Shown here: positions 1 to 64,000 of the stretch, one piece after another
Position numbering within the stretch: the first letter of the stretch is position 1
Layout of the letters: the number at the start of each line of letters is the position of its first letter
From: a virus
Taxonomy: Duplodnaviria; Caudoviricetes
Virus record (IMG/VR): IMGVR_UViG_3300023047_000002
Reading direction: 5' to 3' (one strand)
DNA: 64,000 nt
Notes under the pieces: generated by a model
Told to the model about the DNA's origin: nothing
Seen by the model: the letters and a program-made list of their open reading frames with translations, nothing else
Databases searched by the model: none
Program-made: the position numbers and the translations under genes

Positions 1-913
1 CCGACTTCGTTCTGGGCAGTCCAAGGATATCTGTGGTTTATGTGCTGCGTGTATGCGTAATAATGCACCTATCGGTGAGTGGAAGTTTTACCATGAGTAC
101 GATTCGAGTACTGTGAACAGAAAGGACGCAATCCGTGGTATCATCGATTCGTTTTCTTATGGAACAGGTGGCAGGTGGAGTGTTGTAGTTCTGGATGAGT
201 GTCACCAGCTTACTCGTGACGTGCAGACATTGCTTCTGAAGGACTTTGAAGAAGGGCATCCTTTCCGTAAGTTTTTGTTATGCACAACAGATCCAGATAA
301 TCTGTTACCTACTATACGTTCTCGTGCTGTTGAACTTCACTACACGACGAAGTCTGTAGTTCTTATCGAAAAGACGTTACGTAAATGTGCTGACAAGCGA
401 AATATTAACGTTCCTGACGAGGTGTGTCGTATTCTCGCACAGCGTAGTCGTGGTTCGATGCGTAATGCGTATATGCTTATGGACCGTTATCTTTTGTCCG
501 GTCGTGACGTTTTCATGCAGGATACCGAACGGTTTTATCGCGGAATTATTGCCTTTGTTCGGCTTTTACTTCAACGGAATCTTAATTCAGGTTCCGTACA
601 GATAAAAACGGAATACATTGAGAAAGTATTTGAGAGTCTTTTATCGTTACCCATCGCGATGTTTGTTGAGGAATACAAACGTTTCTTTAGCGAGATGCTT
701 CGTGTGTCATTGTTCCCTGACAGCCCCGATGTTTCGGATGCAGTTAGGCGATTTGTTTGTGATAAGCCTTTGAGCGACCGGCACATTAACTGGAACGGAC
801 TTGTTCGATACTGTATGCAGTCTTGGGTTCTTGAAGGATTTACAGATGATCTTGGTGTTCAAACGATGCTCTTATCTTTACTGTCAGGGTCTGATTCGTT
901 CGAGATTGGGTAA
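1..913 (+). CDS. dnaX: DNA polymerase III gamma/tau-like AAA+ clamp-loader subunit (5'-partial)
   Basis: Frame is open from the window edge (..DICGLCAAC Zn motif); Walker B VVLDECHQLT, LLKDFEE, FLLCTTDP, SRC-like TIRSR, GSMRNA. Confidence 0.8.
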   Translation, partial: RLRSGQSKDICGLCAACMRNNAPIGEWKFYHEYDSSTVNRKDAIRGIIDSFSYGTGGRWSVVVLDECHQLTRDVQTLLLKDFEEGHPFRKFLLCTTDPDNLLPTIRSRAVELHYTTKSVVLIEKTLRKCADKRNINVPDEVCRILAQRSRGSMRNAYMLMDRYLLSGRDVFMQDTERFYRGIIAFVRLLLQRNLNSGSVQIKTEYIEKVFESLLSLPIAMFVEEYKRFFSEMLRVSLFPDSPDVSDAVRRFVCDKPLSDRHINWNGLVRYCMQSWVLEGFTDDLGVQTMLLSLLSGSDSFEIG

Positions 914-1003
914 GTGAAAGCAGCACAAATTTTCTGTCAATTTCTTGTCGTAAGTTTGGTGTTGTGTTAAACATAGGAAAGTCGGACTTTTGGTTCACGG
1001 GGT

Positions 1004-1699
1004 GTGTCCATGTACGAGTTAAATGGTGAGTTGTCGTGGGAAACTGCGGAGTACGTTGGTGATGATACGGGTGAGGAGCTTGAGCTTTTTTCCGAAAATG
1101 CTGACGATTCGGATGATACGCAAGATGGGTCTATTCCAAACGAGGAAGCCCTTGATTTAGCAGCGGTTTTCTCAGCACGAAAAGCAACACAGCTTTTACT
1201 TAAGAAGTATCCTGATGCATTCAAATACGATCCAAAGTCCATGACTTTGGATAAGTTTCTTGACGATAAGGGTTTGACTGAGTTCGGATGGCTTTACATT
1301 CAAATGCTTGCATATTCTGTGTCTGGAAAGTATTACAGAAATGAGGACCAGAACAGTTTAAACACACTCGCTGTCTCTGACTGTGCATCTTGGTTAAATC
1401 ACAAGGTACGATTTTTCACAGGTAAGATATTGAACCTTCGAGCAATTCTGTACACACGTATTCGCAACACGATGTCTAACAGTCTGTACAAGGATAATAA
1501 ATACCTTCCGACTGAGGATACTGTGCTTGATCTTAATGCTTATAACGACAAGTCAATACACACGTATGGGGTTTCTGATGAAGTTTTGGATTACGTGTTC
1601 AGTAACAAAGAAGAAGCTCATGCCATGACGTTAAAGATTTTTGACTTGTCAAGAGGTATTACGAAGCAACCCAATAAAACTCTGTTTCGTCTGTCTTAA
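1004..1699 (+). CDS. Hypothetical protein with possible sigma-factor region 2-like segment
   Basis: LAYSVSGKYY..SLNTLAVSDCASWL..NLRAILYTRIRNTMSNSLYK resembles sigma region 2; no region 4 seen. Confidence 0.35.
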   Translation: MSMYELNGELSWETAEYVGDDTGEELELFSENADDSDDTQDGSIPNEEALDLAAVFSARKATQLLLKKYPDAFKYDPKSMTLDKFLDDKGLTEFGWLYIQMLAYSVSGKYYRNEDQNSLNTLAVSDCASWLNHKVRFFTGKILNLRAILYTRIRNTMSNSLYKDNKYLPTEDTVLDLNAYNDKSIHTYGVSDEVLDYVFSNKEEAHAMTLKIFDLSRGITKQPNKTLFRLS

Positions 1700-1791
1700 C
1701 ATGAATTGTAGGCGGTAATGGATAGTGGTGAAGATAACCAAGACTGATAAGCTGTTAATCTGTCAGTTCGTTTGCATACAGGAGTTTTACG

Positions 1792-2148
1792 ATGCCAAGA
1801 AAGCCTGGCGGTTTAGTTGTTTACACAGAAATGCCTGTGTCGCACAGGGAAGTTTTATCTGAGTTGCTTGATAGCATGAGTGACGGCAATATCTTTCGAT
1901 CATTAGAGTATGCACTCGGTGATAAGTTCATTGAGATACTTGATTTGTGTCAAGGCGACAAGATAGAATTTCCTACATTTGAAGAGATTGAACGTCGCAT
2001 TCTATGCGTACAGATTTACATGCATTACAGGCAGACAAAAGACTATAAAGCTACGGCGGTTAAGTTTAAGAAGACTGCTGCATTCGTTGAAAAAGTTGTG
2101 AAGACAGTTCGGGCAGAACTGGAAGAAATGGATTCAGAATACGTTTAA
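1792..2148 (+). CDS. Mor/C-family transcription activator-like protein
   Basis: LDLCQGDKIEFPT..RRILCVQIYMHY..DYKATAVKFKKTAAFVEKVVK fits the Mor pattern (G..I.FP followed by a C-terminal HTH); 118 aa; RBS GGAG. Confidence 0.55.
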   Translation: MPRKPGGLVVYTEMPVSHREVLSELLDSMSDGNIFRSLEYALGDKFIEILDLCQGDKIEFPTFEEIERRILCVQIYMHYRQTKDYKATAVKFKKTAAFVEKVVKTVRAELEEMDSEYV

Positions 2149-2164
2149 CTTTAAGGAGAAAATC

Positions 2165-2968
2165 ATGGCTGTCGAAGAAAGACTTGTTTTACCTTCACGT
2201 GGACTCATTTATCCTGAAATGAATGGTTTAGAGTATGTAACCATTACGCCTTACAAGTCAAAAGCATTTCGCGATCATATTCTGAGTGGTTCATCGGAAG
2301 CATCCATTGGTCGGTTAATTGACACGTGTCTTGTTGATTGTCCACTCAAGTCTTCTGACTTTCATGCTTCTGACTGGACGGCTATTATTTTCAAAGTGCG
2401 TGCGATGTCGCTTGGAAACCTACTTAAAATGAAAGCCACATGTCCGTACTGCAATGATGTGCATGATATTGAATGGGATTTGTCTTCAATTCCAGTAAAT
2501 TACTTTACACCTGACCAATACCCGTTTGAAGTCGAACTTCCTGAATCACATGACCATGTTACTGTTATGGTAACAACACCGGCAATGATCGAGAGAGCAC
2601 AAAACCTTGCTAAAGAGCGTGCAAATAAAATGAGGTGGGATGCTAAAACTCTCAAATCTGTAACCTCTGCGTACACATACGTGTGTAATCTGTTCCGTGC
2701 TGGTTCTGATATAGTTGCCATAGCTGACTGGTATGACAACCTTCCTGTACGTGATGCTGTCTACCTTACTCATATAAATAAATCTATTGGAGAGTTTGGT
2801 CCCGACATTGAAAAGCATATTGAATGTGCATCATGTGGTCAGACTTATTCTGTGATGTTGAGGGTAGATGAGAGCTTTTTTCTGCCCAACGTCGGAGAGT
2901 TTGGAGGGGTTAAAACAACGACAGGAACTCTGGAAGGGGGTTTTCAGGCTCCAAGTAATGCTGAGTAA
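2165..2968 (+). CDS. T4 gp26-like baseplate hub assembly / tail chaperone protein
   Basis: LPSRGLIY N-terminus, D...IIFKVRAMSLG, CPYC and CASCG Zn motifs, VELPES. Confidence 0.7.
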   Translation: MAVEERLVLPSRGLIYPEMNGLEYVTITPYKSKAFRDHILSGSSEASIGRLIDTCLVDCPLKSSDFHASDWTAIIFKVRAMSLGNLLKMKATCPYCNDVHDIEWDLSSIPVNYFTPDQYPFEVELPESHDHVTVMVTTPAMIERAQNLAKERANKMRWDAKTLKSVTSAYTYVCNLFRAGSDIVAIADWYDNLPVRDAVYLTHINKSIGEFGPDIEKHIECASCGQTYSVMLRVDESFFLPNVGEFGGVKTTTGTLEGGFQAPSNAE

Positions 2969-3158
2969 ACATGCAAACATCGGGTTCGATGTGACTGACA
3001 ACATGACAATATTTGAGATAAACAGTGCTACGGAAGTCCTTGACGAGTATTACAAGGAGCTTCGTAAACAGGCTAAAGAAGTGCAAAAGACCGCTGAGGG
3101 TTCGGTCTCTACTACACGAAATGTCTCTGACGGTGACTTGATGGATTTCCTTCCATGA
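2868..3158 (+). CDS. Small protein overlapping the gp26-like gene (gp51-like partner); start uncertain
   Basis: Position and a D.MT.FE motif typical of the small downstream partner gene. Confidence 0.4.
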   Translation: MRAFFCPTSESLEGLKQRQELWKGVFRLQVMLSKHANIGFDVTDNMTIFEINSATEVLDEYYKELRKQAKEVQKTAEGSVSTTRNVSDGDLMDFLP

Positions 3159-3781
3159 AAATTAGACTTCATATCGATAACCAAATGTGCATTGGTTCTG
3201 GACTCCATCATACCGACACGGTTGTGATGGAAGTCTCTTTCTTTATGTGGTTAAAGGCTTTCTTTTTTGGATTGGACTTGTGTTGTACTTCGATGATGTT
3301 TCCAAAACTCGAAGCAGACAAAGATGAACACACAAACGAGATTAATCCTTCCTTGATACAGACTTCAACGTCTACTCCGTCTCGTTATGAACGACGTAAA
3401 TCTGAAACCAAACGTGTTGTGCATAAAAAGACAAAACCAAAGAAGATTGACAAAGTCGTGCATAACGATGTTGATGTGTTTGGTATTCAGTTTGATGACA
3501 GTACGGTTATCTTCCCAGACGGTCGAAAGGAATTTGTTACGTCTTCGTCTGTTCCAGAGTATGAATCAAAAGAGAATCATGTAACAGATGAAGACGTTAT
3601 AAAGGAGCTTCCAATTCAGCCATCTTCTGTACAGTCATCGACACCGCTTAACCTTGTGCAGCACGTTCAGTCAGAGGATAAGGTTGAGGTTGATTTCAGA
3701 AATCCTCCACATTCGCCGAGATGGAAGCCTCGTAATCTTCCACCTGGGCCAGTTCGTAAACCAAGAACGGAGAGTTTGTAA
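3155..3781 (+). CDS. Hypothetical protein
   Basis: 208-aa ORF coupled to its neighbours by ATGA and TAATG overlaps. Confidence 0.6.
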   Translation: MKIRLHIDNQMCIGSGLHHTDTVVMEVSFFMWLKAFFFGLDLCCTSMMFPKLEADKDEHTNEINPSLIQTSTSTPSRYERRKSETKRVVHKKTKPKKIDKVVHNDVDVFGIQFDDSTVIFPDGRKEFVTSSSVPEYESKENHVTDEDVIKELPIQPSSVQSSTPLNLVQHVQSEDKVEVDFRNPPHSPRWKPRNLPPGPVRKPRTESL

Positions 3782-4332
3782 TGGCATTGAAATTCTTTTA
3801 CGGTACTGTAAACAGTGCAAAGTCAATGACTCTTTTGGCACGTGCACACGCATGGAAAAAAACCGGAAAGCGCGTGTGCATTATAAAACCTTCTGTTGAC
3901 ACGCGATGTGATGGCGTACAATCCCGAATTGGAATATCAGAACATGCAGACATAATACTCAATACAGATGATTCTCTAGCTTTATATTCTTCAATGTTGC
4001 GAAACTTTGACCTTGTTCTTGTTGATGAGGTTCAGTTTCTTACTTCATCACAAGTACATGAACTTCGATTGATGTCTGCAGGGTTGTTGTGTGACGGTGT
4101 ACTTCCGGTTGACGTTCAATGCTTCGGTTTAAGAACTGTTTCTGATGGGCATCTGTGGGATAGTATTAAAGTGCTTATGGCTGAAGCTGATGAGCTGATT
4201 GAAGTGTCAACGGTTTGTGCTTTCTGTCACGAAAAGGCTGTTTTCTCCAAGGCTTTGGAAGAAACAGATGAAGACATAAACGTGTCTTGGGGAGCTTTCA
4301 TCCCTGTTTGTGCCTACCATTTCTACAAATAG
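3781..4332 (+). CDS. tdk: Thymidine kinase
   Basis: YGTVNSAKS P-loop, IKPSVDTR, VQSRIG, VLVDEVQFL, FGLRT, CAFC..CAYH Zn site. Confidence 0.93.
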   Translation: MALKFFYGTVNSAKSMTLLARAHAWKKTGKRVCIIKPSVDTRCDGVQSRIGISEHADIILNTDDSLALYSSMLRNFDLVLVDEVQFLTSSQVHELRLMSAGLLCDGVLPVDVQCFGLRTVSDGHLWDSIKVLMAEADELIEVSTVCAFCHEKAVFSKALEETDEDINVSWGAFIPVCAYHFYK

Positions 4333-4363
4333 GTTAAAATTCTTTGTCGCCATGTCTCGTCAG

Positions 4364-4403
4364 TGGTGCTGTCACATTCCTATTGGGTATTGTGTGGTAT
4401 TCT
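4364..4403 (+). promoter_or_regulatory. TGGTGCT-box promoter upstream of the DNA polymerase
   Basis: TGGTGCT-N27-TATTCT with TGTGG extension. Confidence 0.7.
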
Positions 4404-4455
4404 GCGTGACATGGCGATTTTCGTTTAACGCCATATTGACCATAGGAGAATCATA

Positions 4456-7400
4456 ATGGCTGATGATAAGAAGAATTTGCATAAGGGTTATGTTCATTAC
4501 ATTCCTGCCGTTGAAGAGAAAGATGATTGGGACAAAGATTTGACCTTTGTGCTTATTCGCACTCTTGATGAGCTTCGCGTTCACGATGTCGAACATGACT
4601 TTACTGCATGGGATACTGAAACAAGCGGACTCGACCCGGACATGGATTATCTTGTTGGGTTTTCTTTTTCCTTTGACGGTAAGACAGGGTACTATGTTCC
4701 TGTCGCCCATGATGACATGGCTCTTGGTACTGAAGCTGTTGAAATTTTCTATTCCATTCTTAAAAAGACACGTAAAACACAGTTCCTTTTTAACTGTCGA
4801 TTTGACCAGCGATTCCTTGAGGCTGCACTAAAGCATAAAGGTTGGACGCTTGATGGGATGTCGTACTACGATGTTCAAAATGCAATATGGCTTGCTGATA
4901 CTAATGTGGTTATGCCTTCACTCAAAGCGTCCGCTCGCCACTTTCTTGGGTGGAAGCCGAAGACGTTCGATGAGACATTGGGCGATGCAGTCACATTCCA
5001 ACACGTTCCCGCCGAAGACGCTTATTTTTATGCTTGCACTGATGCGTTAATGACATATCAGTTGGCTCTTGTATCGAATAAATTCTACCGTGAAAATCTC
5101 CCGGCAAGTCGGTTCGATAACAATATGCTTTATCCACTGATGCGGCTTGAGAATACACCTCAGCGTCTTGATACGGAGTATTTAAAGAGCCTTGTTCCTC
5201 AAGTCGAAGCTATAATCGAACGCACACGTGAAGAAGTTTACCGTTTAGCCGGAACACAATTCAATCTGAATGCTCCGCAGCAGTTCGGAAAAATTCTTGT
5301 TGAACGCTTTGGTGTTGATACAGGTGCACGTACAGCAACCGGAGCCATGAAAGCTGACCTGAAAACCATTGATGCATGGATGGTGAAACACAATGCAGTA
5401 ATCGGACAGGACATTAAGGATTTCATTAAGGCTTACAAGGAATACAAGAAGACAGTCAAGTTCAAGTCATCGTACCTTGACAAGTACATTAAGGCAGCAA
5501 GTGAGCAGGATATTTACCCAGTTCGTTTTTCTTACAAGACTAACAGTGTTCCCACTGGGAGGCTAAGTTGTGGCACCTCTGCAAAGAATAAATTTTTCAC
5601 GAATAATAACGTCCAGTGCCTTGAAGAGAATACGTCTGTTATCACATCAGAAGGAATAAAGCCTATAAAACATGTAAATACTGGTGACTTAGTTTGGACA
5701 GGTTCTGCTTTCGTTCCGTGTGTGCAGCTCGGTTCAAAGCAGAAGAGATGTGAAACAGTGTGGACGTATTTCGGAAAGATTACTGCATCTCTTGAGCATA
5801 AGTTCTATACGCTTAACTTGTATACTTTCGAGCTTGAATGGGATGCACTTGCTTCTGCTATTGCACAAGGAAAACCCATCGTAAGAAATACCGAAGACGG
5901 TGGATTTACATTACGTGAATTGCTTGAGAATGAGACGTTTAAGAAATCTATGCTTCTTAAACCTGAACTTTCAGGTGAGCGTATTAAAGAACTTGAAAAC
6001 CTTTACGCTGATATCCGTTTCGATATGATACGTAAAACTGATAATTTCTGGTACCCGAACATCATTCCTCCAAAAGTTACCGTATACGATTTAGAAGTGC
6101 CTACGTATGAACGGTTTACGGCAAATGGGTTTATCGTTCATAACAGCACACCAAAGCCTCATGCTGTCCTGCTTAAAGGGCGTAAGGCTACTGAGCAGGA
6201 AATAGCTGAGAAGAAAGACATTCTTGGATGGTATTTCTCTAACGACATTCCAGACGAAGAAGCAAAGGGGCTTGTAGAGGGGATGGACCCTGACAATCTC
6301 AATATCCGACGTGCTTTCTTGTCTGAAAATGACCAGTGTTATGTGGTTTCAATCGACATGTGCCTTGAGGGTGGTTCGCCTGTTCAGACGAAACACGGGT
6401 ATATGGGAATATGCGAGATAAAGCCAGGCGATGAAGTATTGTCGCCGCAAGGATGGGTTACCGTGAGCCGCGTGATGCGTACAGGCGTGGAAAAAGTAAT
6501 CAAAGTTTTCCCTGATAATGGTGGTCAGGCAATCTACTGTACTGAGAATCATCCGTTTGTCATCAATGGGGAAAAGGTAAAAGCAAAAGATATTAAGGGT
6601 AAAGTTCCTAGCGTTCCGTTTCATGCTTATGTAAAGGAAAGCGTTGAGCGTAATAAAGTGATTGAATGTTTGTCTTATTTGAAACAGTGCAAAACAATAA
6701 AAGAGGCTTCACATTATGTTCTCGAACATGACTTGAAACTCCTTATTGAGGATGCCTTGGAAACTTACACACGTGCAGAGGTCTCTAAATGGTGCGGCAT
6801 ACGTGTGTCGTCTTTCGGTCATTTTATGAATGATCTTGGAATTCAACCTACTGGAAAGGAATTTTGTTATCGTCAGAGCAAATTTTACAATAATGTGTTT
6901 GAAGGCGAAAGCACTCCCACGTCAGCATATCTTTTCGGGTTCATTCTGGGCGATGGGAACATCAGTCGGCGGCGAGGTGATTATCTCACGTTGAACATAT
7001 CGTCAAAAGACGAAGCACATCTGCGTCAGATATGCAACATCTTTGGCGAGGATTTGAACATTCGCCATAATGAAAAGAAAGGTTGTGAATGGTGGTGCTT
7101 GAACATACCTAGTCGCGACATCTGCAATCGTTTGCTTGAGTTGGGTATTAGCGAGCGTAAATCAACAGAACCTAGTCATGTAAACTTTGAATGGTTAGGT
7201 GATAACTTCCGTCATTTCATTCGCGGACTTTTCGATGCGGATGGTTATGTGAGAATTACGTCCGTGCTCGACGTTAGTTTTGTTGGGCATGATTCCTATA
7301 TCACGGAAATAAAGAAACGCATTGAGGGTCAGTGGAGTTATAAATACACGTCGTCCTTGTCTCATCTGTCGTTGCTTGGAACTGTTGAACAGCGAAAGTT

Positions 7401-9816
7401 TATCTACGAATACTTGTATCAGGAAGCGACTATCTGGTTACAACGTAAACGTGACATCATTGAATCGTGGTATCAGGACAAGTTCGGCGATTTGGTATTT
7501 CCTGTATGGAATTGTACAGTTGACACTACTGAACACCAGTTGTATGTTCAGTGTACAAATGTGCACCAGTGCGCAGAGGAACTCCGGATAGTAGCCAACC
7601 TTTATCACGAGGATACATGGATAAATGCATTCAACAGCGGTGCAGACGTTCACAAGGCATGTTATTCGCCTGACACAGAGTTCTATGTCAAATCACACGG
7701 TTGGATGTATGCTGAGAACATAACACCTGAGATGGAGATTGCCTATTATGACGTAAGATCTGATTCGTTCAAGTTTACGAAAGCAGATAAGCGGGCTACA
7801 CAGAAAGGTCGAGATGTATATGTACGTAGTGGTGTTTTCAATGTCACTGGTAATCATCGTATGTACGTAAATTTCGATACTCAGGGATATCACATCGAAC
7901 GTGCAGATAACCTGAAAAATTGCGGCAATGCAAAGCAGCGTTTCCACATGAAGACCGCAGTAGGAACACGTGTTGAGTTCTCAAAAGAACGTAATAAGGA
8001 TAACGCTACTGCCTTCGCTCTTGGGTTCTTGTCTTCTATTGATAAGGAATTTGATGGTACACGAATGATCGTGAAATGTTCAACATTGTACCCTGAGGTC
8101 TTTCAAATCCTAAAGGACTACGCATGTAATTCTACGAACAAAACGTTGTTTGCGTTTAGTGATAAAGGTGTCTCTTATTTGACCAGTCTTGGTTTCTCTA
8201 CGTCTCTTGGTCGTGTTGTCGATGACGCTCAAATCTTAACGTCACGTAATCGTTATAGAGGATTCATTTGCGGGTTATTGCACGGGTTATCATGTCGAAA
8301 AGACAGCGAGATTTATCTTGGAGACGGTTCCGATTTACATGGTCGAACTTATGTCAAAGACAAAGCTCTAGCTGACTGGATTCAATGGCATCTCACATGT
8401 AACGGATACTCGTGCAGGGTAACGCATAATGTTCTCTCTGACAGGTATGCGTTATACATTGAGTCACGACAAGACAAAGATGTCTGTATGACGTTCCATT
8501 CTGTGAAGGGTCATAGTTTGACAAATGGAGGAATATACTCGTGCTTCGAGGTTCCTAGTGGTCTTCTCGTTACACGGTATGATGGACGTATTACAGTTAA
8601 TGGTAATACGGCTATTAAGTTATTTGGTGAGGAGAATTACACTAAAGACGCACGTAAGAAAGCAAAGTGCCTGTCAGGCGATACAATGGTTCACACAGTT
8701 GACGGACGTTCTATTCAGATACGCAATCTTGTTTCTGAAGAAACGCATATGAATGCAGTTGAAGGTAATCCGGTTGATATACGGTACAAAGATATTAAGA
8801 TTTCTACACCTGATGGGTGGAGTGATGTCACACACTGGATTTATAATGGATTCCGTGAAACGTTGAAGATCACTATTGATCGGCGTCTGATGCTTGAAGT
8901 AACTCCTGATCATTTGGTTGGTAAGTATGAACCTGATGCACATGAAGATGACTCAAAGAAATATACACTTGTTCGTGCTGACTCCTTGTCAGTAGGAGAC
9001 ATGGTCTTATGGGATTATTGTCCTATGCGTATAACAAGCATCCAAAAAGGGTACAGTGATGTTTACGACATTACGGTTGACAATGTGTCTCACACGTTCC
9101 ATGCAAACGGAGTAGTCGTCCATAACTGTGCGAGCTTCGGGATTCTTTATGGTTCTGGTGCACAAGGTTTTAACAACTCTTTCCCAGACATGACATTGGA
9201 TGAGTGTCGTGACTTTATGAAAAAGTTCAAAGATGCACTCCCTGCAATCAGTCAAGGTCAAGCAGAGAATATAGCGTATGCTAGACAGTATGGTGATATT
9301 AACACAGGGTTCGGTCGTCATCGCCGTGTGAAGTTTTGGCTTTCAAGTCCTGACCGTGCAAAACAGGCATTTGGTGAGAGAACTACTAAAAATACTGCAG
9401 TTCAAGGGACCGCTGCTGATGTATTGAAAATCATATTCTGTCGTTTGTGGGAGAAAGTTTTCAAGCCGTATCCGCAGGTGAAATTCATGTCAACCATTCA
9501 CGATGAGGTCAATTTTTCGATTCCTATTGAATTGGCACGTGAAGTTATTCCTTTGTGTGTCGAATGTATGACCATCGAACGTGAAGACTGGCCAGTACCT
9601 CTAAAGTGTTCATTATCGTTGAGTCGTACTGATTTGGGTAGTCTTATTCCATTTACGTATGATGCTGCTACGGACACGTATGAGCCTGAATGGGATACAC
9701 TTGAAGTGAAGCCAAAAGTCACGCATACTGTAGAAGCTAATGTCGTTGCTACAGAAGACGAAAACAACTTTGACGATTGTGTGTATGGCGTATCTTTAGA
9801 TGAAATAGACTTTTAG
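4456..9816 (+). CDS. polA: Family A DNA polymerase with 3'-5' exonuclease and four inteins (about 738 aa after splicing)
   Basis: ExoI WDTETSG, ExoII FNCRFD, ExoIII YACTDA, TGRLS; reconstructed motif A DM|CAEELR, motif B RKKAK|CASFGILYG, VQGTAAD, motif C IHDE. Confidence 0.95.
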   Translation: MADDKKNLHKGYVHYIPAVEEKDDWDKDLTFVLIRTLDELRVHDVEHDFTAWDTETSGLDPDMDYLVGFSFSFDGKTGYYVPVAHDDMALGTEAVEIFYSILKKTRKTQFLFNCRFDQRFLEAALKHKGWTLDGMSYYDVQNAIWLADTNVVMPSLKASARHFLGWKPKTFDETLGDAVTFQHVPAEDAYFYACTDALMTYQLALVSNKFYRENLPASRFDNNMLYPLMRLENTPQRLDTEYLKSLVPQVEAIIERTREEVYRLAGTQFNLNAPQQFGKILVERFGVDTGARTATGAMKADLKTIDAWMVKHNAVIGQDIKDFIKAYKEYKKTVKFKSSYLDKYIKAASEQDIYPVRFSYKTNSVPTGRLSCGTSAKNKFFTNNNVQCLEENTSVITSEGIKPIKHVNTGDLVWTGSAFVPCVQLGSKQKRCETVWTYFGKITASLEHKFYTLNLYTFELEWDALASAIAQGKPIVRNTEDGGFTLRELLENETFKKSMLLKPELSGERIKELENLYADIRFDMIRKTDNFWYPNIIPPKVTVYDLEVPTYERFTANGFIVHNSTPKPHAVLLKGRKATEQEIAEKKDILGWYFSNDIPDEEAKGLVEGMDPDNLNIRRAFLSENDQCYVVSIDMCLEGGSPVQTKHGYMGICEIKPGDEVLSPQGWVTVSRVMRTGVEKVIKVFPDNGGQAIYCTENHPFVINGEKVKAKDIKGKVPSVPFHAYVKESVERNKVIECLSYLKQCKTIKEASHYVLEHDLKLLIEDALETYTRAEVSKWCGIRVSSFGHFMNDLGIQPTGKEFCYRQSKFYNNVFEGESTPTSAYLFGFILGDGNISRRRGDYLTLNISSKDEAHLRQICNIFGEDLNIRHNEKKGCEWWCLNIPSRDICNRLLELGISERKSTEPSHVNFEWLGDNFRHFIRGLFDADGYVRITSVLDVSFVGHDSYITEIKKRIEGQWSYKYTSSLSHLSLLGTVEQRKFIYEYLYQEATIWLQRKRDIIESWYQDKFGDLVFPVWNCTVDTTEHQLYVQCTNVHQCAEELRIVANLYHEDTWINAFNSGADVHKACYSPDTEFYVKSHGWMYAENITPEMEIAYYDVRSDSFKFTKADKRATQKGRDVYVRSGVFNVTGNHRMYVNFDTQGYHIERADNLKNCGNAKQRFHMKTAVGTRVEFSKERNKDNATAFALGFLSSIDKEFDGTRMIVKCSTLYPEVFQILKDYACNSTNKTLFAFSDKGVSYLTSLGFSTSLGRVVDDAQILTSRNRYRGFICGLLHGLSCRKDSEIYLGDGSDLHGRTYVKDKALADWIQWHLTCNGYSCRVTHNVLSDRYALYIESRQDKDVCMTFHSVKGHSLTNGGIYSCFEVPSGLLVTRYDGRITVNGNTAIKLFGEENYTKDARKKAKCLSGDTMVHTVDGRSIQIRNLVSEETHMNAVEGNPVDIRYKDIKISTPDGWSDVTHWIYNGFRETLKITIDRRLMLEVTPDHLVGKYEPDAHEDDSKKYTLVRADSLSVGDMVLWDYCPMRITSIQKGYSDVYDITVDNVSHTFHANGVVVHNCASFGILYGSGAQGFNNSFPDMTLDECRDFMKKFKDALPAISQGQAENIAYARQYGDINTGFGRHRRVKFWLSSPDRAKQAFGERTTKNTAVQGTAADVLKIIFCRLWEKVFKPYPQVKFMSTIHDEVNFSIPIELAREVIPLCVECMTIEREDWPVPLKCSLSLSRTDLGSLIPFTYDAATDTYEPEWDTLEVKPKVTHTVEANVVATEDENNFDDCVYGVSLDEIDF
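5617..6144 (+). mobile_element. Intein 1 in PolA (mini-intein, 176 aa)
   Basis: NNVQ|CLEENTS ... ASLEHKF ... VYDLEV..FTANGFIVHN|S. Confidence 0.9.
6361..7569 (+). mobile_element. Intein 2 in PolA motif A, with LAGLIDADG endonuclease and C-terminal Gln (403 aa)
   Basis: SIDM|CLEGGS..CTENHPF..AYLFGFILGDG..FIRGLFDADG..TNVHQ|CAEELR. Confidence 0.9.
7660..8607 (+). mobile_element. Intein 3 in PolA with degenerate LAGLIDADG domain (316 aa)
   Basis: DVHKA|CYSPDTE..VTGNHRM..AFALGFL / FICGLLHG..CFEVPSG..ITVNGN|TA. Confidence 0.88.
8668..9126 (+). mobile_element. Intein 4 in PolA motif B (mini-intein, 153 aa)
   Basis: KKAK|CLSGDT..VTPDH..VYDITV..FHANGVVVHN|CASFG. Confidence 0.92.
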
Positions 9817-9921
9817 TCCTTTAGTGTGCAGACGCAGTATCTAAAAAGTGTATTGCGTCTGCGTCTTCGTTATGCCTGTAGTGCATTACAGTTAAAAGAA
9901 AACCTGTTTGGAGGGTTTGCC

Positions 9922-10992
9922 ATGTTGATTAAGAAAAAAAAGCAAGAAGCTCGTCGTTCATGGACAGGTGAAGACATTGCACGTCTTCACAAAGAAAGTT
10001 CCTATGGTCGAAATCGTCGTGTTCGTCGTTATGAAGCTGACGATGATAACGATAAACCTATTGAGACTCCGTCTGAGTTCTCAAACAAGCAGTCTTACAC
10101 AAATTTCGTCAAGCACCTGTTGGATGGTGTAAATGACGACAAAGCAAAAGCGTGGATTGATTATGCTTTTGGTGGAAAGAATGGCGATATAACCTTTACC
10201 GCAGAAGCTGAGAAAGGTTATGATGTTCATTCATTGTACCCGACACAGAATTTCATCGGTCTTGAAAATTCCATTGGTTTTACTGTGAACAATCCTGATA
10301 AAGCCAAAGACAGCTTCCGTAAGATGCTCATGGAAGACCGTCCTGAGATTAAGGCAGGTTCTGCCATTTGGATTTTTGAGGGTAAGTACATCATTGATGG
10401 ACATCACCGTTGGTCTCAGGTTTATGCTTTCAATCCGAATGCAAAAGTCGTTGCGGTCAATTTCAAGTGTTCTGAGAAACTTCAACCTAAACAAGCACTG
10501 GCTGCTGTCCAGGGTGTCATTGCTTCAGTTACAGGTAAAGTACCTATCGCAACAAGCAAGGTTGATGGAAAGGATAATGTAACTGCATCGAACGTTCTGA
10601 AAGACAGCGATACCACAATGTTAAAAGCCGCACAGGTTTGTTTGGAGTCTTCACCTGCTCACGACGAGTTTAACAAACTTTGTGATGAAGTGCTTGAAAC
10701 TGGAGAAGGTGCGTCAACTCGCATTTCACGTATTGACGCAAAGTTCGATGACAATTCAAGCGGATCTAAAGTTCTAACTTATGCAGTGAACAATTGCCTT
10801 GCTCTTAAATCAGGCAACAATGCTGTCGAGGGTGCACCTGATCGTGAGTATATGCCTCAGACGGATGGTGGAAAGGGTGCTCCTGCCGATATTCCTGACC
10901 AAGTAAAGAAGACACTTGGCTCTGGTGTTGATGACGTCGTTAAAAATGTTGAACACCGTATCCCGAAAGCCATTCGTAAGCGTTACATGTGA
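9922..10992 (+). CDS. ParB/Srx-like domain protein with MLIK N-terminal motif
   Basis: YIIDGHHRW motif; start moved to 9922 (GGAGG RBS, MLIKKKKQEA). Confidence 0.65.
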   Translation: MLIKKKKQEARRSWTGEDIARLHKESSYGRNRRVRRYEADDDNDKPIETPSEFSNKQSYTNFVKHLLDGVNDDKAKAWIDYAFGGKNGDITFTAEAEKGYDVHSLYPTQNFIGLENSIGFTVNNPDKAKDSFRKMLMEDRPEIKAGSAIWIFEGKYIIDGHHRWSQVYAFNPNAKVVAVNFKCSEKLQPKQALAAVQGVIASVTGKVPIATSKVDGKDNVTASNVLKDSDTTMLKAAQVCLESSPAHDEFNKLCDEVLETGEGASTRISRIDAKFDDNSSGSKVLTYAVNNCLALKSGNNAVEGAPDREYMPQTDGGKGAPADIPDQVKKTLGSGVDDVVKNVEHRIPKAIRKRYM

Positions 10993-11033
10993 GCAATCAA
11001 TTTAAAGAAAAGTTCTTTTGTTGCTTGACGTTT

Positions 11034-11067
11034 AAAGGCTCATGTACTCAAATACATGAGCCTTTTT
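11034..11067 (+). terminator. Rho-independent terminator
   Basis: AAAGGCTCATGTA-ctcaaa-TACATGAGCCTTTTT. Confidence 0.8.
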
Positions 11068-11074
11068 GTCTTAA

Positions 11075-11114
11075 TGGTGCTGTTGTGAGTAAATCGTTTA
11101 TTTTGTTGTAAGTT
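11075..11114 (+). promoter_or_regulatory. TGGTGCT-box promoter
   Basis: TGGTGCT-N27-TAAGTT. Confidence 0.55.
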
Positions 11115-11164
11115 CTTCTTGATTTTTTAGTACTGTTTCTCTTGTCATAGAAGGACGTTAAAAT

Positions 11165-11428
11165 ATGTTGAACTCGCCAGCAGCTGTTGCACATAAATTG
11201 AATGAACTAGCACCCAACATAGGTATTGGTTATCAGGAACGTAAACGTATGGTGGACACACGTCTTTTCCTTTTCGGTATGTTTGTACTTGACATCACTG
11301 CATTGGGAGAATGGATGGAAGCGAATTACCCTGAATACCGTGATAAATCTCTTGAGCATTTTTTGTTGGATAAAGATGCCGAACACATCAACGAGTGGAA
11401 AGAACTTCTTGGTATCAGTGAAAATTAG
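11165..11428 (+). CDS. Hypothetical protein
   Basis: 87-aa ORF between two promoters, AAGGA RBS. Confidence 0.6.
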   Translation: MLNSPAAVAHKLNELAPNIGIGYQERKRMVDTRLFLFGMFVLDITALGEWMEANYPEYRDKSLEHFLLDKDAEHINEWKELLGISEN

Positions 11429-11430
11429 TG

Positions 11431-11470
11431 TGGTGCTGATACTCAAGTTCTACATAAATTGTGGTAGAGT
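11431..11470 (+). promoter_or_regulatory. TGGTGCT-box promoter
   Basis: TGGTGCT-N27-TAGAGT with TGTGG extension. Confidence 0.65.
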
Positions 11471-11506
11471 CATACTTGCGTTTTTCTTTTTGTTTGGTGG
11501 TGTATT

Positions 11507-12373
11507 ATGGCAAAAAGCACAAAGTCAACGGAATCCAATCGTGACGTTCTTGAGAAAATCGACCAAGTGACACGGATAAAGTTCAGAAAGGCAGCTCTTC
11601 ATAGTATGGGCGGTATCCCTGAACACAACAGACCTACACATGACGAACTGAATAGAATGCTTGTCATTGAGAGAGAGCGGTTTTTATCTATGCTGTCAAG
11701 GGATACTGTTACGGTATGGCTCTATAACAAGCCGGTACTGAGAGGTCTTATTTATGCTCTTCTTATGATGTACACTGATAATGATGGTGATTGCTTTCCT
11801 CCTGCTATGGATGGATTCTCTTATGTCGATGATGCACAAATACTTGACCACTCGTTTTCTTCCGGAGACTTTTGGTTTCCGTCAGAGTGTATGTGTGTTG
11901 TCATGTTGGGCGTTGCGAAACGCAATAGTTATCTGACAGAGATAATCAATTCTTTTGTTCGCAGAAGGATGGTTGTTAAAAAGCAGCGAACGATTTTTTT
12001 GTTTGAGGGTACACGGAACGATTTTGCACGTCTTTATGGCGAAGTTTCGTCTTTTGAACTCAACAGAGATTCTTATATCATCGACTGGAACGAACGTGCT
12101 TCTGAAAACAGTAACTCGGCACGTCATATAGAAGAAGGTCAGAGGTCGTTTACAGAGAAGTCCGCTTCTGTTGCGTCAAAAGAATTTAATGGTGATTCTG
12201 AGATTCATTTACGTTCCGATACCTCAACGAAGAAATCAGCACTCAAATCTGGAAACACTAAATCTAAAGGTCGTACTAAAAAAGACACATCGTCTCGTAT
12301 TGAACTTGATGACTACAAGCCACAGGAATCTGAGATTCCTGAGCGTAAGTCAAAGACATCCACAATTTTTTAA
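11507..12373 (+). CDS. Hypothetical replication-region protein, possibly a degenerate DnaC/IstB-like loader
   Basis: VVMLG..YLTEIINSFVRRR..RTIFL resembles the DnaC C-terminal half; no Walker A; lies upstream of the helicase. Confidence 0.3.
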   Translation: MAKSTKSTESNRDVLEKIDQVTRIKFRKAALHSMGGIPEHNRPTHDELNRMLVIERERFLSMLSRDTVTVWLYNKPVLRGLIYALLMMYTDNDGDCFPPAMDGFSYVDDAQILDHSFSSGDFWFPSECMCVVMLGVAKRNSYLTEIINSFVRRRMVVKKQRTIFLFEGTRNDFARLYGEVSSFELNRDSYIIDWNERASENSNSARHIEEGQRSFTEKSASVASKEFNGDSEIHLRSDTSTKKSALKSGNTKSKGRTKKDTSSRIELDDYKPQESEIPERKSKTSTIF

Positions 12374-12394
12374 CACGGAACACAGGAGTTTAAA

Positions 12395-13462
12395 ATGCAG
12401 GGGTTCTCGCTTAAAAGCAACATGGAATTTGTCAAAAAGTCATTACCTATCCCTTTCGGGTTTTTACGCGGCGGCATAAAGAAGATTTCATTCATCAATG
12501 AAGCACTTGAAGTAACGTTGGTCGAAAAAATCCACGATGGAACATGTGACGGATTCCTCATACCGGGTAGCCTAGTTCGGAAGAAAATTCTACCTGTCAT
12601 TGGTTTGACCGGACTTCTTTTGAAAGACTACCTTAATGACAATATTGGCACTTATTCAGATGCTATACAGAGTGTCGTTATTGAAAGTATTATGTTTAAC
12701 ATCAATCATTTCATCTTTTACATTCCTGCACATTCTGTTGAAGCTGTTGACGTTCTCCCCATGTTCAATAAAGACTTGTCTCCGATGGGTGAGGATTTCA
12801 CTGATTTGCAGTCAAATTATGAGAAGTATACACCATTGTCGTATATTACTGGATTGTTTGCACCTAAAGACGATGAGAATGCACTTAAATTCGTTCCGTC
12901 AGGTGTCAACGTGACGTATTACAACTGTTCTGATGACAAATTCGAGATGGATTTTTCAGCCGATGACCCTGACACTGATGAGGATTGGTCAAGATGTTTT
13001 ACTTTAAAAATGCCTGTTTCCTCTTCAGTTCCACAGAGTCTTACTGGATACCTTTGTAGACCTTCTTTCCCTGTTGACATAACTTTCACATCGAATTTCG
13101 TAAAGGGTAAATATGAGTCTCTTACGCACAATGAACGATTCGATGTGCTGACGACTTATCGAAAGCAACTATCTCCTGACAGCGAAGCAAACTGGTTTGA
13201 TGCATTGAACAGCACGCTTGATTGGGATAAATGTTCGGGTAAGGCTTTTGAGTTTTTTCAGTACGTACAACAAAATATGGTAACAAGATGTGAGAGTAGA
13301 CAGTGCACCTTTGAAGAACTGAGTACTGAACTCAGGTCTGCGTGGTCAGAATGGAAAACAAGTGACTCGTTGGGTAAGAATGTAGGTAAGTGCCTTGGGT
13401 ATATGGTTTCATGGTTTCGTTTTGGATGTCGTACTTGCGAGCATTTACCTAAGGATATCTGA
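12395..13462 (+). CDS. Hypothetical protein
   Basis: 355-aa ORF, GGAG RBS, C-terminal C..CxxC. Confidence 0.65.
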   Translation: MQGFSLKSNMEFVKKSLPIPFGFLRGGIKKISFINEALEVTLVEKIHDGTCDGFLIPGSLVRKKILPVIGLTGLLLKDYLNDNIGTYSDAIQSVVIESIMFNINHFIFYIPAHSVEAVDVLPMFNKDLSPMGEDFTDLQSNYEKYTPLSYITGLFAPKDDENALKFVPSGVNVTYYNCSDDKFEMDFSADDPDTDEDWSRCFTLKMPVSSSVPQSLTGYLCRPSFPVDITFTSNFVKGKYESLTHNERFDVLTTYRKQLSPDSEANWFDALNSTLDWDKCSGKAFEFFQYVQQNMVTRCESRQCTFEELSTELRSAWSEWKTSDSLGKNVGKCLGYMVSWFRFGCRTCEHLPKDI

Positions 13463-13475
13463 TGCCTGTTTGTGA

Positions 13476-13516
13476 TGGTGCTGTGACGTTATGCGTGTAA
13501 CGTCACAGTGTATAGT
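13476..13516 (+). promoter_or_regulatory. TGGTGCT-box promoter upstream of the helicase, with an inverted repeat in the spacer
   Basis: TGGTGCT-N28-TATAGT; CTGTGACGTTA/TAACGTCACAG inverted repeat. Confidence 0.65.
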
Positions 13517-13561
13517 ACGTAGATACTGACCTTACGAAACTTAAACAGACAGGTTATTGAA

Positions 13562-15106
13562 ATGCATGAAACTCAATCAAGCAAGGAAGCATTACAAGAC
13601 ATTCAGACAGAAGTTAAAACGTGTTTCTTGAATGTCTTACGCTCATGCTTCGGAGAGAAATCTGAACAGCTATTTTTACAGGTTAAACGTCTTTGCAGAG
13701 TAGACTTTCAGGACATACTGAATTCTGAAATTGCTTACAACGCTTATGATATCCTTTGCTTTATGAAAGCATCGTTTGAGCAGATGGACACGTTTCCATC
13801 TGCTGCGTCTTTCGCTTCAAGGTATCCTGACTACAAAGGCATTACCCCACTTCAAGGTAGACTTCCCAAGGAATTTGAAGAGGATGTTTCAAGGATAGAG
13901 CGTTTTACGCAGCATTCAAATTTTGCGCGAAAGATGTTCTCTATCGCAAGCGATGTTCGTCTTCGTGGTATCACTACTGAGACACTAGCCCTTGTACAAG
14001 ATATGTATGAGGAAACACACAAGGGTTCATCCTCTAAAGACAGGGACTACAAAAAGGAAGTTCAGGAGAATGCTAAAGAAGGGTTCTACCGTCTGTATGT
14101 CGATCCCGTTGACCGTCTAACCAGAGGTTTCCATAAAGGTTATATAACGACGATTGCAGCTTACGCTGGCGGTTGTAAAACCACATGGGCATTGAACGCA
14201 GCATTACACAATGCTCTTGAAGGTCTGCATGTCGTTTATATGTCGTTTGAAGTAGCATCTGACCAAATGTGGGCGAAGCTGATGTCTGTTTATTCATTCA
14301 TAAATGAAAGCCCTATCGGTACACGTAATGCAATCCCATTTCAGGATATTCTTTCTGATGACCTTACACATGAACAACGTAAGAATCTTGATATACTTGA
14401 TGCATCGTGGAAGCAGAAAATTCAGCCAAATCTAACGTTACTTGATGAATCGGACATTGCTGAAACTGATATGGAAGAAGAGTCTGTACGACAGCTTCTG
14501 TATCGTATAGACGACAAACATCCAATTGATTTGATCATCATCGACCATATTACCTTCTTAAAGTTTTACAACGGTCATGGACGTAATCCATCGTCCAAGG
14601 ATGAGTATGGGAAGTTGAACAACTACGTTGCCTTTTTTAGAAAGCTCGCGACCACATTTAGAATAAAGGAAGGAAAGCCTCAGAAAATAGGCGTAATCCT
14701 GCTTAGCCAGATTAACCGAAAAGGGTACGAAGCAGCATTGAAAAGCATGGATACAGATAGCAAGAACGTTCAAGGTAAGTACACCATGACTGCTCTTGCG
14801 GAGGCAAATGAGCTTGACCGTTCCTCTGGATATGTCCTGTCGATTTTCAGAAATGCAAGTTCAGACACTGCATTGATTCAATTGCTGAAAAACCGTAACG
14901 GTGATACTTGTGAAGATGGAGTTACTGCGACAACACAATTAAAGTATGGAGTCTTTGGAGACACCATAACCATGTCAAATGAAGATTTCAGGCGTGAGGT
15001 TCGCTCAAATAAAAAGTCACAGGAGACACCTTCTGATGACTTGAACGCAAACTCATTGGAGTGGAGCAATATATTTGAGTCAGAAGAAGACTTGTTTAAA
15101 ATTTAA
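13562..15106 (+). CDS. dnaB: DnaB-like replicative helicase
   Basis: Walker A AYAGGCKTT, YMSFEV, IIIDHI, LLSQINR, LLKNRNG. Confidence 0.9.
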   Translation: MHETQSSKEALQDIQTEVKTCFLNVLRSCFGEKSEQLFLQVKRLCRVDFQDILNSEIAYNAYDILCFMKASFEQMDTFPSAASFASRYPDYKGITPLQGRLPKEFEEDVSRIERFTQHSNFARKMFSIASDVRLRGITTETLALVQDMYEETHKGSSSKDRDYKKEVQENAKEGFYRLYVDPVDRLTRGFHKGYITTIAAYAGGCKTTWALNAALHNALEGLHVVYMSFEVASDQMWAKLMSVYSFINESPIGTRNAIPFQDILSDDLTHEQRKNLDILDASWKQKIQPNLTLLDESDIAETDMEEESVRQLLYRIDDKHPIDLIIIDHITFLKFYNGHGRNPSSKDEYGKLNNYVAFFRKLATTFRIKEGKPQKIGVILLSQINRKGYEAALKSMDTDSKNVQGKYTMTALAEANELDRSSGYVLSIFRNASSDTALIQLLKNRNGDTCEDGVTATTQLKYGVFGDTITMSNEDFRREVRSNKKSQETPSDDLNANSLEWSNIFESEEDLFKI

Positions 15107-15126
15107 AGATGCATCGGAGGTAATCA

Positions 15127-15555
15127 ATGGCAACACTTGACCCAGCACAGTATACGTTCATAAAAAAGGTTGAAGAGGGAATCCGTCGATGGCTTCTTCC
15201 TGATACTTTAGAACCGATAGAGATTATCGCCATAACCGAAAATACATCACCTGATGAAATTTCACATCTGTACACGTCTGTCATGCAGCAGATGCAAGAT
15301 TTTTCTCGTTCCGTTCTTGAACTTCGTAAAATCTCAGCAGGGCTTAGAGGACAAATGAACATTGCCGCTGCACAGGGGAATGAAGCACAGTATGAGCTGT
15401 ACAGAATGAAGTCAAGCATTGACCGGTTGCTCGCTACCATAGACAACTACGTTGAAGCATATAGTGGTCATCTTGAAACTCTCAAGACCATTGCACGAGG
15501 TCTAAACAGTGAGTGTTATCTTTACAATCAGCGGTTTGCCGCTTACAATTTCTAA
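15127..15555 (+). CDS. Hypothetical helical protein
   Basis: 142-aa ORF with GGAGG RBS. Confidence 0.6.
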   Translation: MATLDPAQYTFIKKVEEGIRRWLLPDTLEPIEIIAITENTSPDEISHLYTSVMQQMQDFSRSVLELRKISAGLRGQMNIAAAQGNEAQYELYRMKSSIDRLLATIDNYVEAYSGHLETLKTIARGLNSECYLYNQRFAAYNF

Positions 15556-15788
15556 GACAGGAGATCATTACCTTGAAAAACGACAACTCACAGAATGCAC
15601 AGGTATTCAGTTACTTGCGTTCAAGTCAGCCTTGGTACAGAGAGCAGAAGAAGTGTAGTGAAGAGTTCGACCGTCTTGTTGACCGTGTGTCACATATTAC
15701 GGACTTAATCGACCAAAAAGTAAAAGCACTCGGATATGCAACCTATGAAACGAATACCGATGGGAGAAATTCAAATGACAGACAGTAA
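15513..15788 (+). CDS. Small hypothetical protein (start probably further downstream)
   Basis: Fills the gap in the operon; GGAG at about 15560 precedes a TTG. Confidence 0.4.
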   Translation: MLSLQSAVCRLQFLRQEIITLKNDNSQNAQVFSYLRSSQPWYREQKKCSEEFDRLVDRVSHITDLIDQKVKALGYATYETNTDGRNSNDRQ

Positions 15789-16503
15789 GTCCTGCAAAAC
15801 TGATTTAGATTTTTCCGTACAAGAAGTCACTAAAGAACAGTCAACCCTTAGTACGTACCCTAAAGTCATCATAACCTGTCCATCATTTGAAGTGATCACA
15901 CCGTTAGATGGCCTGTATATTTTGAAGTACATTGAAGAAATAGGAAGGACTTGTTATCAGTCTTATCGCAACACGAAAGATGATTCATGTTATGACTTTG
16001 TTCGGATGCTCATCAGACGTGGACATGAATCTATGCTTGAGCACTTTTCCTTTTCTGTTCGATTTGTTGTTGACCGTGCAGTTCAGAACGAGCTCGTCAG
16101 GCATCGGTTGAGTTCATTAGCGGTTGAGTCATCCAGGTATGTTAATTATTCTCTTGAGAAGAACGGAGGCGTGATACGTGTAATTTGTCCACCACAAATC
16201 AAATATGGTACTGTTGAGTACGACATGTGGGTTGCGTCAATGCAAAAAAGTTCCGACACCTACTTTGAGTTATTGAAAACAACTACACCAGAAATCGCAC
16301 GAAGCGTGCTTCCACTGGCTCTGAAAACGGAGATGGTTATGTCGGCTAACTTACGACAATGGCGTAACGTGTTCAAACTACGATGTGATAATGCAGCACA
16401 TCCACAGATGCGTATGCTTATGCTACCACTGCTTAGCTATGTTAAGAAGCAGATTCCCGTCGTTTTCGATGATCTTGACTACCCGGAAGAGCTTGAACTT
16501 TAG
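15736..16503 (+). CDS. thyX: Flavin-dependent thymidylate synthase
   Basis: GRTCYQS, GHESMLEH, ELVRHRLSSLAVESSRY, ARSVLP, NLRQWR, AHPQMR. Confidence 0.95.
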   Translation: MQPMKRIPMGEIQMTDSKSCKTDLDFSVQEVTKEQSTLSTYPKVIITCPSFEVITPLDGLYILKYIEEIGRTCYQSYRNTKDDSCYDFVRMLIRRGHESMLEHFSFSVRFVVDRAVQNELVRHRLSSLAVESSRYVNYSLEKNGGVIRVICPPQIKYGTVEYDMWVASMQKSSDTYFELLKTTTPEIARSVLPLALKTEMVMSANLRQWRNVFKLRCDNAAHPQMRMLMLPLLSYVKKQIPVVFDDLDYPEELEL

Positions 16504-16535
16504 TCGTACAACGCAACAACCTGTGTTTTGTTTCT

Positions 16536-16570
16536 GAAAAAGAGCCGAAAACCCTCCACGGCTCTTTTTC
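16536..16570. terminator. Hairpin, probable terminator
   Basis: GAAAAAGAGCCG ... CGGCTCTTTTTC. Confidence 0.55.
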
Positions 16571-16609
16571 ATTATGCACCACCACAAACCATTCATTGAT
16601 GAGGTGTCT

Positions 16610-18361
16610 ATGAGTAAAGATTGCCTAAGCATTTCAGTCCTGAAAAAGAATAATTCCGTTGTCCCATTTGACGGAGATAAAATAAAATCTGCGATACGTA
16701 AATCTGCTGAACGTGTGAATGTTACTATGACCACAGAACAGGAAGACTTCGTTGTTTCTTATGTTGAAAATCTTTGTCCTGTGAATGAGCCTGTACAGGT
16801 GAAGGCGTTGCATAATTATGTCGAGTGTGCCCTTGATTCAGTGAACACAGAAGTAGCACGCTCTTATCGTGAGTATCGCAATTACAAGACGCAGTTCGTT
16901 AAGATGCTTGATCAGGTATACCGAAAGAAGCTCGAACTTTCAGACAAGCGGGACGCATCGAATGCCAATGCCGATTCTGACCTTATTACAACTCAGAAAG
17001 CAATCGCATACGCTGAATTGAATGGCGAGCTTTACAAACGGTTCTTCCTGACGGACGAGGAAAACAAAGCACAGGAAGACGGGTATATTTACATCCATGA
17101 CAAAGGCGCAAGACTAGATACCACGAATTGTTTCAGTAGGAATACACGCTTTATCACGTCTGCTGGCATCCGTTCGTTCAATGACTTTGTTGACGGTGAC
17201 ACGGTGCAGGTGTTATCGCATCGCGGTCTGTGGCGTATTGGGACAGTTCATTGCTTTGGTGAGCAGGAGACTCAGATCGTCACGTTCGTAAATGAGGACA
17301 TGTCTGTAAGGCATACCGTTGAATGCACTCCCAACCATAGGTGGATACTCTCTGACAGTAGCATTACAACTGAGCTTAAAAAGGACGATGTCTTAGTCAA
17401 ATCACCATGCGACATAGAGGGCAGGATTACACAGTTTCGTGGCGTTGTTTGGACAGTAGAAGACATTGAGAAAACAGACAGAGTTGAACCCGTATGGTGT
17501 CTTACGGTGGATACGGATCATTCATTCGTTCTTGAATCAGGCATCCCGACTGGCAACTGTTGTTTGTTTGACATGAAATCCCTTTTGAAAGGCGGTTTTC
17601 GTATGGGCAACATAAGTTATCGTGAGCCGAAGACAGCCGGAACAGCATTGTCTCTTATCGCTGATATCGCATTGAATGCAGGTGCAAGTCAGTACGGTGG
17701 TTTCACAATATCGGAGATTGACAAACTGCTTGAGCCGTATGCACATGAATCATACGACCGTTATTATGCTGAGTATGTTGAACTTACTGGTAAAAAAGAT
17801 CCGATGGGTGCAACGATTTATGCGAATAAAAAGTTACGTCAAGAACTTGAAGATGGTGCGATTGCCATTGAATGTAAATGGAATTCATGTTCTACGGCTC
17901 GCGGCGATTATCCCTTCACGTCCATCTCGTTCGGTTTGTCAAGAGACCGTTTAGGTCAAATGGTGACATCGGCTTTTTTAAAGGTTCGTAAAGAAGGTGC
18001 TGGAACCTCTGACCATATTCCCGTTCTGTTCCCCAAACTGACGTTTCTTTATGACGAGGATATGCACGGAGCAGGTAAGGAACAGGAATGGCTTTTCAAG
18101 GAAGCCGTTGAATGCACACAAAGGGCGCAGTATCCTGATTTCCTCTCGATGACAGGCGACGGTTATGCACCTTCGATGTATAAGAAATATGGCGTGTCTA
18201 TTAGCCGTATGGGATGTAGAGCCAACCTGTCCCCGTGGTATGAGATGGGTGGTCAGGAACCCGCTGATGACTTGTATGAAATTGAATATGACGATGGTAC
18301 AAAGGAGATTGTTCAAAAAGGCTTCTTGATCGGTGATCAGAAAGTTGAAGATATGGTGTAG
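16610..18361 (+). CDS. nrdD: Anaerobic ribonucleoside-triphosphate reductase, N-terminal fragment (ATP cone, mini-intein)
   Basis: ATP cone (VVPFDGDKIKSAI), NANADS, YIYIHD, N|CCL, QYGG, FPKL, YPD, finger-loop MGCR; ends after GGQEPAD plus an acidic tail; start 16610 from GAGGT RBS. Confidence 0.93.
   Translation: MSKDCLSISVLKKNNSVVPFDGDKIKSAIRKSAERVNVTMTTEQEDFVVSYVENLCPVNEPVQVKALHNYVECALDSVNTEVARSYREYRNYKTQFVKMLDQVYRKKLELSDKRDASNANADSDLITTQKAIAYAELNGELYKRFFLTDEENKAQEDGYIYIHDKGARLDTTNCFSRNTRFITSAGIRSFNDFVDGDTVQVLSHRGLWRIGTVHCFGEQETQIVTFVNEDMSVRHTVECTPNHRWILSDSSITTELKKDDVLVKSPCDIEGRITQFRGVVWTVEDIEKTDRVEPVWCLTVDTDHSFVLESGIPTGNCCLFDMKSLLKGGFRMGNISYREPKTAGTALSLIADIALNAGASQYGGFTISEIDKLLEPYAHESYDRYYAEYVELTGKKDPMGATIYANKKLRQELEDGAIAIECKWNSCSTARGDYPFTSISFGLSRDRLGQMVTSAFLKVRKEGAGTSDHIPVLFPKLTFLYDEDMHGAGKEQEWLFKEAVECTQRAQYPDFLSMTGDGYAPSMYKKYGVSISRMGCRANLSPWYEMGGQEPADDLYEIEYDDGTKEIVQKGFLIGDQKVEDMV
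17129..17557 (+). mobile_element. Mini-intein in NrdD at the NCC motif (143 aa)
   Basis: DTTN|CFSRNT..CTPNHRW..VWCLTV..SGIPTGN|CCLFD. Confidence 0.9.
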
Positions 18362-18375
18362 TCGTGTTAAACTGC

Positions 18376-18456
18376 AAAAAGGGCTAGGTCGGCCAACCGA
18401 AAAGAAGCCTTATCCACTTCCTGCCCTTTTTCTCTGTGGATAGCGTGTTGAGGATA
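18376..18456 (+). promoter_or_regulatory. Structured RNA leader of the homing endonuclease gene (three-way junction plus possible pseudoknot)
   Basis: AAAAAGGGC/GCCCTTTTT closing stem, TCGG-ccaa-CCGA and GAAG-..-CTTC hairpins; loop TATCCA complementary to TGGATA (18437-42) and partly to the SD region GGATA. Confidence 0.5.
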
Positions 18457-18463
18457 GAGCACC

Positions 18464-20263
18464 ATGAAATCAAAAAAAGTGTATCCGGAGTGGTTTCTTG
18501 CGGAACTTGCGGATGAAGAAACCAGACATCGTTTTGAGAAAGGGGATTGTAAGGTCTCTGAGTGTGTATATTTCACATGTCCAAACGGTCATCCTGCGTA
18601 TAAGCAACTTGTTAAGAATCATATTACATCGTCAGGTACACCAAGGAATAAGTGTCCTGTATGTGCAAAGTTGAATCAAACCACGTTTGTTCCACCTGAT
18701 TGGGTTGTCGAGGACTTAGCGAATGAAACGGAGCGTGAAGCTCTTCGTGGAACTGCGTGCAATTCAAAATCGAAATTTTCTTTCGTCTGTAAGCAGTGTG
18801 GAACTGTTTACGAACAAACTATATGGAATCATTCTATCGGTAAGCGGGTATGTCATGCTTGTGCAAGTAAATGTAGAGGAAAATCTTACAGTGAGACAAT
18901 AGGACAAAGAAGAAAGCCTTATCCAGAATGGTTTGTGAATGAACTGGTTAATGACAGTGACAAAGAGAGGGCATTACGTGGCGATATTACCGGTACGGAA
19001 AATGTTACGTTCAGATGCCTTGCAGGTTTAGAGCATCCGAATTATGTTCAGACTGTTAAGAGTCATATATGTATTTCTACCGGGCATCCTAAAAACGGAT
19101 GCCCCGTGTGTAGGTATATCAAGTCATCAAAAGGCATATCTGAATTTTACAAGGGTGTTAGAAAGGAGTTTCCGCCTGAGCTTTATGACGAGGTTTATAA
19201 GGATGAGGACAGGGACAAACTGCGCAACCGACAGTTGTCATATAATGAGTCCATTGATTGGGTATGTCAGTCATGTGGTCGTGTTTACAGTCAGATGATT
19301 AAAGATCACATTCGTGGGAAACGTTGTAACTACTGTGCCGGTAAGATTTCCGATGAGGAGTGCATTCTAAGGGAAATGATCACTCCATATTACAACGGTG
19401 AAATTCTCTACAACACAAGGGATGGGTTTGACGGTTATGAGGTTGACATCTACATACCGGAATACAAGATAGCTATTGAGTATAATGGTTCCTTTTGGCA
19501 CAAATCGCTTCCGAGTGGCTTTGCATCCAGAGACCGTCTGTACCACCTTCACAAATTCGAGCTGTGCCAACGCAAAGGGATAAGGCTTTTAAGCATTTTT
19601 GACGTTGACCTGTTATTTAGGAAGGAAATCTTATCGAGGTTTTTTATGGACTTGTTTGTGCCTAAAAAGGTCTTGTATGCAAGAAAGTGCCGTGTGGAAT
19701 GTATTAGCTCCTCTATGGCTAATTCTATGTATGCACAGCATCATTTACTTGGAAGCACTCCAAATTTGTCCGTGTCTTATGGGTTGTTCCATGAGGGCGA
19801 ACTCGTGTCCTGTATGTCTTTTCAAAAGGGAAGGTATAAAGTTTCAGGTCATCCAGTGTGGTGTTTGACTCGGTTTGTCACGAAGTCCGGCATCTCTGTT
19901 ATTGGCGGAGCGTCAAAACTCTTGTGTCAGTTCGAGCAGGCATATAGTCCATCGTGTATAGTGTCTTACTCTGATAATGATTTCTTTCAAGGTGGCGTAT
20001 ATGAGAAACTTGGATTCACTTGCCTCGGCGTTACAAAGACACCAAGGTATTACTGGTTTTTGCATGGTTTGGAATATAGCCGGGAACAGTGTCAGCTTAA
20101 AAATTTATCTAAAAATTACCCTGATTTGTTTGAGGAAGCAAAGAGTATACATGGGAATAAAGAAGACTTTATTATGCTTAGATTAGGTGCATTTAAAGTC
20201 TTTCGTTCGGGGCATACAAAGTGGGTTAAACACTATGAGGGAGAAATTTATGAAAAAGGTTAA
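18464..20263 (+). CDS. Free-standing homing endonuclease: four Zn-ribbon repeats, Vsr-like PD-(D/E)XK domain, C-terminal GNAT-like domain
   Basis: Four repeats starting YPEWF/PPDW/YPEWF/FPPE, each with Cys pairs; EVDIYIPEYKIAIEYNGSFWH; YARKC..GGASKLL..SYSD..YEKLGF; sits between the nrdD halves. Confidence 0.85.
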   Translation: MKSKKVYPEWFLAELADEETRHRFEKGDCKVSECVYFTCPNGHPAYKQLVKNHITSSGTPRNKCPVCAKLNQTTFVPPDWVVEDLANETEREALRGTACNSKSKFSFVCKQCGTVYEQTIWNHSIGKRVCHACASKCRGKSYSETIGQRRKPYPEWFVNELVNDSDKERALRGDITGTENVTFRCLAGLEHPNYVQTVKSHICISTGHPKNGCPVCRYIKSSKGISEFYKGVRKEFPPELYDEVYKDEDRDKLRNRQLSYNESIDWVCQSCGRVYSQMIKDHIRGKRCNYCAGKISDEECILREMITPYYNGEILYNTRDGFDGYEVDIYIPEYKIAIEYNGSFWHKSLPSGFASRDRLYHLHKFELCQRKGIRLLSIFDVDLLFRKEILSRFFMDLFVPKKVLYARKCRVECISSSMANSMYAQHHLLGSTPNLSVSYGLFHEGELVSCMSFQKGRYKVSGHPVWCLTRFVTKSGISVIGGASKLLCQFEQAYSPSCIVSYSDNDFFQGGVYEKLGFTCLGVTKTPRYYWFLHGLEYSREQCQLKNLSKNYPDLFEEAKSIHGNKEDFIMLRLGAFKVFRSGHTKWVKHYEGEIYEKG

Positions 20264-21188
20264 AGCGGTAAGAAAGTTCGCGGATAACCCTGTTTACGAA
20301 GGGAGACTTAATTGTGGCGCGATTTCACTTAATTTCCCGATGATTGTGAAAAAAGCACAGGATGAGGGCAATGATTTCTATGAGGTTTTGACATATTACC
20401 TTGACCTGTGCCGTAAAATCCATATCCGAACATTGGAATACCTTGCACATAAAAAGGCTGGCATCAATCCGTTAGGTTTCTGCGAGGGCGGTTTCTATGG
20501 CGGTCACTTCAAAGAGAATGAGGAAATCGGTCGTGAGTTTTTCAGACCTATGACGGTTTCATTCGGCATCGCCGCCTTGAATGAAGCAACGGTGATGTAC
20601 AAGGGTAAATCGTTATATGAAGATAAAGCGCAGTTTGCCGAAGAAGTTTTGCGTTTTATTAACGATTACGCAAATAAATACAAAAAAGAGGACGGAATCC
20701 TGTATGCGATTTATGGTACGCCCGGAGAGTCGATGTGCTCATTACAGGTAGAGCAGTTCCGAAAGAAGTATGGCATGATTAAGGGAGTGTCAGACCGTAA
20801 GTATATGTCCAATTCTTTCCATGTTCATGTTTCTGAGGATATCACGCCTGTGGATAAGATGGATACAGAGTACAAATGCTTCCATTTGTGCAACGGTGGT
20901 AACATCATCTACAACAGATTCGGATCTGATTATAACACAAAAGCCTACGTGACGCTTATTCGGGAAGCAATGAAACGTGGGTATTATTACGGGTGCAACA
21001 TCAGCAAGAATTACTGCTGTACATGTGGAGCAGAGTTTTTGGATGAAGACAAGTGCCCGTCCTGTGGAAGTGATGATTTGGTTCGTATTTCAAGGGTGTG
21101 TGGATACCTTGGCCTTGAACGTGTGCACGGCGACACCCGAATGAACGGAGGCAAACGTGCTGAAATAGACGACAGAAAGTGCATGTGA
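20250..21188 (+). CDS. nrdD: Anaerobic ribonucleoside-triphosphate reductase, C-terminal fragment
   Basis: EGRLNCGAISLN, YGTPGES, SNSFH, NGGNI, Zn CxxC..CPSCG, glycyl-radical RVCGYLG; own GAGGGAG RBS overlapping the endonuclease stop. Confidence 0.93.
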   Translation: MKKVKAVRKFADNPVYEGRLNCGAISLNFPMIVKKAQDEGNDFYEVLTYYLDLCRKIHIRTLEYLAHKKAGINPLGFCEGGFYGGHFKENEEIGREFFRPMTVSFGIAALNEATVMYKGKSLYEDKAQFAEEVLRFINDYANKYKKEDGILYAIYGTPGESMCSLQVEQFRKKYGMIKGVSDRKYMSNSFHVHVSEDITPVDKMDTEYKCFHLCNGGNIIYNRFGSDYNTKAYVTLIREAMKRGYYYGCNISKNYCCTCGAEFLDEDKCPSCGSDDLVRISRVCGYLGLERVHGDTRMNGGKRAEIDDRKCM

Positions 21189-21189
21189 G

Positions 21190-21229
21190 TGGTGCTGGTA
21201 TCCGAAATCTAACCTTTATGTGGTATAAG
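21190..21229 (+). promoter_or_regulatory. TGGTGCT-box promoter
   Basis: TGGTGCT-N27-TATAAG with TGTGG extension, followed by a perfect 12-bp hairpin. Confidence 0.75.
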
Positions 21230-21295
21230 AACCAGTGAGAAGCATAGTTGCTTCTCACTGGGTAATAAGCAGATTTGTGTAATGGAGAATTGGTT

Positions 21296-22105
21296 ATGTT
21301 AATCAAACATCATACGAACGAAGTAAAATCGTGGCAGGTAAAGCAACTTAAGGATGCTGTGCAAGGTAAAAGTTCTCTTGTTCGGTCGTGGGGTATTATG
21401 ACTTCCGAGAACCCTATGGGCAAATCCATGAAACGTGCCGTCAACAGAAATCTTGTCATTCAATGTAAACAGGCTTTGAAGCAGCGTGGACTGGAATACA
21501 TTCCTGTCAAGGGACGATATGGCGGAGATGAGAACTCATTGTTTGTCATTAACCCTCTTCTCAAGGACATGATGGAACTATCCAGGCAGTTCGACCAAGA
21601 GTCCTTCATCTTTGTCACCTGTGATGACGGCGGATGCGACATGGGATACTATGAAAAGGGGCAGGGCGATTCACCGTACATCTTGAAACATTCACGTAAC
21701 CAGGTGGTCGGAATGGACGATGCCGAGGACTTCTTTACGTCTGTCAAGGCACGCTCAAAACGAGCCTTCAAGTTTCAGATTCCTTTCTTTGATGGTCAGG
21801 ACGACACGGCTATATCCTCAGAAAGCATCGTCCGTACATTGGAGCATTATGTCATAGAACGTTATGGTTATCAGGGCATTGTGTCGCTGTCTGAACGTAT
21901 CAACGAGACCTTCTCAAGGAATATCACGGAACGTCATAGGCATTCTTTACGTTCAATGATTTACGAAACACGTAGTGCACGGGTACGCCGTCTTGAGTCT
22001 TGTATCAGGTCTCTTGAGTCCGTTGTTGTTTCTCAGGGAGCATCACGTGAGATTGAACGTTCCATACAAGTTATTCGAGAGGAACTTGAAAGTATTCGCC
22101 GTTAA
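21296..22105 (+). CDS. DUF3293-like hypothetical protein with MLIK N-terminus
   Basis: WGIMTSENPMG..N..L..G.Y..ENSLFV..F.QES pattern; GGAG RBS. Confidence 0.55.
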   Translation: MLIKHHTNEVKSWQVKQLKDAVQGKSSLVRSWGIMTSENPMGKSMKRAVNRNLVIQCKQALKQRGLEYIPVKGRYGGDENSLFVINPLLKDMMELSRQFDQESFIFVTCDDGGCDMGYYEKGQGDSPYILKHSRNQVVGMDDAEDFFTSVKARSKRAFKFQIPFFDGQDDTAISSESIVRTLEHYVIERYGYQGIVSLSERINETFSRNITERHRHSLRSMIYETRSARVRRLESCIRSLESVVVSQGASREIERSIQVIREELESIRR

Positions 22106-22131
22106 GTTACGGTGAGATTGGAGAACACCTT

Positions 22132-22647
22132 ATGAATTACTCAGGCTTAAAGTATTGTGACATGGTGAATGGCGAAGGTCTTAGAACCGTCCTGTTTGTA
22201 AGTGGGTGTTCCCACAAATGCCCTTCATGTCACAACCCTCAGACACATGACCCTTGTTACGGTCAGCCGTTTTCCCTAGGAACCATGCAGGATATTATGG
22301 ATTCTCTTCGTATGGAGTTTTGCTCAGGACTGACCTTGTCTGGCGGTGACCCATTATATCCTGACAATCGTGAAGAGGTGATGCATATCGTTGAAACTGT
22401 CAAAGGTGAGTTCGGAGATGAAAAGACGATATGGCTTTACACAGGTTATACGTATGGTGAACTTAAAAAGCAGATTGAGGACGGAGATGTAATGCTTAGT
22501 CGTATTCTTTATTGTGTGGATGTGTTGGTTGACGGCCCGTTCATTCTGTCAAGAAAACGACAAGGTCTTCTTTGGAGAGGTTCTGATAATCAATGTCTGC
22601 TTCGCCTTAAGTACGGAGAAGTTGTTTCGGAAGTAGTTGAGTCATGA
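22132..22647 (+). CDS. nrdG: Anaerobic RNR activating enzyme (radical SAM)
   Basis: NGEGLRTVLFVSGCSHKCPSCHN, SGGDP, WLYTGY, DVLVDGPF, RGSDNQ. Confidence 0.97.
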   Translation: MNYSGLKYCDMVNGEGLRTVLFVSGCSHKCPSCHNPQTHDPCYGQPFSLGTMQDIMDSLRMEFCSGLTLSGGDPLYPDNREEVMHIVETVKGEFGDEKTIWLYTGYTYGELKKQIEDGDVMLSRILYCVDVLVDGPFILSRKRQGLLWRGSDNQCLLRLKYGEVVSEVVES

Positions 22648-23402
22648 CATGGAATTACAGTGTGTTCGATACGGTTGACAAGCCTACGGTCAAAGAGCTT
22701 CAGGAGCAGTATATCAGGGATGGTCTTGATTCCTCCAGTGCATTCAGCATGGCATGTTCCGAGTATGAAAAGAATACATATAAGACTGATAGAGTGTTGC
22801 ATAAGATTTCAGATGATGAGTTGAAATCAATACCCAAAGAATTCAAGGACAAACCTTCTGGGGTGGGTAGGTATTTTTGGCGTGCTCCGTCTTTTCAGTA
22901 TTTGGAAATTGCGAGCTGCGAAGGCGACGATCCAATGATTAATTATGTACAGCTTCTTCTTGGAAATCTCAAACCGGGAGACCTCTTACCTGTCCGTATG
23001 ATTCCGAAGAAGCCGTTTGGCTATGAAATGGAGTTTCTTACGTTTGTGAAGTACAAGCATACGTTTCCGACAAACCGTCGTTATATCCACTCTGAAACGT
23101 TGACGTTCACGGACAGTTATGGAAAGAAGGCATACTTTAAAGGTATGCCGACTTACGTTTTTCGAGACAAGCTATGGGATACCGTTCGGAGGATTGCGGA
23201 CATATTGAGTTTCTGGAACTCGTGCCGTAACTCGAATAATGAGGAGTTGTTCGGAGATTTGTTCAACATCATCCGTAGGGAAAAGTGCCTGTCTTGGACA
23301 CGGGAGTATGGTTTACAGTACCATCAGGACTTCGAACGTTATTCATCTGTTATAGAAGAACCTGTATGTCGCCTTCGTACTTTCTCATTAGGAGCCTTAT
23401 GA
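22644..23402 (+). CDS. Hypothetical protein
   Basis: 252-aa ORF, ATGA-coupled to nrdG. Confidence 0.6.
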   Translation: MTWNYSVFDTVDKPTVKELQEQYIRDGLDSSSAFSMACSEYEKNTYKTDRVLHKISDDELKSIPKEFKDKPSGVGRYFWRAPSFQYLEIASCEGDDPMINYVQLLLGNLKPGDLLPVRMIPKKPFGYEMEFLTFVKYKHTFPTNRRYIHSETLTFTDSYGKKAYFKGMPTYVFRDKLWDTVRRIADILSFWNSCRNSNNEELFGDLFNIIRREKCLSWTREYGLQYHQDFERYSSVIEEPVCRLRTFSLGAL

Positions 23403-23411
23403 TTGGATGTT

Positions 23412-23439
23412 AAGGGAGCATGGTTTCATGCTCCTTTTT
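23412..23439 (+). terminator. Rho-independent terminator
   Basis: AAGGGAGCATG-gttt-CATGCTCCTTTTT. Confidence 0.8.
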
Positions 23440-23480
23440 GTTTGAGTTTGTACTACGCACGTGAGTGATGCATAGACCCG

Positions 23481-23593
23481 TCAAATTTACGCCATACTAA
23501 AAAGTTACGACCTTACCCTAGTAAGTACACGTCTAATCCATAAAATCGCGAGAAACGCATTCTAGACCAATTTATGGACGTGTTTCATTTTCA
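23481..23593. repeat. About 112-bp dispersed intergenic repeat, copy A
   Basis: Shares TACTAAAAAGTTACGACCTTACCCTRGTAAGTAC, AAAATCGCG, AACGCA..CTAGA and CATTTTCA with 57278-57389. Confidence 0.85.
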
Positions 23594-23633
23594 TGGTGCT
23601 ACTCTTCTTGATTTTCAGTTTCTGTGGTATTGT
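23594..23633 (+). promoter_or_regulatory. TGGTGCT-box promoter
   Basis: TGGTGCT-N27-TATTGT with TGTGG extension. Confidence 0.7.
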
Positions 23634-23700
23634 TTCCATGTCATGTGAAGCACACATGCACGATTCAACATGACGCAATCAATATAGGAGCAAAGCACAT

Positions 23701-24297
23701 ATGACAAAGGACTGGACAGGAAACGAGAATAGTACATACTCGATGTTGGGGGCATCGAACCATGTGGACTATGACAGGGCTGAGCATGACTATTATTCGA
23801 CAGACCCGAAAGCGGCAGAAATGCTTTTGGAAATGGAGCCGCTTTTAGCTGACTCCATCTGGGAATGTGCATGTGGAGAGAATGCTTTGAGCAATGTGTT
23901 TAAAGCACATGGCAAGACAGTACGTTGCAGTGATTTGGTTGTTCGATGTGACGGAATCGAGCAGTTGGATTTCTTAACATGTAATGAATCTATGCACGGA
24001 ACGGACATTGTTACTAATCCCCCTTATAAATGGGCATTACCTTTCATCGAAAAGGCGTTATCACTTGTTGATGATGGGCGTTATGTGTGTATGTTCTTGA
24101 AGCTGACGTTCCTTGAGGGTAAAGCACGTCGTTTGTTTTTTGAGCAAAATCCTCCAATACGTGTATGGGTATCATCCTCGCGACTGAATTGTAGGCTTAA
24201 CGGAATCGTATCGAACCGCACATCTGCGGTGTGCTATGCATGGTTTGTATGGCAGAAAGGGTACAAGGGGTATCCTGAAATCCGATGGTTTAACTGA
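23701..24297 (+). CDS. Phage DNA amino-methyltransferase (N6-adenine type)
   Basis: DYYSTDP, IWECACGE (SAM binding), IVTNPPY, FLEG..R, YAWFVW. Confidence 0.85.
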   Translation: MTKDWTGNENSTYSMLGASNHVDYDRAEHDYYSTDPKAAEMLLEMEPLLADSIWECACGENALSNVFKAHGKTVRCSDLVVRCDGIEQLDFLTCNESMHGTDIVTNPPYKWALPFIEKALSLVDDGRYVCMFLKLTFLEGKARRLFFEQNPPIRVWVSSSRLNCRLNGIVSNRTSAVCYAWFVWQKGYKGYPEIRWFN

Positions 24298-24354
24298 CAA
24301 ATTGAATGGTTCGAGTCCTGAACATGGCATTCTTGTAAATCGATAATATTTGCT

Positions 24355-24855
24355 ATGAACGACACACAAGTAAAGCAAGAAACCTTTTCCAATGAATTTG
24401 TACAGCAGGTCATAGACAGGTTCATTCCGTTTGAAGATCTGCTTCAGTCAAAGTACAGTATCGTTCCGTCAGGACTTGGTGTGACTGGAAGTGGTTCGTG
24501 CTTTTGTCCGTTCCATGACAATACTGATACACGTGCTGCAAAGCTGTACCAGGATGATGACGGAGAACGCATTTTCTGCTTTGCCGAGAATCGCATGTAC
24601 AGACCGCACGACCTCCTCACACGAGGTTTAGTCGAGATTGACCCTAAAGCACTGTTTTCCTTAATCTGGAAATCACTTAACGTAACAGATCGTGATGACA
24701 TTATAAGTAAAGCCGGCACTCAGGCTAAGAATTTTGAGCGACACGATTTTTCTGTGCTGCACGACGGGTACATGAAAGGAGAACTGTGTCTAAAAGACGT
24801 TGTGTACGCTATGCTTGATTACGATAAATTCCCTTTGATTCGTAATTCAAAATGA
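24355..24855 (+). CDS. Stand-alone CHC2 primase zinc-binding domain protein
   Basis: CFCPFHDNTDTRAA..IFCFAE; no TOPRIM domain in this ORF. Confidence 0.65.
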   Translation: MNDTQVKQETFSNEFVQQVIDRFIPFEDLLQSKYSIVPSGLGVTGSGSCFCPFHDNTDTRAAKLYQDDDGERIFCFAENRMYRPHDLLTRGLVEIDPKALFSLIWKSLNVTDRDDIISKAGTQAKNFERHDFSVLHDGYMKGELCLKDVVYAMLDYDKFPLIRNSK

Positions 24856-24907
24856 AGCGAGCCGAAAGCCTAAACTGGAATCTGCATATAAAAATATGTT
24901 ACTTCCA

Positions 24908-24948
24908 TGGTGCTGAAAAGTTCCGTTCGGATAAAAGTACGGTATAAC
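24908..24948 (+). promoter_or_regulatory. TGGTGCT-box promoter
   Basis: TGGTGCT-N28-TATAAC. Confidence 0.65.
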
Positions 24949-25136
24949 ACGTATCGTTCAACAGGAAAGGATAGTCGTCCTTACCGAATCAACCTTAAAT
25001 GGAGTTTGAGTGTAACATGAGCGAGTAGAAAGTAAAAGACAGCGTAAATCGAACACATACAAATGACTTATCATTGAAACTAAAACTGTAACAACGAAAA
25101 CAAACAAAACAAGTATTATATACAGGAGTTACAACC

Positions 25137-26030
25137 ATGATAGACAGTACGAATGCAATCAACCGTATCGCCAGCACCATCGTCCTCTTTTTTGCTCTTT
25201 TCGGAACATCAGCTAATGCATTATCACAAGACTACACGTGCCCTGTAAATGACACTGAACGTGACAAGTTAGTTGCAGAAATGAACTATACTTTAAAAGA
25301 AGATGTACACGAACTTAGAAGTATCACTGGACGAGACTCATACGAGGAAGCACAACGTTATTGCGATCAAACAATGAAAGAAAAAATCGCAAGCGTGAAC
25401 GAACTCCATATTGAAGATTACGATGAAACGTTTGCTCAAATGAAACTCGAAAAAGACGAAACGAAAGCATTACTTGAACAGCAAACAACATCATGCCATG
25501 CTTGCCTTGCGTCAAAAAAAGAAGCATACGAAAAGAAGTTCATCAAAAAGCACGGCGACCATCGTTATGATACAAAGGGTTATCGTACAAAAGTCGTTGT
25601 CGTGTGGGGCGAGGCTGAACGCATTCCTACAGACGCACAAGCTAAATACGATTTGCTTTATGACGAATACATGAGAGATTACGATCCTTCCAACGACAGA
25701 CAGTCTTGTTTTGAAAGTACACCTGCATGTAATGATGCAGTCGAAACAGAAGCTAAAATCAGATCTCTGAGTAACAAGATGTATTCATTTCAAGAACGTC
25801 ATAAGATGGAACGCTTAGAACAAGACAGTTTGAAACGTACAACAGAATTTTGTGATCGCGTAGCTAAAATCACAGAAGAACATAACGAACATTTGAATTA
25901 TGTTGAGTTTCTTAAAGAATGCCAATACCTTGATAAGCCGTCGGTTGATTCTTCAAACAAAAACCGTTTGCAACAGGCAAACAAAGCAATCAATACTGCA
26001 CGTTCGGTAGGTCGTGTTTTCGGTTTTTAA
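25137..26030 (+). CDS. Putative exported helical, cysteine-containing protein
   Basis: Signal peptide ..IVLFFALFGTSANA|; AGGAG RBS; A-rich coding strand. Confidence 0.65.
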   Translation: MIDSTNAINRIASTIVLFFALFGTSANALSQDYTCPVNDTERDKLVAEMNYTLKEDVHELRSITGRDSYEEAQRYCDQTMKEKIASVNELHIEDYDETFAQMKLEKDETKALLEQQTTSCHACLASKKEAYEKKFIKKHGDHRYDTKGYRTKVVVVWGEAERIPTDAQAKYDLLYDEYMRDYDPSNDRQSCFESTPACNDAVETEAKIRSLSNKMYSFQERHKMERLEQDSLKRTTEFCDRVAKITEEHNEHLNYVEFLKECQYLDKPSVDSSNKNRLQQANKAINTARSVGRVFGF

Positions 26031-26059
26031 TGTAAGTGGGAAGTTGTTTACAAATAGCG

Positions 26060-26099
26060 ATTCGAAAGCCCACGGTGTTTGTACCGTTGGCTTTCGAAT
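26060..26099. terminator. Hairpin between convergent genes
   Basis: ATTCGAAAGCC.ACGGT/ACCGT.GGCTTTCGAAT. Confidence 0.6.
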
Positions 26100-26116
26100 A
26101 ACTTTTGTTGTTAGTT

Positions 26117-26150
26117 GAAGCCTTCCGCCTTTAGTAGGTGTGTCGTTCAC
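26117..26150 (+). mobile_element. Degenerate IS200/IS605-type right-end remnant
   Basis: GAAGCCttCCGCCTTTAGtaGGTGtGTcGTTCAC resembles the right end at 56635-56668. Confidence 0.45.
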
Positions 26151-26473
26151 TCTGTTCCGGATCCATTTTCCTGTTCTCCGCCTTGATTGTTTTCTTCGCT
26201 TTCCATGTTTACGGTTTTCATCGTTTCGACGTACTGAATAACTGCAGACATACGTGCAGAGCAAACCGCATATTTTGTTGACAGGTCGATGAGGGACATC
26301 AACATCTCTCCGTTCGTTGTGAAGTTCAACTCACCCTGTTCAGGACATGGCGTGAGTAAAGCATCTGATGGATAGAGGTACTCAGTTCTGAACACATTAA
26401 CGTACTCGGTCTTAGTTTTGGTGGTCTGGCAAGCAGACAGAATCATCAGGATAAACGCAACTGTTGAATACAT
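26147..26473 (-). CDS. o-spanin (Rz1-like lipoprotein)
   Basis: MYSTVAFILMILSAC lipobox, PSDALLTPCP..TNGE..C; overlaps the 3' end of the i-spanin. Confidence 0.8.
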   Translation of the reverse strand: MYSTVAFILMILSACQTTKTKTEYVNVFRTEYLYPSDALLTPCPEQGELNFTTNGEMLMSLIDLSTKYAVCSARMSAVIQYVETMKTVNMESEENNQGGEQENGSGTE

Positions 26474-26885
26474 CCAAAATTGAGTCAGGAACTTTTTCGT
26501 CAAACCAGTTGTATGCCTTTTCATCATTTCGTACTGCTTCATACACTCCCTCCACGACTTTTGTCTCTGTCTCAATGACCTGTGTTTCGGTCTTGTTTCG
26601 TTCATTTAATGTGGATATTTCGGCATCTCTTTGTGCAGCCTTGTCGGCGAGCATGTTAATTTCTGATTGCATTCCGTCCATGCATATCTGCATCTGTACT
26701 TTTTCATTTTCTACTTCATGCAGCGTTTTTTGTAACTGTTGAATTGCTTCAAGCCGTTCATTGTCACGTTTAGTTGCCTTGCATGAACGCACACCGGTCA
26801 GCACAAAGGACAGAAATGTGGCCAGTAAAAGAACACCGCAAATCACTTTCCATGATGTAGACGAAATTCCGTTGAGGTCGAACAT
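26412..26885 (-). CDS. i-spanin (Rz-like)
   Basis: N-terminal TM helix, coiled coil, C-terminal W....VPDS. Confidence 0.75.
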   Translation of the reverse strand: MFDLNGISSTSWKVICGVLLLATFLSFVLTGVRSCKATKRDNERLEAIQQLQKTLHEVENEKVQMQICMDGMQSEINMLADKAAQRDAEISTLNERNKTETQVIETETKVVEGVYEAVRNDEKAYNWFDEKVPDSILDVFNSCVYPDDSVCLPDHQN

Positions 26886-26930
26886 AAATCACTCCACCTT
26901 TAAGTTCGATGTACTACGTAGTACATTTCA

Positions 26931-27464
26931 TTAGTTCACACGTTCTGACAACTTTTTCGACAATTCATTAAGGTCACGTTCCATCTGAAAAGCAATCTCT
27001 TTCATGTCTTTAGCGACATCAAGAACGTTCCTTGTAAGGAACAACGTATAATCCATTACATCCCAATATGCTCTATCTTCGCAGAACTCAATAAGTTCTT
27101 CCATAGACGTAATACCTTTTTGAATGGCTTTATCCATAAAACCGTTCTGAAGACACTGTCGTTTGTAGTCCATAAATTCAACGTGAACGTCAATTCCAGA
27201 TCCAGAGTACATGCGTTTCACAATAATCTGACCAATGACTTTACCTTTACCTGGAACGATATAGAAACAATCCTCATCTGCACCGTCTAGAGGAAGTCCC
27301 ATGGAATCCAAACGATCATACAGAGCTTCGAATAAATCCGTCATAGAGATCTCCGTATTAAAATTTCTTATGGAATACGGTGGCATGGTCAAACATAAGT
27401 TTGGCGTCGCATGGAATTAAAGTGCCACCGTACTCATTTTGATATGTTCGTGTGACTTTATCAG
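26931..27464 (-). pseudogene. Paralogue of 47110-47685 with damaged 5' end (core ORF 26931-27392)
   Basis: Aligns throughout with the 47110 product; upstream in-frame LIKSHEHIK lacks an ATG and is followed by a TAA stop. Confidence 0.55.
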
Positions 27465-27476
27465 AAGGCTATCGAT

Positions 27477-27510
27477 AAAACCCACGGGCTTTATCGGGTG
27501 GGTAGTTGAC
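27477..27510 (+). mobile_element. IS200/IS605-type end remnant (single hairpin plus GTAGTTGAC)
   Basis: AAAACCCACGGGCTTTATCGGGTGGGTAGTTGAC. Confidence 0.65.
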
Positions 27511-30035
27511 TACGCAATACGTTGCAGCAGTAGCGGCATTCCAGAAGGAATGTAGTGAGAAGAAAATGAAATCTCCGACAATGAACGATAAGTGCCGGGT
27601 TCTAGGTAATGTCCTGAGGATTTGTACATGAGCCCAATGCCTTCGTCAGGGTCTGTAGAAAAATAAAAAACAGCTACTGTGAACCCGTCTAGGTATCCAG
27701 ACCCAGCCTCCCCAAAATCTTCAGGTTCAGACACCTCAATTTCAGAACCCGCTGAAATTGTTTCTCCTGCATCCGCAACATTATTCGCAAATTTCCGTGA
27801 TGGGTAGGCTAGAACAAGACCTCCAATAGGAACTTTGTAGAAGATATACGAGGTGGCTTCCGAAGCACCTGTATCCACACTCTTTGTAGAAATCGCAATA
27901 TTGTCAACAGAGTGAACTTTTGATTGGTCTTCAAGTGACGACAAATAAAGCAAACCATCTAACCGTGCCTGCTTAATTGCAATATTACCAGCAGACGTGA
28001 ATGATTCTTCATATTCAATCATCATAACGTTCATATGACTGGTGCTCACGGAAACAGATTCAACTGCGTTAGATTTCACAGTTGAATTTACATTAATGCT
28101 TCTGTTGAAAATAACTTCCTGTGCGGTACTGTATGTAATAGTGGCGTAGTCTTGATGATTGTGTTCATAGATTGTTATGGACTCAATCATGTTTTGTTCA
28201 TTCCCGGATTGGTTAATTAACGTATTCAGAGTACTTGAATTTAGAGTCACATCTCCAACTGTGAGTGTTACAGTAGACAGAGACTTTGTGTGGATCTCTT
28301 TGACGCACTTATCCTCTGAACCAATTGAGTTTAAATTGTCGTGCATAGGTTCAAGTGAACCATACCATGTAATAGTTCCGACATCTGAAGAGTCTCCATA
28401 GGCAGCTTCGATTGTACGAACGCCTGATATTTTCGGAAGTACGGCATTCCCACCTTCGCCGTTTTCACGTGATTCATCAAAAGTTTCGTTTAAATACAGA
28501 TTTCCGTAAATTACCGTGTCACCATTTAATTCAGTTGTTGACTGAGAAGGTACGATGTTTCCAGATCCTGATGTGATGTGGCTACCTACAACTAAGCGAT
28601 CCGACACAGATGACTTTACGGAACTTATGGTATTAGGTACTACAATACCATCACTGAAAACGACTCCACGATCAATATCGTATGTAATCGTGACATAGGA
28701 CTGGTGATTTGGTTCGTAAATTAACAAGAAATCAGGTTCGTTACTTGAGCTACCTGAATTGCCAGAGCTTCCTGATTGGTTAAGCAGTTCAATAAAGGTT
28801 GATTCGGTCAGCGTCAGGTTCCCGACTTTAAGAGATTCAGCAATGTCAACTGTGTTAGCTTTCACCTTGTAGGGAACTTCAATACTGTCATCAAAAATAA
28901 TTCCTCGTCCTGCATTGTACGTAATGGTAGCGTGGTCTTGGTAGCTAGGATCATAAACTGTCAAATACACAGAAGGATCTGACTCATTACTTGAATTGCC
29001 AGAATTTCCTGATTGACTCAGTAACGCATTCAGTGTTGTTTCATTCAGTATCACATTACCAACTTTTATCGAGTCCGTAAGATTTAATGAATACGCATTG
29101 ATTGAAATATAATATCCTTCACTGTCTTTGAAACTGAGTCCTTGTGATATATCGTATGTGATCATTGCGTGATCTTGATGATTTGGTTCGTAGACTGACA
29201 AATATTCTGATTCATTTACATGGCTGCTTGAACCTCCTGACTGACTCAGTAACGTATTCAGGTCTGTTTCATTCAGTGTCACATTACCAACTTTAATGGA
29301 TCCAGTGAGGTTCAGCGTGTTTGCATTGACTGTGTTAGAGTATACAAATGGCCACGGGTCACTTTCAGATCCAAGAGCAAATGTTGTGTGATTGATACCG
29401 TTTGAAGAAGGAATCAAGCTGCCTTGTACTTCTATGGAATCATACGAGTGCCCATTGTCATGTCCGATCAACTTCTCTACCTCTTCGATGTAGGGAACAC
29501 TGATATACCCTCCACCGGTACTGTGAGCTGAGAATGATTTTGTCTTAACGACTCTAATAGTACCGTAAACATCAACGCGACCATTCATATCCGAGATGTT
29601 TCCGGAATTGGTTATAGAACCGTCAGACTGGTTTACTGTATGACTTCCAACACGGAACGAATCCGTACTTTCTTGTGCTGCAACAATATTCTTAAATGTT
29701 GCATTCCCATTAAACGTAGCGGATGAATAAACCGAAAAAGGACCCGTAACCTGTGTGTTGCCATTTAGCATAACACTAGCACTTAGAGTTGTTTCACCCG
29801 TAAATACGACCGTTTGAGGGACATTCACGTCACTCATACCTGTCGTTTCAAGAGGACCGGACACCAGTCTGAGTGTATATCTTGAAGACCCGGGATATGG
29901 ATGACTGATGTCGAACATTGCAACATTTTCTAAGCCCTGTCCATTCAGAATAAGACTGTCGCATGTTAGCTGACCTAGTTGCATTTCGTAACGTTCTTCG
30001 TTTTCGTTCCAAAAAACAATTTTTGCCGCTTTCAT
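27510..30035 (-). CDS. Tail fibre / receptor-binding protein with four internal modules
   Basis: 4 x (VG..TL....LL.QSG...YEPNHQD...ITY); N-terminus identical to the 30373 gene; C-terminal VPIGGLV domain. Confidence 0.7.
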   Translation of the reverse strand: MKAAKIVFWNENEERYEMQLGQLTCDSLILNGQGLENVAMFDISHPYPGSSRYTLRLVSGPLETTGMSDVNVPQTVVFTGETTLSASVMLNGNTQVTGPFSVYSSATFNGNATFKNIVAAQESTDSFRVGSHTVNQSDGSITNSGNISDMNGRVDVYGTIRVVKTKSFSAHSTGGGYISVPYIEEVEKLIGHDNGHSYDSIEVQGSLIPSSNGINHTTFALGSESDPWPFVYSNTVNANTLNLTGSIKVGNVTLNETDLNTLLSQSGGSSSHVNESEYLSVYEPNHQDHAMITYDISQGLSFKDSEGYYISINAYSLNLTDSIKVGNVILNETTLNALLSQSGNSGNSSNESDPSVYLTVYDPSYQDHATITYNAGRGIIFDDSIEVPYKVKANTVDIAESLKVGNLTLTESTFIELLNQSGSSGNSGSSSNEPDFLLIYEPNHQSYVTITYDIDRGVVFSDGIVVPNTISSVKSSVSDRLVVGSHITSGSGNIVPSQSTTELNGDTVIYGNLYLNETFDESRENGEGGNAVLPKISGVRTIEAAYGDSSDVGTITWYGSLEPMHDNLNSIGSEDKCVKEIHTKSLSTVTLTVGDVTLNSSTLNTLINQSGNEQNMIESITIYEHNHQDYATITYSTAQEVIFNRSINVNSTVKSNAVESVSVSTSHMNVMMIEYEESFTSAGNIAIKQARLDGLLYLSSLEDQSKVHSVDNIAISTKSVDTGASEATSYIFYKVPIGGLVLAYPSRKFANNVADAGETISAGSEIEVSEPEDFGEAGSGYLDGFTVAVFYFSTDPDEGIGLMYKSSGHYLEPGTYRSLSEISFSSHYIPSGMPLLLQRIA

Positions 30036-30047
30036 AATCTACCTCGT

Positions 30048-30319
30048 AGGAAACCCACGGTCTTTAGCCTGTGGGAGGAATGCGAAAAATCTCGCTTGTT
30101 AAATGATGCCTAGTATTTAAGTGTCTGAGATAAAACCGTTCTGTACTTTGACTGAAGGCACACTCTAAAATTTAAACACCAATAACTTTGTTTACGTAGT
30201 CATGGAACATGTTCCATGACTACACCCCACAATGTAACGATAAAAGGTAGAATATTTAATCACTTGCATAACTATTTATCAGCTATAAGTCCACCGACAT
30301 TAGGCGGTTGCTAGTTGAC
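30048..30319 (+). mobile_element. Non-autonomous IS200/IS605-type miniature element (left hairpin, degenerate right end)
   Basis: AGGAAACCCACGGTCTTTAGCCTGTGGGAGG ... AAGTCCACCGACATTAGGCGGTTGCTAGTTGAC; internal palindrome GTAGTCATGGAACATGTTCCATGACTAC. Confidence 0.55.
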
Positions 30320-30372
30320 ACGTTAATTTCTAGTTCAACCGTACCGAGCACAAAACACGTCACATGTTCATG

Positions 30373-31695
30373 TTACCGAATTCTTTGAAGAAGAATCGGC
30401 TTGTCGAATGGACCACGTACATTTCCGCTATATGTTTCTACAATAGTAAATCCCATAACAATTCTGTACAAACCATCTTCCAGGATATGATTTCCTTCGA
30501 TGTACTCATCTCCGCTCGACGCATCGAACCCGTAAAGAGCCTCTGTCCATTGGTTTGCACGACTTATATCGTTAATTTCAAGTACACATCCGGCATGGAA
30601 CTCTTCATCTTTATGTGCCTGTGCAAACTCCTGCGGCATTTGTGCCATTACAAGACCACCAATAGGAACATGTAATTTCTGAACTGTGTCTCCGCTAAAA
30701 GACACATCAGAAAGACTACGCAAGTCTAATGTGAAGTTTTGTGGGACTTCCATTGATGATGAACCATCGCGTAGTGTTTCAAGAGTCAGCTTGTATCCAT
30801 CTTCAGAGGACATTTCGTCCCAAACCAGGGAAACACCTTTGTCCATAGAACCTATTTGTGCATTGTATTGCGAGTATCGATTCCTTATGAAGGTAAGATC
30901 ACTAACATACTGTTGAAAGATCCTTCCAGAAACGCTTATTCTTGAAATTGTGTGTTGAGTGTCACTTTCTGCTGTAAACATGATGTCATTGGTATAGAGT
31001 GTTTTAGAGCAGACAGATTCCCAACGCGTATTCTCGTTTCCAAGTGAGTGTTCGCCTTCAGGCATCAAATCTCCTTTTATTGAGATCTGAGAGAAACTTC
31101 CACCTGACTGAACACCACTGATAACTTCAATCCCTCTTAGTTCTGATGCATAGATGAATCCACCGCCCGTAGAAAACGCTTGAACACTGTTTGTCTTTCT
31201 AACATGGATGCCACCATACACATCAAAACGCCCATTGCATTCGTATATGCTGTTTGACGGCGTTATGGAATTATCTGAGGCATTTATTGTATGACTGCCG
31301 AGTTTGAATGTGTCACCGTCATTCTGTGCTACAATAAGGTTTTTCACAGAGGCTGTGTCCTGAACGTCAAGCGTGATCGTGTGTACTTCTTTCAGAGCCT
31401 TTATCGTGTTTGCGTGCAATACGTCGGTGTGGATTTCTTTTACCACTCTATCCTGAGAACCAATATACATGGTCTCGGAGGATTCAGGTTCTAGGTTTCC
31501 GTTAAAGATAAGGTTGCCATATACACGCACCTCGCCATTCATTTCTGTTGTTGAATTTGAAGGAACAATGTTTCCTGTCTCCTGGTTAGTTTCATGGCTG
31601 CCGATGATAAGTTTATTGTCACATACCAGATGACCAAGTTGCATTTCGTAGCGTTCTTCATTCTCGTTCCAGAAAACAATTTTTGCAGCTTTCAT
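30373..31695 (-). CDS. Tail fibre / receptor-binding protein paralogue
   Basis: MKAAKIVFWNENEERYEMQLG shared with the 27510 gene; VPIGGLV..G.YR..PILLQRI C-terminus; GGAGG RBS. Confidence 0.7.
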   Translation of the reverse strand: MKAAKIVFWNENEERYEMQLGHLVCDNKLIIGSHETNQETGNIVPSNSTTEMNGEVRVYGNLIFNGNLEPESSETMYIGSQDRVVKEIHTDVLHANTIKALKEVHTITLDVQDTASVKNLIVAQNDGDTFKLGSHTINASDNSITPSNSIYECNGRFDVYGGIHVRKTNSVQAFSTGGGFIYASELRGIEVISGVQSGGSFSQISIKGDLMPEGEHSLGNENTRWESVCSKTLYTNDIMFTAESDTQHTISRISVSGRIFQQYVSDLTFIRNRYSQYNAQIGSMDKGVSLVWDEMSSEDGYKLTLETLRDGSSSMEVPQNFTLDLRSLSDVSFSGDTVQKLHVPIGGLVMAQMPQEFAQAHKDEEFHAGCVLEINDISRANQWTEALYGFDASSGDEYIEGNHILEDGLYRIVMGFTIVETYSGNVRGPFDKPILLQRIR

Positions 31696-31711
31696 AATGT
31701 TTTCCTCCAAA

Positions 31712-32977
31712 TTATTCCGTAATGTTTATGTAGTCCAATTTCTGGTATTTGACCTGATAAATCACGGCTTCCGTACCGTTTGACGAAATCTCAGGCGTCT
31801 TATCGAGAATTTCATTGATTTCACTAATAAGAGGCTCATACTCACTCCCTAGTGCATTAAGTACGTTGACGAACGATTTTACACATGGTTTCAACGTGTT
31901 GAAGGATTTTAGACCTTCTTCTTCAATATCGTATGCCGTGTCTTCACATGAATCAGGTTCAAAATCAGAAGGTGAAAATGCAAGATTTACAGGTTTGAGT
32001 TTTTTACCAGAACCAAAGAAAGACTGACAACGTTGTTCTCCCGAAGAAAGTTCATTCCACAGACCGCTTAAATGTTCGCTTAACATTGTCGAGTCTGCCA
32101 TGATTTGTTCCAGCGTCTTACGCTGTGAAGGGTCGCTTGCGTCAAGTTCTCCTGACTTTATATTGCTTAAAATGTCTGATGCTTTTCGTGCAAGTGAAAT
32201 GGCTTTGTTGAAGTCAAGTTCGTAGTCACCACCGAACAAATCTTTTCCGTTGTACATTTTATGTGCATCGTCAGATAATGATTCGAGACCTACCATGATT
32301 GAACCTAACTCATCTACAGCATTGTCCATGGTTGTTATAACGACCATCGGGTTGATGTTTCTTCCACGTCCACGTTCTTGGTCAGGTGGAAAATATTTGA
32401 ATGTACCGTCACGGTATTCTTTAAGGTCATCATTGATTTGAGCTTCAAGCTCTTGAGTCGCTTCTGAAACCGCAGTGTTAATCGCATTTACAACTTCTGA
32501 TGCAGACATCTTTTCCATATTCTGAATGGATGTCGTAGACTCATACGGTTTTGCAGAATAAGAAGTGTTTTTGTCAATGAGCATGTATGCCGTCGTTCCC
32601 TGAATTTTAATCAGCCGTGAGGTTGCTCCGTCTATGACTCCTGTGATGTTGTCTTCGTTAGCAACATTAAAATCAGGAATGGAACACTTAATATTTAAAC
32701 CCATATCCGTACACCAAATGTTCGCTGTCCCTTCTAGGTCTTTATCGAACATTGCTTCGTCGTTGCTGAAATGTGCTCTAAGCGTTGCCTCAAGCATCAC
32801 TGGACCATTACGTTTTCTGCTAAGAGAAAACACACCCAAACCCTCACGGATTTTTTTAGTTGCAGCTCCTGTAGCGAACCATTCCTGTAAAGTCTTTGCC
32901 TGTTCACGTGCTTCATACGCACCACTGTGAGTTACCTTCAACATATCTTCACGCTCCGTTTGAAAAGTCTTTTGCAT
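31712..32977 (-). CDS. Hypothetical protein, possibly virion-associated
   Basis: 421-aa ORF within the structural cluster; probable start MLKVTHSGAYEA. Confidence 0.6.
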   Translation of the reverse strand: MQKTFQTEREDMLKVTHSGAYEAREQAKTLQEWFATGAATKKIREGLGVFSLSRKRNGPVMLEATLRAHFSNDEAMFDKDLEGTANIWCTDMGLNIKCSIPDFNVANEDNITGVIDGATSRLIKIQGTTAYMLIDKNTSYSAKPYESTTSIQNMEKMSASEVVNAINTAVSEATQELEAQINDDLKEYRDGTFKYFPPDQERGRGRNINPMVVITTMDNAVDELGSIMVGLESLSDDAHKMYNGKDLFGGDYELDFNKAISLARKASDILSNIKSGELDASDPSQRKTLEQIMADSTMLSEHLSGLWNELSSGEQRCQSFFGSGKKLKPVNLAFSPSDFEPDSCEDTAYDIEEEGLKSFNTLKPCVKSFVNVLNALGSEYEPLISEINEILDKTPEISSNGTEAVIYQVKYQKLDYINITE

Positions 32978-33026
32978 GAGAAATCCGTTATGATTTCTTA
33001 ATGTTAATTCGATAGTTTCAGACAGT

Positions 33027-33314
33027 CTAAGAGATTCCGTTTAGTTCAGGAATCCTGACACGTGTACCTGCTTGCAGATTGTCTGGGTCTGAAAATCCGT
33101 TAAACCGACACAGAACCCACCACATACGTGCATCACCAAATATGCGTTGAGCTAGAAGCTCAGGATGGTTCTCTTCTTCATTACGAACAAAGGTCTCAGT
33201 GAAAGGGACGTTCATTTTCTTGAAGTCTTCCATGATAAATCCGTTCTCGTTTCCAGAATTGTTGTACCTTGACAGTTTCGTGTAAAGCACTTCCGGTGTT
33301 TGTACAGTAGTCAT
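33027..33314 (-). CDS. LysM / T4 gp53-like baseplate wedge protein
   Basis: HPELLAQRIFGDARMWWVLCRFNGFSDPDNLQAGTRVRIP. Confidence 0.8.
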   Translation of the reverse strand: MTTVQTPEVLYTKLSRYNNSGNENGFIMEDFKKMNVPFTETFVRNEEENHPELLAQRIFGDARMWWVLCRFNGFSDPDNLQAGTRVRIPELNGIS

Positions 33315-33336
33315 AACGTATCTCCGCTCGCATAAG

Positions 33337-36300
33337 TTAAAGTGATGGATATGCCCACCCGTTTCTCTCAAATAATTCAGCAACAGCTGTCTTTTGTTTG
33401 TTGGTTCCGTAAAACCAACCAATTACACGTACCACAAGGTCATCTATTTCAAGATACATGCTTCCATTACGCGGCAATCCTTGTGCAGGGTAAAATCCTG
33501 TTTCACCGTTTTTTAGAAGAACCTTGTTAATCCATCCACTGTTTCTGTCTGCAGGTGGTGTGTTGTTTACAGCTGCGTAAAAGTCTCCCCATGTAAGTTC
33601 TCCCCATAATGCTTTCATATCATCTGTCGGTGACATCAGCGTGTTGATGATTTTGTCTGTGTTTAAAAGACCGACACGTTGTGTTCGCATTACATGGTAT
33701 ACATCAGTTGTCATTCCAAGATTGCGTAATAATGTTATGGCTTTTGCAGCATTTCCATAAATTGTTTCTTGAATTGATTTCGCTGGCAAACACATTTCAT
33801 TGCCTGACGCATCAGTAGTTATAACTTCAAGCATCAACATTTGTCTGTGAAGTTCGTTTGCTACCTGTGTGTCCCTTGATACAGTTTTGAGATTCTTCAA
33901 TCTATCCATAAAGTCATTATAGAGTGCAAGTGTTTCATGGACATAGTCTCTTGATGCATAATTGTCTGCTTCTGGATTTTCCCAGTACTCCTCCAACCAG
34001 TTCCTTTTTCCAAGTGTCCATTTATTTTGTAAATAACGTCCGTCTGACAAGCATACGGCTATGGCATAATCGAGTTCCATGACATCTTTTATGTGATCCT
34101 CGTCAACACTGTTATCCAATGACAAGTCTTTATCGACAACATTCTTGTCAGACTCGAAACTTGAGTTTTTTCCATTTACTATGCGTGTGTTTGACCAACG
34201 ATCCTTTCCTGGATTGTTATTTGGCCATGCAAATCCTACTCCTTCTTCTTTAGGGTCTCTAAACGTATTATAAGACCCTAAAGTGCCATTATAGTGCAGA
34301 TTGATTACTGTACTTTCGAGCCACCAGTTGAACTTTACTTTCATTATGAAATCGTCCCATTCAGGGCCAACAGGACCTTCTGTAACCAGTTTTAGTTCAC
34401 CTGGTTCGTACCATCCACTGCCTGTTTTTGTTAGAAGATTTTTGAACGTCATATCGTAATCTGTCTTATTTGAACCTTCTGCCACCATAACCCAATCCCT
34501 GGACGATTCACACTCCCCCCAAAATGCTGTGCCATCAATATCTCTGTTTTCGTAGTTATAGAATGTGACAAAGGTTCCAAGGTGGAACTCAAAGTGACTA
34601 CTAGATACAAGGTCATGCCATCTACTCAACCTGCTTTTCAAATTGCTATGCATGGTCTCCATCTCGTTTGCGTTTGGAATATCCATGGCATTAAAATCAA
34701 CGCTGCTTGCATCACCTGAATTTACGTTCTCGATGAGAGTTAAATACGCACACTGCATAAGACGGAAGAGATACACAAGATTTGCAAAATATTTGTCTTC
34801 GCCGTTGTTTGTCGTTTTTTCATGGATTTCTTTTACATGATCTCCGTCAGTTCCATACGTTACTGCTTTTTCAACTATCGTTTTTGCCGAGTTTACTGCC
34901 TTTCCTGCCAAATCAGTACCTGAGTTATTCAGTGATTCACACAAGCCTCTTCCTATTGCTTTGAAGGCCAAGGTCAAAAATTGTAAGTGCGGATGAATCA
35001 GTAACGGTTTATCACTAAACTTTGTCACAAGACACCCGTTCTCACACAATGGTGTTTTCTCAACAAGCGTCACTTTTGTTTCATTGATCAACCGCTCTAA
35101 CTTGTTTGTTTTGAAAAAATCAAGTTTTATATTCTGAAAATATGGTCTAATGTCTTTCATATCTTCAAGAAATCCAAACAATGGGAATGGACCCTGAACA
35201 GATTCAGCCAGTTTCTCTGTACCTTGAAGCATATTAAGTGCTTTTGAAAAGTGTTCGTAAGGGAACGGTACTTCTCGGTCAGGGAGTCCGAATAACCGAT
35301 AGAGGAAAAATCCAATTTCTTGTATTACTTCCTGAATTTCTTTTACAGCTGAGTCAAGAACAGTTCCATTTTTGCCAAAAATTAATGACGACTCAAAAGC
35401 CACAGGGCTTATCGTAGCCGTCGTTGTAAGGGTTGCCATCTTGACTGCCTTTAAAAGTGCCAACCATGAAGAATCTGTCGTGTCAACGTAGTCATTCCGT
35501 AAAGGGTATACGGTTTTGAATTTTTCGTAATTTTTAGAAAAGACTTCTTCAAACGTGTAGTTTGAATTCAAAATTCTTGGGTCTGTAAGTAAATGTTCAT
35601 CCAAGAAGTTCTTTTCTCCGAGCATTATTCCTGTAATTGTCTTATATCCATCACGGTATGTATACGCATACTCAAGGGCTGCTTCAAACATTATAAGAAA
35701 TGACAGGGTACCTTCACTTCGTTTGTCTGCAAGGTAATATCGTTGCAGGTCGTTCATTTCAGAGTTCGTCATAGTGGATAAGTCTGCATCCAATGTATCC
35801 ATCTTGTCCACATTGTCTGAAATCATTTTCTTGAGTCTCTTAACCCACTCGCGCACTTCCTGAATATCCGCAATACGGAAATCAGAAGAAGACGCAAGTA
35901 AACTTTTAACAAAGTTTTTGTCCGGATTACCTGGAAGTTCCATATTTTCCGCCGCGTCCCCCAACACCACGGCTCCTGCTTGTTCATTTGGAAGCTCTTC
36001 ATACTTTATTGCATATTTTTCATCTGACTTTACCTGTTTCAACGTAATATTTTCGTCAATCAGAAATGAAATGCTGCATTCTAGTTGCCCATAAGAGTAT
36101 TGCTCACTTGTTGTGTTCTGAATCTTACCTGATGCGGGTTGCGGCAATTCGTCGTTCCATGTCGTGTAAAGGTCGCCTTTGAAATTACACTGCACTGTGT
36201 TGATGTATCCCTCAAATGTCATACCTGGAAGGTATATCTGGCATCGCTTCGGTTCGACATGAAGGTCTGGGTATTGGTACGGTCTTGAGAAATTTTGTAG

Positions 36301-37779
36301 AATGTTTGAAATGTGCATTAAAGGAGTATCAGGATATTCCTGCTGATGAAGTGTAAACGACAAATTCAACGAACGTGCATTGTGGTTTGTGTAATAAAAC
36401 CCCATTGCATTCTGACCTGCAGGAGGTACAGGGTTCTGAATGTTTGCATTACTTGAAAAAGACCCTACGGTTTCAATGCGTGAATAAACACGAAATTCCT
36501 GTGCTTCTCCAAACGTCTTCATGTCAACCCCGACAGGAGGAATCTCTACAATCTTCAGACCGTATTCGTAGTACGTTGCATTTTTCGTATTGTCCAAAGG
36601 GTCTGAAGATATTTGACCATAACTGGCTAGTCTTATGGGTTCTCTGTCTAAGGATACACGCCATGTACGTTCAATTCCTGTCTTTTTGTCGGAAAGAAGT
36701 TCGTCAAAACGTCCACGGTCTAAGGCCCATTCGCCCTCAACGGAATCCATGTTCATGGTATCGATTCCAACACCATCATCATGGTTAAGTGTGTCATCAG
36801 TGTGTTCCTTAATGTCTTTTAAGTCGTTTGGTTCTTCTGCATGACACATATCAGAAGAAGACACAAAGCATTCGTTTGAAACAGGCAGCAGGATATCGTA
36901 TTTCAGGTCATCACTTGTGAAAGGGACTTTTGATGTGCATACGTTATTTACCGCATCGTAATACCCACCAGCTTCTTCCACTTCTGTAGGTGTATTCATT
37001 GTTGCATACAAATCCATTCCGCCAAGAGACTGTTGCATTTCAGCATAAGAATCACGTGCAGACTGTAATGCCTCCGTGGCATCCTCATTCTTTTCGCCGC
37101 TTGCGTCATAAATCTCATCGGAAATACAGACGTAAGCATCCGGAGATGTTCTGCTTTGAACATAGATACCGGATGCTTTCACATAGGAGGAAACCAATGA
37201 CATCATGTCATAATTTCCGTTTGCAGAATTGGTCACAGTGACCTTTTTGCTTGCACCGTCTACAGAAGTCATTCCTACCGCCACCTGTGAGGCAACGATA
37301 GTCGAGACCTGTTCCTGCGAATCACCTGACGGAGCATAAAAGTTCTGAACCGAGCGTATTGTTGTGTCATCATATTTAGACTCACGCATCGTTGTCTCCT
37401 GGCTTTTGAATCCAGGAGACAACTTTAGAATTATCTTTTCACTAAGTCCTTCAAGATTCGCATCTTCTTTCGTACCGGGTAAAGTTGAGTACCCATTTTT
37501 TATAGCGTAAGCACACTCTTCAATGAACTGCTTAACAGACAATGTCCACATCTCATACGATTCATACTTGAATGTGTAATCAGTAAGGAATTGTCTGAAT
37601 ATGTCAAGAGCTTGGTCTCGGTTTGTATAAGATACGGAATCTTTTACGATATTCTCAATCTCATTTTCAACCTTTCTGTACTGAAGTGACTTTGTGTCTA
37701 TCCTGTAAGCTCGTTGAAAATCTGTGTTCTTGTTCTTGTACAAAGACGTTGTGTGCGTTTTATTTGATGTACCAGCCAT
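33337..37779 (-). CDS. Large virion protein with a tail-tube-initiator-like domain
   Basis: YYTNHNARSLNLSFTLH..P..C.IYLPG..FEGYI..V..N..G resembles tube-initiator domains; adjacent to the LysM gene. Confidence 0.5.
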   Translation of the reverse strand: MAGTSNKTHTTSLYKNKNTDFQRAYRIDTKSLQYRKVENEIENIVKDSVSYTNRDQALDIFRQFLTDYTFKYESYEMWTLSVKQFIEECAYAIKNGYSTLPGTKEDANLEGLSEKIILKLSPGFKSQETTMRESKYDDTTIRSVQNFYAPSGDSQEQVSTIVASQVAVGMTSVDGASKKVTVTNSANGNYDMMSLVSSYVKASGIYVQSRTSPDAYVCISDEIYDASGEKNEDATEALQSARDSYAEMQQSLGGMDLYATMNTPTEVEEAGGYYDAVNNVCTSKVPFTSDDLKYDILLPVSNECFVSSSDMCHAEEPNDLKDIKEHTDDTLNHDDGVGIDTMNMDSVEGEWALDRGRFDELLSDKKTGIERTWRVSLDREPIRLASYGQISSDPLDNTKNATYYEYGLKIVEIPPVGVDMKTFGEAQEFRVYSRIETVGSFSSNANIQNPVPPAGQNAMGFYYTNHNARSLNLSFTLHQQEYPDTPLMHISNILQNFSRPYQYPDLHVEPKRCQIYLPGMTFEGYINTVQCNFKGDLYTTWNDELPQPASGKIQNTTSEQYSYGQLECSISFLIDENITLKQVKSDEKYAIKYEELPNEQAGAVVLGDAAENMELPGNPDKNFVKSLLASSSDFRIADIQEVREWVKRLKKMISDNVDKMDTLDADLSTMTNSEMNDLQRYYLADKRSEGTLSFLIMFEAALEYAYTYRDGYKTITGIMLGEKNFLDEHLLTDPRILNSNYTFEEVFSKNYEKFKTVYPLRNDYVDTTDSSWLALLKAVKMATLTTTATISPVAFESSLIFGKNGTVLDSAVKEIQEVIQEIGFFLYRLFGLPDREVPFPYEHFSKALNMLQGTEKLAESVQGPFPLFGFLEDMKDIRPYFQNIKLDFFKTNKLERLINETKVTLVEKTPLCENGCLVTKFSDKPLLIHPHLQFLTLAFKAIGRGLCESLNNSGTDLAGKAVNSAKTIVEKAVTYGTDGDHVKEIHEKTTNNGEDKYFANLVYLFRLMQCAYLTLIENVNSGDASSVDFNAMDIPNANEMETMHSNLKSRLSRWHDLVSSSHFEFHLGTFVTFYNYENRDIDGTAFWGECESSRDWVMVAEGSNKTDYDMTFKNLLTKTGSGWYEPGELKLVTEGPVGPEWDDFIMKVKFNWWLESTVINLHYNGTLGSYNTFRDPKEEGVGFAWPNNNPGKDRWSNTRIVNGKNSSFESDKNVVDKDLSLDNSVDEDHIKDVMELDYAIAVCLSDGRYLQNKWTLGKRNWLEEYWENPEADNYASRDYVHETLALYNDFMDRLKNLKTVSRDTQVANELHRQMLMLEVITTDASGNEMCLPAKSIQETIYGNAAKAITLLRNLGMTTDVYHVMRTQRVGLLNTDKIINTLMSPTDDMKALWGELTWGDFYAAVNNTPPADRNSGWINKVLLKNGETGFYPAQGLPRNGSMYLEIDDLVVRVIGWFYGTNKQKTAVAELFERNGWAYPSL

Positions 37780-37795
37780 GACGTTTCTCCTCGTG

Positions 37796-40700
37796 TTAGA
37801 TTATGGTCATCGTGGTCGGATTGATTCTTTCTGGATAAATAAGAGAGGGTTCGGTTTCGTAGGGTCTGAAACTGGCATTTTTATAACAAGGTTCATACAT
37901 AGTAGTAGAGTCGGTGATACCTAAGTTCAGAGTTTTAGTGAATGTCATGTATTTTATCTTGTTAAGTCTCACAGTTTCAGGTGACAACTTAATACCTGCT
38001 GTCAACTCAATAATTGGCCCAATTTCTATTGTAACAATAGTACTCTTGTAATAATCACGCAAACACTTGTGAATCACTTTAAGTGCATCGTTGTCCGAAT
38101 CTTGTGGAGGTTGAATGATACTTGGAACATCCAACTCTTCAGAACCTTCAGAAGAAATATACACATTTATAACACCATCCATCGCTTTCAGAACGATCAA
38201 CCCTTCCGGGTTCTTTGGGTACAACGTTACTGGCTCTTCAGATGGTATAGATAAGCTGTCTGGTGTGATCTTATATACATAACCTCCACTAATTGTAATT
38301 GGCTCGTCTTCTTGGATTATACGTGCCATCATGTAATGGATTTCTGTGTCGTCTATAAGATTGGTATTTTCCAGTGATTCAAAAGCCCCGGTAAGACCTG
38401 TCAAATCCTTGTTAAGGCTCAGGAACTTGTCATTCACAGGATTGTAAATTCCGAACTCAAGTATATCTACTTTCCACTCACCCATTTCCATGAAAGATTT
38501 AAATGTTTGTTCTTTATTAGGTAAGAACCCAGGTATTGGACTTGCTCCATGTTTCTTTCTGAACTTTATAGCACTGTAAGCAAAGTTTCCGATAGTCCTG
38601 TAATATGGGATACCTAGAATAGAATTTGTGATTTCATTACTTTTGCTTTCAATGTTAATGGTATAGATGTAACCATGTTTAGGATACAGATCAAAAGACT
38701 TACGTGGAAGCACTAATGACCCATCACTCAATTCAAGCATCTTAGCAAATTGGGATGAAGGATAAATTGTTATCCTTTCGCCGATGAGTGTTATTTTGTC
38801 TGAAGGGATCTGACAATAACTTTTATTTGAATCACTCACGCTTCTTACACTGTCAGAAATTTTCTGCATTAAGACCACGCCTTTTGAGTATTCATTTTCA
38901 TCAAAAACTCCAACATCGGTAGGAAGTAGAGACATCATGCGGTACGTGCCTTTCTGTAACAACTTGTCACTGTGTCTGGAATACCAGTTGTTTTCCTCAG
39001 CATTGTAGCGTGCCATCCTGAATGGCAGACAACCCGACCATGTCCAGTTACTTACTACTACACTTTCGTTTACATCTACTTCAAGAGATTGTGTAATATA
39101 AAGCGTATCATCAATTATACGTATAATTTCGTTTGAAAACTGTCTGTGTGGATTTGCAAGCACAATCCCACCAACAGGAACTTCTACAATGTGCGATTTG
39201 TCTTTCATCAACGAAGATATACCGCATAAATATTCCGGACAGTCTATGGTGTTCGCAACCAAGTGATTTGTCTGGACTTCTCCAAGACCATTGAAGTTCA
39301 CGACCGTAGATGATGGATTTGACGGACTTACAGTCACAACCCCCTGAGAACCGACAATTTTCAATCCACCGTCATCAAGAGCCTCTTCTACATAGCATAA
39401 TCCAGTCGTGATTACTCTTACAATACCAAACGCTCTGTCCGCAAAGCCCAGACTTATCCAATTGAGAGAGTTCGCCATTACAGAAAATCTAAACTGGTTT
39501 GTTGTGACATTATTTCCTGATAGCTGTACGTTTGGAGATGTGTTCGCGTATGGGAAAATTAAAGCATCCAGGCCTGAAAGTTGAAGGTCAAGATTGCGTG
39601 GAGAGGTCTGGATGTACGTGCTAAACTTATCAAGAAAAGGAATCATAAGCAGTAAAAGTGCGAGGTATAAGAAACTCGGTTCGCTTACAAGCTGTTTAAA
39701 AATTTCAAGCACACTGCGAAATGCTTCGATGTAAATACCCTCCTGTAACAGAGATACGATTTTTCCTGTAGGGTCATACTCTCCTAATGCTGTGACAATT
39801 TCTTCGTACTCTTGCTTGATAATCATCGCATCGTAAATAGAAGTGTCCAGTCCTGACACATGACCATGACGTTTAAGAAGGTCATCAAGATACACATCAA
39901 GAAGCTCACCACTAAACGGTGCGATAATCTCATAGAGTTTCTGTAAGGATTTTCCATCGGAACCTGCAAACCATCCTTCAATGATGTCAAACACTTGTTG
40001 ATTCACTGTCGGAGTGAACACACCTTCCCACGGATATGTGCGATCGAGGCATTTTGAATAGTCACCGTACCCGTCAATATAATCCATCAAATAGTCACGT
40101 CTGTACTTAGACACATTGATGTTTTTTGCAGCGTACACATCAAAAGGTAACAGTTCAGACAGTGTTTTGCCCATCCCCGTCCCTAAACGAGATATTACAG
40201 AAAACACAATGACTCTTAGGTATTCATAAACACAGGTTCGTTTTATTGAACTGTTTATGGGAAAACTTAAGAACGTAAGTTTGTTTAGACGGATAATCAG
40301 ATCATCGAGTGTTTGGCTTGCATATTGTGATGTACACCATTCATACAGTTCTGTAAGGTTCTTATCACCTGTGCTGTTAATGACGTCGTAAACCGGCATG
40401 ACATCAGGAACAATGTTTAACAGACTGTCCGGAATCGAATTTTCAGTCATAAGTCTGTAGATACGGCTTGCGTATGTCGTACCGTTAGTTATTGCCTGGT
40501 TATGATCGTCATTTTCACTTATTGTCCTGTTTTCAAGTAACATCATCAGAAGTAACTTGCTTCCGAAAGGAAGTGATCTTACGGGAACTCGGTGTGGAGA
40601 ACTCGTGATGTCTCGTGCATTCAACTGTATTCCATCCGTTTTTGAAGCACCCATGTTAATGTAAAAGTTCTTATTGCCTAGGGATGCAGAAGTTTCCCAC

Positions 40701-41194
40701 CCTTCAGTACCACGTAAAGAAGAGAATAAAAGACCTGCATTGGCCTTGCTCATCATAACCTTTTCACCAAGACCGCTAAAGGTTTGTGTTGCAACGCCAA
40801 GCCCTGAGTAAGACTCACGACCTTCAGTCTGTTCAGGGTCTTCTGTCACAAGACGATTTTTTGCAAACAAACTCATCACAGGGAACTTTCCGCTGTCAGT
40901 GTACACATTACTGTCGCGATCTGTTTCCTGCTGTGTTCTCATATACCCTGAGTAAAATGGGTCTCTGTCAACCATCTGAATGGTGTCGTTAAAGCGTTTG
41001 TGACCACGAACAAGTTGGTTGTCTCCAATGTTTTTATCGTCTTTTGAATGAATCGTTATACGACGTTCCAACTCAAGGTCTATTGGGTTTGTGTCGAACC
41101 CCTGTGTTCTGTCTCCGTTCTGTTTCGGTCGAATTAAGCTATTCTCTCTGTATCGGAGGCGTTTTGCAAAAAAGTTCTTCCCTCTCTTAGCCAT
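37796..41194 (-). CDS. Large virion/baseplate protein with an internal VPxGG domain
   Basis: 1132 aa; EVPVGGIVLANP..GTYRMMS..LMQKI matches the fibre C-terminal domain. Confidence 0.55.
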   Translation of the reverse strand: MAKRGKNFFAKRLRYRENSLIRPKQNGDRTQGFDTNPIDLELERRITIHSKDDKNIGDNQLVRGHKRFNDTIQMVDRDPFYSGYMRTQQETDRDSNVYTDSGKFPVMSLFAKNRLVTEDPEQTEGRESYSGLGVATQTFSGLGEKVMMSKANAGLLFSSLRGTEGWETSASLGNKNFYINMGASKTDGIQLNARDITSSPHRVPVRSLPFGSKLLLMMLLENRTISENDDHNQAITNGTTYASRIYRLMTENSIPDSLLNIVPDVMPVYDVINSTGDKNLTELYEWCTSQYASQTLDDLIIRLNKLTFLSFPINSSIKRTCVYEYLRVIVFSVISRLGTGMGKTLSELLPFDVYAAKNINVSKYRRDYLMDYIDGYGDYSKCLDRTYPWEGVFTPTVNQQVFDIIEGWFAGSDGKSLQKLYEIIAPFSGELLDVYLDDLLKRHGHVSGLDTSIYDAMIIKQEYEEIVTALGEYDPTGKIVSLLQEGIYIEAFRSVLEIFKQLVSEPSFLYLALLLLMIPFLDKFSTYIQTSPRNLDLQLSGLDALIFPYANTSPNVQLSGNNVTTNQFRFSVMANSLNWISLGFADRAFGIVRVITTGLCYVEEALDDGGLKIVGSQGVVTVSPSNPSSTVVNFNGLGEVQTNHLVANTIDCPEYLCGISSLMKDKSHIVEVPVGGIVLANPHRQFSNEIIRIIDDTLYITQSLEVDVNESVVVSNWTWSGCLPFRMARYNAEENNWYSRHSDKLLQKGTYRMMSLLPTDVGVFDENEYSKGVVLMQKISDSVRSVSDSNKSYCQIPSDKITLIGERITIYPSSQFAKMLELSDGSLVLPRKSFDLYPKHGYIYTINIESKSNEITNSILGIPYYRTIGNFAYSAIKFRKKHGASPIPGFLPNKEQTFKSFMEMGEWKVDILEFGIYNPVNDKFLSLNKDLTGLTGAFESLENTNLIDDTEIHYMMARIIQEDEPITISGGYVYKITPDSLSIPSEEPVTLYPKNPEGLIVLKAMDGVINVYISSEGSEELDVPSIIQPPQDSDNDALKVIHKCLRDYYKSTIVTIEIGPIIELTAGIKLSPETVRLNKIKYMTFTKTLNLGITDSTTMYEPCYKNASFRPYETEPSLIYPERINPTTMTII

Positions 41195-41359
41195 TGTGTC
41201 TTCTCCTGTTTACTGTTCGCTAAGCCCTTTAAGTCGCCTACTCCACAAATGTTTCGGCTTTATGATTGATAGGCTGTTAAGTATCAAATACGAAGCAATT
41301 AAGCCGTTTGAAAGGTGAACGGCATTCACAATGACGACTGTATTTTGCCGGAGACTTTT

Positions 41360-41899
41360 ATGCTTGACCCTTACATCGCAACAATCATAATTATCGCAAT
41401 TATATTTCTTTTTGCATTTGTTCTTCCGATGCTAGATTCCATTAAATTCTTCAACAACTCAATATCGACAAGATGGAGTATCGTTGTCCTTTATATGGCA
41501 TTGGGTATTGGATGCGTTGTTGATTTTGAGGGTCTGTCTGAAGATACGAGACATTTTGTTCTGCTTGGGTGTTTCGTCATTTCTATTCTTTATGTCGTGT
41601 TCATTTCTATTGAAAAGTGGTTCTCAAACAGATGGATTGGGAAGTTTGGTGTCACATTGCAGCATGGAAAAACCAAAGTCCATGCAGGAATTGGTTCTGA
41701 TTCAGATGAAGCACTTAAAAAAGAATCTGTAATTAAAGGGTTGTTTAAAGGGAAATCACACAAGAATAAAAATGATGAACCGATGGAAGAACAAACAGAT
41801 GAAGACGTAATGGACGAAGCATCTTCATCTGACGAAGACCTTCAAGTTGAGGAAGAAATTTCCAACGGCGAAGATGGCAGTGAAGTTAAAGACGTTTAA
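41360..41899 (+). CDS. Three-TM membrane protein with charged tail (holin candidate)
   Basis: Three hydrophobic segments followed by a basic then acidic tail; GGAG RBS. Confidence 0.45.
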   Translation: MLDPYIATIIIIAIIFLFAFVLPMLDSIKFFNNSISTRWSIVVLYMALGIGCVVDFEGLSEDTRHFVLLGCFVISILYVVFISIEKWFSNRWIGKFGVTLQHGKTKVHAGIGSDSDEALKKESVIKGLFKGKSHKNKNDEPMEEQTDEDVMDEASSSDEDLQVEEEISNGEDGSEVKDV

Positions 41900-41956
41900 C
41901 GTCAATACATAGTCAGGAAAGTGCACGACCTGTCTCTAACATATAGGAGCATTCGT

Positions 41957-44677
41957 ATGATCATACACAGCATCGTAAACGGTAAGCATAAACATGTGCG
42001 TAAGACTCTTGAAGCCAAAAGGTCAACAAAACTTTTGAAAAAGAAAGCTCACCTGTTGTTCCCGACTGACAACCTGCCAAATTTTATCTCGTTATCCGGT
42101 TCAGCAAATGTTGCTGATACCGCATTACAGATCGATTACAGTCATGGAAAGAAAACAAAAGGTGTAGGTGCTCTTCAAGAACTGAAGTCTTTTTTGAAGA
42201 CGATTCCATCAAACACTTTTAAGGCATTTCTCGACCACATTTCTAAATTTTCTGGATCACGTGCATGGGACGAAATCATCTATATTCTGAGCGATATTCG
42301 AGATGGCAACCCTTCACCTGATGGAATCAGCAGTAATGATTGGCAATCCATCAGTTCTGCTCTGTCGCCGAATGTAGATGGTTTGATCGCTATTCTTCAA
42401 AATCTTGAGTCTTTCAGTTCAGAGCTTCCTCTACCGAAACTTCTTGATGATCTGTATAACGACAAAGAAAGCCAAAAGGATGCACAAGGAAATGAAATCG
42501 GTATCATCAGTAAGATGAAAGGGATGATTGATTCCAGTGGCTCTGCACTAGCAAATACCTTGCAGAATGATATGGCAACTCTTCGGGAACCCCAATTGAA
42601 TGATGACCTTAAATTGTTCTGGTCTGCGTTTTCTGCGAACGACAAACGATATCCTGATGGAACTAACGTAGAACAGCTCGAAGGGTTTAAAAATAGACGT
42701 TACAGAATCATATGTGCTTTACCCGGCGGTATCGTTCTGGAACACATGAAAGGTGCGATAAATAATATCGCAGATATGCTCATAACGTCTGTTGATTTGG
42801 ACAGCTCGTTGCAAAGAAAAGTCATCAGTGCAATCAATCGTTTCATTGCACAAGATTTCCAATGCAACAACTGCACGGAAGACACTCATGCTCTTGCGTA
42901 TATCATTCAGGCTGTCGGTCATAACGATTCAAAGTACGATGAGGCTGACAGGATTACTGATGCAAATGACATGTTTGTGGTTGGTCGTGAATGCATTGGT
43001 TCCCTTATTACGGATGCAGACCACTTCGCCGGATTTGAGGGTGAGCAAAGCGGTGATGTTATTTTCTCAAGTAAACAGGCTATGGATGCAGTGTCACAGG
43101 CCCTTGAAGCGTTTTATGTCGCATACAATAACGTCAAGAATGCAATCATGGCAGACGAAAAGCGTTCAGAAAAAGATGCTCCAAAGGCTGTTGGATGCAT
43201 CGTAGATAACGGAGACACGTTGGAGCTTCGTTATTGCGGCAGACCTATGATTCCTAAGACGAAAGCCGATGGAAAACCTGAACAGGAAGTTGATTCGACT
43301 GATTACCATCCTGTTAGCTTTGTTATCCCAAAAGGCGGAAGTTCCAAGTCGTTCTTACGAATGGCAAAAAAGATGACCAATGCTTTAAGCACACAGTTCC
43401 CTGAACAGTTCAGATACACAGAAACACTTGAAGACTTTAATGAACTTATTGTCGCGAATATTCGTCTTTATGGAAATTCTACCGAAGGAATTAACATTGA
43501 AGATGAACGAATCCAGAAAGAACTTAAACATTTTTCTGGATTTGCTCAGGAAGCAAAAGAGAAAATTCTCGGTGTTATGCACGAAGCTCTTGATGTCACT
43601 GAGTTTACTGCATCGTATAATCGGGAAGATGACGTTACGTCTGCATACGTTATCATGTCAGACATTAACGATACTGTAACTAGAAGTAACCAAGGTACAG
43701 GGTTTGTCATTGATTTCTCAACAGAGAGCAAGAAAAGTGGCGAAGTGAAAATGGTCATTGCAACTCCGTCAGGAGACACACGCGGTGTTTGGGAGAAAGC
43801 AATAGTTCCTTGTCACACGAAGTGTGAAGCAGAGGATGAAGAAGGAAAAACTGTTGAGTATGAAGCCGACTACGACCTTCATGTTGCTTGGTATGGTGGG
43901 AACAGAAAAGATAACAAGCAGTCAGAAGTTGTGTCTGCAAAGGGAAATACCGTTCTTCGTTGCTTAATGGCAGGAGCTGTCAAGAGTGCAGAAGACGGTG
44001 AAAATGCACTTCCTCAAGACCTGAAAACCTTAGTGCTTCAGAAACGTAATGAACTCAATGCTTCTCTCGAAAGAACAGAATACGTGATTGACATTGATGA
44101 TAAAGAGTCCATCTTGTCTGCACTGAACTCTGTTAAAGCCGCACTGTCTTTGTGGAGTGACTTTATTAACGATGCGATTAAAGTATGTTACGAAAATCTG
44201 GCGGGTCTTGCAGAGTACTTAAAGATTTCAAGCAAAGGTGAAATTCGTCGTTTCGTTCGCTTTACTGAGTTCGACAAGACAATGCACGCTCCAAGTCCAA
44301 ATGACCGTATACAGGATTACGCAGCCGGTAAAGAGCAGACTCCGTATCAGCGTTTCCAGACCTCTAAAGGAAAGACAAATTATTCAGCGTCTACAGCTAC
44401 AGGTCTTTACTATGACCAAATTGCATCCATGCTTGGTACTAAAGGTATGAAAGAGATGCTCGGTGGTAAATCTTCTCGTGATTCTTTTGCTGAATTTATC
44501 AAAGCAAACAAATTGAGAACTCCTGAAGCTGCACGTGATATGATGCTCAACGTCCCGTCGTTCTCTGACTTGGTTCCGAGTGACCAGGACGCTCTCGTCT
44601 CTTTGATTGCACAAGCATACCCTGCTATTGCAGAAGGTAGAAATCCTTTGTTGCATATCGACCGAAAGTACAACTAA
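41957..44677 (+). CDS. Large hypothetical protein, possibly an internal head protein
   Basis: 906 aa from AGGAG RBS; basic N-terminus ..KTLEA. Confidence 0.6.
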   Translation: MIIHSIVNGKHKHVRKTLEAKRSTKLLKKKAHLLFPTDNLPNFISLSGSANVADTALQIDYSHGKKTKGVGALQELKSFLKTIPSNTFKAFLDHISKFSGSRAWDEIIYILSDIRDGNPSPDGISSNDWQSISSALSPNVDGLIAILQNLESFSSELPLPKLLDDLYNDKESQKDAQGNEIGIISKMKGMIDSSGSALANTLQNDMATLREPQLNDDLKLFWSAFSANDKRYPDGTNVEQLEGFKNRRYRIICALPGGIVLEHMKGAINNIADMLITSVDLDSSLQRKVISAINRFIAQDFQCNNCTEDTHALAYIIQAVGHNDSKYDEADRITDANDMFVVGRECIGSLITDADHFAGFEGEQSGDVIFSSKQAMDAVSQALEAFYVAYNNVKNAIMADEKRSEKDAPKAVGCIVDNGDTLELRYCGRPMIPKTKADGKPEQEVDSTDYHPVSFVIPKGGSSKSFLRMAKKMTNALSTQFPEQFRYTETLEDFNELIVANIRLYGNSTEGINIEDERIQKELKHFSGFAQEAKEKILGVMHEALDVTEFTASYNREDDVTSAYVIMSDINDTVTRSNQGTGFVIDFSTESKKSGEVKMVIATPSGDTRGVWEKAIVPCHTKCEAEDEEGKTVEYEADYDLHVAWYGGNRKDNKQSEVVSAKGNTVLRCLMAGAVKSAEDGENALPQDLKTLVLQKRNELNASLERTEYVIDIDDKESILSALNSVKAALSLWSDFINDAIKVCYENLAGLAEYLKISSKGEIRRFVRFTEFDKTMHAPSPNDRIQDYAAGKEQTPYQRFQTSKGKTNYSASTATGLYYDQIASMLGTKGMKEMLGGKSSRDSFAEFIKANKLRTPEAARDMMLNVPSFSDLVPSDQDALVSLIAQAYPAIAEGRNPLLHIDRKYN

Positions 44678-44796
44678 CATAACATCTATGTCTGAATACA
44701 GACAGCTTTTGGCTTCATGAAATTCTCATCTATCGAATTGTGTTAGGGGATTTTGTGGAGCCTTTTTTATATGTTCACATCACATGAGGTTTTATT

Positions 44797-46947
44797 ATGG
44801 CGCAGTTACGTCTTGTTACAAACAAAGGGTTGCAGATGCTCGGCGAGGCAACAGGTGAAGATGTCATCATCTTCGCACGGGCGTATCTGTCAGAAGAAAC
44901 ATTTACAGAAGAACAAATCTACGCTATGACTGTGGCATCAGGTGAACAGTCAACAGAACGTGTGTCTGCGAACTTTGTAAATGACAAATATATCGTCACG
45001 GCAATATTTGACAATCCGAGTCAAACAGCCAGGTCTGTTATTCTGTGCGGTCGTTTACAGACACAGGATGAAGACGTTGTGGTTCCTATTACTGTATACA
45101 CGTCAGATTATCCGTTAGGTCTTTCAGGAACTGAGTCTACTATTACGTTTACATTGAATTTCTCTTCAAATGGAGAAATCGAGACAGACGATGACGAACC
45201 TATGTCTCGCGGTGAAATGATTGCATACATCAATCAGTTATTCCGTGATACCGCAATGAGTGGCGGTGACTTGGTTGTGACAACAAACGGACAGCAGATT
45301 GTCAATGGTCCGAAGACTTTTACCTCTACTGTTAAAGTCCATAAACTGAAAGCTATCAATGATGACGAGCAAGGTATTGGATTTGATGGAAGGCAAACGA
45401 TTCTGTCAAGCGGACAGGATGCTTGTTTTGGTATGCAGTCTAAAATAACGATGGAACCTGATACTATTGACCTTGATGGTGAGCAGGTTTTGATTTCTTT
45501 AAATGGACAAAAACGCTCACTTCAAACTTTGTTAAACGGTATCCAGGATTCTAACAGTGAATCCATCGGTTCTTTGCGTCATGCCATTTATCATCTTGTA
45601 GATATTCAAGATGAAACCGTAGGAACAGCTTATCAGACACTTCATCTCGTAAACCAGACAGAGTTCTGTGGCGATATGTCGATGGACGGAACTTGTTTCC
45701 TTCGTGTTGGCAGTTATCTGTATGGCATCGTGTGTATTGGAACTGCAGATGTTTCAGAATGCACCCAACGTGCTAGGACTTTCGGAAGACCTACATTTCG
45801 TGTAAACTTTGTACAGCATGGCGAGAATGCTGATGGGACATCTTTAAGAAAATCGGTTGACGCTAAATTTGCATGGTATGACAATAAACAGGCATTACTT
45901 GGTAACCTCTCGACACCTGATGCATTGCCGTGTTTTTCACAAGGTTCAAGATGCGCTTGTTTGTCGCTTATTCCTTTAGGAAATGCGATGCCGAACTCAT
46001 CAGCTGAATATGAAGTTTCTGTCACGAACTGTATTGCAGGTGATGGTAACGGAGCTGACGAAGGGAACTTGAATAATATCATAGCACCATTACGCACAGA
46101 CATAGACAACAATATGCTGCGTGTAACACGTCTGCAGGACCGTTTCGTTACTGTTGAAACAGAACTGTCTGACATTCAAGAACGCATTCAGTCTAACACA
46201 GATCGTATCACTGCATTGGAACGCAACGGTGGTCAGGGAGGAAGCGGAACACCTGATACGGTGATTCGGGACATCAATGCTCGTATCGACACTAATGTTG
46301 CAAGATTAAACGAACTCAGTGACAGAGTAACGCAGTTACAGGACAGTATTGTTATTGATCCCTCAAGCGGTCAAGGTGTAGTAAACCCAGACCAACAGAT
46401 AATACGTAATATTCAAAATAGTCTACGCACTGTACAGAACGACCTTGTAGATTTGCAAGCAAGTTATGATGAAACCACTTTGTGGGGGACAAATACGTTT
46501 GCTGTCTTACTCTGTGCAAAAGAAAATGACGGAAGTGTCTCTCATAATTGGGTTTACACGAACGGTAAGCGGACGATTTCAACTGAGTTTACTCCACGTG
46601 TTGACTTCGAGAATGCTCAAGTATCAGGTGCGGGTGTAAAACTCAAGCTGACGTACCCGTTCGGAATACTTCGTGTCGGAAGCAAGAATGTTCAGCTAAA
46701 GAATATGCCACTTGCATTGTGCATTGAGTACGAGATAACTAAGGGTGACCGTGTCATCGAATGTCACTCTGTTTTCAATTTGACAGCGACCAACAGCCCA
46801 ACGGTTGTATTCGATTCCGTTTTGCAACCTCTCATTGACAGACAATGGGATGTAGCATGTGTTCGTTTCATGGAAGCACACTTGCCTTATACGGGACGTG
46901 ATAGCGGAAGTGTTGGTTACGTTGTGGATTATGAGGGATTCGCGTAA
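44797..46947 (+). CDS. Tail fibre / collar protein with coiled coil
   Basis: LVTNKGLQML N-terminus, Q.VNGPKTF fibre motif, heptad repeats. Confidence 0.6.
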   Translation: MAQLRLVTNKGLQMLGEATGEDVIIFARAYLSEETFTEEQIYAMTVASGEQSTERVSANFVNDKYIVTAIFDNPSQTARSVILCGRLQTQDEDVVVPITVYTSDYPLGLSGTESTITFTLNFSSNGEIETDDDEPMSRGEMIAYINQLFRDTAMSGGDLVVTTNGQQIVNGPKTFTSTVKVHKLKAINDDEQGIGFDGRQTILSSGQDACFGMQSKITMEPDTIDLDGEQVLISLNGQKRSLQTLLNGIQDSNSESIGSLRHAIYHLVDIQDETVGTAYQTLHLVNQTEFCGDMSMDGTCFLRVGSYLYGIVCIGTADVSECTQRARTFGRPTFRVNFVQHGENADGTSLRKSVDAKFAWYDNKQALLGNLSTPDALPCFSQGSRCACLSLIPLGNAMPNSSAEYEVSVTNCIAGDGNGADEGNLNNIIAPLRTDIDNNMLRVTRLQDRFVTVETELSDIQERIQSNTDRITALERNGGQGGSGTPDTVIRDINARIDTNVARLNELSDRVTQLQDSIVIDPSSGQGVVNPDQQIIRNIQNSLRTVQNDLVDLQASYDETTLWGTNTFAVLLCAKENDGSVSHNWVYTNGKRTISTEFTPRVDFENAQVSGAGVKLKLTYPFGILRVGSKNVQLKNMPLALCIEYEITKGDRVIECHSVFNLTATNSPTVVFDSVLQPLIDRQWDVACVRFMEAHLPYTGRDSGSVGYVVDYEGFA

Positions 46948-47109
46948 TATATGGATGAGGTGTACCAAAGTTATACGACTTTGCGTACACCGTTATTGCT
47001 CCTTGAACATATTGAATACTTTGTTACTTTAGTTTTCACCAAAAACCGAGCCAACCCATTTAGAGATTGGTAGTTTAACTCATTGCATAACGTATCCATG
47101 AGGTTCACC

Positions 47110-47685
47110 ATGCTGATAAAACGAAACAAACCACGAAAACAGGAATCCGTCAAACGTATGCGCCAACGACGTATAAGATTGGAACGTATCTTAGCAAAGT
47201 CTGCAAGCGACCTTTTTCTGGCCGTCGTTTACAACCTTATCACAAAAGGTTTGGATGTTCACGAGGTCGATGAAAACCATGTCACGATACCTGTCACGTT
47301 CAATGGTAAAGAGATATCTGATATTCTTATCAACAGAAGATGTCTGAGTACGTATGACATGCAGAATTGTCATGTCGATGTCCTTTATTATGACTACGCA
47401 GAACTTATCTTGGAGTATGATGAACTTTATGATGCCATGGATGATGGATGTAAGGATGTTCCGTCTATCGTGGATTGGACGGAAGAAAATCTCTCACATG
47501 AAATAATGTCAAACGGTTATGACTTGAGAACTGAACGTGACGTGACCAGTATGGTACTTGACATTAAAAACCTCGTTCTTCAAATCCAGACAGGTTTTAT
47601 GGAAATCAACGAAGCCCTAGAAGACTATAAATGGAGAAGTTCGAAACACGAAAAACGAATGCGTGTACGTCGAAGCCTACGATAG
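47110..47685 (+). CDS. Hypothetical protein with MLIK N-terminus
   Basis: GAGGT RBS; MLIKRNKPRKQES; paralogue of the 26931 ORF. Confidence 0.65.
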   Translation: MLIKRNKPRKQESVKRMRQRRIRLERILAKSASDLFLAVVYNLITKGLDVHEVDENHVTIPVTFNGKEISDILINRRCLSTYDMQNCHVDVLYYDYAELILEYDELYDAMDDGCKDVPSIVDWTEENLSHEIMSNGYDLRTERDVTSMVLDIKNLVLQIQTGFMEINEALEDYKWRSSKHEKRMRVRRSLR

Positions 47686-47692
47686 GCATAAG

Positions 47693-47745
47693 GTCAACTA
47701 CCCATCGGTGAACTACCCACTGCCTTTAGGCAGTGGGTAGTTCAC
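47693..47745. mobile_element. Symmetric palindrome of IS200/IS605-type right ends
   Basis: GTGAACTACCCACTGCCT-tt-AGGCAGTGGGTAGTTCAC preceded by a partial GTCAACTACCCA; between convergent genes. Confidence 0.7.
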
Positions 47746-47798
47746 TGAATAATCTTCTACGATAATTCTAATACCAATCAAGTCGTTAAATACCGTCA

Positions 47799-48419
47799 TC
47801 AAACATCCCTTTGCATATTCACTTTAATGGTTTCGATTTCATGGACTTCTTTTTCGTCCATCATAGAAATTTCTGTGTCCTGTATTTTTAAGGAACGCTC
47901 TCTGTCGTATGACTTGATTCGTTTAACGAAGTCCTTAACTTTCATTGCAAGTCCGTAGGCTTCAGGACGAACAGAACGAACCTTGCGAAAGTCTGCATTA
48001 GGGTAGCCTGTCACACGTTTTAAATTTGTTCCACCTGCGTTGTAAGCAGCAACAACCCAATCCATAGTATGAAACCGGTTAATCAAGGATTTGAGATATT
48101 TGGCAGCCCCTCGTGTTGATTGCTTTAAATCATTGGGGTCTTCAACACCGTAATTACGTGCTGTTGCATCCATTAACTGCCAAGCACCTTTAGCTCCACG
48201 GTTGGAAATATTGTCTAAGTCACACCCGCTCTCGGCGAGAAGCAACGCGAAATATTCCTTTGGGACACCCTCTTCAACCAATATGCTCTCGACTGTTTCT
48301 CTGTAAGGTTCACAGCGTTCCATGTAGGTGTCAAAGGAATCTGCGATAACATCTTTTGGGCAGCAGAAAACGAAAAACGTAAAAGCAAAACCAACGATTA
48401 TCTGTAAGCGTTTAAACAT
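47799..48419 (-). CDS. Lytic transglycosylase (SLT domain) with N-terminal signal/anchor; endolysin candidate
   Basis: AESG, SNRGAKGAWQLM, AAYNAG. Confidence 0.88.
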   Translation of the reverse strand: MFKRLQIIVGFAFTFFVFCCPKDVIADSFDTYMERCEPYRETVESILVEEGVPKEYFALLLAESGCDLDNISNRGAKGAWQLMDATARNYGVEDPNDLKQSTRGAAKYLKSLINRFHTMDWVVAAYNAGGTNLKRVTGYPNADFRKVRSVRPEAYGLAMKVKDFVKRIKSYDRERSLKIQDTEISMMDEKEVHEIETIKVNMQRDV

Positions 48420-48632
48420 AAGAATCTCCGTCATAAATGCGTGTGACCACTTAGGACACCTCAAGCACGGAAATGTCCATAAGCCATAAAAGACATTTTG
48501 GCAAATTATTGTGGTTCACAGATCACGGTCACACGAAAGCGCATAGATGACAGTCTTACAAACCGTCTATCATCTATGCGCCCCCATTCATCGCCTGTTC
48601 ATGGCGTATGTCTTTATTTGTTAAGTCCAAGT

Positions 48633-49016
48633 TTATTTATTGCCATCGGCAGGTTTAGCTTGGTCTTCTTTCTTGTCATTAGCAGGTTTAGGTTCTTCTT
48701 TCTTATCAGCATTGACATTTGAGGCACCGTCAGCAGGTTTTTCATCTGCTCTCTTGGCTTCCTCAGCAGGTTTAGCTTCCTCAGCAGGTTTAGCTTCCTC
48801 AGCAGGTTTAGCTTCCTCAGCAGGTTTAGCTTCTGCATCCTTTTCGGAGTCCTTTGATTCATCAGCAGGTTTCGTATCAGCTGCATTATCATTCTGTGCT
48901 TTTGCATTTTCTTGCTGTGCATTCTGGACTTCATCTCTCGGAGACGGTTTTGAAGCACATGAAATCATGAACATCATGCAAGCACATAGTGTGGAAATAA
49001 AAGCTATCTTTCTCAT
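48633..49016 (-). CDS. Small lipoprotein with AKPAEE repeats
   Basis: MRKIAFISTLCACMMFMISC lipoprotein signal; GAGGA RBS. Confidence 0.75.
   Translation of the reverse strand: MRKIAFISTLCACMMFMISCASKPSPRDEVQNAQQENAKAQNDNAADTKPADESKDSEKDAEAKPAEEAKPAEEAKPAEEAKPAEEAKRADEKPADGASNVNADKKEEPKPANDKKEDQAKPADGNK
48757..48833. repeat. 18-bp tandem repeat, four copies
   Basis: GCTTCCTCAGCAGGTTTA x4. Confidence 0.95.
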
Positions 49017-49126
49017 AGGTAAATCCTCTTAAAGTGAGTTGGAAACCTGAGGTCTCCAATCCTTAGTGAATGCCCCCTATTAAACCGATGTGCTGTTTTC
49101 GAGCACTCTGGTTTAGATACTTGCTG

Positions 49127-49858
49127 TTATGACAAAATAAACAGGTTACCTTCCCGGTCCCAAACACGTTTGAAATCGTTCGGTGCGGAAATCTCACTTA
49201 CCAAAACGACATGTCCTTTCTTTACGATGTTTCGACACCAGTCGAAAAATTCTTCCGATTTGAATGACGTTACGGGGTATTTGATTTTACCTGAAAATGG
49301 AGGGTCACAGTAAAAGACAGTAGGTACTTTTGGTTGAAATTCTTTGTAGTCCATACAGGTAAGCTGCACGTTGTTCTCTTTCAGTATAGAGACCGTTTCT
49401 TTAATTTTCTTTGCCCGGTAAAACGTCTTGTCAGTCGCACTGCCACTTGAACGTCCACAGAAAGAAGACATGAAATCTCTTGACGATCCTGCAAACCCAG
49501 CCCATCCTATTTTAGCACGCATAATCAGTGTAGCATCATCTGCTTTAAGTGCATTTCCATTAGGAGTGAATTTTCGATAATCTTTATTCAACTCATTTTT
49601 CATAATGTTGTAGAATTCAGCATCTACCGGTACAGGCGTGTCTTTCCACATATCATTTTTCAAGACGTGAAACATCGACATCAGGTAAGGGTTCGAGTCA
49701 TTCGCAACCACATGAAATCTTTTTGGAAGTGCACATGCTATTGAACAACCACCACAGAACAAATCAACGACCTGTTTCTTGTCTGTCATCAGGTTTTCAA
49801 TGAAACGAACAATGTGGTAAGATTCAGATTCCTTGTTACCTCTATAACACATAGCCAT
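49127..49858 (-). CDS. Dam/D12-class DNA adenine methyltransferase
   Basis: YRGNK, VDLFCGGCS, AND.N, YCDPPF, VLVSE. Confidence 0.85.
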   Translation of the reverse strand: MAMCYRGNKESESYHIVRFIENLMTDKKQVVDLFCGGCSIACALPKRFHVVANDSNPYLMSMFHVLKNDMWKDTPVPVDAEFYNIMKNELNKDYRKFTPNGNALKADDATLIMRAKIGWAGFAGSSRDFMSSFCGRSSGSATDKTFYRAKKIKETVSILKENNVQLTCMDYKEFQPKVPTVFYCDPPFSGKIKYPVTSFKSEEFFDWCRNIVKKGHVVLVSEISAPNDFKRVWDREGNLFILS

Positions 49859-49870
49859 AAGTGTTTTCTC

Positions 49871-50794
49871 CTATTTCAGCGTCTTCTGATGAAGGGATGT
49901 GATGAATTGCTCCGTAACCGGCTGACGAACAACTCTTACTGGTGTGCCAATCTCTGGGTCAAGCCATACAGTTTCAATCTGTCCATTCAGTCCATACGTC
50001 CTTAATGGAGTTTGAAGCAATGTTGCACACGCAAATGACATATACATTATAGAGCTGATGTTACCTGGCGTTACATTGTAAAACGACAGATAAGCTAGAG
50101 CACCAAACAGATTATCCGGGTCATGTGTATTTTCAACCGAATGAAAATACACATATTCAAAACTGTCTTTTTCGTCGTTTACAAAGGATGGTATGTTTGG
50201 TTCTAAACCAGTGTAACACACCACCATACTGTACGTCATTTTTTTACGTTTCCCAGTTTCGCTGTCATTTCTCCATGAGGGATAACCATCGTTATCAAGA
50301 CGGTTGAGAGATACATCTGTTACGATATACGTTGTTTCCTGCTGACAGTTCACAGAGTCATAAAACGATTTGTCCTGTGCAACTTCGTTAAACGTATCCA
50401 CATCGTATAAAGGATCAAGCAGGTTGTCGTGCATGAAGACAAGAGTGCCTAGTGTGTACTTTATGTTAAGCTCGTTTAGGATTCCTGAACGGTGTGCCCA
50501 TTCGAGGATCCGTTTCCATCCGAGAAGTGCATTTGCATACCCTGAATAACGGAAAACGATACGTTCATCTGGCTGATACACCTCATCCGAAATGAAAATC
50601 ATTCCGTCAGATACCATCATTTTGTGCATTAGGCGGTCTATTGGTGTTTCCTTGATAAAGGACTTTAAAGCCTCAACACCTGACATTTCGTATTTTCCGT
50701 GAGTTCCAACACGAAAAGCACGAAATGTCTCATTACCCTGTCCATCTTTTTCACTACGGAAGATGATGCCGTACATAAAAGGTAAGGTTTTCAT
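49871..50794 (-). CDS. Hypothetical protein
   Basis: 307-aa ORF, GGAG RBS. Confidence 0.6.
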   Translation of the reverse strand: MKTLPFMYGIIFRSEKDGQGNETFRAFRVGTHGKYEMSGVEALKSFIKETPIDRLMHKMMVSDGMIFISDEVYQPDERIVFRYSGYANALLGWKRILEWAHRSGILNELNIKYTLGTLVFMHDNLLDPLYDVDTFNEVAQDKSFYDSVNCQQETTYIVTDVSLNRLDNDGYPSWRNDSETGKRKKMTYSMVVCYTGLEPNIPSFVNDEKDSFEYVYFHSVENTHDPDNLFGALAYLSFYNVTPGNISSIMYMSFACATLLQTPLRTYGLNGQIETVWLDPEIGTPVRVVRQPVTEQFITSLHQKTLK

Positions 50795-50813
50795 AACGTC
50801 TTCTCCTGTGGAA

Positions 50814-52910
50814 CTAAACTGCTTTCAGATGCTTATGACCTGTGTCTGTACCAGTAACTACCGTCAACCTTAAAGGTATGTTGCTTTGTGCGTTGTCCAT
50901 AAACATCGTCATACTGTTATCGTAAACAACCGCTCGTTTTATCCTTGGTACATACATATCGCCACCCATATACGTGTCGTTAAACAATGCAGCCATGTTG
51001 TCCATAAATACAGACCAAGGTCTGTAAACAATTTCAGTAGGCTCGGTTATTGTTGTTAAGCGACCTGCAGGATGAGACTGAAATCCTGGTGTGTACATTC
51101 CTGGGATAGAGACGTTCATACCGCTAGACGCAGGGTAATACTTGTTAAGGTCGTTTTCTGACCAGACCTCAATAACAAATGTGTGTTTGGTCAGATTGTC
51201 AATACCGAAGTCGTTGGCTTCAGTTGATGTTCGCTCGATGCGATAATAACGTGGATTTGTTTCTGTCCCAACATTCACGAATTTCACAAGGGTTCCGCCT
51301 CTTGTCTTGTATTCTGCCATTGTGGCGTTTTTTACAAATATGTATGGAGTCCATATTTTATCCCATCCACAATTTTCATAAATACCAGTTGATGCGTTTA
51401 CAGTCATGTCCATCGCTACGGATACCGGTTTCGTTATCTGTTTCATGTCATTCGCTGTAAGGGAACCGATTATTGTTTCTTTCGTTTCACATAATGCGTG
51501 CGTTAGTGAATTCCTTGGATGTCCGTTAAACAGATAATGAAGAGATACATTTGAGAATGCTGCGATAAGGAGTAAGTAAACGTCAGCACTCAGTGTGTGC
51601 ACTATCTTTGTTTTGTACCGTCTTGCGATATCATACGCAGAACGTCTGCACATTAAACGGTCTTTGAAGAACACACAGTTGTTGAACAATTCTGTAAAGA
51701 TGACGTTCTCACTTTCGGATTTAAGACTCGGATGAAACGTATGATGCACGTACAAGAAGTTTCTCGTTAAACTGCTTAGCTTGCTTATCTTGTACTTCTT
51801 AATCCCTTTCGTTAAATGCTTTCCTGAGATAGATATGTAAGGTTCTTGCTTGTGCATCTTATGTTGAGTGAACCGCATATATACTTCTTCTACACCTTCT
51901 TTTGGAGTCATCACATGGCTTTTTAATTTCCATACAGTCAGCTTGAAATGTTGCTTGTCAACTGACAAGCACTCACGTCTAAAGCCAGCACCACCAAAGA
52001 AATAATCCATGTCCGAAATATTGTCCAAGAATGGCAGCATAATGTCATTATTCTGCCTTGAAGGTCTTTCTGATGATTCAAGCAACCATTCCATTCCATC
52101 GGAATCAATGGAGTAATATTTCCACCACACCTTGTTTGAATTTGTATCGTTGTATGCGTATTCAAACACACGTCCACAATCCCATTCGTACTTCGTTCCC
52201 TGAGTAACGTCTTTCGTTGATATGCTTTGCAGGTCTTTTGAGTCCTTCGGGTAAATCGTCGTCTTAAGGTTCAGTCTAAACGAGTCATCATCAAGAATGC
52301 CGTTTCTATACACAGGGTCGAACTGTATTGACACATCTGCAAAAGACGTAACCGTACCTACGAGAATCGTTATGTATGGACGCGGCAAACCTCGATAGTT
52401 TATTACGTCTTTAATTTCGCCATCAGTTCCATTTGTGCGAACAACAAGATCTCCTGTTCCTGCACCATAGACGAGGTCGCGATTTTCAGTACTTATTGTG
52501 TACCCTATAAGAGTTAGCGGAGCATCTGTGTCTATGCGGTACGTTGGCACAGGAGCTCCACCTGTATTGCTAATACTCTCAGTCGTATCAATTTGTATTT
52601 TAGCCATGTCCATCTGATACACGGCACGTAAGTACGATTTCTTGCTAGTCTCAGAAATCATTTTTACGAGTTCGCGTGGAATTGTATTCAGGTCAATGAC
52701 GCATTTCCTGTCCGTAGCATAAGATGAAAATGCACCGTATTTCCATTTGAATCCTACCTGTCTGTGTCTGTGCCATCCACACCATGATTTCAGGACAAAC
52801 ACTTGTCCCCAAACAGCATCCAATAAAGACACAAGTTTTGAGTAAAATACGTTCGCCGCATCGTCAATGAGCGGCATCATCAATTCTTCGAGGGTGATCT
52901 TCTTAGCCAT
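50814..52910 (-). CDS. Putative virion/baseplate protein
   Basis: 698-aa beta-rich ORF in a structural operon. Confidence 0.5.
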   Translation of the reverse strand: MAKKITLEELMMPLIDDAANVFYSKLVSLLDAVWGQVFVLKSWCGWHRHRQVGFKWKYGAFSSYATDRKCVIDLNTIPRELVKMISETSKKSYLRAVYQMDMAKIQIDTTESISNTGGAPVPTYRIDTDAPLTLIGYTISTENRDLVYGAGTGDLVVRTNGTDGEIKDVINYRGLPRPYITILVGTVTSFADVSIQFDPVYRNGILDDDSFRLNLKTTIYPKDSKDLQSISTKDVTQGTKYEWDCGRVFEYAYNDTNSNKVWWKYYSIDSDGMEWLLESSERPSRQNNDIMLPFLDNISDMDYFFGGAGFRRECLSVDKQHFKLTVWKLKSHVMTPKEGVEEVYMRFTQHKMHKQEPYISISGKHLTKGIKKYKISKLSSLTRNFLYVHHTFHPSLKSESENVIFTELFNNCVFFKDRLMCRRSAYDIARRYKTKIVHTLSADVYLLLIAAFSNVSLHYLFNGHPRNSLTHALCETKETIIGSLTANDMKQITKPVSVAMDMTVNASTGIYENCGWDKIWTPYIFVKNATMAEYKTRGGTLVKFVNVGTETNPRYYRIERTSTEANDFGIDNLTKHTFVIEVWSENDLNKYYPASSGMNVSIPGMYTPGFQSHPAGRLTTITEPTEIVYRPWSVFMDNMAALFNDTYMGGDMYVPRIKRAVVYDNSMTMFMDNAQSNIPLRLTVVTGTDTGHKHLKAV

Positions 52911-52925
52911 CTGTCAATCCCTCCT

Positions 52926-54740
52926 CTAGAACCCAATAATATACCCATAGCGATCAATCTGATTAGGAACTCTCTCAGCAGACACAAGATAATCGTTCAT
53001 TATGAATTCAAGATTGTCTTGTTTAATTACGTTTGCGGAAGCCTCTGATGGCACTGCCTGACCCACATCAAATACATAGTCTTCTGAACGCAAAACATCT
53101 GCATTAAATGCTTTATCTTTCATGTGATACACACAAATTTGCTTGATGACAAAAGCACGGTCAACTTCTGGCAATTTAGACACGCTGAAAGGATTCAGGT
53201 TCGCTCGTACAATAACGTATGTCGGAAACATGTCATCAGATGCAAGACGCCAGTAACGTCCACCATACAAGAATGTATCAGCTTCTTCTTTTTCAGCTTC
53301 ACATACAAGTTCCGCACTTCCCTTAACCATTGTCAGGAAACCAAATGCGTTGTACCAACGGCTTAGACACCAACGATGTCTACGTCTCTGGAATGCTTTA
53401 AACTCTTCAATGTCTGACACTTCAGGGACTGCAACTTCTTCACTGTACTCAATACCTGTCGAGGTTGTTGTTCGTTTTTCGTAAAATGTTCCGTTGATTT
53501 CGTACAAAGGTTTTGCATTTCCGTCCGAAGTGTCGTTCAAATCGTCCAGATAACTTACCGGGAAAATCGGATAGTTGCGGTCACGTTCCATGTCCGTAAG
53601 AGGCATCGGGTATGGTGCACCGCTAAGGTCAAATCCATTGAGGTATCTTGAAGCGTCAAGGTCTTCATACTCAGAACCGTATTCTGTCTTCTTCGATGTT
53701 GTACCACCTGTACTACCGGATGATTCTGTAATCGTCGTAGGCTTGTTTCTCTTGTCGTTTGAACGTGCACGAACCAAATCCGTCAGTACAAGGAATGGCT
53801 GTGCTTTCTGTGCATTGTATCTAGCTTGTTTCCTGTCATATAGTTCTTCAGGAGTCCAGTCTTCATACACGGTATCATATACAGGCAATCCATCTGCATC
53901 AATAACGATGTTACCGAGTGCGTCCAAACGAGCAACCTTTTTAGGTGTTCCGTCTTCGTTTAAAACAACACGTTTGCTTCCTGGTTTTTCATTAAGTCTT
54001 GGATCTTCCTGTGATGACACTGTTGTCCACTGAATCAAACCATGACGCAACCCAGATAAGTCAATACAGAAACCTTTTTCCGTATTGTCGTCTTCGGTTA
54101 ATGACGCAGAACGTGTTGCCGGTATTTCGTCCGTATTGCCATCTTCTTTGCCATTAGTCAGGTAGTAATCTCGAAATACGATTGCATAAGCACCTGCATC
54201 ATAATTGTCATGATATGCTTTCAGTATGGCACGTGCGGAAACACGTGTATCATCACTTACGTACAACGGGTCACGTGTACTATCGTAGGCAAAGTAAATC
54301 TCAGCTTTTCCGTCAGGGTTTAGCTGCATACACATCGGATGTTCAGAAAGATATGTCGATGATGCCTCCGTTCTGTTTGTCGTTAAAATCATCATCACAG
54401 GCAGTGTATATGTGAACTTCGGAATTTCAATCCAGTCGCCATCTTCAGTTCCCCATGAGGTAACAGGAACCTCCACCATACAGCCACATCCACATGGACA
54501 AGGTCTGTACTTAGGATGTACAGATTCGGAAGGAACCGTAATGTCTTCATCTGTTGAAGCATCATCATGATTCTGTTTACTGTTCTGACGGTCATTGCAT
54601 GGTGGTGCTTTTGGCATTTCAAGAGTTGTCCATGCTTTTCCACCTGTACCGAATGCAAACCACAATCCACCACCGCTGTTACAGAACTTCTTAAACTCAC
54701 GTGCTTTTACGTAACGACCATAATCCGTGAAAATTCCCAT
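52926..54740 (-). CDS. Putative baseplate wedge protein
   Basis: N-terminal GR...A..F...LWFAFG...W....P..P pattern; start 54740 from GGAGA RBS. Confidence 0.5.
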   Translation of the reverse strand: MGIFTDYGRYVKAREFKKFCNSGGGLWFAFGTGGKAWTTLEMPKAPPCNDRQNSKQNHDDASTDEDITVPSESVHPKYRPCPCGCGCMVEVPVTSWGTEDGDWIEIPKFTYTLPVMMILTTNRTEASSTYLSEHPMCMQLNPDGKAEIYFAYDSTRDPLYVSDDTRVSARAILKAYHDNYDAGAYAIVFRDYYLTNGKEDGNTDEIPATRSASLTEDDNTEKGFCIDLSGLRHGLIQWTTVSSQEDPRLNEKPGSKRVVLNEDGTPKKVARLDALGNIVIDADGLPVYDTVYEDWTPEELYDRKQARYNAQKAQPFLVLTDLVRARSNDKRNKPTTITESSGSTGGTTSKKTEYGSEYEDLDASRYLNGFDLSGAPYPMPLTDMERDRNYPIFPVSYLDDLNDTSDGNAKPLYEINGTFYEKRTTTSTGIEYSEEVAVPEVSDIEEFKAFQRRRHRWCLSRWYNAFGFLTMVKGSAELVCEAEKEEADTFLYGGRYWRLASDDMFPTYVIVRANLNPFSVSKLPEVDRAFVIKQICVYHMKDKAFNADVLRSEDYVFDVGQAVPSEASANVIKQDNLEFIMNDYLVSAERVPNQIDRYGYIIGF

Positions 54741-54780
54741 GTGTTGTCTCCATGTTATACGGTCAACCACCGTTATTACA

Positions 54781-54815
54781 GAACTAAACGCACAGATTGT
54801 TTGTGCGTTTAGTTC
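54781..54815. terminator. Perfect 14-bp hairpin downstream (minus strand) of the CRISPR array
   Basis: GAACTAAACGCACA-gattgtt-TGTGCGTTTAGTTC. Confidence 0.6.
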
Positions 54816-54961
54816 GATAAGATGCTAATTCGTTGAAGACATGACTATTGAGTTGTGAACGATTGAACAAATCTACTACACCATTGAGATTGGAGCTGTT
54901 GAAATTGGGAGCGAATACCAATGCTACTGGATTTACTGATGCCCTTGCCTTTTGTCGAGAA

Positions 54962-55129
54962 GTTTGACCATCCTTTGAATTTGCACACCTCTCAAACTTA
55001 CAGAGATTCCGATAAGGATTTCTCGTAGTTTGACCATCCTTTGAATTTGCACACCTCTCAAACCTCTCGGTGACTATGGAATGATTCGCCGATGTTTGAC
55101 CATCCTTTGAATTTGCACACCTCTCAAAC
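54962..55129 (-). CRISPR. Cas-less CRISPR mini-array, type II-like (3 x 36-bp identical repeats, 2 x 30-bp spacers)
   Basis: Repeats at 54962-54997, 55028-55063 and 55094-55129; minus-strand repeat GTTTGAGAGGTGTGCAAATTCAAAGGATGGTCAAAC; spacers (+ strand) TTACAGAGATTCCGATAAGGATTTCTCGTA and CTCTCGGTGACTATGGAATGATTCGCCGAT. Confidence 0.93.
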
Positions 55130-55131
55130 CT

Positions 55132-56187
55132 TTAAATTTGAAAGTTGATTAAAGTAAGTTCTGTCACATTAGACAACATTTTATTACATTGTGAAATCCA
55201 TTTTCTTGTCTCTGCGGAATCATCTTCGGCTTGTTCATAAATGTTAATTATTTCCTTAAACTGGGTTATGACTTCTTTAGGGAATTCCCTGTAACCTACA
55301 TCATACATTTCTATGAAATTATTAAAATATTGTCTACATACATCAAGAATGTATTCAAGAGGACTGTTTGAGGCATCAATATCTGCATATGCTGATTCAT
55401 AAGCACACAATTTTAATCGGTTAAACATTCTTGACGAGTTGTTACGCTTGTATTGCGTATGTTGTTCAGCTAAGTGGTCAAGAGCAAGACGTTTGAAGTC
55501 TTCATAATTTTGAATATCAGTATCTCTAAAGTCTACAATCATTCTTTTTTTAATCTTTGTAAACATATCATCATTCCCAAATCCAAACAAGACTTTACGT
55601 AATCGCCTTTTACCAGATTCGAGTTCTGGAGCATTAAAATCACGTTTATAATGAATTTTGTCGTCCTCTTTTTCGAGAATACGTGAAGCAGTACATCCGA
55701 TTATGTGGTGCACATACAAATTTGGTATTACATCGCCTCCATTTCGTGCAAAATAATGCTCAATGGCATCACTGACCTCTGCAAAACAATTCAAGTTTTT
55801 ATACTCAATCTGAGCTTTGCAAAGTTCCTCAACTGCTTTCTTATGGAATGAAAATGAGGGATCACCACCAATATAACGTAATCCGACAATCGTTTTATTA
55901 CTGTTGTAACCAGCCATAGCAACAACTGTTTCAGCAGAAACAATACGTTCAGTTGAAACAATCCGGACAAGAGACGTAGTCTCCGGTGTGAATCCTGTAT
56001 TATGTCCACCTTTTATGTTGTATGACAAATCAACGATCTCTGATAATCGTGAATACAATTCTGGTATAGATGCACATGCATAGTCAAGAATATACCCAAC
56101 ATCAGAATCCTTTTCTCTGAGTATTTTATCAGGATCAACTGATTCTGTCATAGGTCGCTTTCGTCTGTTCTTTATGATCAATGCCAT
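55132..56187 (-). CDS. AT-rich hypothetical protein directly upstream of the CRISPR array
   Basis: 351 aa; GAGGT RBS; MALIIKNRRKRPMTES N-terminus; SY..KGG and FAEVSDAIEHYF motifs; no RuvC, HNH or HEPN motif seen. Confidence 0.75.
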   Translation of the reverse strand: MALIIKNRRKRPMTESVDPDKILREKDSDVGYILDYACASIPELYSRLSEIVDLSYNIKGGHNTGFTPETTSLVRIVSTERIVSAETVVAMAGYNSNKTIVGLRYIGGDPSFSFHKKAVEELCKAQIEYKNLNCFAEVSDAIEHYFARNGGDVIPNLYVHHIIGCTASRILEKEDDKIHYKRDFNAPELESGKRRLRKVLFGFGNDDMFTKIKKRMIVDFRDTDIQNYEDFKRLALDHLAEQHTQYKRNNSSRMFNRLKLCAYESAYADIDASNSPLEYILDVCRQYFNNFIEMYDVGYREFPKEVITQFKEIINIYEQAEDDSAETRKWISQCNKMLSNVTELTLINFQI

Positions 56188-56256
56188 ATCTCTACCTCAC
56201 TTGGTTTGAGTTGTCTATTTCGATGGCGACAACCATTGTCGCCATCACCACACGCT

Positions 56257-56297
56257 CTTATAGCACACTCTTTCGGACAGATTCTCAAACAGCACCA
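56257..56297 (-). promoter_or_regulatory. TGGTGCT-box promoter for the 351-aa gene and CRISPR array
   Basis: Minus strand TGGTGCT-N28-TATAAG with TG extension, followed by the perfect hairpin 56222-56246. Confidence 0.7.
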
Positions 56298-56444
56298 TGA
56301 ATGTCAAACAATAACTAGGTACTCGATTTTGAAGTCATCAATTCCTTTGGTATTGGCGCGGTTCGCCACTTCCTTTGTCAGAGGACTTTGCGTACACCGT
56401 GGGGATTGAGGGGACAAATTTTTGTTTTCTGTTTTCAACATGAC

Positions 56445-56668
56445 GCGAGCAGGAATCCCACGCGGCTTTAGCCCGTGGGTAAGGCGAGCAATCTTGTTGT
56501 TGTTGAATTCGATTTGTTGTTGTGGTACAAGGTTTTCAATTCCTACGGAACATAGGAATACAATGCAAGTGGAGAACAAGACCTCTGGCAAGTCTTCAAC
56601 TAAGAAGAAAGATAAGTCTCGTTCGTTGAAACTTGAAGCCCACCGCCTAAAGGCGGTGGGTAGTTGAC
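56445..56668 (+). mobile_element. 224-bp non-autonomous IS200/IS605 (tnpB-type) miniature element
   Basis: Left hairpin GGAATCCCACGCGGCTTTAGCCCGTGGG; right end GAAGCCCACCGCCTAAAGGCGGTGGGTAGTTGAC; no tnpA or tnpB inside. Confidence 0.8.
56503..56531 (+). promoter_or_regulatory. Sigma70-like promoter inside the miniature element
   Basis: TTGAAT-N17-TACAAG with TGn extension. Confidence 0.5.
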
Positions 56669-56688
56669 TTATCAACTTTACGTACACC
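56540..56688 (+). ncRNA. Putative TnpB omegaRNA (reRNA) scaffold plus about 20-nt guide
   Basis: TTCCTA-cggaaca-TAGGAA hairpin, GCAAGTGGAGA, AAGAC..GTCTT stem, TCGTTGAAACTTGAAG (CAAG/CTTG pairing), right-end hairpin; guide TTATCAACTTTACGTACACC. Confidence 0.65.
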
Positions 56689-56765
56689 GTGATGAAAGCG
56701 GTTGGTTATTGTGAACCACCTCTTCATATTTCTGTTATCAACTTTACATACACCGTGAATGACAA

Positions 56766-57248
56766 ATGGGACTTTTTACATCGCTTTTACCAACTGAATC
56801 AGAACGGAATCTTCAAATCGGATTTATCGATGAAGGAATGCGACTGTATGGAATTGAAGCCGTACTCATTGATGTAGATTCCGTGTCATTCTATTCAGAC
56901 AATCACAAGTTGTCAGGACGTGAAAAACACATACACGTGTTGTTTCAAGACCACCCGAATAGGAGACTATTAGCAAATCTCCAATTCAATCACATTGAAC
57001 GAAACGAACCTGCAATAATCGTGTTTATTCCGTTCCAGTTTGGTGGCGTACATCTCGACATAGTTAAAGATCAGGTTCTCGTTATCGGAGAAGATAATTG
57101 GGTCATAAAAGCCGTGAACTGCACATACTTCACGGGACTTTGGTACGTATGCCATGTCGTTCCGTTTATGATGGAAGAAGACAGACCAAGAGATCAATCC
57201 AGACATAAATCTCAATTCTTCAATCCAGGTGAAGTTGAGTTCGAATGA
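56766..57248 (+). CDS. Putative neck / head-completion protein (T4 gp14-like)
   Basis: FIDEGMRLYGIEAVLI N-terminal pattern; beta-barrel-like composition. Confidence 0.45.
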   Translation: MGLFTSLLPTESERNLQIGFIDEGMRLYGIEAVLIDVDSVSFYSDNHKLSGREKHIHVLFQDHPNRRLLANLQFNHIERNEPAIIVFIPFQFGGVHLDIVKDQVLVIGEDNWVIKAVNCTYFTGLWYVCHVVPFMMEEDRPRDQSRHKSQFFNPGEVEFE

Positions 57249-57277
57249 CCCGTCTCACACACTCAAACAGAAAGTGC

Positions 57278-57389
57278 TCAAATTTGACATGTACTAAAAA
57301 GTTACGACCTTACCCTGGTAAGTACTAGGGTAAAATAAAAAATCGCGTAGAACGCAAACTAGAGGCATTCTACGCGATTTCCATTTTCA
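57278..57389. repeat. About 112-bp dispersed intergenic repeat, copy B
   Basis: Matches 23481-23593; contains inverted repeats TACCCT.GTA/TACTAGGGTA and AAATCGCGTAGAA/TTCTACGCGATTT. Confidence 0.85.
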
Positions 57390-57409
57390 CTCTGTTAAAT
57401 TAGTGTACA

Positions 57410-58897
57410 TCACTCTGCATTGATTATGCGAAGTTCACCGTTTAATGTTACATCAGGGTCGGTCTCTAATGAATTTATTTGTTCCATCGTTAAATCGGTT
57501 GGATAGATAATTTCTCCTGTTACTGGATCAAGAGCTTCCTCTACAAAGTCTTTTGCACTTTGGAGGTCGCTATAAGGTCCGTTAAAGAATGTGGACACTG
57601 CTCTAATATCGTTTATAGCGTTCATCTTGGTTTCTTCAAACAGCACTATTCTGTAAGGAGGTTTATTCTCATCAAGCTCTGTCTTTTTAACAAATTTCCA
57701 TGCGGTTGGTGAATCGCCAAGTGTCTCATTCACAGTGCGTAAAGCCTCTTCAATACCATCAAATTCTTCTTCGTGAATAACTTCAGGATAATCCACACGC
57801 AATCCTGACATAATTGTTTTACTGTGTTGATTCACATAGTCTGTAATATCAGACAAACTCATTTCTCCGTAAGCGTCACCTCTGTGTTGTGCTACTGCGG
57901 ACATCGACTTTGAAACACCGAGTAATGCATTGGCAAGTATTAAAGTGTATTCATCAGGTTCAGTTGCATCGCCACTTGGGTCATCAGGTTCAGTTACATC
58001 GCCACTCGGGTCATCGGTCACACGTACAATTTCCTCAGTGTTCATAACACGATAATATTCCTCGCCGAATTTCATGTCCAGGGTAACAATTTCTTCCTCA
58101 CCATTGTTGACGATTGCGGCATCTCTAGGTTCTTGCAACAATTCGCCTTTTAAGAACTCACCAACAATTCCGTCAGCTCCTACGTAAGGGGGTTCTTCTT
58201 GTTCATAGACGCTTCCAATGAGAATGTCTGTTCCGTCAACATCAACAAGGAAGTAATAATGATCATCGTCTGAGAGATAAGTAGCTTTAAAGTCTTCATC
58301 AGTTAATATTTTTAATGCGGGCCATACTTTGTCTGTCTCTGGTGTTCCGCCGTAAGGGTCTTGTTGTATTTGATCCTCAGTGTAAATAAAGGCACCTCTC
58401 AAGAACTCAGGTACTTCAGACAGTTTTTGTCCACCGATGGATTCAAAGTAATTATCCCAATCAAACGAAGCAACACCCTCTTCTTCAAGATTGCAATGCC
58501 AGACGTATGGAGCATCCTCACTTTGTGACATCGCAACAAGATGTTTCTTTCCACCCGCTTCAACTATTTTACCATAACGATAAGGAACGCGAACGTATGT
58601 CACACCGTTTATGACTCTTTTATGCGTGGATGTAAGATTCTGCTGTTTGTCCATGCTCACGATGGTTTGTTGGCCTTTCTCTGATACGATGGTTACATTA
58701 AAAGGCGTAGATACGGCATTTGAAATTTTATGACCGGGGTAATTTCCGATTGACGCTGATGTAACTTCTTGTAAGTCACTAATACCTTCCTGTAAGTTAG
58801 CGTCATACTCAACGGTAGTTGTTACCTGAGCTTGAAGATCTGAATCACTAAATGATTTTTCATACCTATCAATCAAAATAGCTGTTCTGTAACTCAT
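57410..58897 (-). CDS. Acidic hypothetical protein, probably virion-associated
   Basis: GAGGT RBS; 30-bp tandem duplication at 57951-58015 (DDPSGDxTEP x2). Confidence 0.6.
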   Translation of the reverse strand: MSYRTAILIDRYEKSFSDSDLQAQVTTTVEYDANLQEGISDLQEVTSASIGNYPGHKISNAVSTPFNVTIVSEKGQQTIVSMDKQQNLTSTHKRVINGVTYVRVPYRYGKIVEAGGKKHLVAMSQSEDAPYVWHCNLEEEGVASFDWDNYFESIGGQKLSEVPEFLRGAFIYTEDQIQQDPYGGTPETDKVWPALKILTDEDFKATYLSDDDHYYFLVDVDGTDILIGSVYEQEEPPYVGADGIVGEFLKGELLQEPRDAAIVNNGEEEIVTLDMKFGEEYYRVMNTEEIVRVTDDPSGDVTEPDDPSGDATEPDEYTLILANALLGVSKSMSAVAQHRGDAYGEMSLSDITDYVNQHSKTIMSGLRVDYPEVIHEEEFDGIEEALRTVNETLGDSPTAWKFVKKTELDENKPPYRIVLFEETKMNAINDIRAVSTFFNGPYSDLQSAKDFVEEALDPVTGEIIYPTDLTMEQINSLETDPDVTLNGELRIINAE

Positions 58898-58985
58898 AAA
58901 GTACCTCACTATTTGCCCCTAGAAACTTACTATGATTTATAGGATTCACTTCATATCACCCTATTTTAGTGTAGATATAGTTGCA

Positions 58986-59023
58986 CTTGAAGCTCACCCG
59001 CTTTAGAGTGTGGTATAATTTAC
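58986..59023 (+). promoter_or_regulatory. Extended -10 promoter for the RNA ligase operon, overlapping a possible decayed IS end
   Basis: TGTGGTATAAT within CTTGAAGCTCACCCGCTTTAGAGTGTGGTATAATTTAC. Confidence 0.55.
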
Positions 59024-59039
59024 ACAACGGAGGTTTTTA

Positions 59040-60215
59040 ATGCTAAACCACAAAACTAAGGAACGGGAACTCGCATACGTAGTCCGAATTTCTGAAACAA
59101 GAGAGCTGATTGGATATGACAATGTACACTATATTAAAGTTCTTGGATGGTGGTGTGTCGCACAAAAATCCATGCAGGCAGGAGACCTGGCAGTCTATTT
59201 CGAGATTGATTCTGTACTTCCACGTGACGACCATCGTTTTGCTTTCATGGACAAACGAAATTATCGTGTACGCACACAGAAAATGTGCAGAACGGTCTCT
59301 CAAGGTCTTGCTTTGCCGCTTACGTCTTTTACAGAATTAAAGCACTGTAAAGAAGGTGACTTTGTTACGAAACAGCTTCGTGTTACTTTGTTTGAGGAAT
59401 CAATACAGGAACAACAGCAGAAGACAAAATCTGACGGGTGGTCAAACGCACAGGACATGCATAAAAAGTTTTTCAGAAATCCAATCGTAAAATACCTTAT
59501 GCGTTACAGTGCGGTGCGTTGTGTTCTGAAAAAGCTCTTCATAAAGAAAAAAGACAAAATAAAATGGCCTGAGTGGTTGCCGCGTACAGGAAGCGAACGT
59601 GTTCAGAACATTCCTGTCTTGTTTGAAAATCCTGACGTGAAATGGGTTGCCAGTGAAAAAGTTGACGGAATGAGTTCAAGCTATGTGCTTGACGAAAAAG
59701 GAACTTACCTTGTGTGTTCCCATAATGTCATTGTGTTTTCAAACAAAGTGAAAGGTTCTGAAAAGGTTGCAAACTGTAATGCGTACATAAAGAAGAACGT
59801 ATGGATGCTCATGTCTGAGAAGTACGACATGAGACACAAACTCGAACTGTTGAAATCTAAGTTCAATGCAAAAACAGTTGCCATCCAGGGAGAAATCTAC
59901 GGTGACCGTGTTCAAAAGAGAACTTACGGTCTTAAGAACAAACAGGACTTGGCTGTGTTCCACATTTGGATTAACGGAACACGTCTCAGCATGAAAGATA
60001 CTCAACCTTTATGCTCCGAACTTGGTCTTCAAATGGTGCATGTTTTCGATTGGGAACTTCATGTCCCATCAACGGTTGAGGAGCTTATCTGTAAGATTGA
60101 CAGTGAACATTCTGCCCTTGATGATGGGATGATAGAGGGGTATGTTCTTTATTCGCAGGACGGGCTTATCAATTATAAGTGTGTTTCACCTTCGTATTTG
60201 CTGAAATACCATTGA
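59040..60215 (+). CDS. RNA ligase, Rnl2/DRB0094 family
   Basis: RELAYVV..W.CV..GDLAVYFEIDS..SQGL; motif I EKVDG, QGE, EGYV, KCVS..YL. Confidence 0.9.
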   Translation: MLNHKTKERELAYVVRISETRELIGYDNVHYIKVLGWWCVAQKSMQAGDLAVYFEIDSVLPRDDHRFAFMDKRNYRVRTQKMCRTVSQGLALPLTSFTELKHCKEGDFVTKQLRVTLFEESIQEQQQKTKSDGWSNAQDMHKKFFRNPIVKYLMRYSAVRCVLKKLFIKKKDKIKWPEWLPRTGSERVQNIPVLFENPDVKWVASEKVDGMSSSYVLDEKGTYLVCSHNVIVFSNKVKGSEKVANCNAYIKKNVWMLMSEKYDMRHKLELLKSKFNAKTVAIQGEIYGDRVQKRTYGLKNKQDLAVFHIWINGTRLSMKDTQPLCSELGLQMVHVFDWELHVPSTVEELICKIDSEHSALDDGMIEGYVLYSQDGLINYKCVSPSYLLKYH

Positions 60216-60236
60216 CAATTTCAAAGGAGTTTCGTT

Positions 60237-60635
60237 ATGGCTATTAAAACTCACACAAAAAAGAATGAACGCATTTCTTCAGATGACCTTGAACTAGCTT
60301 ATGCACTTGATGATGTGTGTAGGAAGCAAGCAGAGTTCGGAATGGACCGCGTTAGTATGCTGCGTAAAAGTCTGAAAGCCATCGAACGTGGTGCGAACGA
60401 CCTCGGATGCTCAATGTACCTTCAGATAACTGACAATGGTGCTCGATATGCGAAACAAACAGTTGAGGAGTTTTTGTTGAAAGCTAAGAACTTCTTTCTT
60501 GATGATGATACATTCCTCGAAGTTACGTTCATTGACGGAGAACCTGGTAATCAGTTCATGCTGACGTTTAACGATTTCGACGGAAACTGTGAAGAATGTG
60601 CTGAGTTCATTTTCATTCCTAATGACGAAGACTGA
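60237..60635 (+). CDS. Hypothetical protein with MAIK N-terminus
   Basis: 132 aa; AAGGAG RBS. Confidence 0.6.
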   Translation: MAIKTHTKKNERISSDDLELAYALDDVCRKQAEFGMDRVSMLRKSLKAIERGANDLGCSMYLQITDNGARYAKQTVEEFLLKAKNFFLDDDTFLEVTFIDGEPGNQFMLTFNDFDGNCEECAEFIFIPNDED

Positions 60636-61147
60636 TGTCCGAATACAGAAAACAATTGAGCAGTCAGGAACGATGGGATGCATTTTTCATGTCCATCGCA
60701 CTTGTTACTTCTTTGAAAAGCAAAGACATTAACACGAAAGTCGGTGCTGTGCTTGTCGATGGAGACAATCACATTGTCGGAACCGGGTATAATGGATTTC
60801 CAAAAGGTGTGGATGACGAACAACTTCCTTCAGGAAGAGAAGGTGTGTGGCTTGGCACCAAATACCCATACGTCGTCCACGCAGAACTTAACTGCATCCT
60901 CAATTCCATTGTGTCTGTGAAGGGCTGTACGCTGTACTGTACGTTGTACCCTTGCAATGAATGTGCAAAAGCAATCATCCAATCAGGGATTAAACGTGTC
61001 GTGTACCTTCTGGACAAACACCATGACGATGTTGCTTACGTTGCTTCAAGACGACTGTTCGACATGACAGGCACGGAACTTTGTAAAATGAATGAAGAAG
61101 CAGTGAGTGGATTTCTGCGTATGAGTGAACTTCATCCTTTCTTGTAA
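60635..61147 (+). CDS. dCMP deaminase
   Basis: SKD..TKVGA, GYNG, HAELN, PCNECAK. Confidence 0.95.
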   Translation: MSEYRKQLSSQERWDAFFMSIALVTSLKSKDINTKVGAVLVDGDNHIVGTGYNGFPKGVDDEQLPSGREGVWLGTKYPYVVHAELNCILNSIVSVKGCTLYCTLYPCNECAKAIIQSGIKRVVYLLDKHHDDVAYVASRRLFDMTGTELCKMNEEAVSGFLRMSELHPFL

Positions 61148-61155
61148 GAAAATAG

Positions 61156-61195
61156 TGGTGCTGTACATCCTTTGAACTCTTGTATGTGGTATAAG
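61156..61195 (+). promoter_or_regulatory. TGGTGCT-box promoter
   Basis: TGGTGCT-N27-TATAAG with TGTGG extension; leader hairpin GTCACGAG/CTCGTGAC. Confidence 0.75.
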
Positions 61196-61260
61196 CACTT
61201 TTGTCACGAGGGTTAGGGCATGGACTCATTACGAGTTCGGCTCTCGTGACATAACTCAAC

Positions 61261-62217
61261 ATGAATCATAAGGAGATTAGAGGTATGTGCAAAATCACTC
61301 TTACAAGCAGTTCACTCAATTCTTTTTGTTCCTGTCGTCGTCAGTATGACTACAAAATCAACAAGCACATTTCGCCTGTTGAAATGCCAAAAAGCTATGA
61401 CAATGCTGTTGCACTGTCTAAAGCAGTAACGTCATTAGCTGAAAGTTTCAATTACGAATTGCCTTTCGAGGACGCGATTGCACGAGGTGTTGAAATCATC
61501 TCTACCTATGGACTTGACGAAGCAGGAAGTGCTCAGGTTGAAGCGGCTTTCAGAGCGTATTCAGCACGGTATTACAACGTCGATAACGACAAATGGCAGG
61601 TCGTTGAATCATCTGTGAATGCCTGTGTGGAAGTTCCTTTGTCACCTAACGTCGTTTATCGCACGTATCTTGATTACGTAGCGTACAAAGACCAAGGTAA
61701 GTATTTCCTAGTCGTCAACAAGTCTTCATCCACGTCGATAACGGATGACTTTTTAACAAAGTTCTTTATCGACAATGATGTCCGTATGCAGGTGATCGCT
61801 GCACAGCAGTTACTCGGTGTAGAAATTACTGGCGTCATAATCAACACAATGACAAGACCACAACACAAAATACGTGTCGGAGAAACTGATGCTGAGTATG
61901 CCGAACGTAATGCTACACGTAAAGGAAAAGCTGAACTGAAACGTAAAGTTGGTGAAACTCGTGACGAGTACATTCAACGCATGGTCGATGACTACCCCAA
62001 AGAATCTTTGCGTAAATTCTTCATCACGTTTAATGATGCACAGCTCAACACAGCTGTGTCGAATATCTTAGCAATTGCTTCGGATATCATGTCATGCAAG
62101 ACTTTTTACCCCAACACATGTGAATGCTCTAAGTACGGAAAATGCCCTTACATGAACTTGTGTAAATTTGACGGCGAGTTAAGTAAATGCTCCGACAGTT
62201 ACGAAGTTAAGATGTGA
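61261..62217 (+). CDS. Cas4/RecB-like PD-(D/E)XK-fold protein with Fe-S cysteines and altered active site
   Basis: LTSSSLNSF..C.R, YLD..LVVNK, Q..., C-terminal CxxYGKCPYxxLC. Confidence 0.7.
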   Translation: MNHKEIRGMCKITLTSSSLNSFCSCRRQYDYKINKHISPVEMPKSYDNAVALSKAVTSLAESFNYELPFEDAIARGVEIISTYGLDEAGSAQVEAAFRAYSARYYNVDNDKWQVVESSVNACVEVPLSPNVVYRTYLDYVAYKDQGKYFLVVNKSSSTSITDDFLTKFFIDNDVRMQVIAAQQLLGVEITGVIINTMTRPQHKIRVGETDAEYAERNATRKGKAELKRKVGETRDEYIQRMVDDYPKESLRKFFITFNDAQLNTAVSNILAIASDIMSCKTFYPNTCECSKYGKCPYMNLCKFDGELSKCSDSYEVKM

Positions 62218-62350
62218 ACTATCACATCTTAAAGGATGTTGTCTTTTAACTCGGTTTTGGCAAAAGAAAAGCACGGAAAAAGCTCCGTGCTTTCGGTTGG
62301 GGCAAGCAGGGGCATTATCTTGTCCCAACGTGCGTATTATTAGATAGTTA

Positions 62351-62402
62351 GAAAAAGAAAAACTCCCTAACAAAATCAATCTGTTAGGGAGTTTTTCTTT
62401 TT
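62351..62402. terminator. Bidirectional terminator
   Basis: AAAAAGAAAAACTCCCTAACA / TGTTAGGGAGTTTTTCTTTTT between convergent genes. Confidence 0.85.
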
Positions 62403-62409
62403 AACAGAT

Positions 62410-62453
62410 GCGAGCGGGAAATCCCACGCGGCTTTAGCCCGTGGGTAGTTCAC
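62410..62453 (+). mobile_element. Minimal fused left/right-end IS200/IS605-type element (44 bp)
   Basis: GCGAGCGGGAAATCCCACGCGGCTTTAGCCCGTGGG, nearly identical to the left end at 56445, joined directly to TAGTTCAC. Confidence 0.75.
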
Positions 62454-62466
62454 AGGTTAATGAGGT

Positions 62467-63240
62467 TTAACCTTCTCCGCCTTCGCCGCCTTCACCAGCG
62501 CCTTCTTCTTCACCACTTTCTGGTTCAACACGAGGCTGCTGTTTTGCTTCGGCAACAGGAACATCGTTTTCTTTCTCAGGGTTACGAGGGCTGATTGACG
62601 AAGGTGCAAGGTCGTGATTGCAAATGTCATCATTGCTAATCTGGGTATTGGACAGATACGGGCAACGAAGAACATCTTTCACATTGCATCTTGAAGGAAG
62701 TTCGCCTTTAGCAGTAATCACGGCATCAAAGACAATCCCGCTCGGAGATTCTGTTGTCCATGCAGCTTTTTCTGCCACATCAGCCCAACCAAGAACCGTC
62801 GCGTCTTTCTTACGAATGACACGGTACGACACTTCACCAGTTTCGACATTTTCAGAGGCGATGATTTCATCATCAGCGAGAACGGCAAGACGGAGAGGCG
62901 TGGTTGCTGTGTTCAGAACGCTCATTGCGGCGTTTCCGTTACCATCATTAGTTTTCTCACCATTCACCTGGAAACGAACATTGAGTTGTACGCCACCACG
63001 AATGCAGTGCCAACCTGCAAACATCACGGACAGACCATCAGCGTTCGCTTTAGTAGCAAGAGTAGCAGGGTCTGACAGATCAGCAGCGTTCGCTTTAGTA
63101 GCAAGAGTAGCAGGGTCTGACAGATCAGCAAGTTGATCAGATGTGTTAATAATAATGCGGCCAACATGGATGTTCTCCATACCTTTGAGTTCAGCCAGTT
63201 GACGACCTTTAGGTGTAAGATTAAGTCCGTTAAAAAGCAT
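62467..63240 (-). CDS. Tail fibre/collar N-terminal-domain-like protein
   Basis: LNLTPKGRQL N-terminus; AAGGAG RBS; exact 45-bp tandem duplication. Confidence 0.5.
   Translation of the reverse strand: MLFNGLNLTPKGRQLAELKGMENIHVGRIIINTSDQLADLSDPATLATKANAADLSDPATLATKANADGLSVMFAGWHCIRGGVQLNVRFQVNGEKTNDGNGNAAMSVLNTATTPLRLAVLADDEIIASENVETGEVSYRVIRKKDATVLGWADVAEKAAWTTESPSGIVFDAVITAKGELPSRCNVKDVLRCPYLSNTQISNDDICNHDLAPSSISPRNPEKENDVPVAEAKQQPRVEPESGEEEGAGEGGEGGEG
63039..63130. repeat. Exact 45-bp tandem duplication (ADLSDPATLATKANA x2)
   Basis: Copies start at 63039 and 63084. Confidence 0.95.
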
Positions 63241-63373
63241 AATTTTTCTCCTTCTACATTTCGCGAAACGAACGAAGATTTGCGGCAACGTCTTTTGCAG
63301 TTTTCACGTGCCGCACATACGTTGTGTTTGTTTAGATATAAATAACGTTAAGAAAACGAACCTGTTTCAGAAA

Positions 63374-64000
63374 TCATTCGATGCACAAGGCAAGGAACGG
63401 TCTTCCCGCAACAGCTCCGGACATTGCAATAAATTTGTTTTTAGTTTGAACCAATGTCCCTGATGAAGATCCACCTGCATCATGCCAGATTCGTAACGGA
63501 TCGGTTTCACCGTTGATCATATCGCACACACCAACTTCCCTCGTCGGTGTGCAAAGCATTGTAATGCACCCTTTCGGAAAGGAAACCTTCTGTGTGTTAC
63601 CCACACCTGTTTTTTCAGGTAACTTCTCAAACGAAAGTCCTGAAACACTAGCTTGTTCCGCATAAAGTTTCCATCGTTTTTCAGATGAACCAATACACGC
63701 TTTGTTACCGGATGGAAGCACTCGTGCCTGTACATTTAGAGGATTGACCCCTGTAGTGTCTGAGACTGCAGATACTGACGATCCATTAAAGTAAGGTACA
63801 GATATGTAATTACCGGCGATATGCAAATGTCCGGCATCCAAAGTAGTGATGGAGGTATCTTTAAGTTCTGTCGAACCATTAACACAGAAATCACCGTTCG
63901 CAGATATGCGTGCATGTGTAACGGACAGTTCTGACGTTACACTGTCCTGGGTTGCACGTAATACGACTTTCGGAGACACCGTGTCTTTTGTGTTTGAATG
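63374..64000 (-). CDS. Tail fibre-like protein, C-terminal part (5'-partial)
   Basis: Frame is open to the window end; YISVPY and IGS.EKRW motifs shared with the other fibres. Confidence 0.6.
   Translation of the reverse strand, partial: HSNTKDTVSPKVVLRATQDSVTSELSVTHARISANGDFCVNGSTELKDTSITTLDAGHLHIAGNYISVPYFNGSSVSAVSDTTGVNPLNVQARVLPSGNKACIGSSEKRWKLYAEQASVSGLSFEKLPEKTGVGNTQKVSFPKGCITMLCTPTREVGVCDMINGETDPLRIWHDAGGSSSGTLVQTKNKFIAMSGAVAGRPFLALCIE

What the first reader, a model, noticed from the sequence alone, without database searches (positions are those of the whole stretch)
18180..20330. NrdD fractured by a homing endonuclease, with charge-complementary tails instead of an intron or split intein
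Seen: the N-half ends MGCRANLSPWYEMGGQEPAD followed by the tail DLYEIEYDDGTKEIVQKGFLIGDQKVEDMV* (strongly acidic). The C-half has its own RBS and starts MKKVKAVRKFAD (basic) before NPVYEGRLNCG. Only about 100 nt of non-coding DNA lies at the 5' junction and none at the 3' junction, so there is no room for a group I intron core. There is no Cys1 after the break and no HN/GN-nucleophile before the resumed sequence. Established: these segments are contiguous in intact NrdDs, just after the catalytic finger loop. Fractured genes usually rejoin by split inteins, while Aeh1 nrdA split by mobE reassembles without splicing. Inference: YEIEYDDG and MKKVKAVRK resemble beta-strands of acidic IntN and basic IntC halves. 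They may be a minimal non-splicing docking tag that holds the two halves of a glycyl-radical enzyme together.
Basis: partly seen in the sequence, partly recalled or inferred. Interest (0 to 1): 0.8.

Follow-up and report, generated by a model that had tools for sequence, protein, structure and literature searches.

The report
Endonuclease-split phage NrdD with charged tails
A large cattle-gut phage encodes its anaerobic ribonucleotide reductase as two separate proteins because a mobile endonuclease gene sits in the middle, and the oppositely charged extra peptides at the break probably help the halves reassemble, as already shown for another phage reductase.

Summary
NrdD (class III RNR) is encoded as two ORFs, 16610-18361 and 20250-21188. 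Between them lie a 102-nt spacer and a 599-aa free-standing ORF (zinc fingers, Vsr-like nuclease, Mom-like GNAT domain).

- **No splicing signals.** Rfam finds no group I or II intron, and no intein blocks flank the break.
- **Extra residues.** Against uninterrupted alleles 94-97% identical, the N-half has about 30 extra acidic residues (net -6). The C-half has about 10-12 extra basic residues (net +3.5).
- **Tail conservation.** Six other split alleles keep the tail: 30-31 aa, one in-frame indel, charge retained.
- **Mobility.** Two alleles carry an identical tail on exteins only 72-81% identical. Tail and endonuclease therefore move together.
- **Fused allele.** One full-length allele (P0250) has tail and head joined as a 33-36-aa loop. 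AlphaFold folds it as hairpin, helix, strand, and the break falls in the least confident linker.

Most likely reading: two chains, no splicing, reassembly helped by the two peptides. None of this was tested biochemically.

The idea is not new. In phage Aeh1, oppositely charged tails from the mobE insertion are essential for split NrdA (PMC3045599). A Vsr-like endonuclease also splits an SbcD gene, leaving 25- and 9-aa tails (PMC2677866). I class this as a new member of a known kind.

This scan also noted the same stretch in an overlapping window (e1-5665170).

The parts
16610..18361 (+). nrdD N-half: ATP-cone, N-terminal part of the barrel and the catalytic Cys loop. Also contains a mini-intein and the acidic tail.
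   Evidence: ORF and translation. Pfam ATP-cone and NRDD profile 53-270. Start chosen by the GAGG five bases upstream of ATG 16610.
17129..17557 (+). 143-aa mini-intein inserted in the conserved N|CCLFD motif. It starts with Cys, ends in GN, and the +1 residue is Cys.
   Evidence: Translation. Weak Pfam Intein_splicing hit at residues 246-322. Absent from P0122, P0123 and P0125 and from the intact homologues in L001 and L004.
18215..18217 (+). Codon of the catalytic Cys in the MGC finger-loop motif. It is also an intein insertion site in sister alleles.
   Evidence: Alignment with intact NrdDs. A 526-nt extra insert lies exactly here in the run X2 contig. Inteins ending in SHN before CRAN occur in P0121-P0124.
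18269..18361 (+). Acidic C-terminal tail of the N-half (30 codons plus TAG). It is absent from the closest uninterrupted alleles.
   Evidence: Net charge -6.2. 30-31 aa in all seven split alleles. GC 36.6% against 45.5% in the adjoining nrdD.
18377..18445 (+). Structured-RNA match (Rfam int-alpA, RF02996) in the 102-nt spacer, ending 18 nt before the endonuclease start codon. Function unknown.
   Evidence: 40.4 bits against a gathering score of 35.8. It is the only Rfam hit in the whole window. The thermodynamic fold is not exceptional, z = -0.17. The motif is not found beside endonuclease paralogues.
18464..20263 (+). Free-standing putative homing endonuclease, 599 aa: four DUF4379 treble-clef zinc fingers, a Vsr/MTES_1575-like PD-(D/E)XK nuclease and a Mom-like GNAT domain.
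   Evidence: Pfam. 290 relatives, with invariant E326, D328, E339 and H346. AlphaFold mean pLDDT 82.5. Foldseek match to phage Mu Mom 8bv8, probability 1.00.
20237..20243 (+). Shine-Dalgarno GAGGGAG for the C-half, lying inside the 3' end of the endonuclease ORF.
   Evidence: Sequence.
20250..20285 (+). Basic N-terminal head of the C-half (12 codons, of which about 10 are extra relative to intact alleles).
   Evidence: Net charge +3.5. 11/12 identical in P0001 and 8/12 in P0003.
20250..21188 (+). nrdD C-half: rest of the barrel, C-terminal zinc ribbon and glycyl-radical loop.
   Evidence: Pfam NRDD profile 268-560 and Gly_radical. A model of the homologous P0004 matches solved NrdD structures.
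22132..22647 (+). ORF read here, by its sequence alone, as nrdG, the activating enzyme that a working NrdD needs. No family search was run on it.
   Evidence: Intact 171-aa ORF. By eye its N-terminal region carries the Cys cluster typical of radical-SAM activases. The intact nrdD of L004 is likewise followed at once by an ORF of about this size. Neither ORF was searched or aligned, so the name is an inference.

Best explanation
A free-standing, mobile endonuclease gene has landed in nrdD. The site is a surface loop that follows the catalytic Cys finger loop and precedes the next barrel strand.

The gene is now expressed as two polypeptides. Nothing is spliced at the RNA or protein level. The C-half is translated from its own ribosome-binding site, which overlaps the end of the endonuclease ORF.

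The halves reassemble non-covalently into the ten-stranded glycyl-radical barrel. The Cys loop comes from one chain and the Gly loop from the other. Reassembly is helped by the extra peptides at the break. The acidic tail forms a beta-hairpin plus a short helix. The basic head forms a strand. Together they make a small folded unit in trans.

Tail, spacer, endonuclease and head behave as one mobile unit that spreads between nrdD alleles by homing with co-conversion.

Shown: the split, the absence of splicing signatures, the tails' distribution and conservation, and their mobility. Inferred: the two-chain enzyme, pairing of tail with head, and any need for them.
For: **Split and contiguity.**

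**No splicing signals.** No intron family appears at E<=10 in 17800-20700 or at gathering score in the whole window. No intein domain lies at the break.

**Tails absent from close intact alleles.** P0128 is 96.6% identical in the N core and 94% in the C part. P0127 and P0002 lack the tails too.

**Tails kept in split alleles.**
- All six other split N-halves end in the tail. It is 30-31 aa, differs by one in-frame codion-length indel (one codon), shows mostly conservative changes, and keeps a net charge of -5 to -6.
- The split C-halves P0001 and P0003 (69% identical overall) keep the basic head.

**Mobility.**
- P0122 and P0123 have tails 30/30 identical to the window, yet their extein cores are only 72% and 81% identical. 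Identity rises towards the junction.
- Split and intact alleles interleave on the extein tree.

**Adjacency and fold.**
- In P0004/P0250, tail residues 1-24 run straight into the head residues in one ORF.
- AlphaFold gives strands 16-21 and 26-30, helix 31-36 and strand 41-48. Mean pLDDT for the 10-residue blocks 11-20, 21-30, 31-40 and 41-50 is 89, 86, 69 and 78. The break corresponds to residues 38|39.

**Persistence.** The split form occurs in four animal-gut runs from three studies.

**Precedent.** Aeh1 NrdA tails are essential and oppositely charged (PMC3045599). Hairpins upstream of the endonuclease and 6-69 bp overlaps downstream are typical of fractured genes (PMC2677866).
Against: - No RNA, protein or activity data exist. 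No RNA run holding the locus was listed.
- Pairing of tail with head in trans was not modelled.
- The P0250 allele allows the simpler view that the tails are just the two sides of an older loop.
- In Aeh1 the tails were not needed for the two fragments to associate. They were needed only for dimerisation of heterodimers, so 'docking of the halves' may be the wrong step.
- The tail diverges faster than the core in one pair: P0124 has 22/30 identical in the tail against 93% in the core.
- The spacer RNA ends in a stem plus a U-run. If it terminates transcription, expression of the C-half would need another promoter.
- The rest of the phage genome could not be searched for another RNR.
Confidence: 0.6

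Rival explanations
1. The tails are not an evolved or cassette-borne docking device. They are the two sides of a lineage-specific structured loop, as in P0250, that existed before the endonuclease landed in its linker. The halves are held together by the large barrel interface. The loop travels with the endonuclease only through co-conversion.
For: - P0004/P0250 encode the same residues as one contiguous 33-36-aa loop in a complete 1057-aa NrdD.
- This site tolerates insertions in other unsplit NrdDs. The spacing from the Cys motif to the GRxNxG motif is usually 18 residues but is 24, 32, 58, 65 and 69 in P0315, P0287, P0306, P0303 and P0304.
- Relatives of the endonuclease in other phages are intergenic and carry no such tails.
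- In Aeh1 the fragments associate without their tails.
Against: - Only one fused allele was found, against seven split ones.
- On the extein tree it sits between two split clades, so it could equally be a healed deletion of the endonuclease.
- The last six or seven tail residues have no counterpart in the fused loop, yet they are conserved in pattern among split alleles.
- This view does not exclude a stabilising role for the cut mini-domain.
Confidence: 0.25
2. The split gene is a dead or dying nrdD. The endonuclease insertion inactivated it, and the phage relies on the host's RNR or another of its own.
For: No functional data exist. The remainder of the roughly 240-kb genome could not be searched. 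Homing can spread an insertion faster than selection removes it.
Against: - Both halves are intact ORFs with all catalytic motifs in seven N-halves and three C-halves that differ by up to 35%.
- The endonuclease orthologues differ by about 40%, so the split state is old.
- An intact ORF that looks like the activase gene nrdG lies about 1 kb downstream (read by eye, not searched).
- The inteins in the same gene keep their splicing termini.
Confidence: 0.07
3. A cryptic ribozyme or a degenerate split intein rejoins the halves, through RNA splicing or protein trans-splicing.
For: - nrdD of T4 carries a group I intron (from my own knowledge).
- Small group I introns abound in gut jumbo phages (PMC12880540).
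- The tail starts with a hairpin pattern also seen at intein N-termini.
- Crona et al. raised intein decay as a possible origin for the Aeh1 tails.
Against: - No intron model matches even at E<=10.
- Only about 20 nt follow the endonuclease stop before conserved nrdD sequence resumes.
- Tail and head evolve as protein (in-frame indel, conservative changes), and both are translated inside the P0250 protein.
- Tail plus head total about 40 aa, far below any intein. They lack Cys1, the block B TxxH motif and the terminal HN plus nucleophile.
Confidence: 0.04

Closest known systems
Phage Aeh1 nrdA-a / mobE / nrdA-b (class Ia RNR; Friedrich 2007; Crona et al. 2011, PMC3045599)
   Same: - An RNR catalytic subunit is split inside the ten-stranded barrel by a free-standing homing endonuclease.
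- Active-site residues are divided between two chains, and there is no splicing.
- The endonuclease ORF overlaps the downstream fragment, and an RNA structure lies upstream of the endonuclease.
- The C- and N-terminal tails are absent from intact homologues, AT-richer than their flanks and oppositely charged.
   Different: - The RNR class differs: here it is class III, a glycyl-radical enzyme with the Cys loop and Gly loop on different chains.
- The endonuclease family differs: Vsr-like nuclease with zinc fingers and a Mom-like domain, against HNH.
- The charge polarity is reversed: acidic upstream and basic downstream.
- Here there are many natural alleles (split, empty and fused), where Aeh1 is a single genome.
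- The role of the tails is experimentally proven only for Aeh1.
Intein-less SbcD-like fractured gene with a Vsr-like endonuclease (Dassa et al. 2009, PMC2677866)
   Same: A Vsr-like free-standing endonuclease lies between the two halves with no split intein. There are 25 extra C-terminal and 9 extra N-terminal residues at the break, against about 30 and 10 here. The endonuclease overlaps the downstream ORF.
   Different: The host gene differs. Only a single metagenomic locus was described. No analysis of tail conservation, charge or structure was reported. Its tail sequences could not be compared, because the supplement is not held.
Fractured genes with split inteins (gp41-1, NrdJ-1, IMPDH-1 and others; PMC2677866)
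   Same: The genomic layout is the same: N-part, hairpin, free-standing endonuclease, overlapping C-part. Those split inteins have an acidic IntN and a basic IntC, which matches the charge polarity seen here.
   Different: The intein halves there are about 75-105 aa and 35-45 aa and carry the splicing blocks. Here the pieces are 30 and 12 aa with none of them.
T4 nrdD (sunY) group I intron with I-TevII, and intron- or endonuclease-fragmented nrdD of gut Jug phages (PMC12880540)
   Same: nrdD is a favoured target of mobile elements. The Jug phage paper reports one nrdD junction with no RNA-splicing evidence.
   Different: No ribozyme core is detectable here. The flanking extra codons are translated and conserved as protein.

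Membership tests
Endonuclease-fractured gene reassembled through insertion-derived tails (Aeh1 NrdA type) | The host gene is cut into two ORFs by a free-standing endonuclease gene, with the pieces contiguous in intact homologues. | tested here: met
Endonuclease-fractured gene reassembled through insertion-derived tails (Aeh1 NrdA type) | The tails at the break are absent from uninterrupted homologues. | tested here: met
   Absent from P0127, P0128, P0002, L001, L002 and L004. One exception: P0250 carries them fused as a loop.
Endonuclease-fractured gene reassembled through insertion-derived tails (Aeh1 NrdA type) | The two tails carry opposite charges. | tested here: met
   Net -6.2 against +3.5. 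The sign is kept in the other alleles.
Endonuclease-fractured gene reassembled through insertion-derived tails (Aeh1 NrdA type) | There is no RNA or protein splicing, and two stable polypeptides result. | tested here: inconclusive
   In silico there are no intron or intein signatures. No RNA run was available, and there are no protein data.
Endonuclease-fractured gene reassembled through insertion-derived tails (Aeh1 NrdA type) | The tails are required for assembly or activity. | not testable with these tools
   Support is indirect only: conservation and the fold of the fused allele.
Split-intein fractured gene | IntN has a Cys/Ser/Ala1 start and blocks A and B. IntC ends in HN followed by a nucleophile. 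| tested here: not met
   The tail starts with Asp-Leu, and the head is followed by Asn-Pro. The pieces are 30 and 12 aa. There is no Pfam intein hit at the break.
Group I or II intron carrying an endonuclease ORF | A ribozyme core is detectable by covariance models. | tested here: not met
   No hit at E<=10 in 17800-20700 and none at gathering score in the whole window.
Class III ribonucleotide reductase NrdD | NRDD domain, ATP-cone, Cys finger loop, C-terminal zinc ribbon and glycyl-radical motif. | tested here: met
   Pfam: 1.7e-41 for the N-half and 2.8e-57 for the C-half, plus Gly_radical. Structural match to 8p23, 1hk8 and 9d3x.
Vsr-like (PD-(D/E)XK) homing endonucleases | A Vsr-type catalytic core (Asp, the FWH His and others). 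| tested here: inconclusive
   The window protein has only a weak Vsr hit, E=0.012. Relatives hit MTES_1575 at 2.4e-7, below Pfam's cut-off. E326, D328, E339 and H346 are invariant. Foldseek on the whole model returned only the GNAT domain.
Vsr-like (PD-(D/E)XK) homing endonucleases | Behaves as a mobile element: present or absent between close alleles, and multicopy. | tested here: met
   Alleles with and without the endonuclease are 97% identical. At least four paralogues lie in one 252-kb phage contig. Cleavage was not tested.
int-alpA RNA (RF02996) | Score above Rfam's gathering threshold. | tested here: met
   40.4 bits against 35.8.
int-alpA RNA (RF02996) | The usual genomic setting beside integrase and alpA genes. 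| tested here: not met
   Here it lies between the nrdD N-half and an endonuclease. There are no covariation data, and the fold z-score is -0.17.

The most novel reading that the evidence does not exclude
The endonuclease cassette carries its own antidote. The acidic hairpin tail and the basic strand are part of the mobile unit and are copied into each newly invaded nrdD allele together with the nuclease. They form a self-contained trans beta mini-domain that makes fragmentation of a glycyl-radical enzyme harmless. The same two peptides can later be fused into a harmless loop when the endonuclease is lost, as in P0250. This would be a portable, natural, non-splicing protein-complementation tag with its split, empty and healed states all present in nature.
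Probability: 0.3. Interest if true: 0.6.

Novelty: new member of a known kind. Interest (0 to 1): 0.45.

Why it matters
It would be the second RNR, and the first glycyl-radical enzyme, shown to work as two chains after invasion by an endonuclease. Here the radical-storing Gly loop and the thiyl-forming Cys loop would sit on different polypeptides.

Aeh1 is a single genome. This locus comes with a natural allelic series: empty site, split with two tail types, and fused loop. That series makes the predicted general rule of insertion-derived assembly tails directly testable.

The two short peptides could also serve as a small non-covalent complementation tag.

For annotation, the locus shows that the two nrdD ORFs are not decay products. 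It also shows that the catalytic centre of nrdD in these gut phages is a hot spot carrying up to three inteins plus this insertion.

Tried and rejected
- **Tools unavailable.** DNA of the other split, empty and fused alleles could therefore not be fetched, and no dN/dS or exact insertion boundaries could be computed. No whole genome is held for the window.
- **RNA evidence.** No RNA holder was listed.
- **DNA joints.** Contigs from four DNA runs showed no form lacking the endonuclease.
- **Searches for relatives.**
  - A viral-contig scan with the single endonuclease protein found nothing.
  - A profile scan found only 25-45% identical (best segment) relatives; the full-length ones whose flanks I inspected (38-42% identical) are intergenic.
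  - A degenerate DNA pattern for the start of the tail found nothing in viral contigs. In JGI metagenomes it found two chance hits, one of them a large repeat protein.
- **Direct repeat.** I considered a short direct repeat flanking the cassette, an 8-mer shared by the end of the tail and the head. It is not significant: 39% of shuffles score as well.
- **int-alpA as a family signal.** It does not occur beside 15 paralogous loci, and its fold energy is ordinary.
- **TGGTGCT motif.** It is enriched in the window, 18 copies against 6 expected. No + strand copy lies between 13476 and 21190. This is compatible with one transcript but proves nothing.
- **Structure jobs.** The second AlphaFold job went to the endonuclease. 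The full-length fused allele P0250 was found afterwards and could not be folded.
Full report
**1. What is there**

- thyX lies at 15736-16503 and is followed by a terminator-like hairpin.
- A long ORF then starts with an ATP-cone and the N-terminal 270 profile positions of the Pfam NRDD domain. Its probable start is ATG 16610, which has a GAGG five bases upstream.
- This ORF contains a 143-aa mini-intein (17129-17557) in the conserved NCCLFD motif.
- It carries the catalytic Cys of the MGC finger loop at 18215-18217.
- It ends at TAG 18359-18361, after 30 residues that have no counterpart in ordinary NrdDs.
- A 102-nt spacer follows. Next comes a 599-aa ORF (18464-20263).
- Overlapping that ORF by 14 nt and preceded by GAGGGAG, a 312-aa ORF starts at 20250 and ends at 21188. 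It covers NRDD profile positions 268-560, with the zinc ribbon and the glycyl-radical loop.
- An intact 171-aa ORF lies at 22132-22647. By its sequence alone I read it as nrdG, the activase gene; I ran no family search on it.

**2. The break compared with uninterrupted genes**

Ordinary relatives run from the Cys loop through PAD, four residues and PV(F/Y)xGR into the next barrel strand.

Very close uninterrupted alleles exist. P0128 is 96.6% identical to the window in the N-terminal extein core and 94% in the C part. P0127 (92% and 94%) and P0002 (90%) are also close. All three have the plain four-residue connection.

Against them the window has about 29-30 extra residues on the upstream chain and about 10 on the downstream chain. 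The tail has pI 4.05 and net charge -6.2. The head has pI 10.46 and net charge +3.5. Both are AT-richer than the flanking nrdD: 37-39% GC against 44-46%. The same was noted for the Aeh1 tails.

**3. No sign of splicing**

A permissive covariance-model search of 17800-20700 (E<=10) and a gathering-threshold search of the whole 64 kb found no group I or II intron. The only match is int-alpA RNA (RF02996) at 18377-18445, with 40.4 bits against a threshold of 35.8.

Only about 20 nt separate the endonuclease stop from conserved nrdD sequence. Pfam sees an intein only at the known mini-intein, not at the break. The tail begins with Asp-Leu. The head is followed by Asn-Pro. Together they make about 40 residues, which is too few for any intein.

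**4. The inserted gene**

It has DUF4379 treble-clef zinc fingers and a weak Vsr match over the segment that carries the invariant E326, D328, E339 and H346. A weak Mom-family match covers the C-terminal 200 residues. Relatives reach Pfam's cut-off for Mom and come near it for the MTES_1575 restriction-endonuclease fold.

An AlphaFold model (mean pLDDT 82.5) matches phage Mu Mom (8bv8, probability 1.00) and other GNAT proteins. The nuclease domain was not recovered by the whole-model search.

The family has 290 members at E<=1e-5. In IMG/VR jumbo phages its 38-42% identical full-length relatives are free-standing and intergenic. At least four copies lie in one 252-kb contig, and none carries tails like those here.

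The protein therefore behaves like a free-standing homing endonuclease of the Vsr-like kind described by Dassa et al.. Cleavage is untested.

**5. Other alleles**

A search of 5.8 billion proteins with the last 56 residues of the N-half found six more split N-halves (P0121-P0126). They carry zero, one or two inteins, and all end in the same tail.

- The tail is 30 aa in four of them and 31 aa in two, a difference of one in-frame codon.
- The second tail type shares 17 identities and 25-26 positives.
- Its changes are mostly conservative, and the net charge stays at -5 to -6.
- Split C-halves P0001 (95% identical) and P0003 (69%) keep the basic head, 11/12 and 8/12 identical.
- Orthologues of the endonuclease are 56-62% identical.

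The split arrangement is therefore old, and the extra peptides evolve as protein.

**6. The tail travels with the endonuclease**

P0122 and P0123 have tails identical to the window at 30 of 30 positions. Their extein cores are only 72% and 81% identical, and identity rises to 81% and 88% in the last 100 residues before the junction. That is the pattern expected from homing with co-conversion.

On a maximum-likelihood tree of extein cores, split and uninterrupted alleles interleave. The window's nearest neighbour is the uninterrupted P0128.

Contigs from four animal-gut runs of three studies carry the split form at 95-99% identity, and none skips the insert.

**7. A fused allele**

P0004 is a 5'-truncated JGI gene call. 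P0250 is a complete 1057-aa NrdD with two inteins, identical to P0004 over 350 residues. Both read straight through: after PAE come residues homologous to tail positions 1-24, and then residues homologous to the head, all in one ORF. Shuffle tests give a score of 61 against 0 +/- 7.5 for the tail part and p = 0.0035 for the head part.

AlphaFold folds this loop as a beta-hairpin (16-21, 26-30), a short helix (31-36) and a strand (41-48). Mean pLDDT for the 10-residue blocks 11-20, 21-30, 31-40 and 41-50 is 89, 86, 69 and 78. The place where the split alleles are cut (38|39) falls in the least confident stretch.

The site tolerates other insertions. The distance from the Cys motif to GRxNxG is 18 residues in most NrdDs, but 24 to 69 in five others.

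On the tree, P0250 sits between the two split clades. I cannot tell whether it is the ancestral loop or a healed deletion of the endonuclease.

**8. Mechanism**

The best reading is a two-chain NrdD. The N-half and C-half are translated separately and rebuild the barrel non-covalently. The acidic hairpin tail and the basic head strand complete a small folded unit across the cut.

Steps shown:
- the split
- the absence of splicing signatures
- the distribution, conservation and mobility of the tails
- a folded prediction for the fused form

Steps inferred:
- expression of both chains
- their association
- contact between tail and head
- any requirement for them

I put 0.6 on this reading. I put 0.25 on the view that the peptides are merely a pre-existing loop cut in two, with no special role. 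I put 0.07 on a dead gene and 0.04 on cryptic splicing.

**9. What is known**

The idea is not new. Crona et al. (PMC3045599) showed the following for the Aeh1 class Ia reductase, which is split by mobE:
- The unique tails arose with the insertion.
- They have opposite charges, pI 10.4 and 3.8.
- Deleting them cuts activity about 2000-fold.
- They act in dimerisation rather than in association of the two fragments.

Those authors predicted similar tails on other fractured genes.

Dassa et al. (PMC2677866) described an SbcD-like gene fractured by a Vsr-like endonuclease without an intein. It has 25 and 9 extra residues at the break, upstream hairpins and downstream overlaps.

Fragmentation of nrdD in gut jumbo phages has also been reported, including one junction without splicing evidence (PMC12880540).

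New here:
- the enzyme class
- the endonuclease architecture
- the reversed charge polarity
- the natural series of empty, split and fused alleles

I found no paper describing this nrdD split.

**10. Limits**

- Nucleotide-level selection tests could not be done. Exact boundaries, transcripts and a possible second RNR could not be examined.
- Structure tools return no coordinates and no multimers.

Noticed in passing
window 17129-17557: A 143-aa endonuclease-free mini-intein lies in the NCCLFD motif of the nrdD N-half. It starts with Cys and ends in GN. It is present in the window, P0121, P0124 and P0250, and absent from P0122, P0123 and P0125.
   Followed up: partly
window 18215 and 20722-20742 (variants in run X2/X4 contigs; P0121-P0126, P0002, P0005): Sister alleles carry more inserts. 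One is a 526-nt to over 1-kb intein exactly at the catalytic Cys. One version starts with Ala and holds LAGLIDADG-like sequence. Another is a roughly 961-nt insert ending VHN before Cys-Ser in the C-half. This nrdD lineage has up to three intein sites plus the endonuclease split.
   Followed up: partly
window 18377-18445: This is the only Rfam match in the 64-kb window: int-alpA RNA, 40.4 bits, just upstream of the endonuclease start. It lies far from its usual integrase/alpA setting. It ends in a stem followed by a U-run. Its fold energy is ordinary, and it is absent beside endonuclease paralogues.
   Followed up: partly
window 19670-20260 (C-terminal third of the 599-aa ORF): The putative homing endonuclease ends in a GNAT domain that matches phage Mu Mom, the DNA adenine carbamoylmethylating enzyme (8bv8). 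This nuclease-plus-Mom-like fusion is conserved across hundreds of phage proteins. What the domain does in an endonuclease is unexplained.
   Followed up: partly
L027, L035, L061 (IMGVR_UViG_3300021254_000021, 252 kb): One jumbo-phage contig holds at least four paralogues of this endonuclease, all intergenic. Two sit next to baseplate or tail genes. Its own nrdD (L004) is uninterrupted.
   Followed up: no
P0303, P0304, P0306, P0287, P0315: Other unsplit NrdD lineages carry unrelated insertions at the same loop between the Cys finger and the next barrel strand: the spacing there is 24 to 69 residues against the usual 18. The site is a general insertion hot spot.
   Followed up: no
window 21190-21261 and 21275-22105: A TGGTGCT motif and a perfect 13-bp hairpin follow the nrdD C-half. 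A 276-aa ORF of unknown function separates it from the putative nrdG. TGGTGCT is enriched in the window, 18 copies against 6 expected.
   Followed up: partly
window 16537-16568: A terminator-like hairpin with a U-run lies between thyX and the nrdD start. The nrdD operon may therefore need its own promoter or read-through.
   Followed up: no

What the first reader, a model, noticed from the sequence alone, without database searches (positions are those of the whole stretch)
54781..56297. Cas-less type II-like CRISPR mini-array fused to the 3' end of an unknown gene and under a phage promoter
Seen: three identical 36-bp repeats and two 30-bp spacers. The first repeat (minus strand) starts 2 bp after the stop codon of a 351-aa AT-rich gene, so there is no room for a leader. 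The gene is preceded by a TGGTGCT-box promoter, and a perfect hairpin lies about 150 bp past the array. I saw no cas gene, no tracrRNA anti-repeat and no spacer match in the window. Established: 36/30 geometry and a GTTTGAGAG...CAAAC repeat are typical of type II (Cas9) arrays, and from memory it resembles the Treponema denticola II-A repeat. Phage mini-arrays that borrow host effectors are known. Inference: the phage makes pre-crRNA as the 3' UTR of this mRNA and uses host Cas9/tracrRNA against competing phages or host genes, or as a decoy. The co-transcribed protein (SY..KGG, FAEVSxAIEHYF) is a candidate uncharacterised partner.
Basis: partly seen in the sequence, partly recalled or inferred. 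Interest (0 to 1): 0.82.

Follow-up and report, generated by a model that had tools for sequence, protein, structure and literature searches.

The report
Orphan Cas9-type CRISPR mini-array in phage
A roughly 243-kb phage from cattle-gut samples carries a real two-spacer CRISPR array of the Cas9 (type II-A) kind with no Cas9 or helper RNA found nearby, so it most likely borrows its host's Cas9; this is a known phage strategy seen here with a less usual CRISPR type.

Summary
Three identical 36-bp repeats and two 30-nt spacers lie at 54962-55129 on the minus strand. The first repeat starts 2 nt after the stop codon of a 351-aa gene. That gene sits behind a TGGTGCT-type promoter.

The repeat belongs to a type II-A family. 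Its relatives (26-32 of 36 identical) sit beside cas9-cas1-cas2-csn2, with a tracrRNA anti-repeat upstream of cas9.

I examined 95 kb of the ~243-kb phage genome (55 kb on one side of the array, 40 kb on the other). I found no cas9, cas1, csn2, anti-repeat or protospacer. The phage's own tnpB lies 37.5 kb away and shows no link to the repeat. About 148 kb could not be searched.

The array is identical in independent assemblies, so there is no sign of spacer turnover. A relative whose gene product is 97% identical lacks the array, and so do all more distant homologues with readable flanks. The gene-array adjacency is therefore incidental. The gene encodes a GNAT-fold protein, not a Cas-like partner.

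No host with a matching repeat was found (nearest 31/36), and no spacer target was found.

Most likely this is a captured orphan mini-array read through from the upstream gene and fed to host Cas9/tracrRNA. A decoy role or a silent passenger remain open.

This scan has noted cas-less II-A-like arrays in other phages before.

The parts
56257..56297 (-). Promoter of the TGGTGCT class: TGGTGCT box (56291-56297), 23-nt spacer, extended -10 TGTGCTATAAG (56257-56267)
   Evidence: 18 copies of TGGTGCT against 6.2 expected; nine intergenic copies share the TGGTGCT(G)-N~21-TGTGGTATAAG layout; other copies precede the PolA and DnaB-like helicase genes. Function is inferred.
56222..56246 (-). [quoted passage not shown]
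   Evidence: Read directly from the sequence. Role unknown.
55132..56187 (-). 351-aa gene: GNAT-fold N-terminal domain (about residues 20-213) plus a helical C-terminal domain. It belongs to an uncharacterised phage protein family.
   Evidence: ORF. No Pfam or PHROG match. 101 remote relatives. AlphaFold model with pLDDT 86.9. All 50 best VIA matches are GNAT-superfamily folds, Z 8.1-11.0. Most of the best Foldseek rows are GNAT acetyltransferases and include phage Mu Mom; no row reaches E 0.001.
55130..55140 (-). Leader-end-like motif CAAATTTAAAG: the last codons and stop of the gene plus AG, directly before repeat 1
   Evidence: family leaders end in CAAATTTGAG(G) or CAAATTTTGAG; the motif is 2 substitutions away, and only 0.36% of window positions match as well. 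The array-less relative L009 has the same gene end, so its meaning is open.
55094..55129 (-). Repeat 1 (36 bp)
55064..55093 (-). Spacer 1 (30 nt); no target found
55028..55063 (-). Repeat 2 (36 bp, identical)
54998..55027 (-). Spacer 2 (30 nt); no target found
54962..54997 (-). Repeat 3 (36 bp, identical)
54937..54961 (-). 25 nt trailing the array. Contigs of other strains diverge from the window at 54936, so this stretch may be a truncated third spacer captured with the array.
   Evidence: tables 5, 7 and 8 (X1 and X2 contigs stop fitting at 54936). Interpretation is inferred.
54776..54820 (-). Inverted-repeat arms (19 nt, 89% complementary) holding a perfect 14-bp hairpin with a 7-nt loop, 141 nt after repeat 3 and about 35 nt before the first ATG of the next gene. 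No U-tail.
   Evidence: not called as an intrinsic terminator. Unique in the window.

Best explanation
This is an orphan CRISPR mini-array of the type II-A (Cas9) repeat family. A ~243-kb phage of the cattle gut appears to have captured it from a bacterial array.

Proposed mechanism, with each step marked:
1. The array has no promoter-bearing leader of its own. It is transcribed as the 3' extension of the mRNA of the upstream GNAT-fold gene, from a TGGTGCT-class promoter that also drives replication genes. (Inferred.)
2. In an infected cell whose type II-A system has a matching tracrRNA, host tracrRNA, RNase III and Cas9 would process the transcript into two fixed crRNAs: spacer 1 with repeat 2, and spacer 2 with repeat 3. 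(Inferred from the established type II pathway.)
3. These crRNAs would direct host Cas9 against competing mobile elements, as described for other virus-borne mini-arrays. (Inferred; no target found.)

The neighbouring 351-aa protein is not part of the system.
For: Anatomy:
- Three identical 36-bp repeats and two 30-nt spacers.

Family:
- 66 loci in genomes and metagenomes carry repeats 26-32/36 identical.
- Where flanks are present, most of these loci show Cas9, Cas1 or Csn2 by tblastn.
- L012 has cas9-cas1-cas2-csn2-leader-array by Pfam, with repeats in the same orientation as the cas operon.
- In four relatives with cas9 upstream sequence, a 20-24-nt near-perfect partial repeat copy just upstream of cas9 marks the tracrRNA anti-repeat.
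- The repeat itself is unstructured, as expected for type II.

Phage context:
- Intein-bearing PolA, DnaB-like helicase, RNA ligase and Dam methylase in the window.
- The same sequence lies on a 243,109-bp contig.

Orphan status:
- No cas9, cas1, csn2 or anti-repeat in the window or in the next 31 kb.

Expression:
- The gap between the stop codon and repeat 1 is 2 nt.
- No terminator was called between the promoter and the array.
- The promoter class is recurrent.

Stability:
- The array is identical in an ENA contig and a JGI contig.
- Two Logan contigs end inside repeat 1.

Precedent:
- Viral mini-arrays with host-type repeats target related viruses (PMC11656645, PMC6858448).
- Huge phages carry compact arrays that may use host Cas proteins (PMC7162821).
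Against: - No bacterial array with an identical repeat was found. There were 0 exact matches in the genome, metagenome and viral collections. The nearest is 31/36 typical, 32/36 for one copy (L069). The literature describes host-identical repeats for such mini-arrays.
- tracrRNAs of four sampled relatives would pair poorly with the phage repeat: -18 to -25 kcal/mol, against -36 to -45 for their own repeats.
- No protospacer was found for either spacer.
- There is no evidence of transcription or processing. The laid runs were contigs that do not cover the array.
- About 148 kb of the genome was not searchable, so a phage cas9 is not excluded.
Confidence: 0.45

Rival explanations
1. RNA decoy or regulator. 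The repeats, expressed from a phage promoter, pair with host tracrRNA and load Cas9 with useless guides, or with guides that silence cas9. This would weaken host immunity, like Racr solitary repeats or the viral scaRNAs and vsgRNAs described for Cas9 systems. The spacer content would be secondary or regulatory.
For: - The array shows the same orphan status and promoter-driven expression as above.
- The spacers have no detectable targets.
- The array is fixed across samples.
- Earlier readers' unchecked notes say the genome carries other anti-defence genes.
- Phage guide-plus-repeat units that use host tracrRNA to repress the cas9 promoter or sequester Cas9 have been reported (preprint 10.64898/2026.06.01.729453). 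Racrs are described in PMC10651486.
Against: - Racrs are typically solitary repeats, and viral scaRNAs carry short guides matching the cas9 promoter. Here there are two full-length 30-nt spacers in a regular array.
- No Acr or Aca gene was recognised nearby.
- No partial match of either spacer to sequences upstream of cas9 in family loci exceeded chance: best 12 nt, about 2 expected.
- The host cas9 promoter is unknown, so the key test could not be done.
Confidence: 0.2
2. Silent passenger. A fragment of a host CRISPR array (repeat-spacer-repeat-spacer-repeat plus part of a spacer) was picked up recently by illegitimate recombination in a variable intergenic spot. It has no function in the phage.
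For: - A relative whose protein is 97% identical lacks the array, and the whole intergenic region differs.
- Strains diverge 25 nt past the last repeat, as expected for a mosaic hot spot.
- The three repeats are identical and the array is invariant. This fits recency as well as it fits selection.
- No matching host, target or tracrRNA was found.
- The leader-end-like motif shared with the array-less relative could be the microhomology used for capture.
Against: - The array is complete, in the sense orientation behind a promoter, and begins exactly at a repeat boundary next to a leader-like motif.
- It is present in assemblies from several samples and studies.
- None of these points excludes neutrality.
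Confidence: 0.2
3. Guides for a phage-encoded effector. The array would serve either a Cas9 encoded in the unexamined 148 kb, or the phage's own TnpB. This scan proposed the TnpB reading for II-A-like mini-arrays in other phages.
For: - Huge phages can encode Cas9 systems (PMC7162821).
- This genome has a tnpB gene (L085 19957-21279, Pfam PF12323, PF01385, PF07282) and many transposase-less IS200/IS605-like elements (earlier notes).
- Earlier reports in this scan linked similar arrays to TnpB.
Against: - tnpB lies 37.5 kb from the array and ends in an ordinary IS200/IS605-type right-end hairpin. No similarity or duplex with the repeat exists around it: best -24.9 kcal/mol, below the chance level.
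- No scaffold RNA is fused to the array. A conserved coding sequence lies upstream. The 165 nt downstream of position 54937 is shared with strains that diverge at the array.
- The neighbouring ORFs have no TnpB, IscB or Cas domains.
- The repeat, including the part that pairs with tracrRNA, is a typical Cas9-family repeat.
- None of the 68 first-reader notes on the genome's seven windows that my word look-ups returned mentions a cas gene. This is weak evidence.
Confidence: 0.1

Closest known systems
Virus-borne mini-CRISPR arrays that exploit host Cas proteins (Saccharolobus portogloboviruses, PMC6858448; reviewed in PMC11656645)
   Same: - A cas-less array of one or two spacers on a viral genome.
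- Host-type repeats.
- Presumed dependence on host effector proteins.
   Different: - Those repeats are identical to the host's and most spacers hit related viruses. Here no identical host repeat and no target were found.
- The type here is II-A, which also needs a host tracrRNA and RNase III.
- There is no separate leader; the array abuts a stop codon.
Compact CRISPR arrays of huge phages (Al-Shayeb et al. 2020, PMC7162821)
   Same: - A phage of more than 200 kb from a gut habitat.
- A short array.
- The paper itself suggests use of host Cas proteins, or silencing by spacer-repeat RNAs.
   Different: - Many of those arrays sit beside phage cas genes, including Cas9.
- None was found within 95 kb here.
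Type II-A CRISPR-Cas loci with GTTTGAGAG...CAAAC repeats in gut, rumen and oral bacteria (for example L012 Desulfovibrionales MAG, L020 and L024 Clostridia MAGs, and the Treponema denticola-type repeat in L025 and L074)
   Same: - 36-nt repeat, 30-nt spacers and the same orientation.
- 26-32 of 36 repeat positions identical.
- A leader-end-like motif before the first repeat.
   Different: - Those loci have cas9, cas1, cas2, csn2, a 100-200-nt leader, a tracrRNA anti-repeat and arrays of up to 50 repeats.
- The phage has only three repeats.
RNA anti-CRISPRs (Racr, PMC10651486) and viral scaRNAs/vsgRNAs against Cas9 (preprint 10.64898/2026.06.01.729453)
   Same: - Phage-encoded CRISPR-repeat RNA.
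- Would engage host Cas proteins, and for scaRNAs the host tracrRNA.
   Different: - Those are solitary repeats or guide-repeat units with short guides aimed at the cas9 promoter, usually beside Acr or Aca genes.
- Here there is a regular array with two full spacers and no recognised Acr neighbour.
Phage TnpB/TranC-like cassettes with captured CRISPR arrays
   Same: - A two-spacer, II-A-looking array in a large gut phage.
- The phage also carries tnpB.
   Different: - In those cases the array and tnpB form one small cassette with a scaffold RNA.
- Here tnpB is 37.5 kb away with its own ordinary right end, and no scaffold or anti-repeat is present.

Membership tests
Type II-A CRISPR array (repeat family GTTTGAGAG...CAAAC) | 36-nt direct repeats separated by about 30-nt unique spacers | tested here: met
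   Three identical 36-bp repeats, two 30-nt spacers, 66-bp period
Type II-A CRISPR array (repeat family GTTTGAGAG...CAAAC) | Repeat sequence related to repeats that flank cas9-cas1-cas2-csn2 | tested here: met
   26-32/36 identity to repeats of 66 loci. Cas9, Cas1 and Csn2 lie next to them.
Type II-A CRISPR array (repeat family GTTTGAGAG...CAAAC) | cas9 (with cas1, cas2, csn2) adjacent to the array | tested here: not met
   None in the 64-kb window or the next 31 kb. The remaining ~148 kb of the genome could not be searched.
Type II-A CRISPR array (repeat family GTTTGAGAG...CAAAC) | tracrRNA with an anti-repeat complementary to the repeat | tested here: not met
   No match above 11-12 nt. The best duplex of -29.6 kcal/mol equals shuffled controls. 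Relatives have 20-24-nt near-perfect anti-repeats.
Type II-A CRISPR array (repeat family GTTTGAGAG...CAAAC) | AT-rich leader with a promoter and a conserved leader end next to repeat 1 | tested here: inconclusive
   There is no separate leader; coding sequence runs to 2 nt before repeat 1. The last 11 nt resemble family leader ends (2 substitutions; 0.36% of positions do as well).
Virus-borne mini-array that uses host Cas | Array of one or two spacers carried on a viral genome without cas genes | tested here: met
   Phage genes throughout. 243-kb contig. No cas genes in 95 kb.
Virus-borne mini-array that uses host Cas | Repeats identical to those of the host's CRISPR system | tested here: inconclusive
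   The host is unknown. There were 0 exact matches in three collections. The nearest is 31/36 typical, 32/36 for one copy (L069). 0 of 401 sampled Clostridia-class genomes carried it.
Virus-borne mini-array that uses host Cas | Spacers match related viruses or other mobile elements | tested here: inconclusive
   No protospacer in the window, 31 kb more of the genome, relatives' contigs, IMG/VR (four partial patterns), or GenBank phages and plasmids. The searches needed exact or near-exact matches.
Virus-borne mini-array that uses host Cas | crRNAs made and loaded into the host effector | not testable with these tools
   Only assembled contigs were available for the runs. They break at the repeats.
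RNA anti-CRISPR (Racr) / viral scaRNA | Solitary repeat, or a guide-repeat unit with a short guide matching the host cas promoter | tested here: not met
   This is a regular array with two 30-nt spacers. No above-chance match to sequences upstream of cas9 in family loci. The true host promoter is unknown.
TnpB/TranC-type guide cassette | Array fused to an omega-RNA-derived scaffold and linked to a tnpB gene | tested here: not met
   Coding sequence lies upstream. No scaffold or anti-repeat is present. tnpB is 37.5 kb away with no relation to the repeat.
GNAT acyltransferase superfamily (351-aa protein) | GNAT alpha/beta fold | tested here: met
   Model pLDDT 86.9. All 50 best VIA matches are GNAT-superfamily folds: Z 8.1-11.0, 124-165 residues aligned, rmsd 3.2-5.5. 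Most of the best Foldseek rows are also GNAT, probabilities up to 1.00, no E value below 0.001.
GNAT acyltransferase superfamily (351-aa protein) | Sequence match to a GNAT family model and an acyl-CoA binding motif | tested here: not met
   No Pfam GNAT hit in the protein or in 47 relatives. No Q/R-x-x-G-x-G/A motif was identified by eye. Activity is unknown.

The most novel reading that the evidence does not exclude
A jumbo phage delivers two fixed Cas9 guides as the 3' untranslated tail of an early or middle mRNA. It relies entirely on the host's tracrRNA, RNase III and Cas9 to mature and use them. This would reprogram host Cas9 during infection, either to destroy competing phages or to jam Cas9. 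The retained leader-end-like motif might even let the host's Cas1-Cas2-Csn2 machinery add spacers to the phage copy. It would be a clear case of a virus hijacking a dual-RNA (tracrRNA-dependent) CRISPR pathway with nothing but repeats and spacers.
Probability: 0.25. Interest if true: 0.65.

Novelty: new member of a known kind. Interest (0 to 1): 0.38.

Why it matters
Cas-less viral mini-arrays are an accepted strategy. Well-studied cases involve class 1 systems, where a repeat-spacer RNA is enough. A Cas9-type array also needs a matching host tracrRNA. A working example would show that phages can plug into the dual-RNA pathway, and it would tie the phage to hosts with one specific repeat/tracrRNA pair, which is a useful host marker for an uncultured rumen jumbo phage.

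The direct fusion to a gene's stop codon suggests a simple way to express captured arrays without a leader.

The finding also gives a clean negative. The adjacent protein is not a CRISPR partner, and the phage's TnpB is not linked to this array.

Tried and rejected
- **Exact repeat search.** 0 hits in viral, genome and metagenome collections. The family pattern gave 0 hits in viral contigs.
- **Spacer searches.** The 3' 24-mers and 5' 20-mers gave 0 hits in IMG/VR. The array against GenBank phages and plasmids gave only chance-level hits or none.
- **Family spacers against the window.** 531 spacers from family arrays were compared with the window; the best match was 17 nt with 1 mismatch, which is chance.
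- **Spacer 2 near human-gut arrays.** A 12-nt match near five human-gut arrays is one orthologous site, with about 2 such matches expected by chance.
- **Laying sequencing runs.** Only short contigs were available, and they break at the repeats.
  - There is no information on expression, processing or spacer variation.
  - The RNA-library contig covers only part of the gene and differs at 13 of 566 positions.
- **Weak Cas9 hit.** A tblastn hit of Cas9 (aa 151-273) to the 499-aa ORF 57410-58909 (E 0.007) was rejected. Pfam finds no Cas9 domain even at E 5.
- **Degenerate repeat remnant in L009.** Rejected: 65-67% of shuffles score as well.
- **Solitary family repeats in rumen MAGs.** L018 is a broken array remnant, not a solitary unit. 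L014 and L017 were not examined.
- **Whole-genome search.** No genome is held for the window. The 243-kb record cannot be searched by handle. I walked 31 kb beyond the window instead.
- **Host search.** 0 of 401 sampled genomes of the Clostridia class carry the phage-type or L069-type repeat. This is a sample, not proof of absence.
- **Rfam.** Nothing at E up to 1 in 53500-58000. There is no tracrRNA or CRISPR-DR family hit in the window at gathering scores.
- **First structure model.** The 7-sequence alignment gave pLDDT 50 and was superseded.
- **Protein Atlas.** No usable hit.
- **Relatives of the 351-aa gene in IMG/VR.** One distant locus (27% identity), without an array.
Full report
**1. 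What is in the sequence**

Read on the minus strand, a 351-aa ORF (55132-56187) ends in TAA. Two bases later (AG) the first of three identical 36-bp repeats begins. The repeats lie at 55094-55129, 55028-55063 and 54962-54997. They are separated by two unique 30-nt spacers, giving a 66-bp period.

The repeat reads GTTTGAGAG...CAAAC. It has no stable fold of its own (-2.3 kcal/mol, z +0.7).

A perfect 14-bp hairpin lies within the inverted-repeat arms at 54776-54820, 141 nt after the last repeat. It has no U-tail and was not called as an intrinsic terminator. It is unique in the window.

Upstream of the ORF, TGGTGCT (56291-56297) lies 23 nt before an extended -10, TGTGCTATAAG. The heptamer occurs 18 times in the window against 6.2 expected. 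Nine intergenic copies share one layout, TGGTGCT(G)-N~21-TGTGGTATAAG, each facing a gene. Two of those genes are the intein-bearing PolA and a DnaB-like helicase. The promoter class therefore appears to serve replication-stage genes.

**2. What kind of repeat it is**

A degenerate pattern of the repeat found 13 loci in species-representative genomes and 53 in metagenomes. Their repeats share 26-32 of 36 positions with the phage repeat.

Where flanking DNA is present, most of these loci show Cas9, Cas1 or Csn2 by tblastn. L012 carries cas9-cas1-cas2-csn2, a leader and the array by Pfam, with the repeats in the same orientation as the cas operon.

In four relatives with cas9 upstream sequence, a 20-24-nt near-perfect partial copy of repeat positions 9-32 lies just upstream of cas9. 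This is the tracrRNA anti-repeat.

So the phage repeat is a member of a type II-A family, and the minus-strand orientation, co-directional with the 351-aa gene, is the transcribed one.

The nearest relative is L069, a 31-repeat array whose typical repeat is 31/36 identical and one copy 32/36. Four of its five differences are A in L069 against G in the phage. These would still allow G-U pairs with a tracrRNA matched to L069. That point is an inference.

**3. Whose genome it is, and whether it is orphan**

The window is phage DNA. It encodes PolA with inteins, a DnaB-like helicase, an RNA ligase, a Dam methylase and many proteins with no known family.

The exact 351-aa protein lies on nine contigs. 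One is a 243,109-bp ENA contig that is 99.99% identical to the window. Another is a JGI contig that is 100% identical.

Runs that hold the stretch are labelled bovine gut or gut metagenome and come from 11 studies. Contigs of three bovine-gut or gut runs were laid on it.

In the window I found no Cas9 domains in any ORF of 800 aa or more. There was no convincing tblastn hit for Cas9, Cas1 or Csn2. No anti-repeat appeared: the best BLAST match was 11 nt, and the best RNA duplex of -29.6 kcal/mol equals shuffled repeats at -27 to -35. No self-target was found.

No whole genome is held for the window. I therefore walked the ENA contig 31 kb beyond the window end (L083-L085). Again there was no cas gene, anti-repeat or protospacer.

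Altogether 95 kb was examined, from 55 kb on one side of the array to 40 kb on the other. About 148 kb remains unexamined. My word look-ups among the earlier first-reader notes on all seven windows of this genome returned none that mentions a cas gene. That is weak evidence only.

**4. The TnpB rival**

Earlier reports of this scan re-read II-A-looking phage mini-arrays as parts of TnpB cassettes. This genome does have a tnpB.

I found it at L085 19957-21279.

The tnpB lies 37.5 kb from the array and ends in an ordinary IS200/IS605-type right-end hairpin. The region has no similarity to the repeat and no duplex with it (best -24.9 kcal/mol).

The array has coding sequence upstream, not a scaffold RNA. 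The 165 nt beyond position 54937 is shared with strains that diverge at the array. I rate this rival low.

**5. The neighbouring gene**

The relative whose protein is 97% identical (L009) has the same gene end. After the stop codon, however, it continues into a hairpin and a dispersed 17-nt motif, with no repeat or remnant of one.

The homologues at 63% (L001, L002, L010), 46% (L011), 44% (L003-L008) and 27% (L082) whose flanks could be read also lack arrays.

A profile search found 101 remote relatives. With 48 sequences, the AlphaFold model reached pLDDT 86.9.

Residues about 20-213 match GNAT acyltransferase folds. All 50 best VIA matches are of that superfamily, Z 8.1-11.0. Most of the best Foldseek rows are too, with probabilities up to 1.00 but no E value below 0.001, and they include phage Mu Mom. 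The C-terminal third is helical.

There is no sequence-level GNAT hit, so activity is unknown.

**6. Origin of the array**

In true family leaders, the bases before the first repeat are conserved as CAAATTTGAG(G) or CAAATTTTGAG. The phage has CAAATTTAAAG at that place, 2 substitutions away. Only 0.36% of window positions match any of 14 family leader ends that well.

The array-less L009 has the same gene end. The motif may therefore be the microhomology at which a host leader-array fragment recombined, a captured leader end that became the gene's last codons, or a coincidence.

Contigs of other strains stop matching at 54936, 25 nt past the last repeat. The captured block may therefore be three repeats, two spacers and part of a third spacer. 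One X2 contig shows the repeat behind the same TTAAAG but preceded by a different sequence. This second context remains unexplained.

**7. Function**

The array is identical wherever it was assembled, so there is no sign of spacer turnover.

No bacterial array with the identical repeat was found. tracrRNAs of four relatives would pair poorly with the phage repeat: -18 to -25 kcal/mol, against -36 to -45 for their own repeats. No target of either spacer was found. No expression data could be obtained.

On anatomy and precedent, I consider the following most likely:
- The array is read through from the gene's promoter.
- The transcript is matured by host tracrRNA, RNase III and Cas9.
- The resulting guides direct Cas9 against competitors.

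Precedent comes from viral mini-arrays (PMC11656645, PMC6858448) and compact huge-phage arrays (PMC7162821).

A decoy or regulator role is the main rival. It is modelled on Racrs (PMC10651486) and on the viral scaRNAs and vsgRNAs reported in 2026 (preprint 10.64898/2026.06.01.729453). Behind it stand a neutral, recently captured passenger and a phage-encoded effector in the unexamined DNA.

**8. Verdict**

This is a real, tidy, orphan type II-A-family mini-array on a rumen jumbo phage: a new member of a known kind.

The fusion to a stop codon and the need for a host tracrRNA are unusual details. The proposed protein partner is refuted, and the borrowing of Cas9 remains an inference.

This scan has reported cas-less II-A-like arrays on other phages before (e1-2790719, e1-3635907, e1-3475772).

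Noticed in passing
window 4364, 11075, 11431, 13476, 21190, 23594, 24908, 61156 (+) and 56297 (-): There is a promoter-like class: TGGTGCT(G), about 21 nt, then an extended -10 (TGTGGTATAAG). The heptamer occurs 18 times against 6.2 expected. Copies precede PolA and a DnaB-like helicase, which suggests a phage-specific early or middle promoter, possibly activator-dependent.
   Followed up: partly
window 46978, 56385, 56675, 56741 (+); L009 about 1722, L001 about 1440, L010 about 1228: A 17-nt motif, ACTTTGCGTACACCGTG, occurs four times in the window against 0.11 expected. It also recurs just downstream of the 351-aa gene's homologues in related phages, at the spot where this phage has the array. 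It may be a promoter or a mobile-element end.
   Followed up: partly
L085 19957-21279 (-), contig k141_462726 about 156,963-158,285: The phage tnpB (440 aa; PF12323, PF01385, PF07282) ends in an IS200/IS605-type right-end hairpin. It lies close to the position expected if the genome is circular, so the 243-kb contig is probably a complete, circularly permuted genome.
   Followed up: partly
window 55130-55135, run X2 (table 7): One contig carries the CRISPR repeat behind the same TTAAAG junction, but it is preceded by a different sequence. That sequence has an open frame ending ...FGFTQTSN at the same TAA. This is a second genomic context for the array in the same sample.
   Followed up: no
window 54936 to 56538, run X1 (table 5): One contig joins 54936 to 56538, skipping the array and the whole 351-aa gene. 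The shorter side is only 28 nt. It may be a strain that lacks the cassette, or a spurious join.
   Followed up: no
window 4456-9816 (+): The 1786-aa family A DNA polymerase is interrupted by intein and homing-endonuclease domains (Intein_splicing, LAGLIDADG_3, Hint). The DNA ligase and a helicase in L084/L085 also carry LAGLIDADG or Hom_end domains.
   Followed up: no
window 18377-18445 (+): This is the only Rfam hit at gathering score in the window: int-alpA RNA (RF02996), 40.4 bits.
   Followed up: no
window 33337-37779 and 37796-41194 (-): Two adjacent ORFs of 1480 and 1132 aa have no Pfam or PHROG match. Three more ORFs of 716-918 aa are equally blank. They are not Cas9-like by Pfam or tblastn.
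   Followed up: partly
window 56187 downward (N-terminus of the 351-aa protein): The protein starts with a basic peptide ending in Glu-Ser (MALIIKNRRKRPMTE|S). Close homologues have similar starts. If so, this GNAT-fold protein may be packaged in the virion.
   Followed up: no

Follow-up and report, generated by a model that had tools for sequence, protein, structure and literature searches.

A protein-less IS200/IS605 derivative carrying a TnpB omegaRNA scaffold in a large gut phage, probably an idle PATE-like relic

Protein-less elements that often encode omegaRNAs needing TnpB in trans have been described for bacteria under the name of PATEs (Meers et al. 2023, PMC10055086), so that the kind of element analyzed here is already known. 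Like the PATEs of Geobacillus stearothermophilus (PMC10055086), it possesses both transposon ends and no protein gene; unlike them, it resides in a large gut phage, has its left-end promoter fused to the scaffold, and shows apparently mosaic ends, a right-end cleavage site that is mismatched, and a TAM differing from that of its cognate family. Homing between co-infecting phages is listed as a mode in a 2026 review (PMC13565253). Further points of comparison are provided by IS608 of Helicobacter pylori, the model for Y1 TnpA, with which the element shares hairpins in a subterminal position, 4-nt guides that precede the foot of each hairpin and are meant to pair with the cleavage tetranucleotide, and insertion 3' of the target without duplication; in contrast to IS608, it lacks tnpA and tnpB, and its right-end pair is mismatched. 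The left-end pair of the element, GAAT/TCAA, is identical to the right-end pair of IS608. As in the omegaRNA (reRNA) of ISDra2 and the IS605 family, the scaffold extends over the tnpB 3' end and the right end, and the predicted guide comes from the 3' flank, but the sequence family of this scaffold has no Rfam model. The TldR-associated guide RNAs of Wiegand et al. (2024) reportedly combine a guide RNA descended from TnpB systems with a nuclease-dead partner and a promoter target. The RNA predicted here is likewise of TnpB descent and its target could be a promoter; unlike in the TldR case, no dead-nuclease partner was found in the window, and the coincidence between guide and target is explained by the insertion site. 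Finally, the element resembles the Cas-less CRISPR mini-arrays of phages in being protein-free and dependent on an effector from elsewhere, but belongs to a different RNA class and has a different origin.

The window, that is, the whole 64,000-nucleotide stretch of DNA analyzed, is part of a phage genome with genes for PolA (with an intein), NrdD, a helicase and an RNA ligase; at the DNA level, none of the public phage records matched the window, the element or the locus. The closest relative is a 138-kb IMG/VR record, G001, in which the corresponding locus (L001) is syntenic with window positions 52828-54849 and 56669-61317 at 82-93% identity. The element is located in a 578-bp divergent intergenic space (Table 1). 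When 56439-56668 is excised in silico, the resulting junction is colinear with L001 except for point differences, so that L001 represents a precise empty site without target duplication, an allele of the kind that the first-pass annotation had proposed to seek in related phages. Together with the left-end guide/target rule considered below, this empty site sets the size of the element at 230 bp; the annotation had given 224 bp, and had correctly recognized IS200/IS605-type hairpins at both ends. The right-end boundary is exact: two of the TnpB insertions of G001 (L009 and L010) occupy sites that are empty in the window, and the comparison places the boundary directly after the right-end tail. 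The only open reading frames inside the element are a remnant of the tnpB frame and an antisense frame, neither of which has a Pfam or PHROG match; with both IS200/IS605 ends and no protein-coding gene, the element has the makeup of a PATE. All of the features listed in the first-pass annotation exist, the promoter coordinates being approximate, and the hairpins, the 24-mer, the scaffold fold and the homology to TnpB ISs are not due to chance.

Table 1. Coordinates of the element, its parts, and related features of the window
Feature	Position	Strand	Remarks
Protein-less IS200/IS605 derivative (PATE-like)	56439-56668	+	230 bp; removal gives a junction colinear with L001
TCAA target tetranucleotide	56435-56438	+	TAM position directly 5' of the element; pairs with GAAT by the IS608 rule
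Left end	56439-56497	+	Guide GAAT 56453-56456; hairpin 56457-56479; conserved 3' block 56474-56491
Left-end promoter remnant	56503-56531	+	-35 TTGAAT 56503-56508; 17-nt spacer; TG; -10-like TACAAG 56526-56531
Deletion junction	56527-56532	.	Left-end homology stops, tnpB-3' homology starts; ~1.3 kb of tnpB gone
tnpB 3' remnant = omegaRNA scaffold + right end	56533-56668	+	90-92% identical to L145-L149
Scaffold stem 1	56539-56545/56553-56559	+	From alignment with six TnpB-linked copies
Scaffold long-range helix	56566-56570/56631-56635	+	From alignment with six TnpB-linked copies; inner helices also present
Scaffold motifs	56565-56575 (GCAAGTGGAGA); 56626-56637 (TGAAACTTGAAG)	+	As listed in the first-pass annotation
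Right-end hairpin	56638-56661	+	Core 56639-56660; tail 56662-56668
Right-end cleavage tetranucleotide TGAC	56665-56668	+	G at 56666 where 6/6 cognate copies have C (TCAC)
Predicted guide portion (3' flank)	56669-56688	+	By position only; also first copy of the promoter-like motif
Second 24-mer copy	56735-56758	+	One mismatch to 56669-56692 (position 14); 8 nt before the 160-aa gene; conserved in L001
Third local copy of 17-nt core	56385-56401	+	33 nt upstream of the TCAA target site
351-aa gene	55132-56187	-	Left neighbor of the intergenic space
160-aa gene	56766-57248	+	Right neighbor of the intergenic space
Cas-less CRISPR mini-array	54962-55129		Three 36-nt repeats, two 30-nt spacers; 1.3 kb from the element
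Degenerate T8-type omegaRNA/right-end relic	58920-59023	+	Model R1, 24.6 bits, E 2e-5; absent from L001
Single fused hairpin element	62411-62453	+	Left-end 5' part + right-end tail; hairpin identical to 56457-56479

Both termini of the element contain subterminal imperfect hairpins that are homologous to the ends of tnpA/tnpB-bearing elements. The left end is 81-94% identical to the left ends of TnpB ISs in related phages, 88-96% identical to those of the cognate family described below, and 88% identical, over 50 nt, to that of an autonomous TnpA+TnpB IS605 in the related phage G003; 28 more viral loci, collected as relatives of one TnpB, and several others have left ends within the same 81-94% range. 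The DNA upstream of one of the TnpB genes of G001 matches window positions 56445-56492, and the 3' end of the same gene together with the downstream DNA contains scaffold motifs like those of the window, the terminal hairpin and then GGTAGTTCAC. A scan of IMG/VR with a 17-position degenerate pattern (15 specified bases) yielded mostly chance matches and four real ones.

By the IS608 rule, the tetranucleotide flanking an element can be predicted from the four bases that precede the foot of its left hairpin, and this rule fits all the left ends that were read except for the T9-type, where it holds at three of the four positions. The guide AAAG is accompanied by the target TTAC in the cognate family, CAAA and CAAG by TGAT and TGAC in the T8-type elements, GAAA by TCAT in the T10-type elements and the autonomous IS605 of G003, and AAAT by TTAA in three other elements. 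The window element conforms at its left end, with insertion 3' of the paired TCAA; the colinear position in L001 reads TCAG. At the right end, the guide GAAG (56634-56637) predicts TCAC but the window has TGAC, such that the combination AAAG/TTAC on the left and GAAG/TCAC on the right in the cognates is replaced by GAAT/TCAA and GAAG/TGAC, respectively. The outer parts of the element, namely, the 5' half of the left end and the right-end tail TAGTTGAC, are T10-like whereas the interior is of the cognate-family type, from which we infer that outer ends and interior have different IS subfamilies as their source. The likely cause is recombination inside the hairpins that these subfamilies have in common, and the mosaic origin of the ends would account for the mismatch between GAAG and TGAC. 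Judging by the IS608 rule, the TGAC change probably makes clean excision of the element by a Y1 TnpA no longer possible. No Y1 TnpA is encoded in G001; G003 encodes one, next to a similar left end. Such hairpin-mediated mosaicism would uncouple the transposase code, the TnpB TAM and the guide from one another.

The interior of the element could be traced to a specific family of TnpB ISs. When the translation of the leftover frame (56503-56664) was compared to longer proteins, it matched the C-termini of more than 50 TnpBs of 430-464 aa that contain the PF01385 and PF07282 domains and come from gut metagenomes. The search for the cognate full-length IS and its TAM that the first-pass annotation had suggested thus led to a family of which the full-length copies are inserted after TTTAC, a TAM deduced from three insertion flanks; the TnpBs of this family are 26-28% identical, at the protein level, to the T8 and T9 TnpBs of the related phage. 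The T8-type relatives sit after TTGAT, the TAM of ISDra2. Five loci of the cognate family were compared with window 56533-56668, and the terminal ~137-148 nt of their ISs show 83-92% identity to it, with four of the five at 90-92% (E down to about 1e-50). At one locus (L149, 1501-4294), two cognate-family TnpB ISs are arranged tail to tail, and the first has lost part of its left end to what looks like the right-end tail of another element, suggesting a nested insertion.

Alignment with six TnpB-linked cognate copies indicates that all helices of the scaffold are kept in the window, the mismatch at the loop end of stem 1 being the normal state in the cognate family. The 134-nt scaffold region (56535-56668) has a fold z-score of -4.7 and the same architecture as the TnpB-linked RNAs. 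The 3' regions linked to TnpB have three modules in common, seen both in the T8-type alignment and in a broader set: a first stem with a GGAAC loop, a covarying 4-5-bp long-range helix, and a terminal hairpin. Across the wider omegaRNA family, 98% of the cells are paired and 7 of the 11 pairs show double changes, compared with 25-42% pairing in slid controls. The window state in the long-range helix is A-U/A-U, and the CAAG/CTTG pair, noted in the first-pass annotation as a potential compensatory change, is a real variant of this covarying helix. The covariance-model search envisaged there also located the scaffold: model R2, built from TnpB-linked cores only, with the window excluded, has its best and sole convincing match in the window at 56544-56642 (25.4 bits, E 9e-4). 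Model R1, derived from the T8-type, aligns only with the terminal hairpin of the element, and Rfam contains no matching omegaRNA family (the best-scoring family was HEARO, on the wrong strand and with 16 bits where the cut-off is 83). The predicted RNA is thus encoded over the tnpB 3' end and the right end and has the secondary structure of the family; the cognate TnpB, the other component expected of an omegaRNA system, is encoded neither in the window nor in five related phage records (G001-G005).

The left ends of the cognate family contain a conserved TTGMAA-N17-TATCTA promoter with a TG extension. The promoter remnant of the window is positionally homologous to the TTGMAA-N17-TATCTA/TATTTT promoters of full-length ISs and retains the -35 element together with the spacer, the TG and, of the -10 element, only the two initial bases, after which the homology jumps to the tnpB 3' end. 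The TTGAAT-N17-TACAAG site reported in the first-pass annotation is therefore present, but not as an intact promoter: it is an IS left-end promoter cut by the deletion inside the -10 element and, as judged from its sequence, is weaker than the original. A consensus promoter scan did not call this site in the window. The loss of tnpB with the RNA scaffold kept, as the annotation had proposed, corresponds to an internal deletion of ~1.3 kb that joins the left end to the tnpB 3' remnant, and the anatomy it described (left end, promoter remnant, omegaRNA scaffold and right end, without tnpB) is correct.

We consider it probable that the element, a non-autonomous, PATE-like derivative of an IS608-like transposon, is now immobilized and persists as an idle relic among many IS-end relics. 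The internal deletion removed tnpB from a member of the family of ISs with 430-464-aa TnpBs and placed the left end and most of the promoter straight onto an intact omegaRNA scaffold and right end; the element is inserted 3' of the TCAA that pairs with GAAT, without target duplication, inside a tandem phage promoter-like region. An RNA, if made, would start at the left-end promoter in its weakened form or arise through transcription that continues from the motif at 56385, these being the only promoter candidates seen, and would after processing be expected to consist of about 130 nt of scaffold and a guide of 16-20 nt; its scaffold would be the right one for a cognate-family TnpB supplied in trans. 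The relic interpretation is favored because clean excision is improbable and no valid, TAM-flanked target for the guide was seen at the element's own locus. Two considerations point in the opposite direction: the scaffold is undecayed relative to the TnpB-linked copies and the -35 element, the spacing and the TG are kept, which could reflect selection for expression, and similar tnpB-less cassettes recur in other phages, which suggests a propagating or useful design. Whatever its present activity, the locus allows a clean dissection, with the cognate full-length family, the empty site and the deletion junction at hand, of the decay of a TnpB IS into a promoter-plus-guide-RNA mini-element in a phage.

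The foremost alternative, unlikely in our assessment but with a real chance of being correct, is that the element is a functional guide cassette whose expressed omegaRNA, with a TnpB from elsewhere in the phage or the host, cleaves alleles without the element, either at the donor joint or in co-infecting relatives, and so drives the retention or spread of the element and the adjacent variable island, a form of transposon homing between phages. The idea is already in the literature (PMC10055086; PMC13565253). The intact scaffold, 90-92% identical to TnpB-linked ones, and the promoter remnant directly upstream are consistent with such a role, as are the recurrence of orphan omegaRNA elements in related phages and the location of the element, which borders a 1.6-kb island exchanged between the window and L001. 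The boundary of this island, however, is equally well explained by recombination at a common promoter-like motif, and the -10 element is damaged. Moreover, the TAM position of the window element reads TTCAA as opposed to TTTAC in the cognates, so the donor joint does not carry the cognate TAM, and the L001 allele combines TCAG with three mismatches to the guide (positions 8, 12 and 13).

The partner nuclease, too, was not found. Neither a TnpB nor a TldR candidate is encoded within the 64-kb window, and the five related phage records G001-G005 contain no TnpB of the cognate family. Searches of IMG/VR with the translated remnant, and of species genomes and IMG/VR with a member of the cognate family (P0007), gave no match, both being sensitive to close relatives only. 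TnpB genes are common in cultured phages, and G001 has three (T8, T9 and T10); these were considered as cognates and rejected, the T8- and T9-type scaffolds being distantly similar to that of the element and the T10-type scaffold not. Function in trans is therefore possible but disfavored for the window copy, given the TAM mismatch, the right-end mismatch and the failure to find a partner nuclease, and both action in trans and a TldR-like role are speculation. If such cassettes proved to be expressed and used in trans, they would be intermediate between the guide RNAs of transposons and guide arrays that stand alone.

The island in question covers window positions 54850-56426, exchanged for 2025-3890 in L001; it contains the mini-array and the 351-aa gene in the window and two unrelated genes in L001. 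No link was found between the mini-array and the element, and a search of 56188-56700 for a tracrRNA or anti-repeat of the array returned no match longer than 7-8 nt. The 351-aa protein was considered as an effector and rejected since its homologs occur in ordinary gene contexts without array or element; the gene, which lies between the two in the window, is found elsewhere without either.

A broader version of the trans-acting scheme, which we regard as quite improbable, is that phages maintain a protein-free library of guides made up of orphan promoter-omegaRNA cassettes: several tnpB-less cassettes in this phage and in relatives such as G003 and G004 would carry conserved promoter motifs as guides, and one or a few TnpBs acting in trans would cut or silence co-infecting relatives or move accessory islands by co-conversion. 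If true, this would amount to a CRISPR-array-like, multi-guide use of TnpB. Elements with a left end, promoter, omegaRNA and right end but without tnpB are present in L134 (two), L135 and L137; counted by phage, there are two in G004 and two in G003. The two in L134 (1499-1647 and 2395-2705), from G004, are inserted in a phage tRNA gene cluster; G004 is a complete 78-kb phage whose sole TnpB is of a different type from these omegaRNA elements. The orphan element in L135 (~1345-1660), from G003, has the same ~11-nt sequence on both sides, which is unexpected because IS200/IS605 elements make no target duplication.

The potential guide itself is best read as a copy of a phage promoter-like motif. 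The first-pass annotation had interpreted the flank 56669-56692 as a guide that recurs 66 bp downstream. The recurrence is genuine, with one mismatch, and the full 20-mer 56669-56688 recurs only at 56735; the notion of a designed target did not withstand comparison with L001, where both 24-mer copies exist without the element, and the second copy is preceded by TTCTG, neither TCAA nor TTTAC. The coincidence of guide and repeat is thus explained by the element having landed in a tandem motif. The 17-nt core of the 24-mer has four plus-strand copies in the window against 0.14 expected. Genes closely follow it at window 46978 and inside the L001 version of the island; in L130, copies of it occur on either side of the 351-aa gene. 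We suspect that the motif is a phage-specific promoter that probably doubles as a recombination point for cassette exchange. Sites of the 17-24-nt motif (46978-46994, 56385-56401, 56675-56691 and 56741-56757 in the window; 3200-3216 in L001; 558 and 1718 in L130) lie directly upstream of genes, always in the orientation of the gene, and in L130 flank the cassette with the 351-aa gene.

These observations bear on the possibility that the RNA has been exapted for regulation, with a nuclease-dead or TAM-relaxed TnpB or a TldR-like protein binding the tandem motif in front of the 160-aa gene, or other copies, and tuning transcription. Several genes are indeed preceded by the conserved motif of which the guide is the first copy, and the second copy, which differs at one position, lies right next to the start of the 160-aa gene. 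Nevertheless, we deem this very improbable: both copies are already there in the element-free relative, so that the insertion site suffices to explain the coincidence, the second copy lacks a flank resembling a TAM, the other copies of the motif mismatch the TAM-proximal seed, and the window contains no TldR or TnpB candidate. Least credible of all is that the locus is not an RNA element but encodes a small protein (an 81-aa TTG ORF, 56422-56667, or a 34-aa ORF, 56565-56667) or uses its hairpins as terminators or REP-like structures, because the open frame, despite its GAGG-type ribosome-binding site (56408-56414), is the leftover tnpB frame, with a translation that matches TnpB C-termini and lacks Pfam and PHROG matches, and the hairpins, despite the occurrence of their family at gene ends elsewhere in the window, are devoid of U-tracts and directly homologous to IS ends. 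Plain terminators were dropped as a candidate once both ends had been matched to TnpB ISs.

The relic interpretation preferred here places the element among other IS debris in the same genome. Hairpins of this type (CCCAC stem, 6-16-nt spacer, GTGGG) occur six times in the window, always in intergenic positions, against 0.29 expected. Solo IS-end hairpins are located at gene ends (62411-62453, 47716-47745, 27481-27510 and 30054-30075), and convergent genes enclose the one at 47716, which forms a perfect 17-bp palindrome. The degenerate T8-type relic lies between a 499-aa gene and the RNA ligase gene; mutation has given its right-end tail a TGGTATAAT-like sequence, located 17 nt ahead of the start of the ligase gene, and by virtue of this sequence and position the tail may now serve as the -10 element of that gene. 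Positions ~1722 and ~11111 of the window are the empty sites for the T9- and T10-type TnpB insertions, respectively, that G001 carries; at the T10 site, TCAT is directly followed by the right-end flank, and the 30 nt upstream differ between the phages. Elsewhere in the window, PolA (4456-9816) contains an intein and LAGLIDADG segments, and NrdD (16574-21188) is split by an HNH endonuclease gene, with an Rfam int-alpA match at 18377-18445 (40.4 bits).
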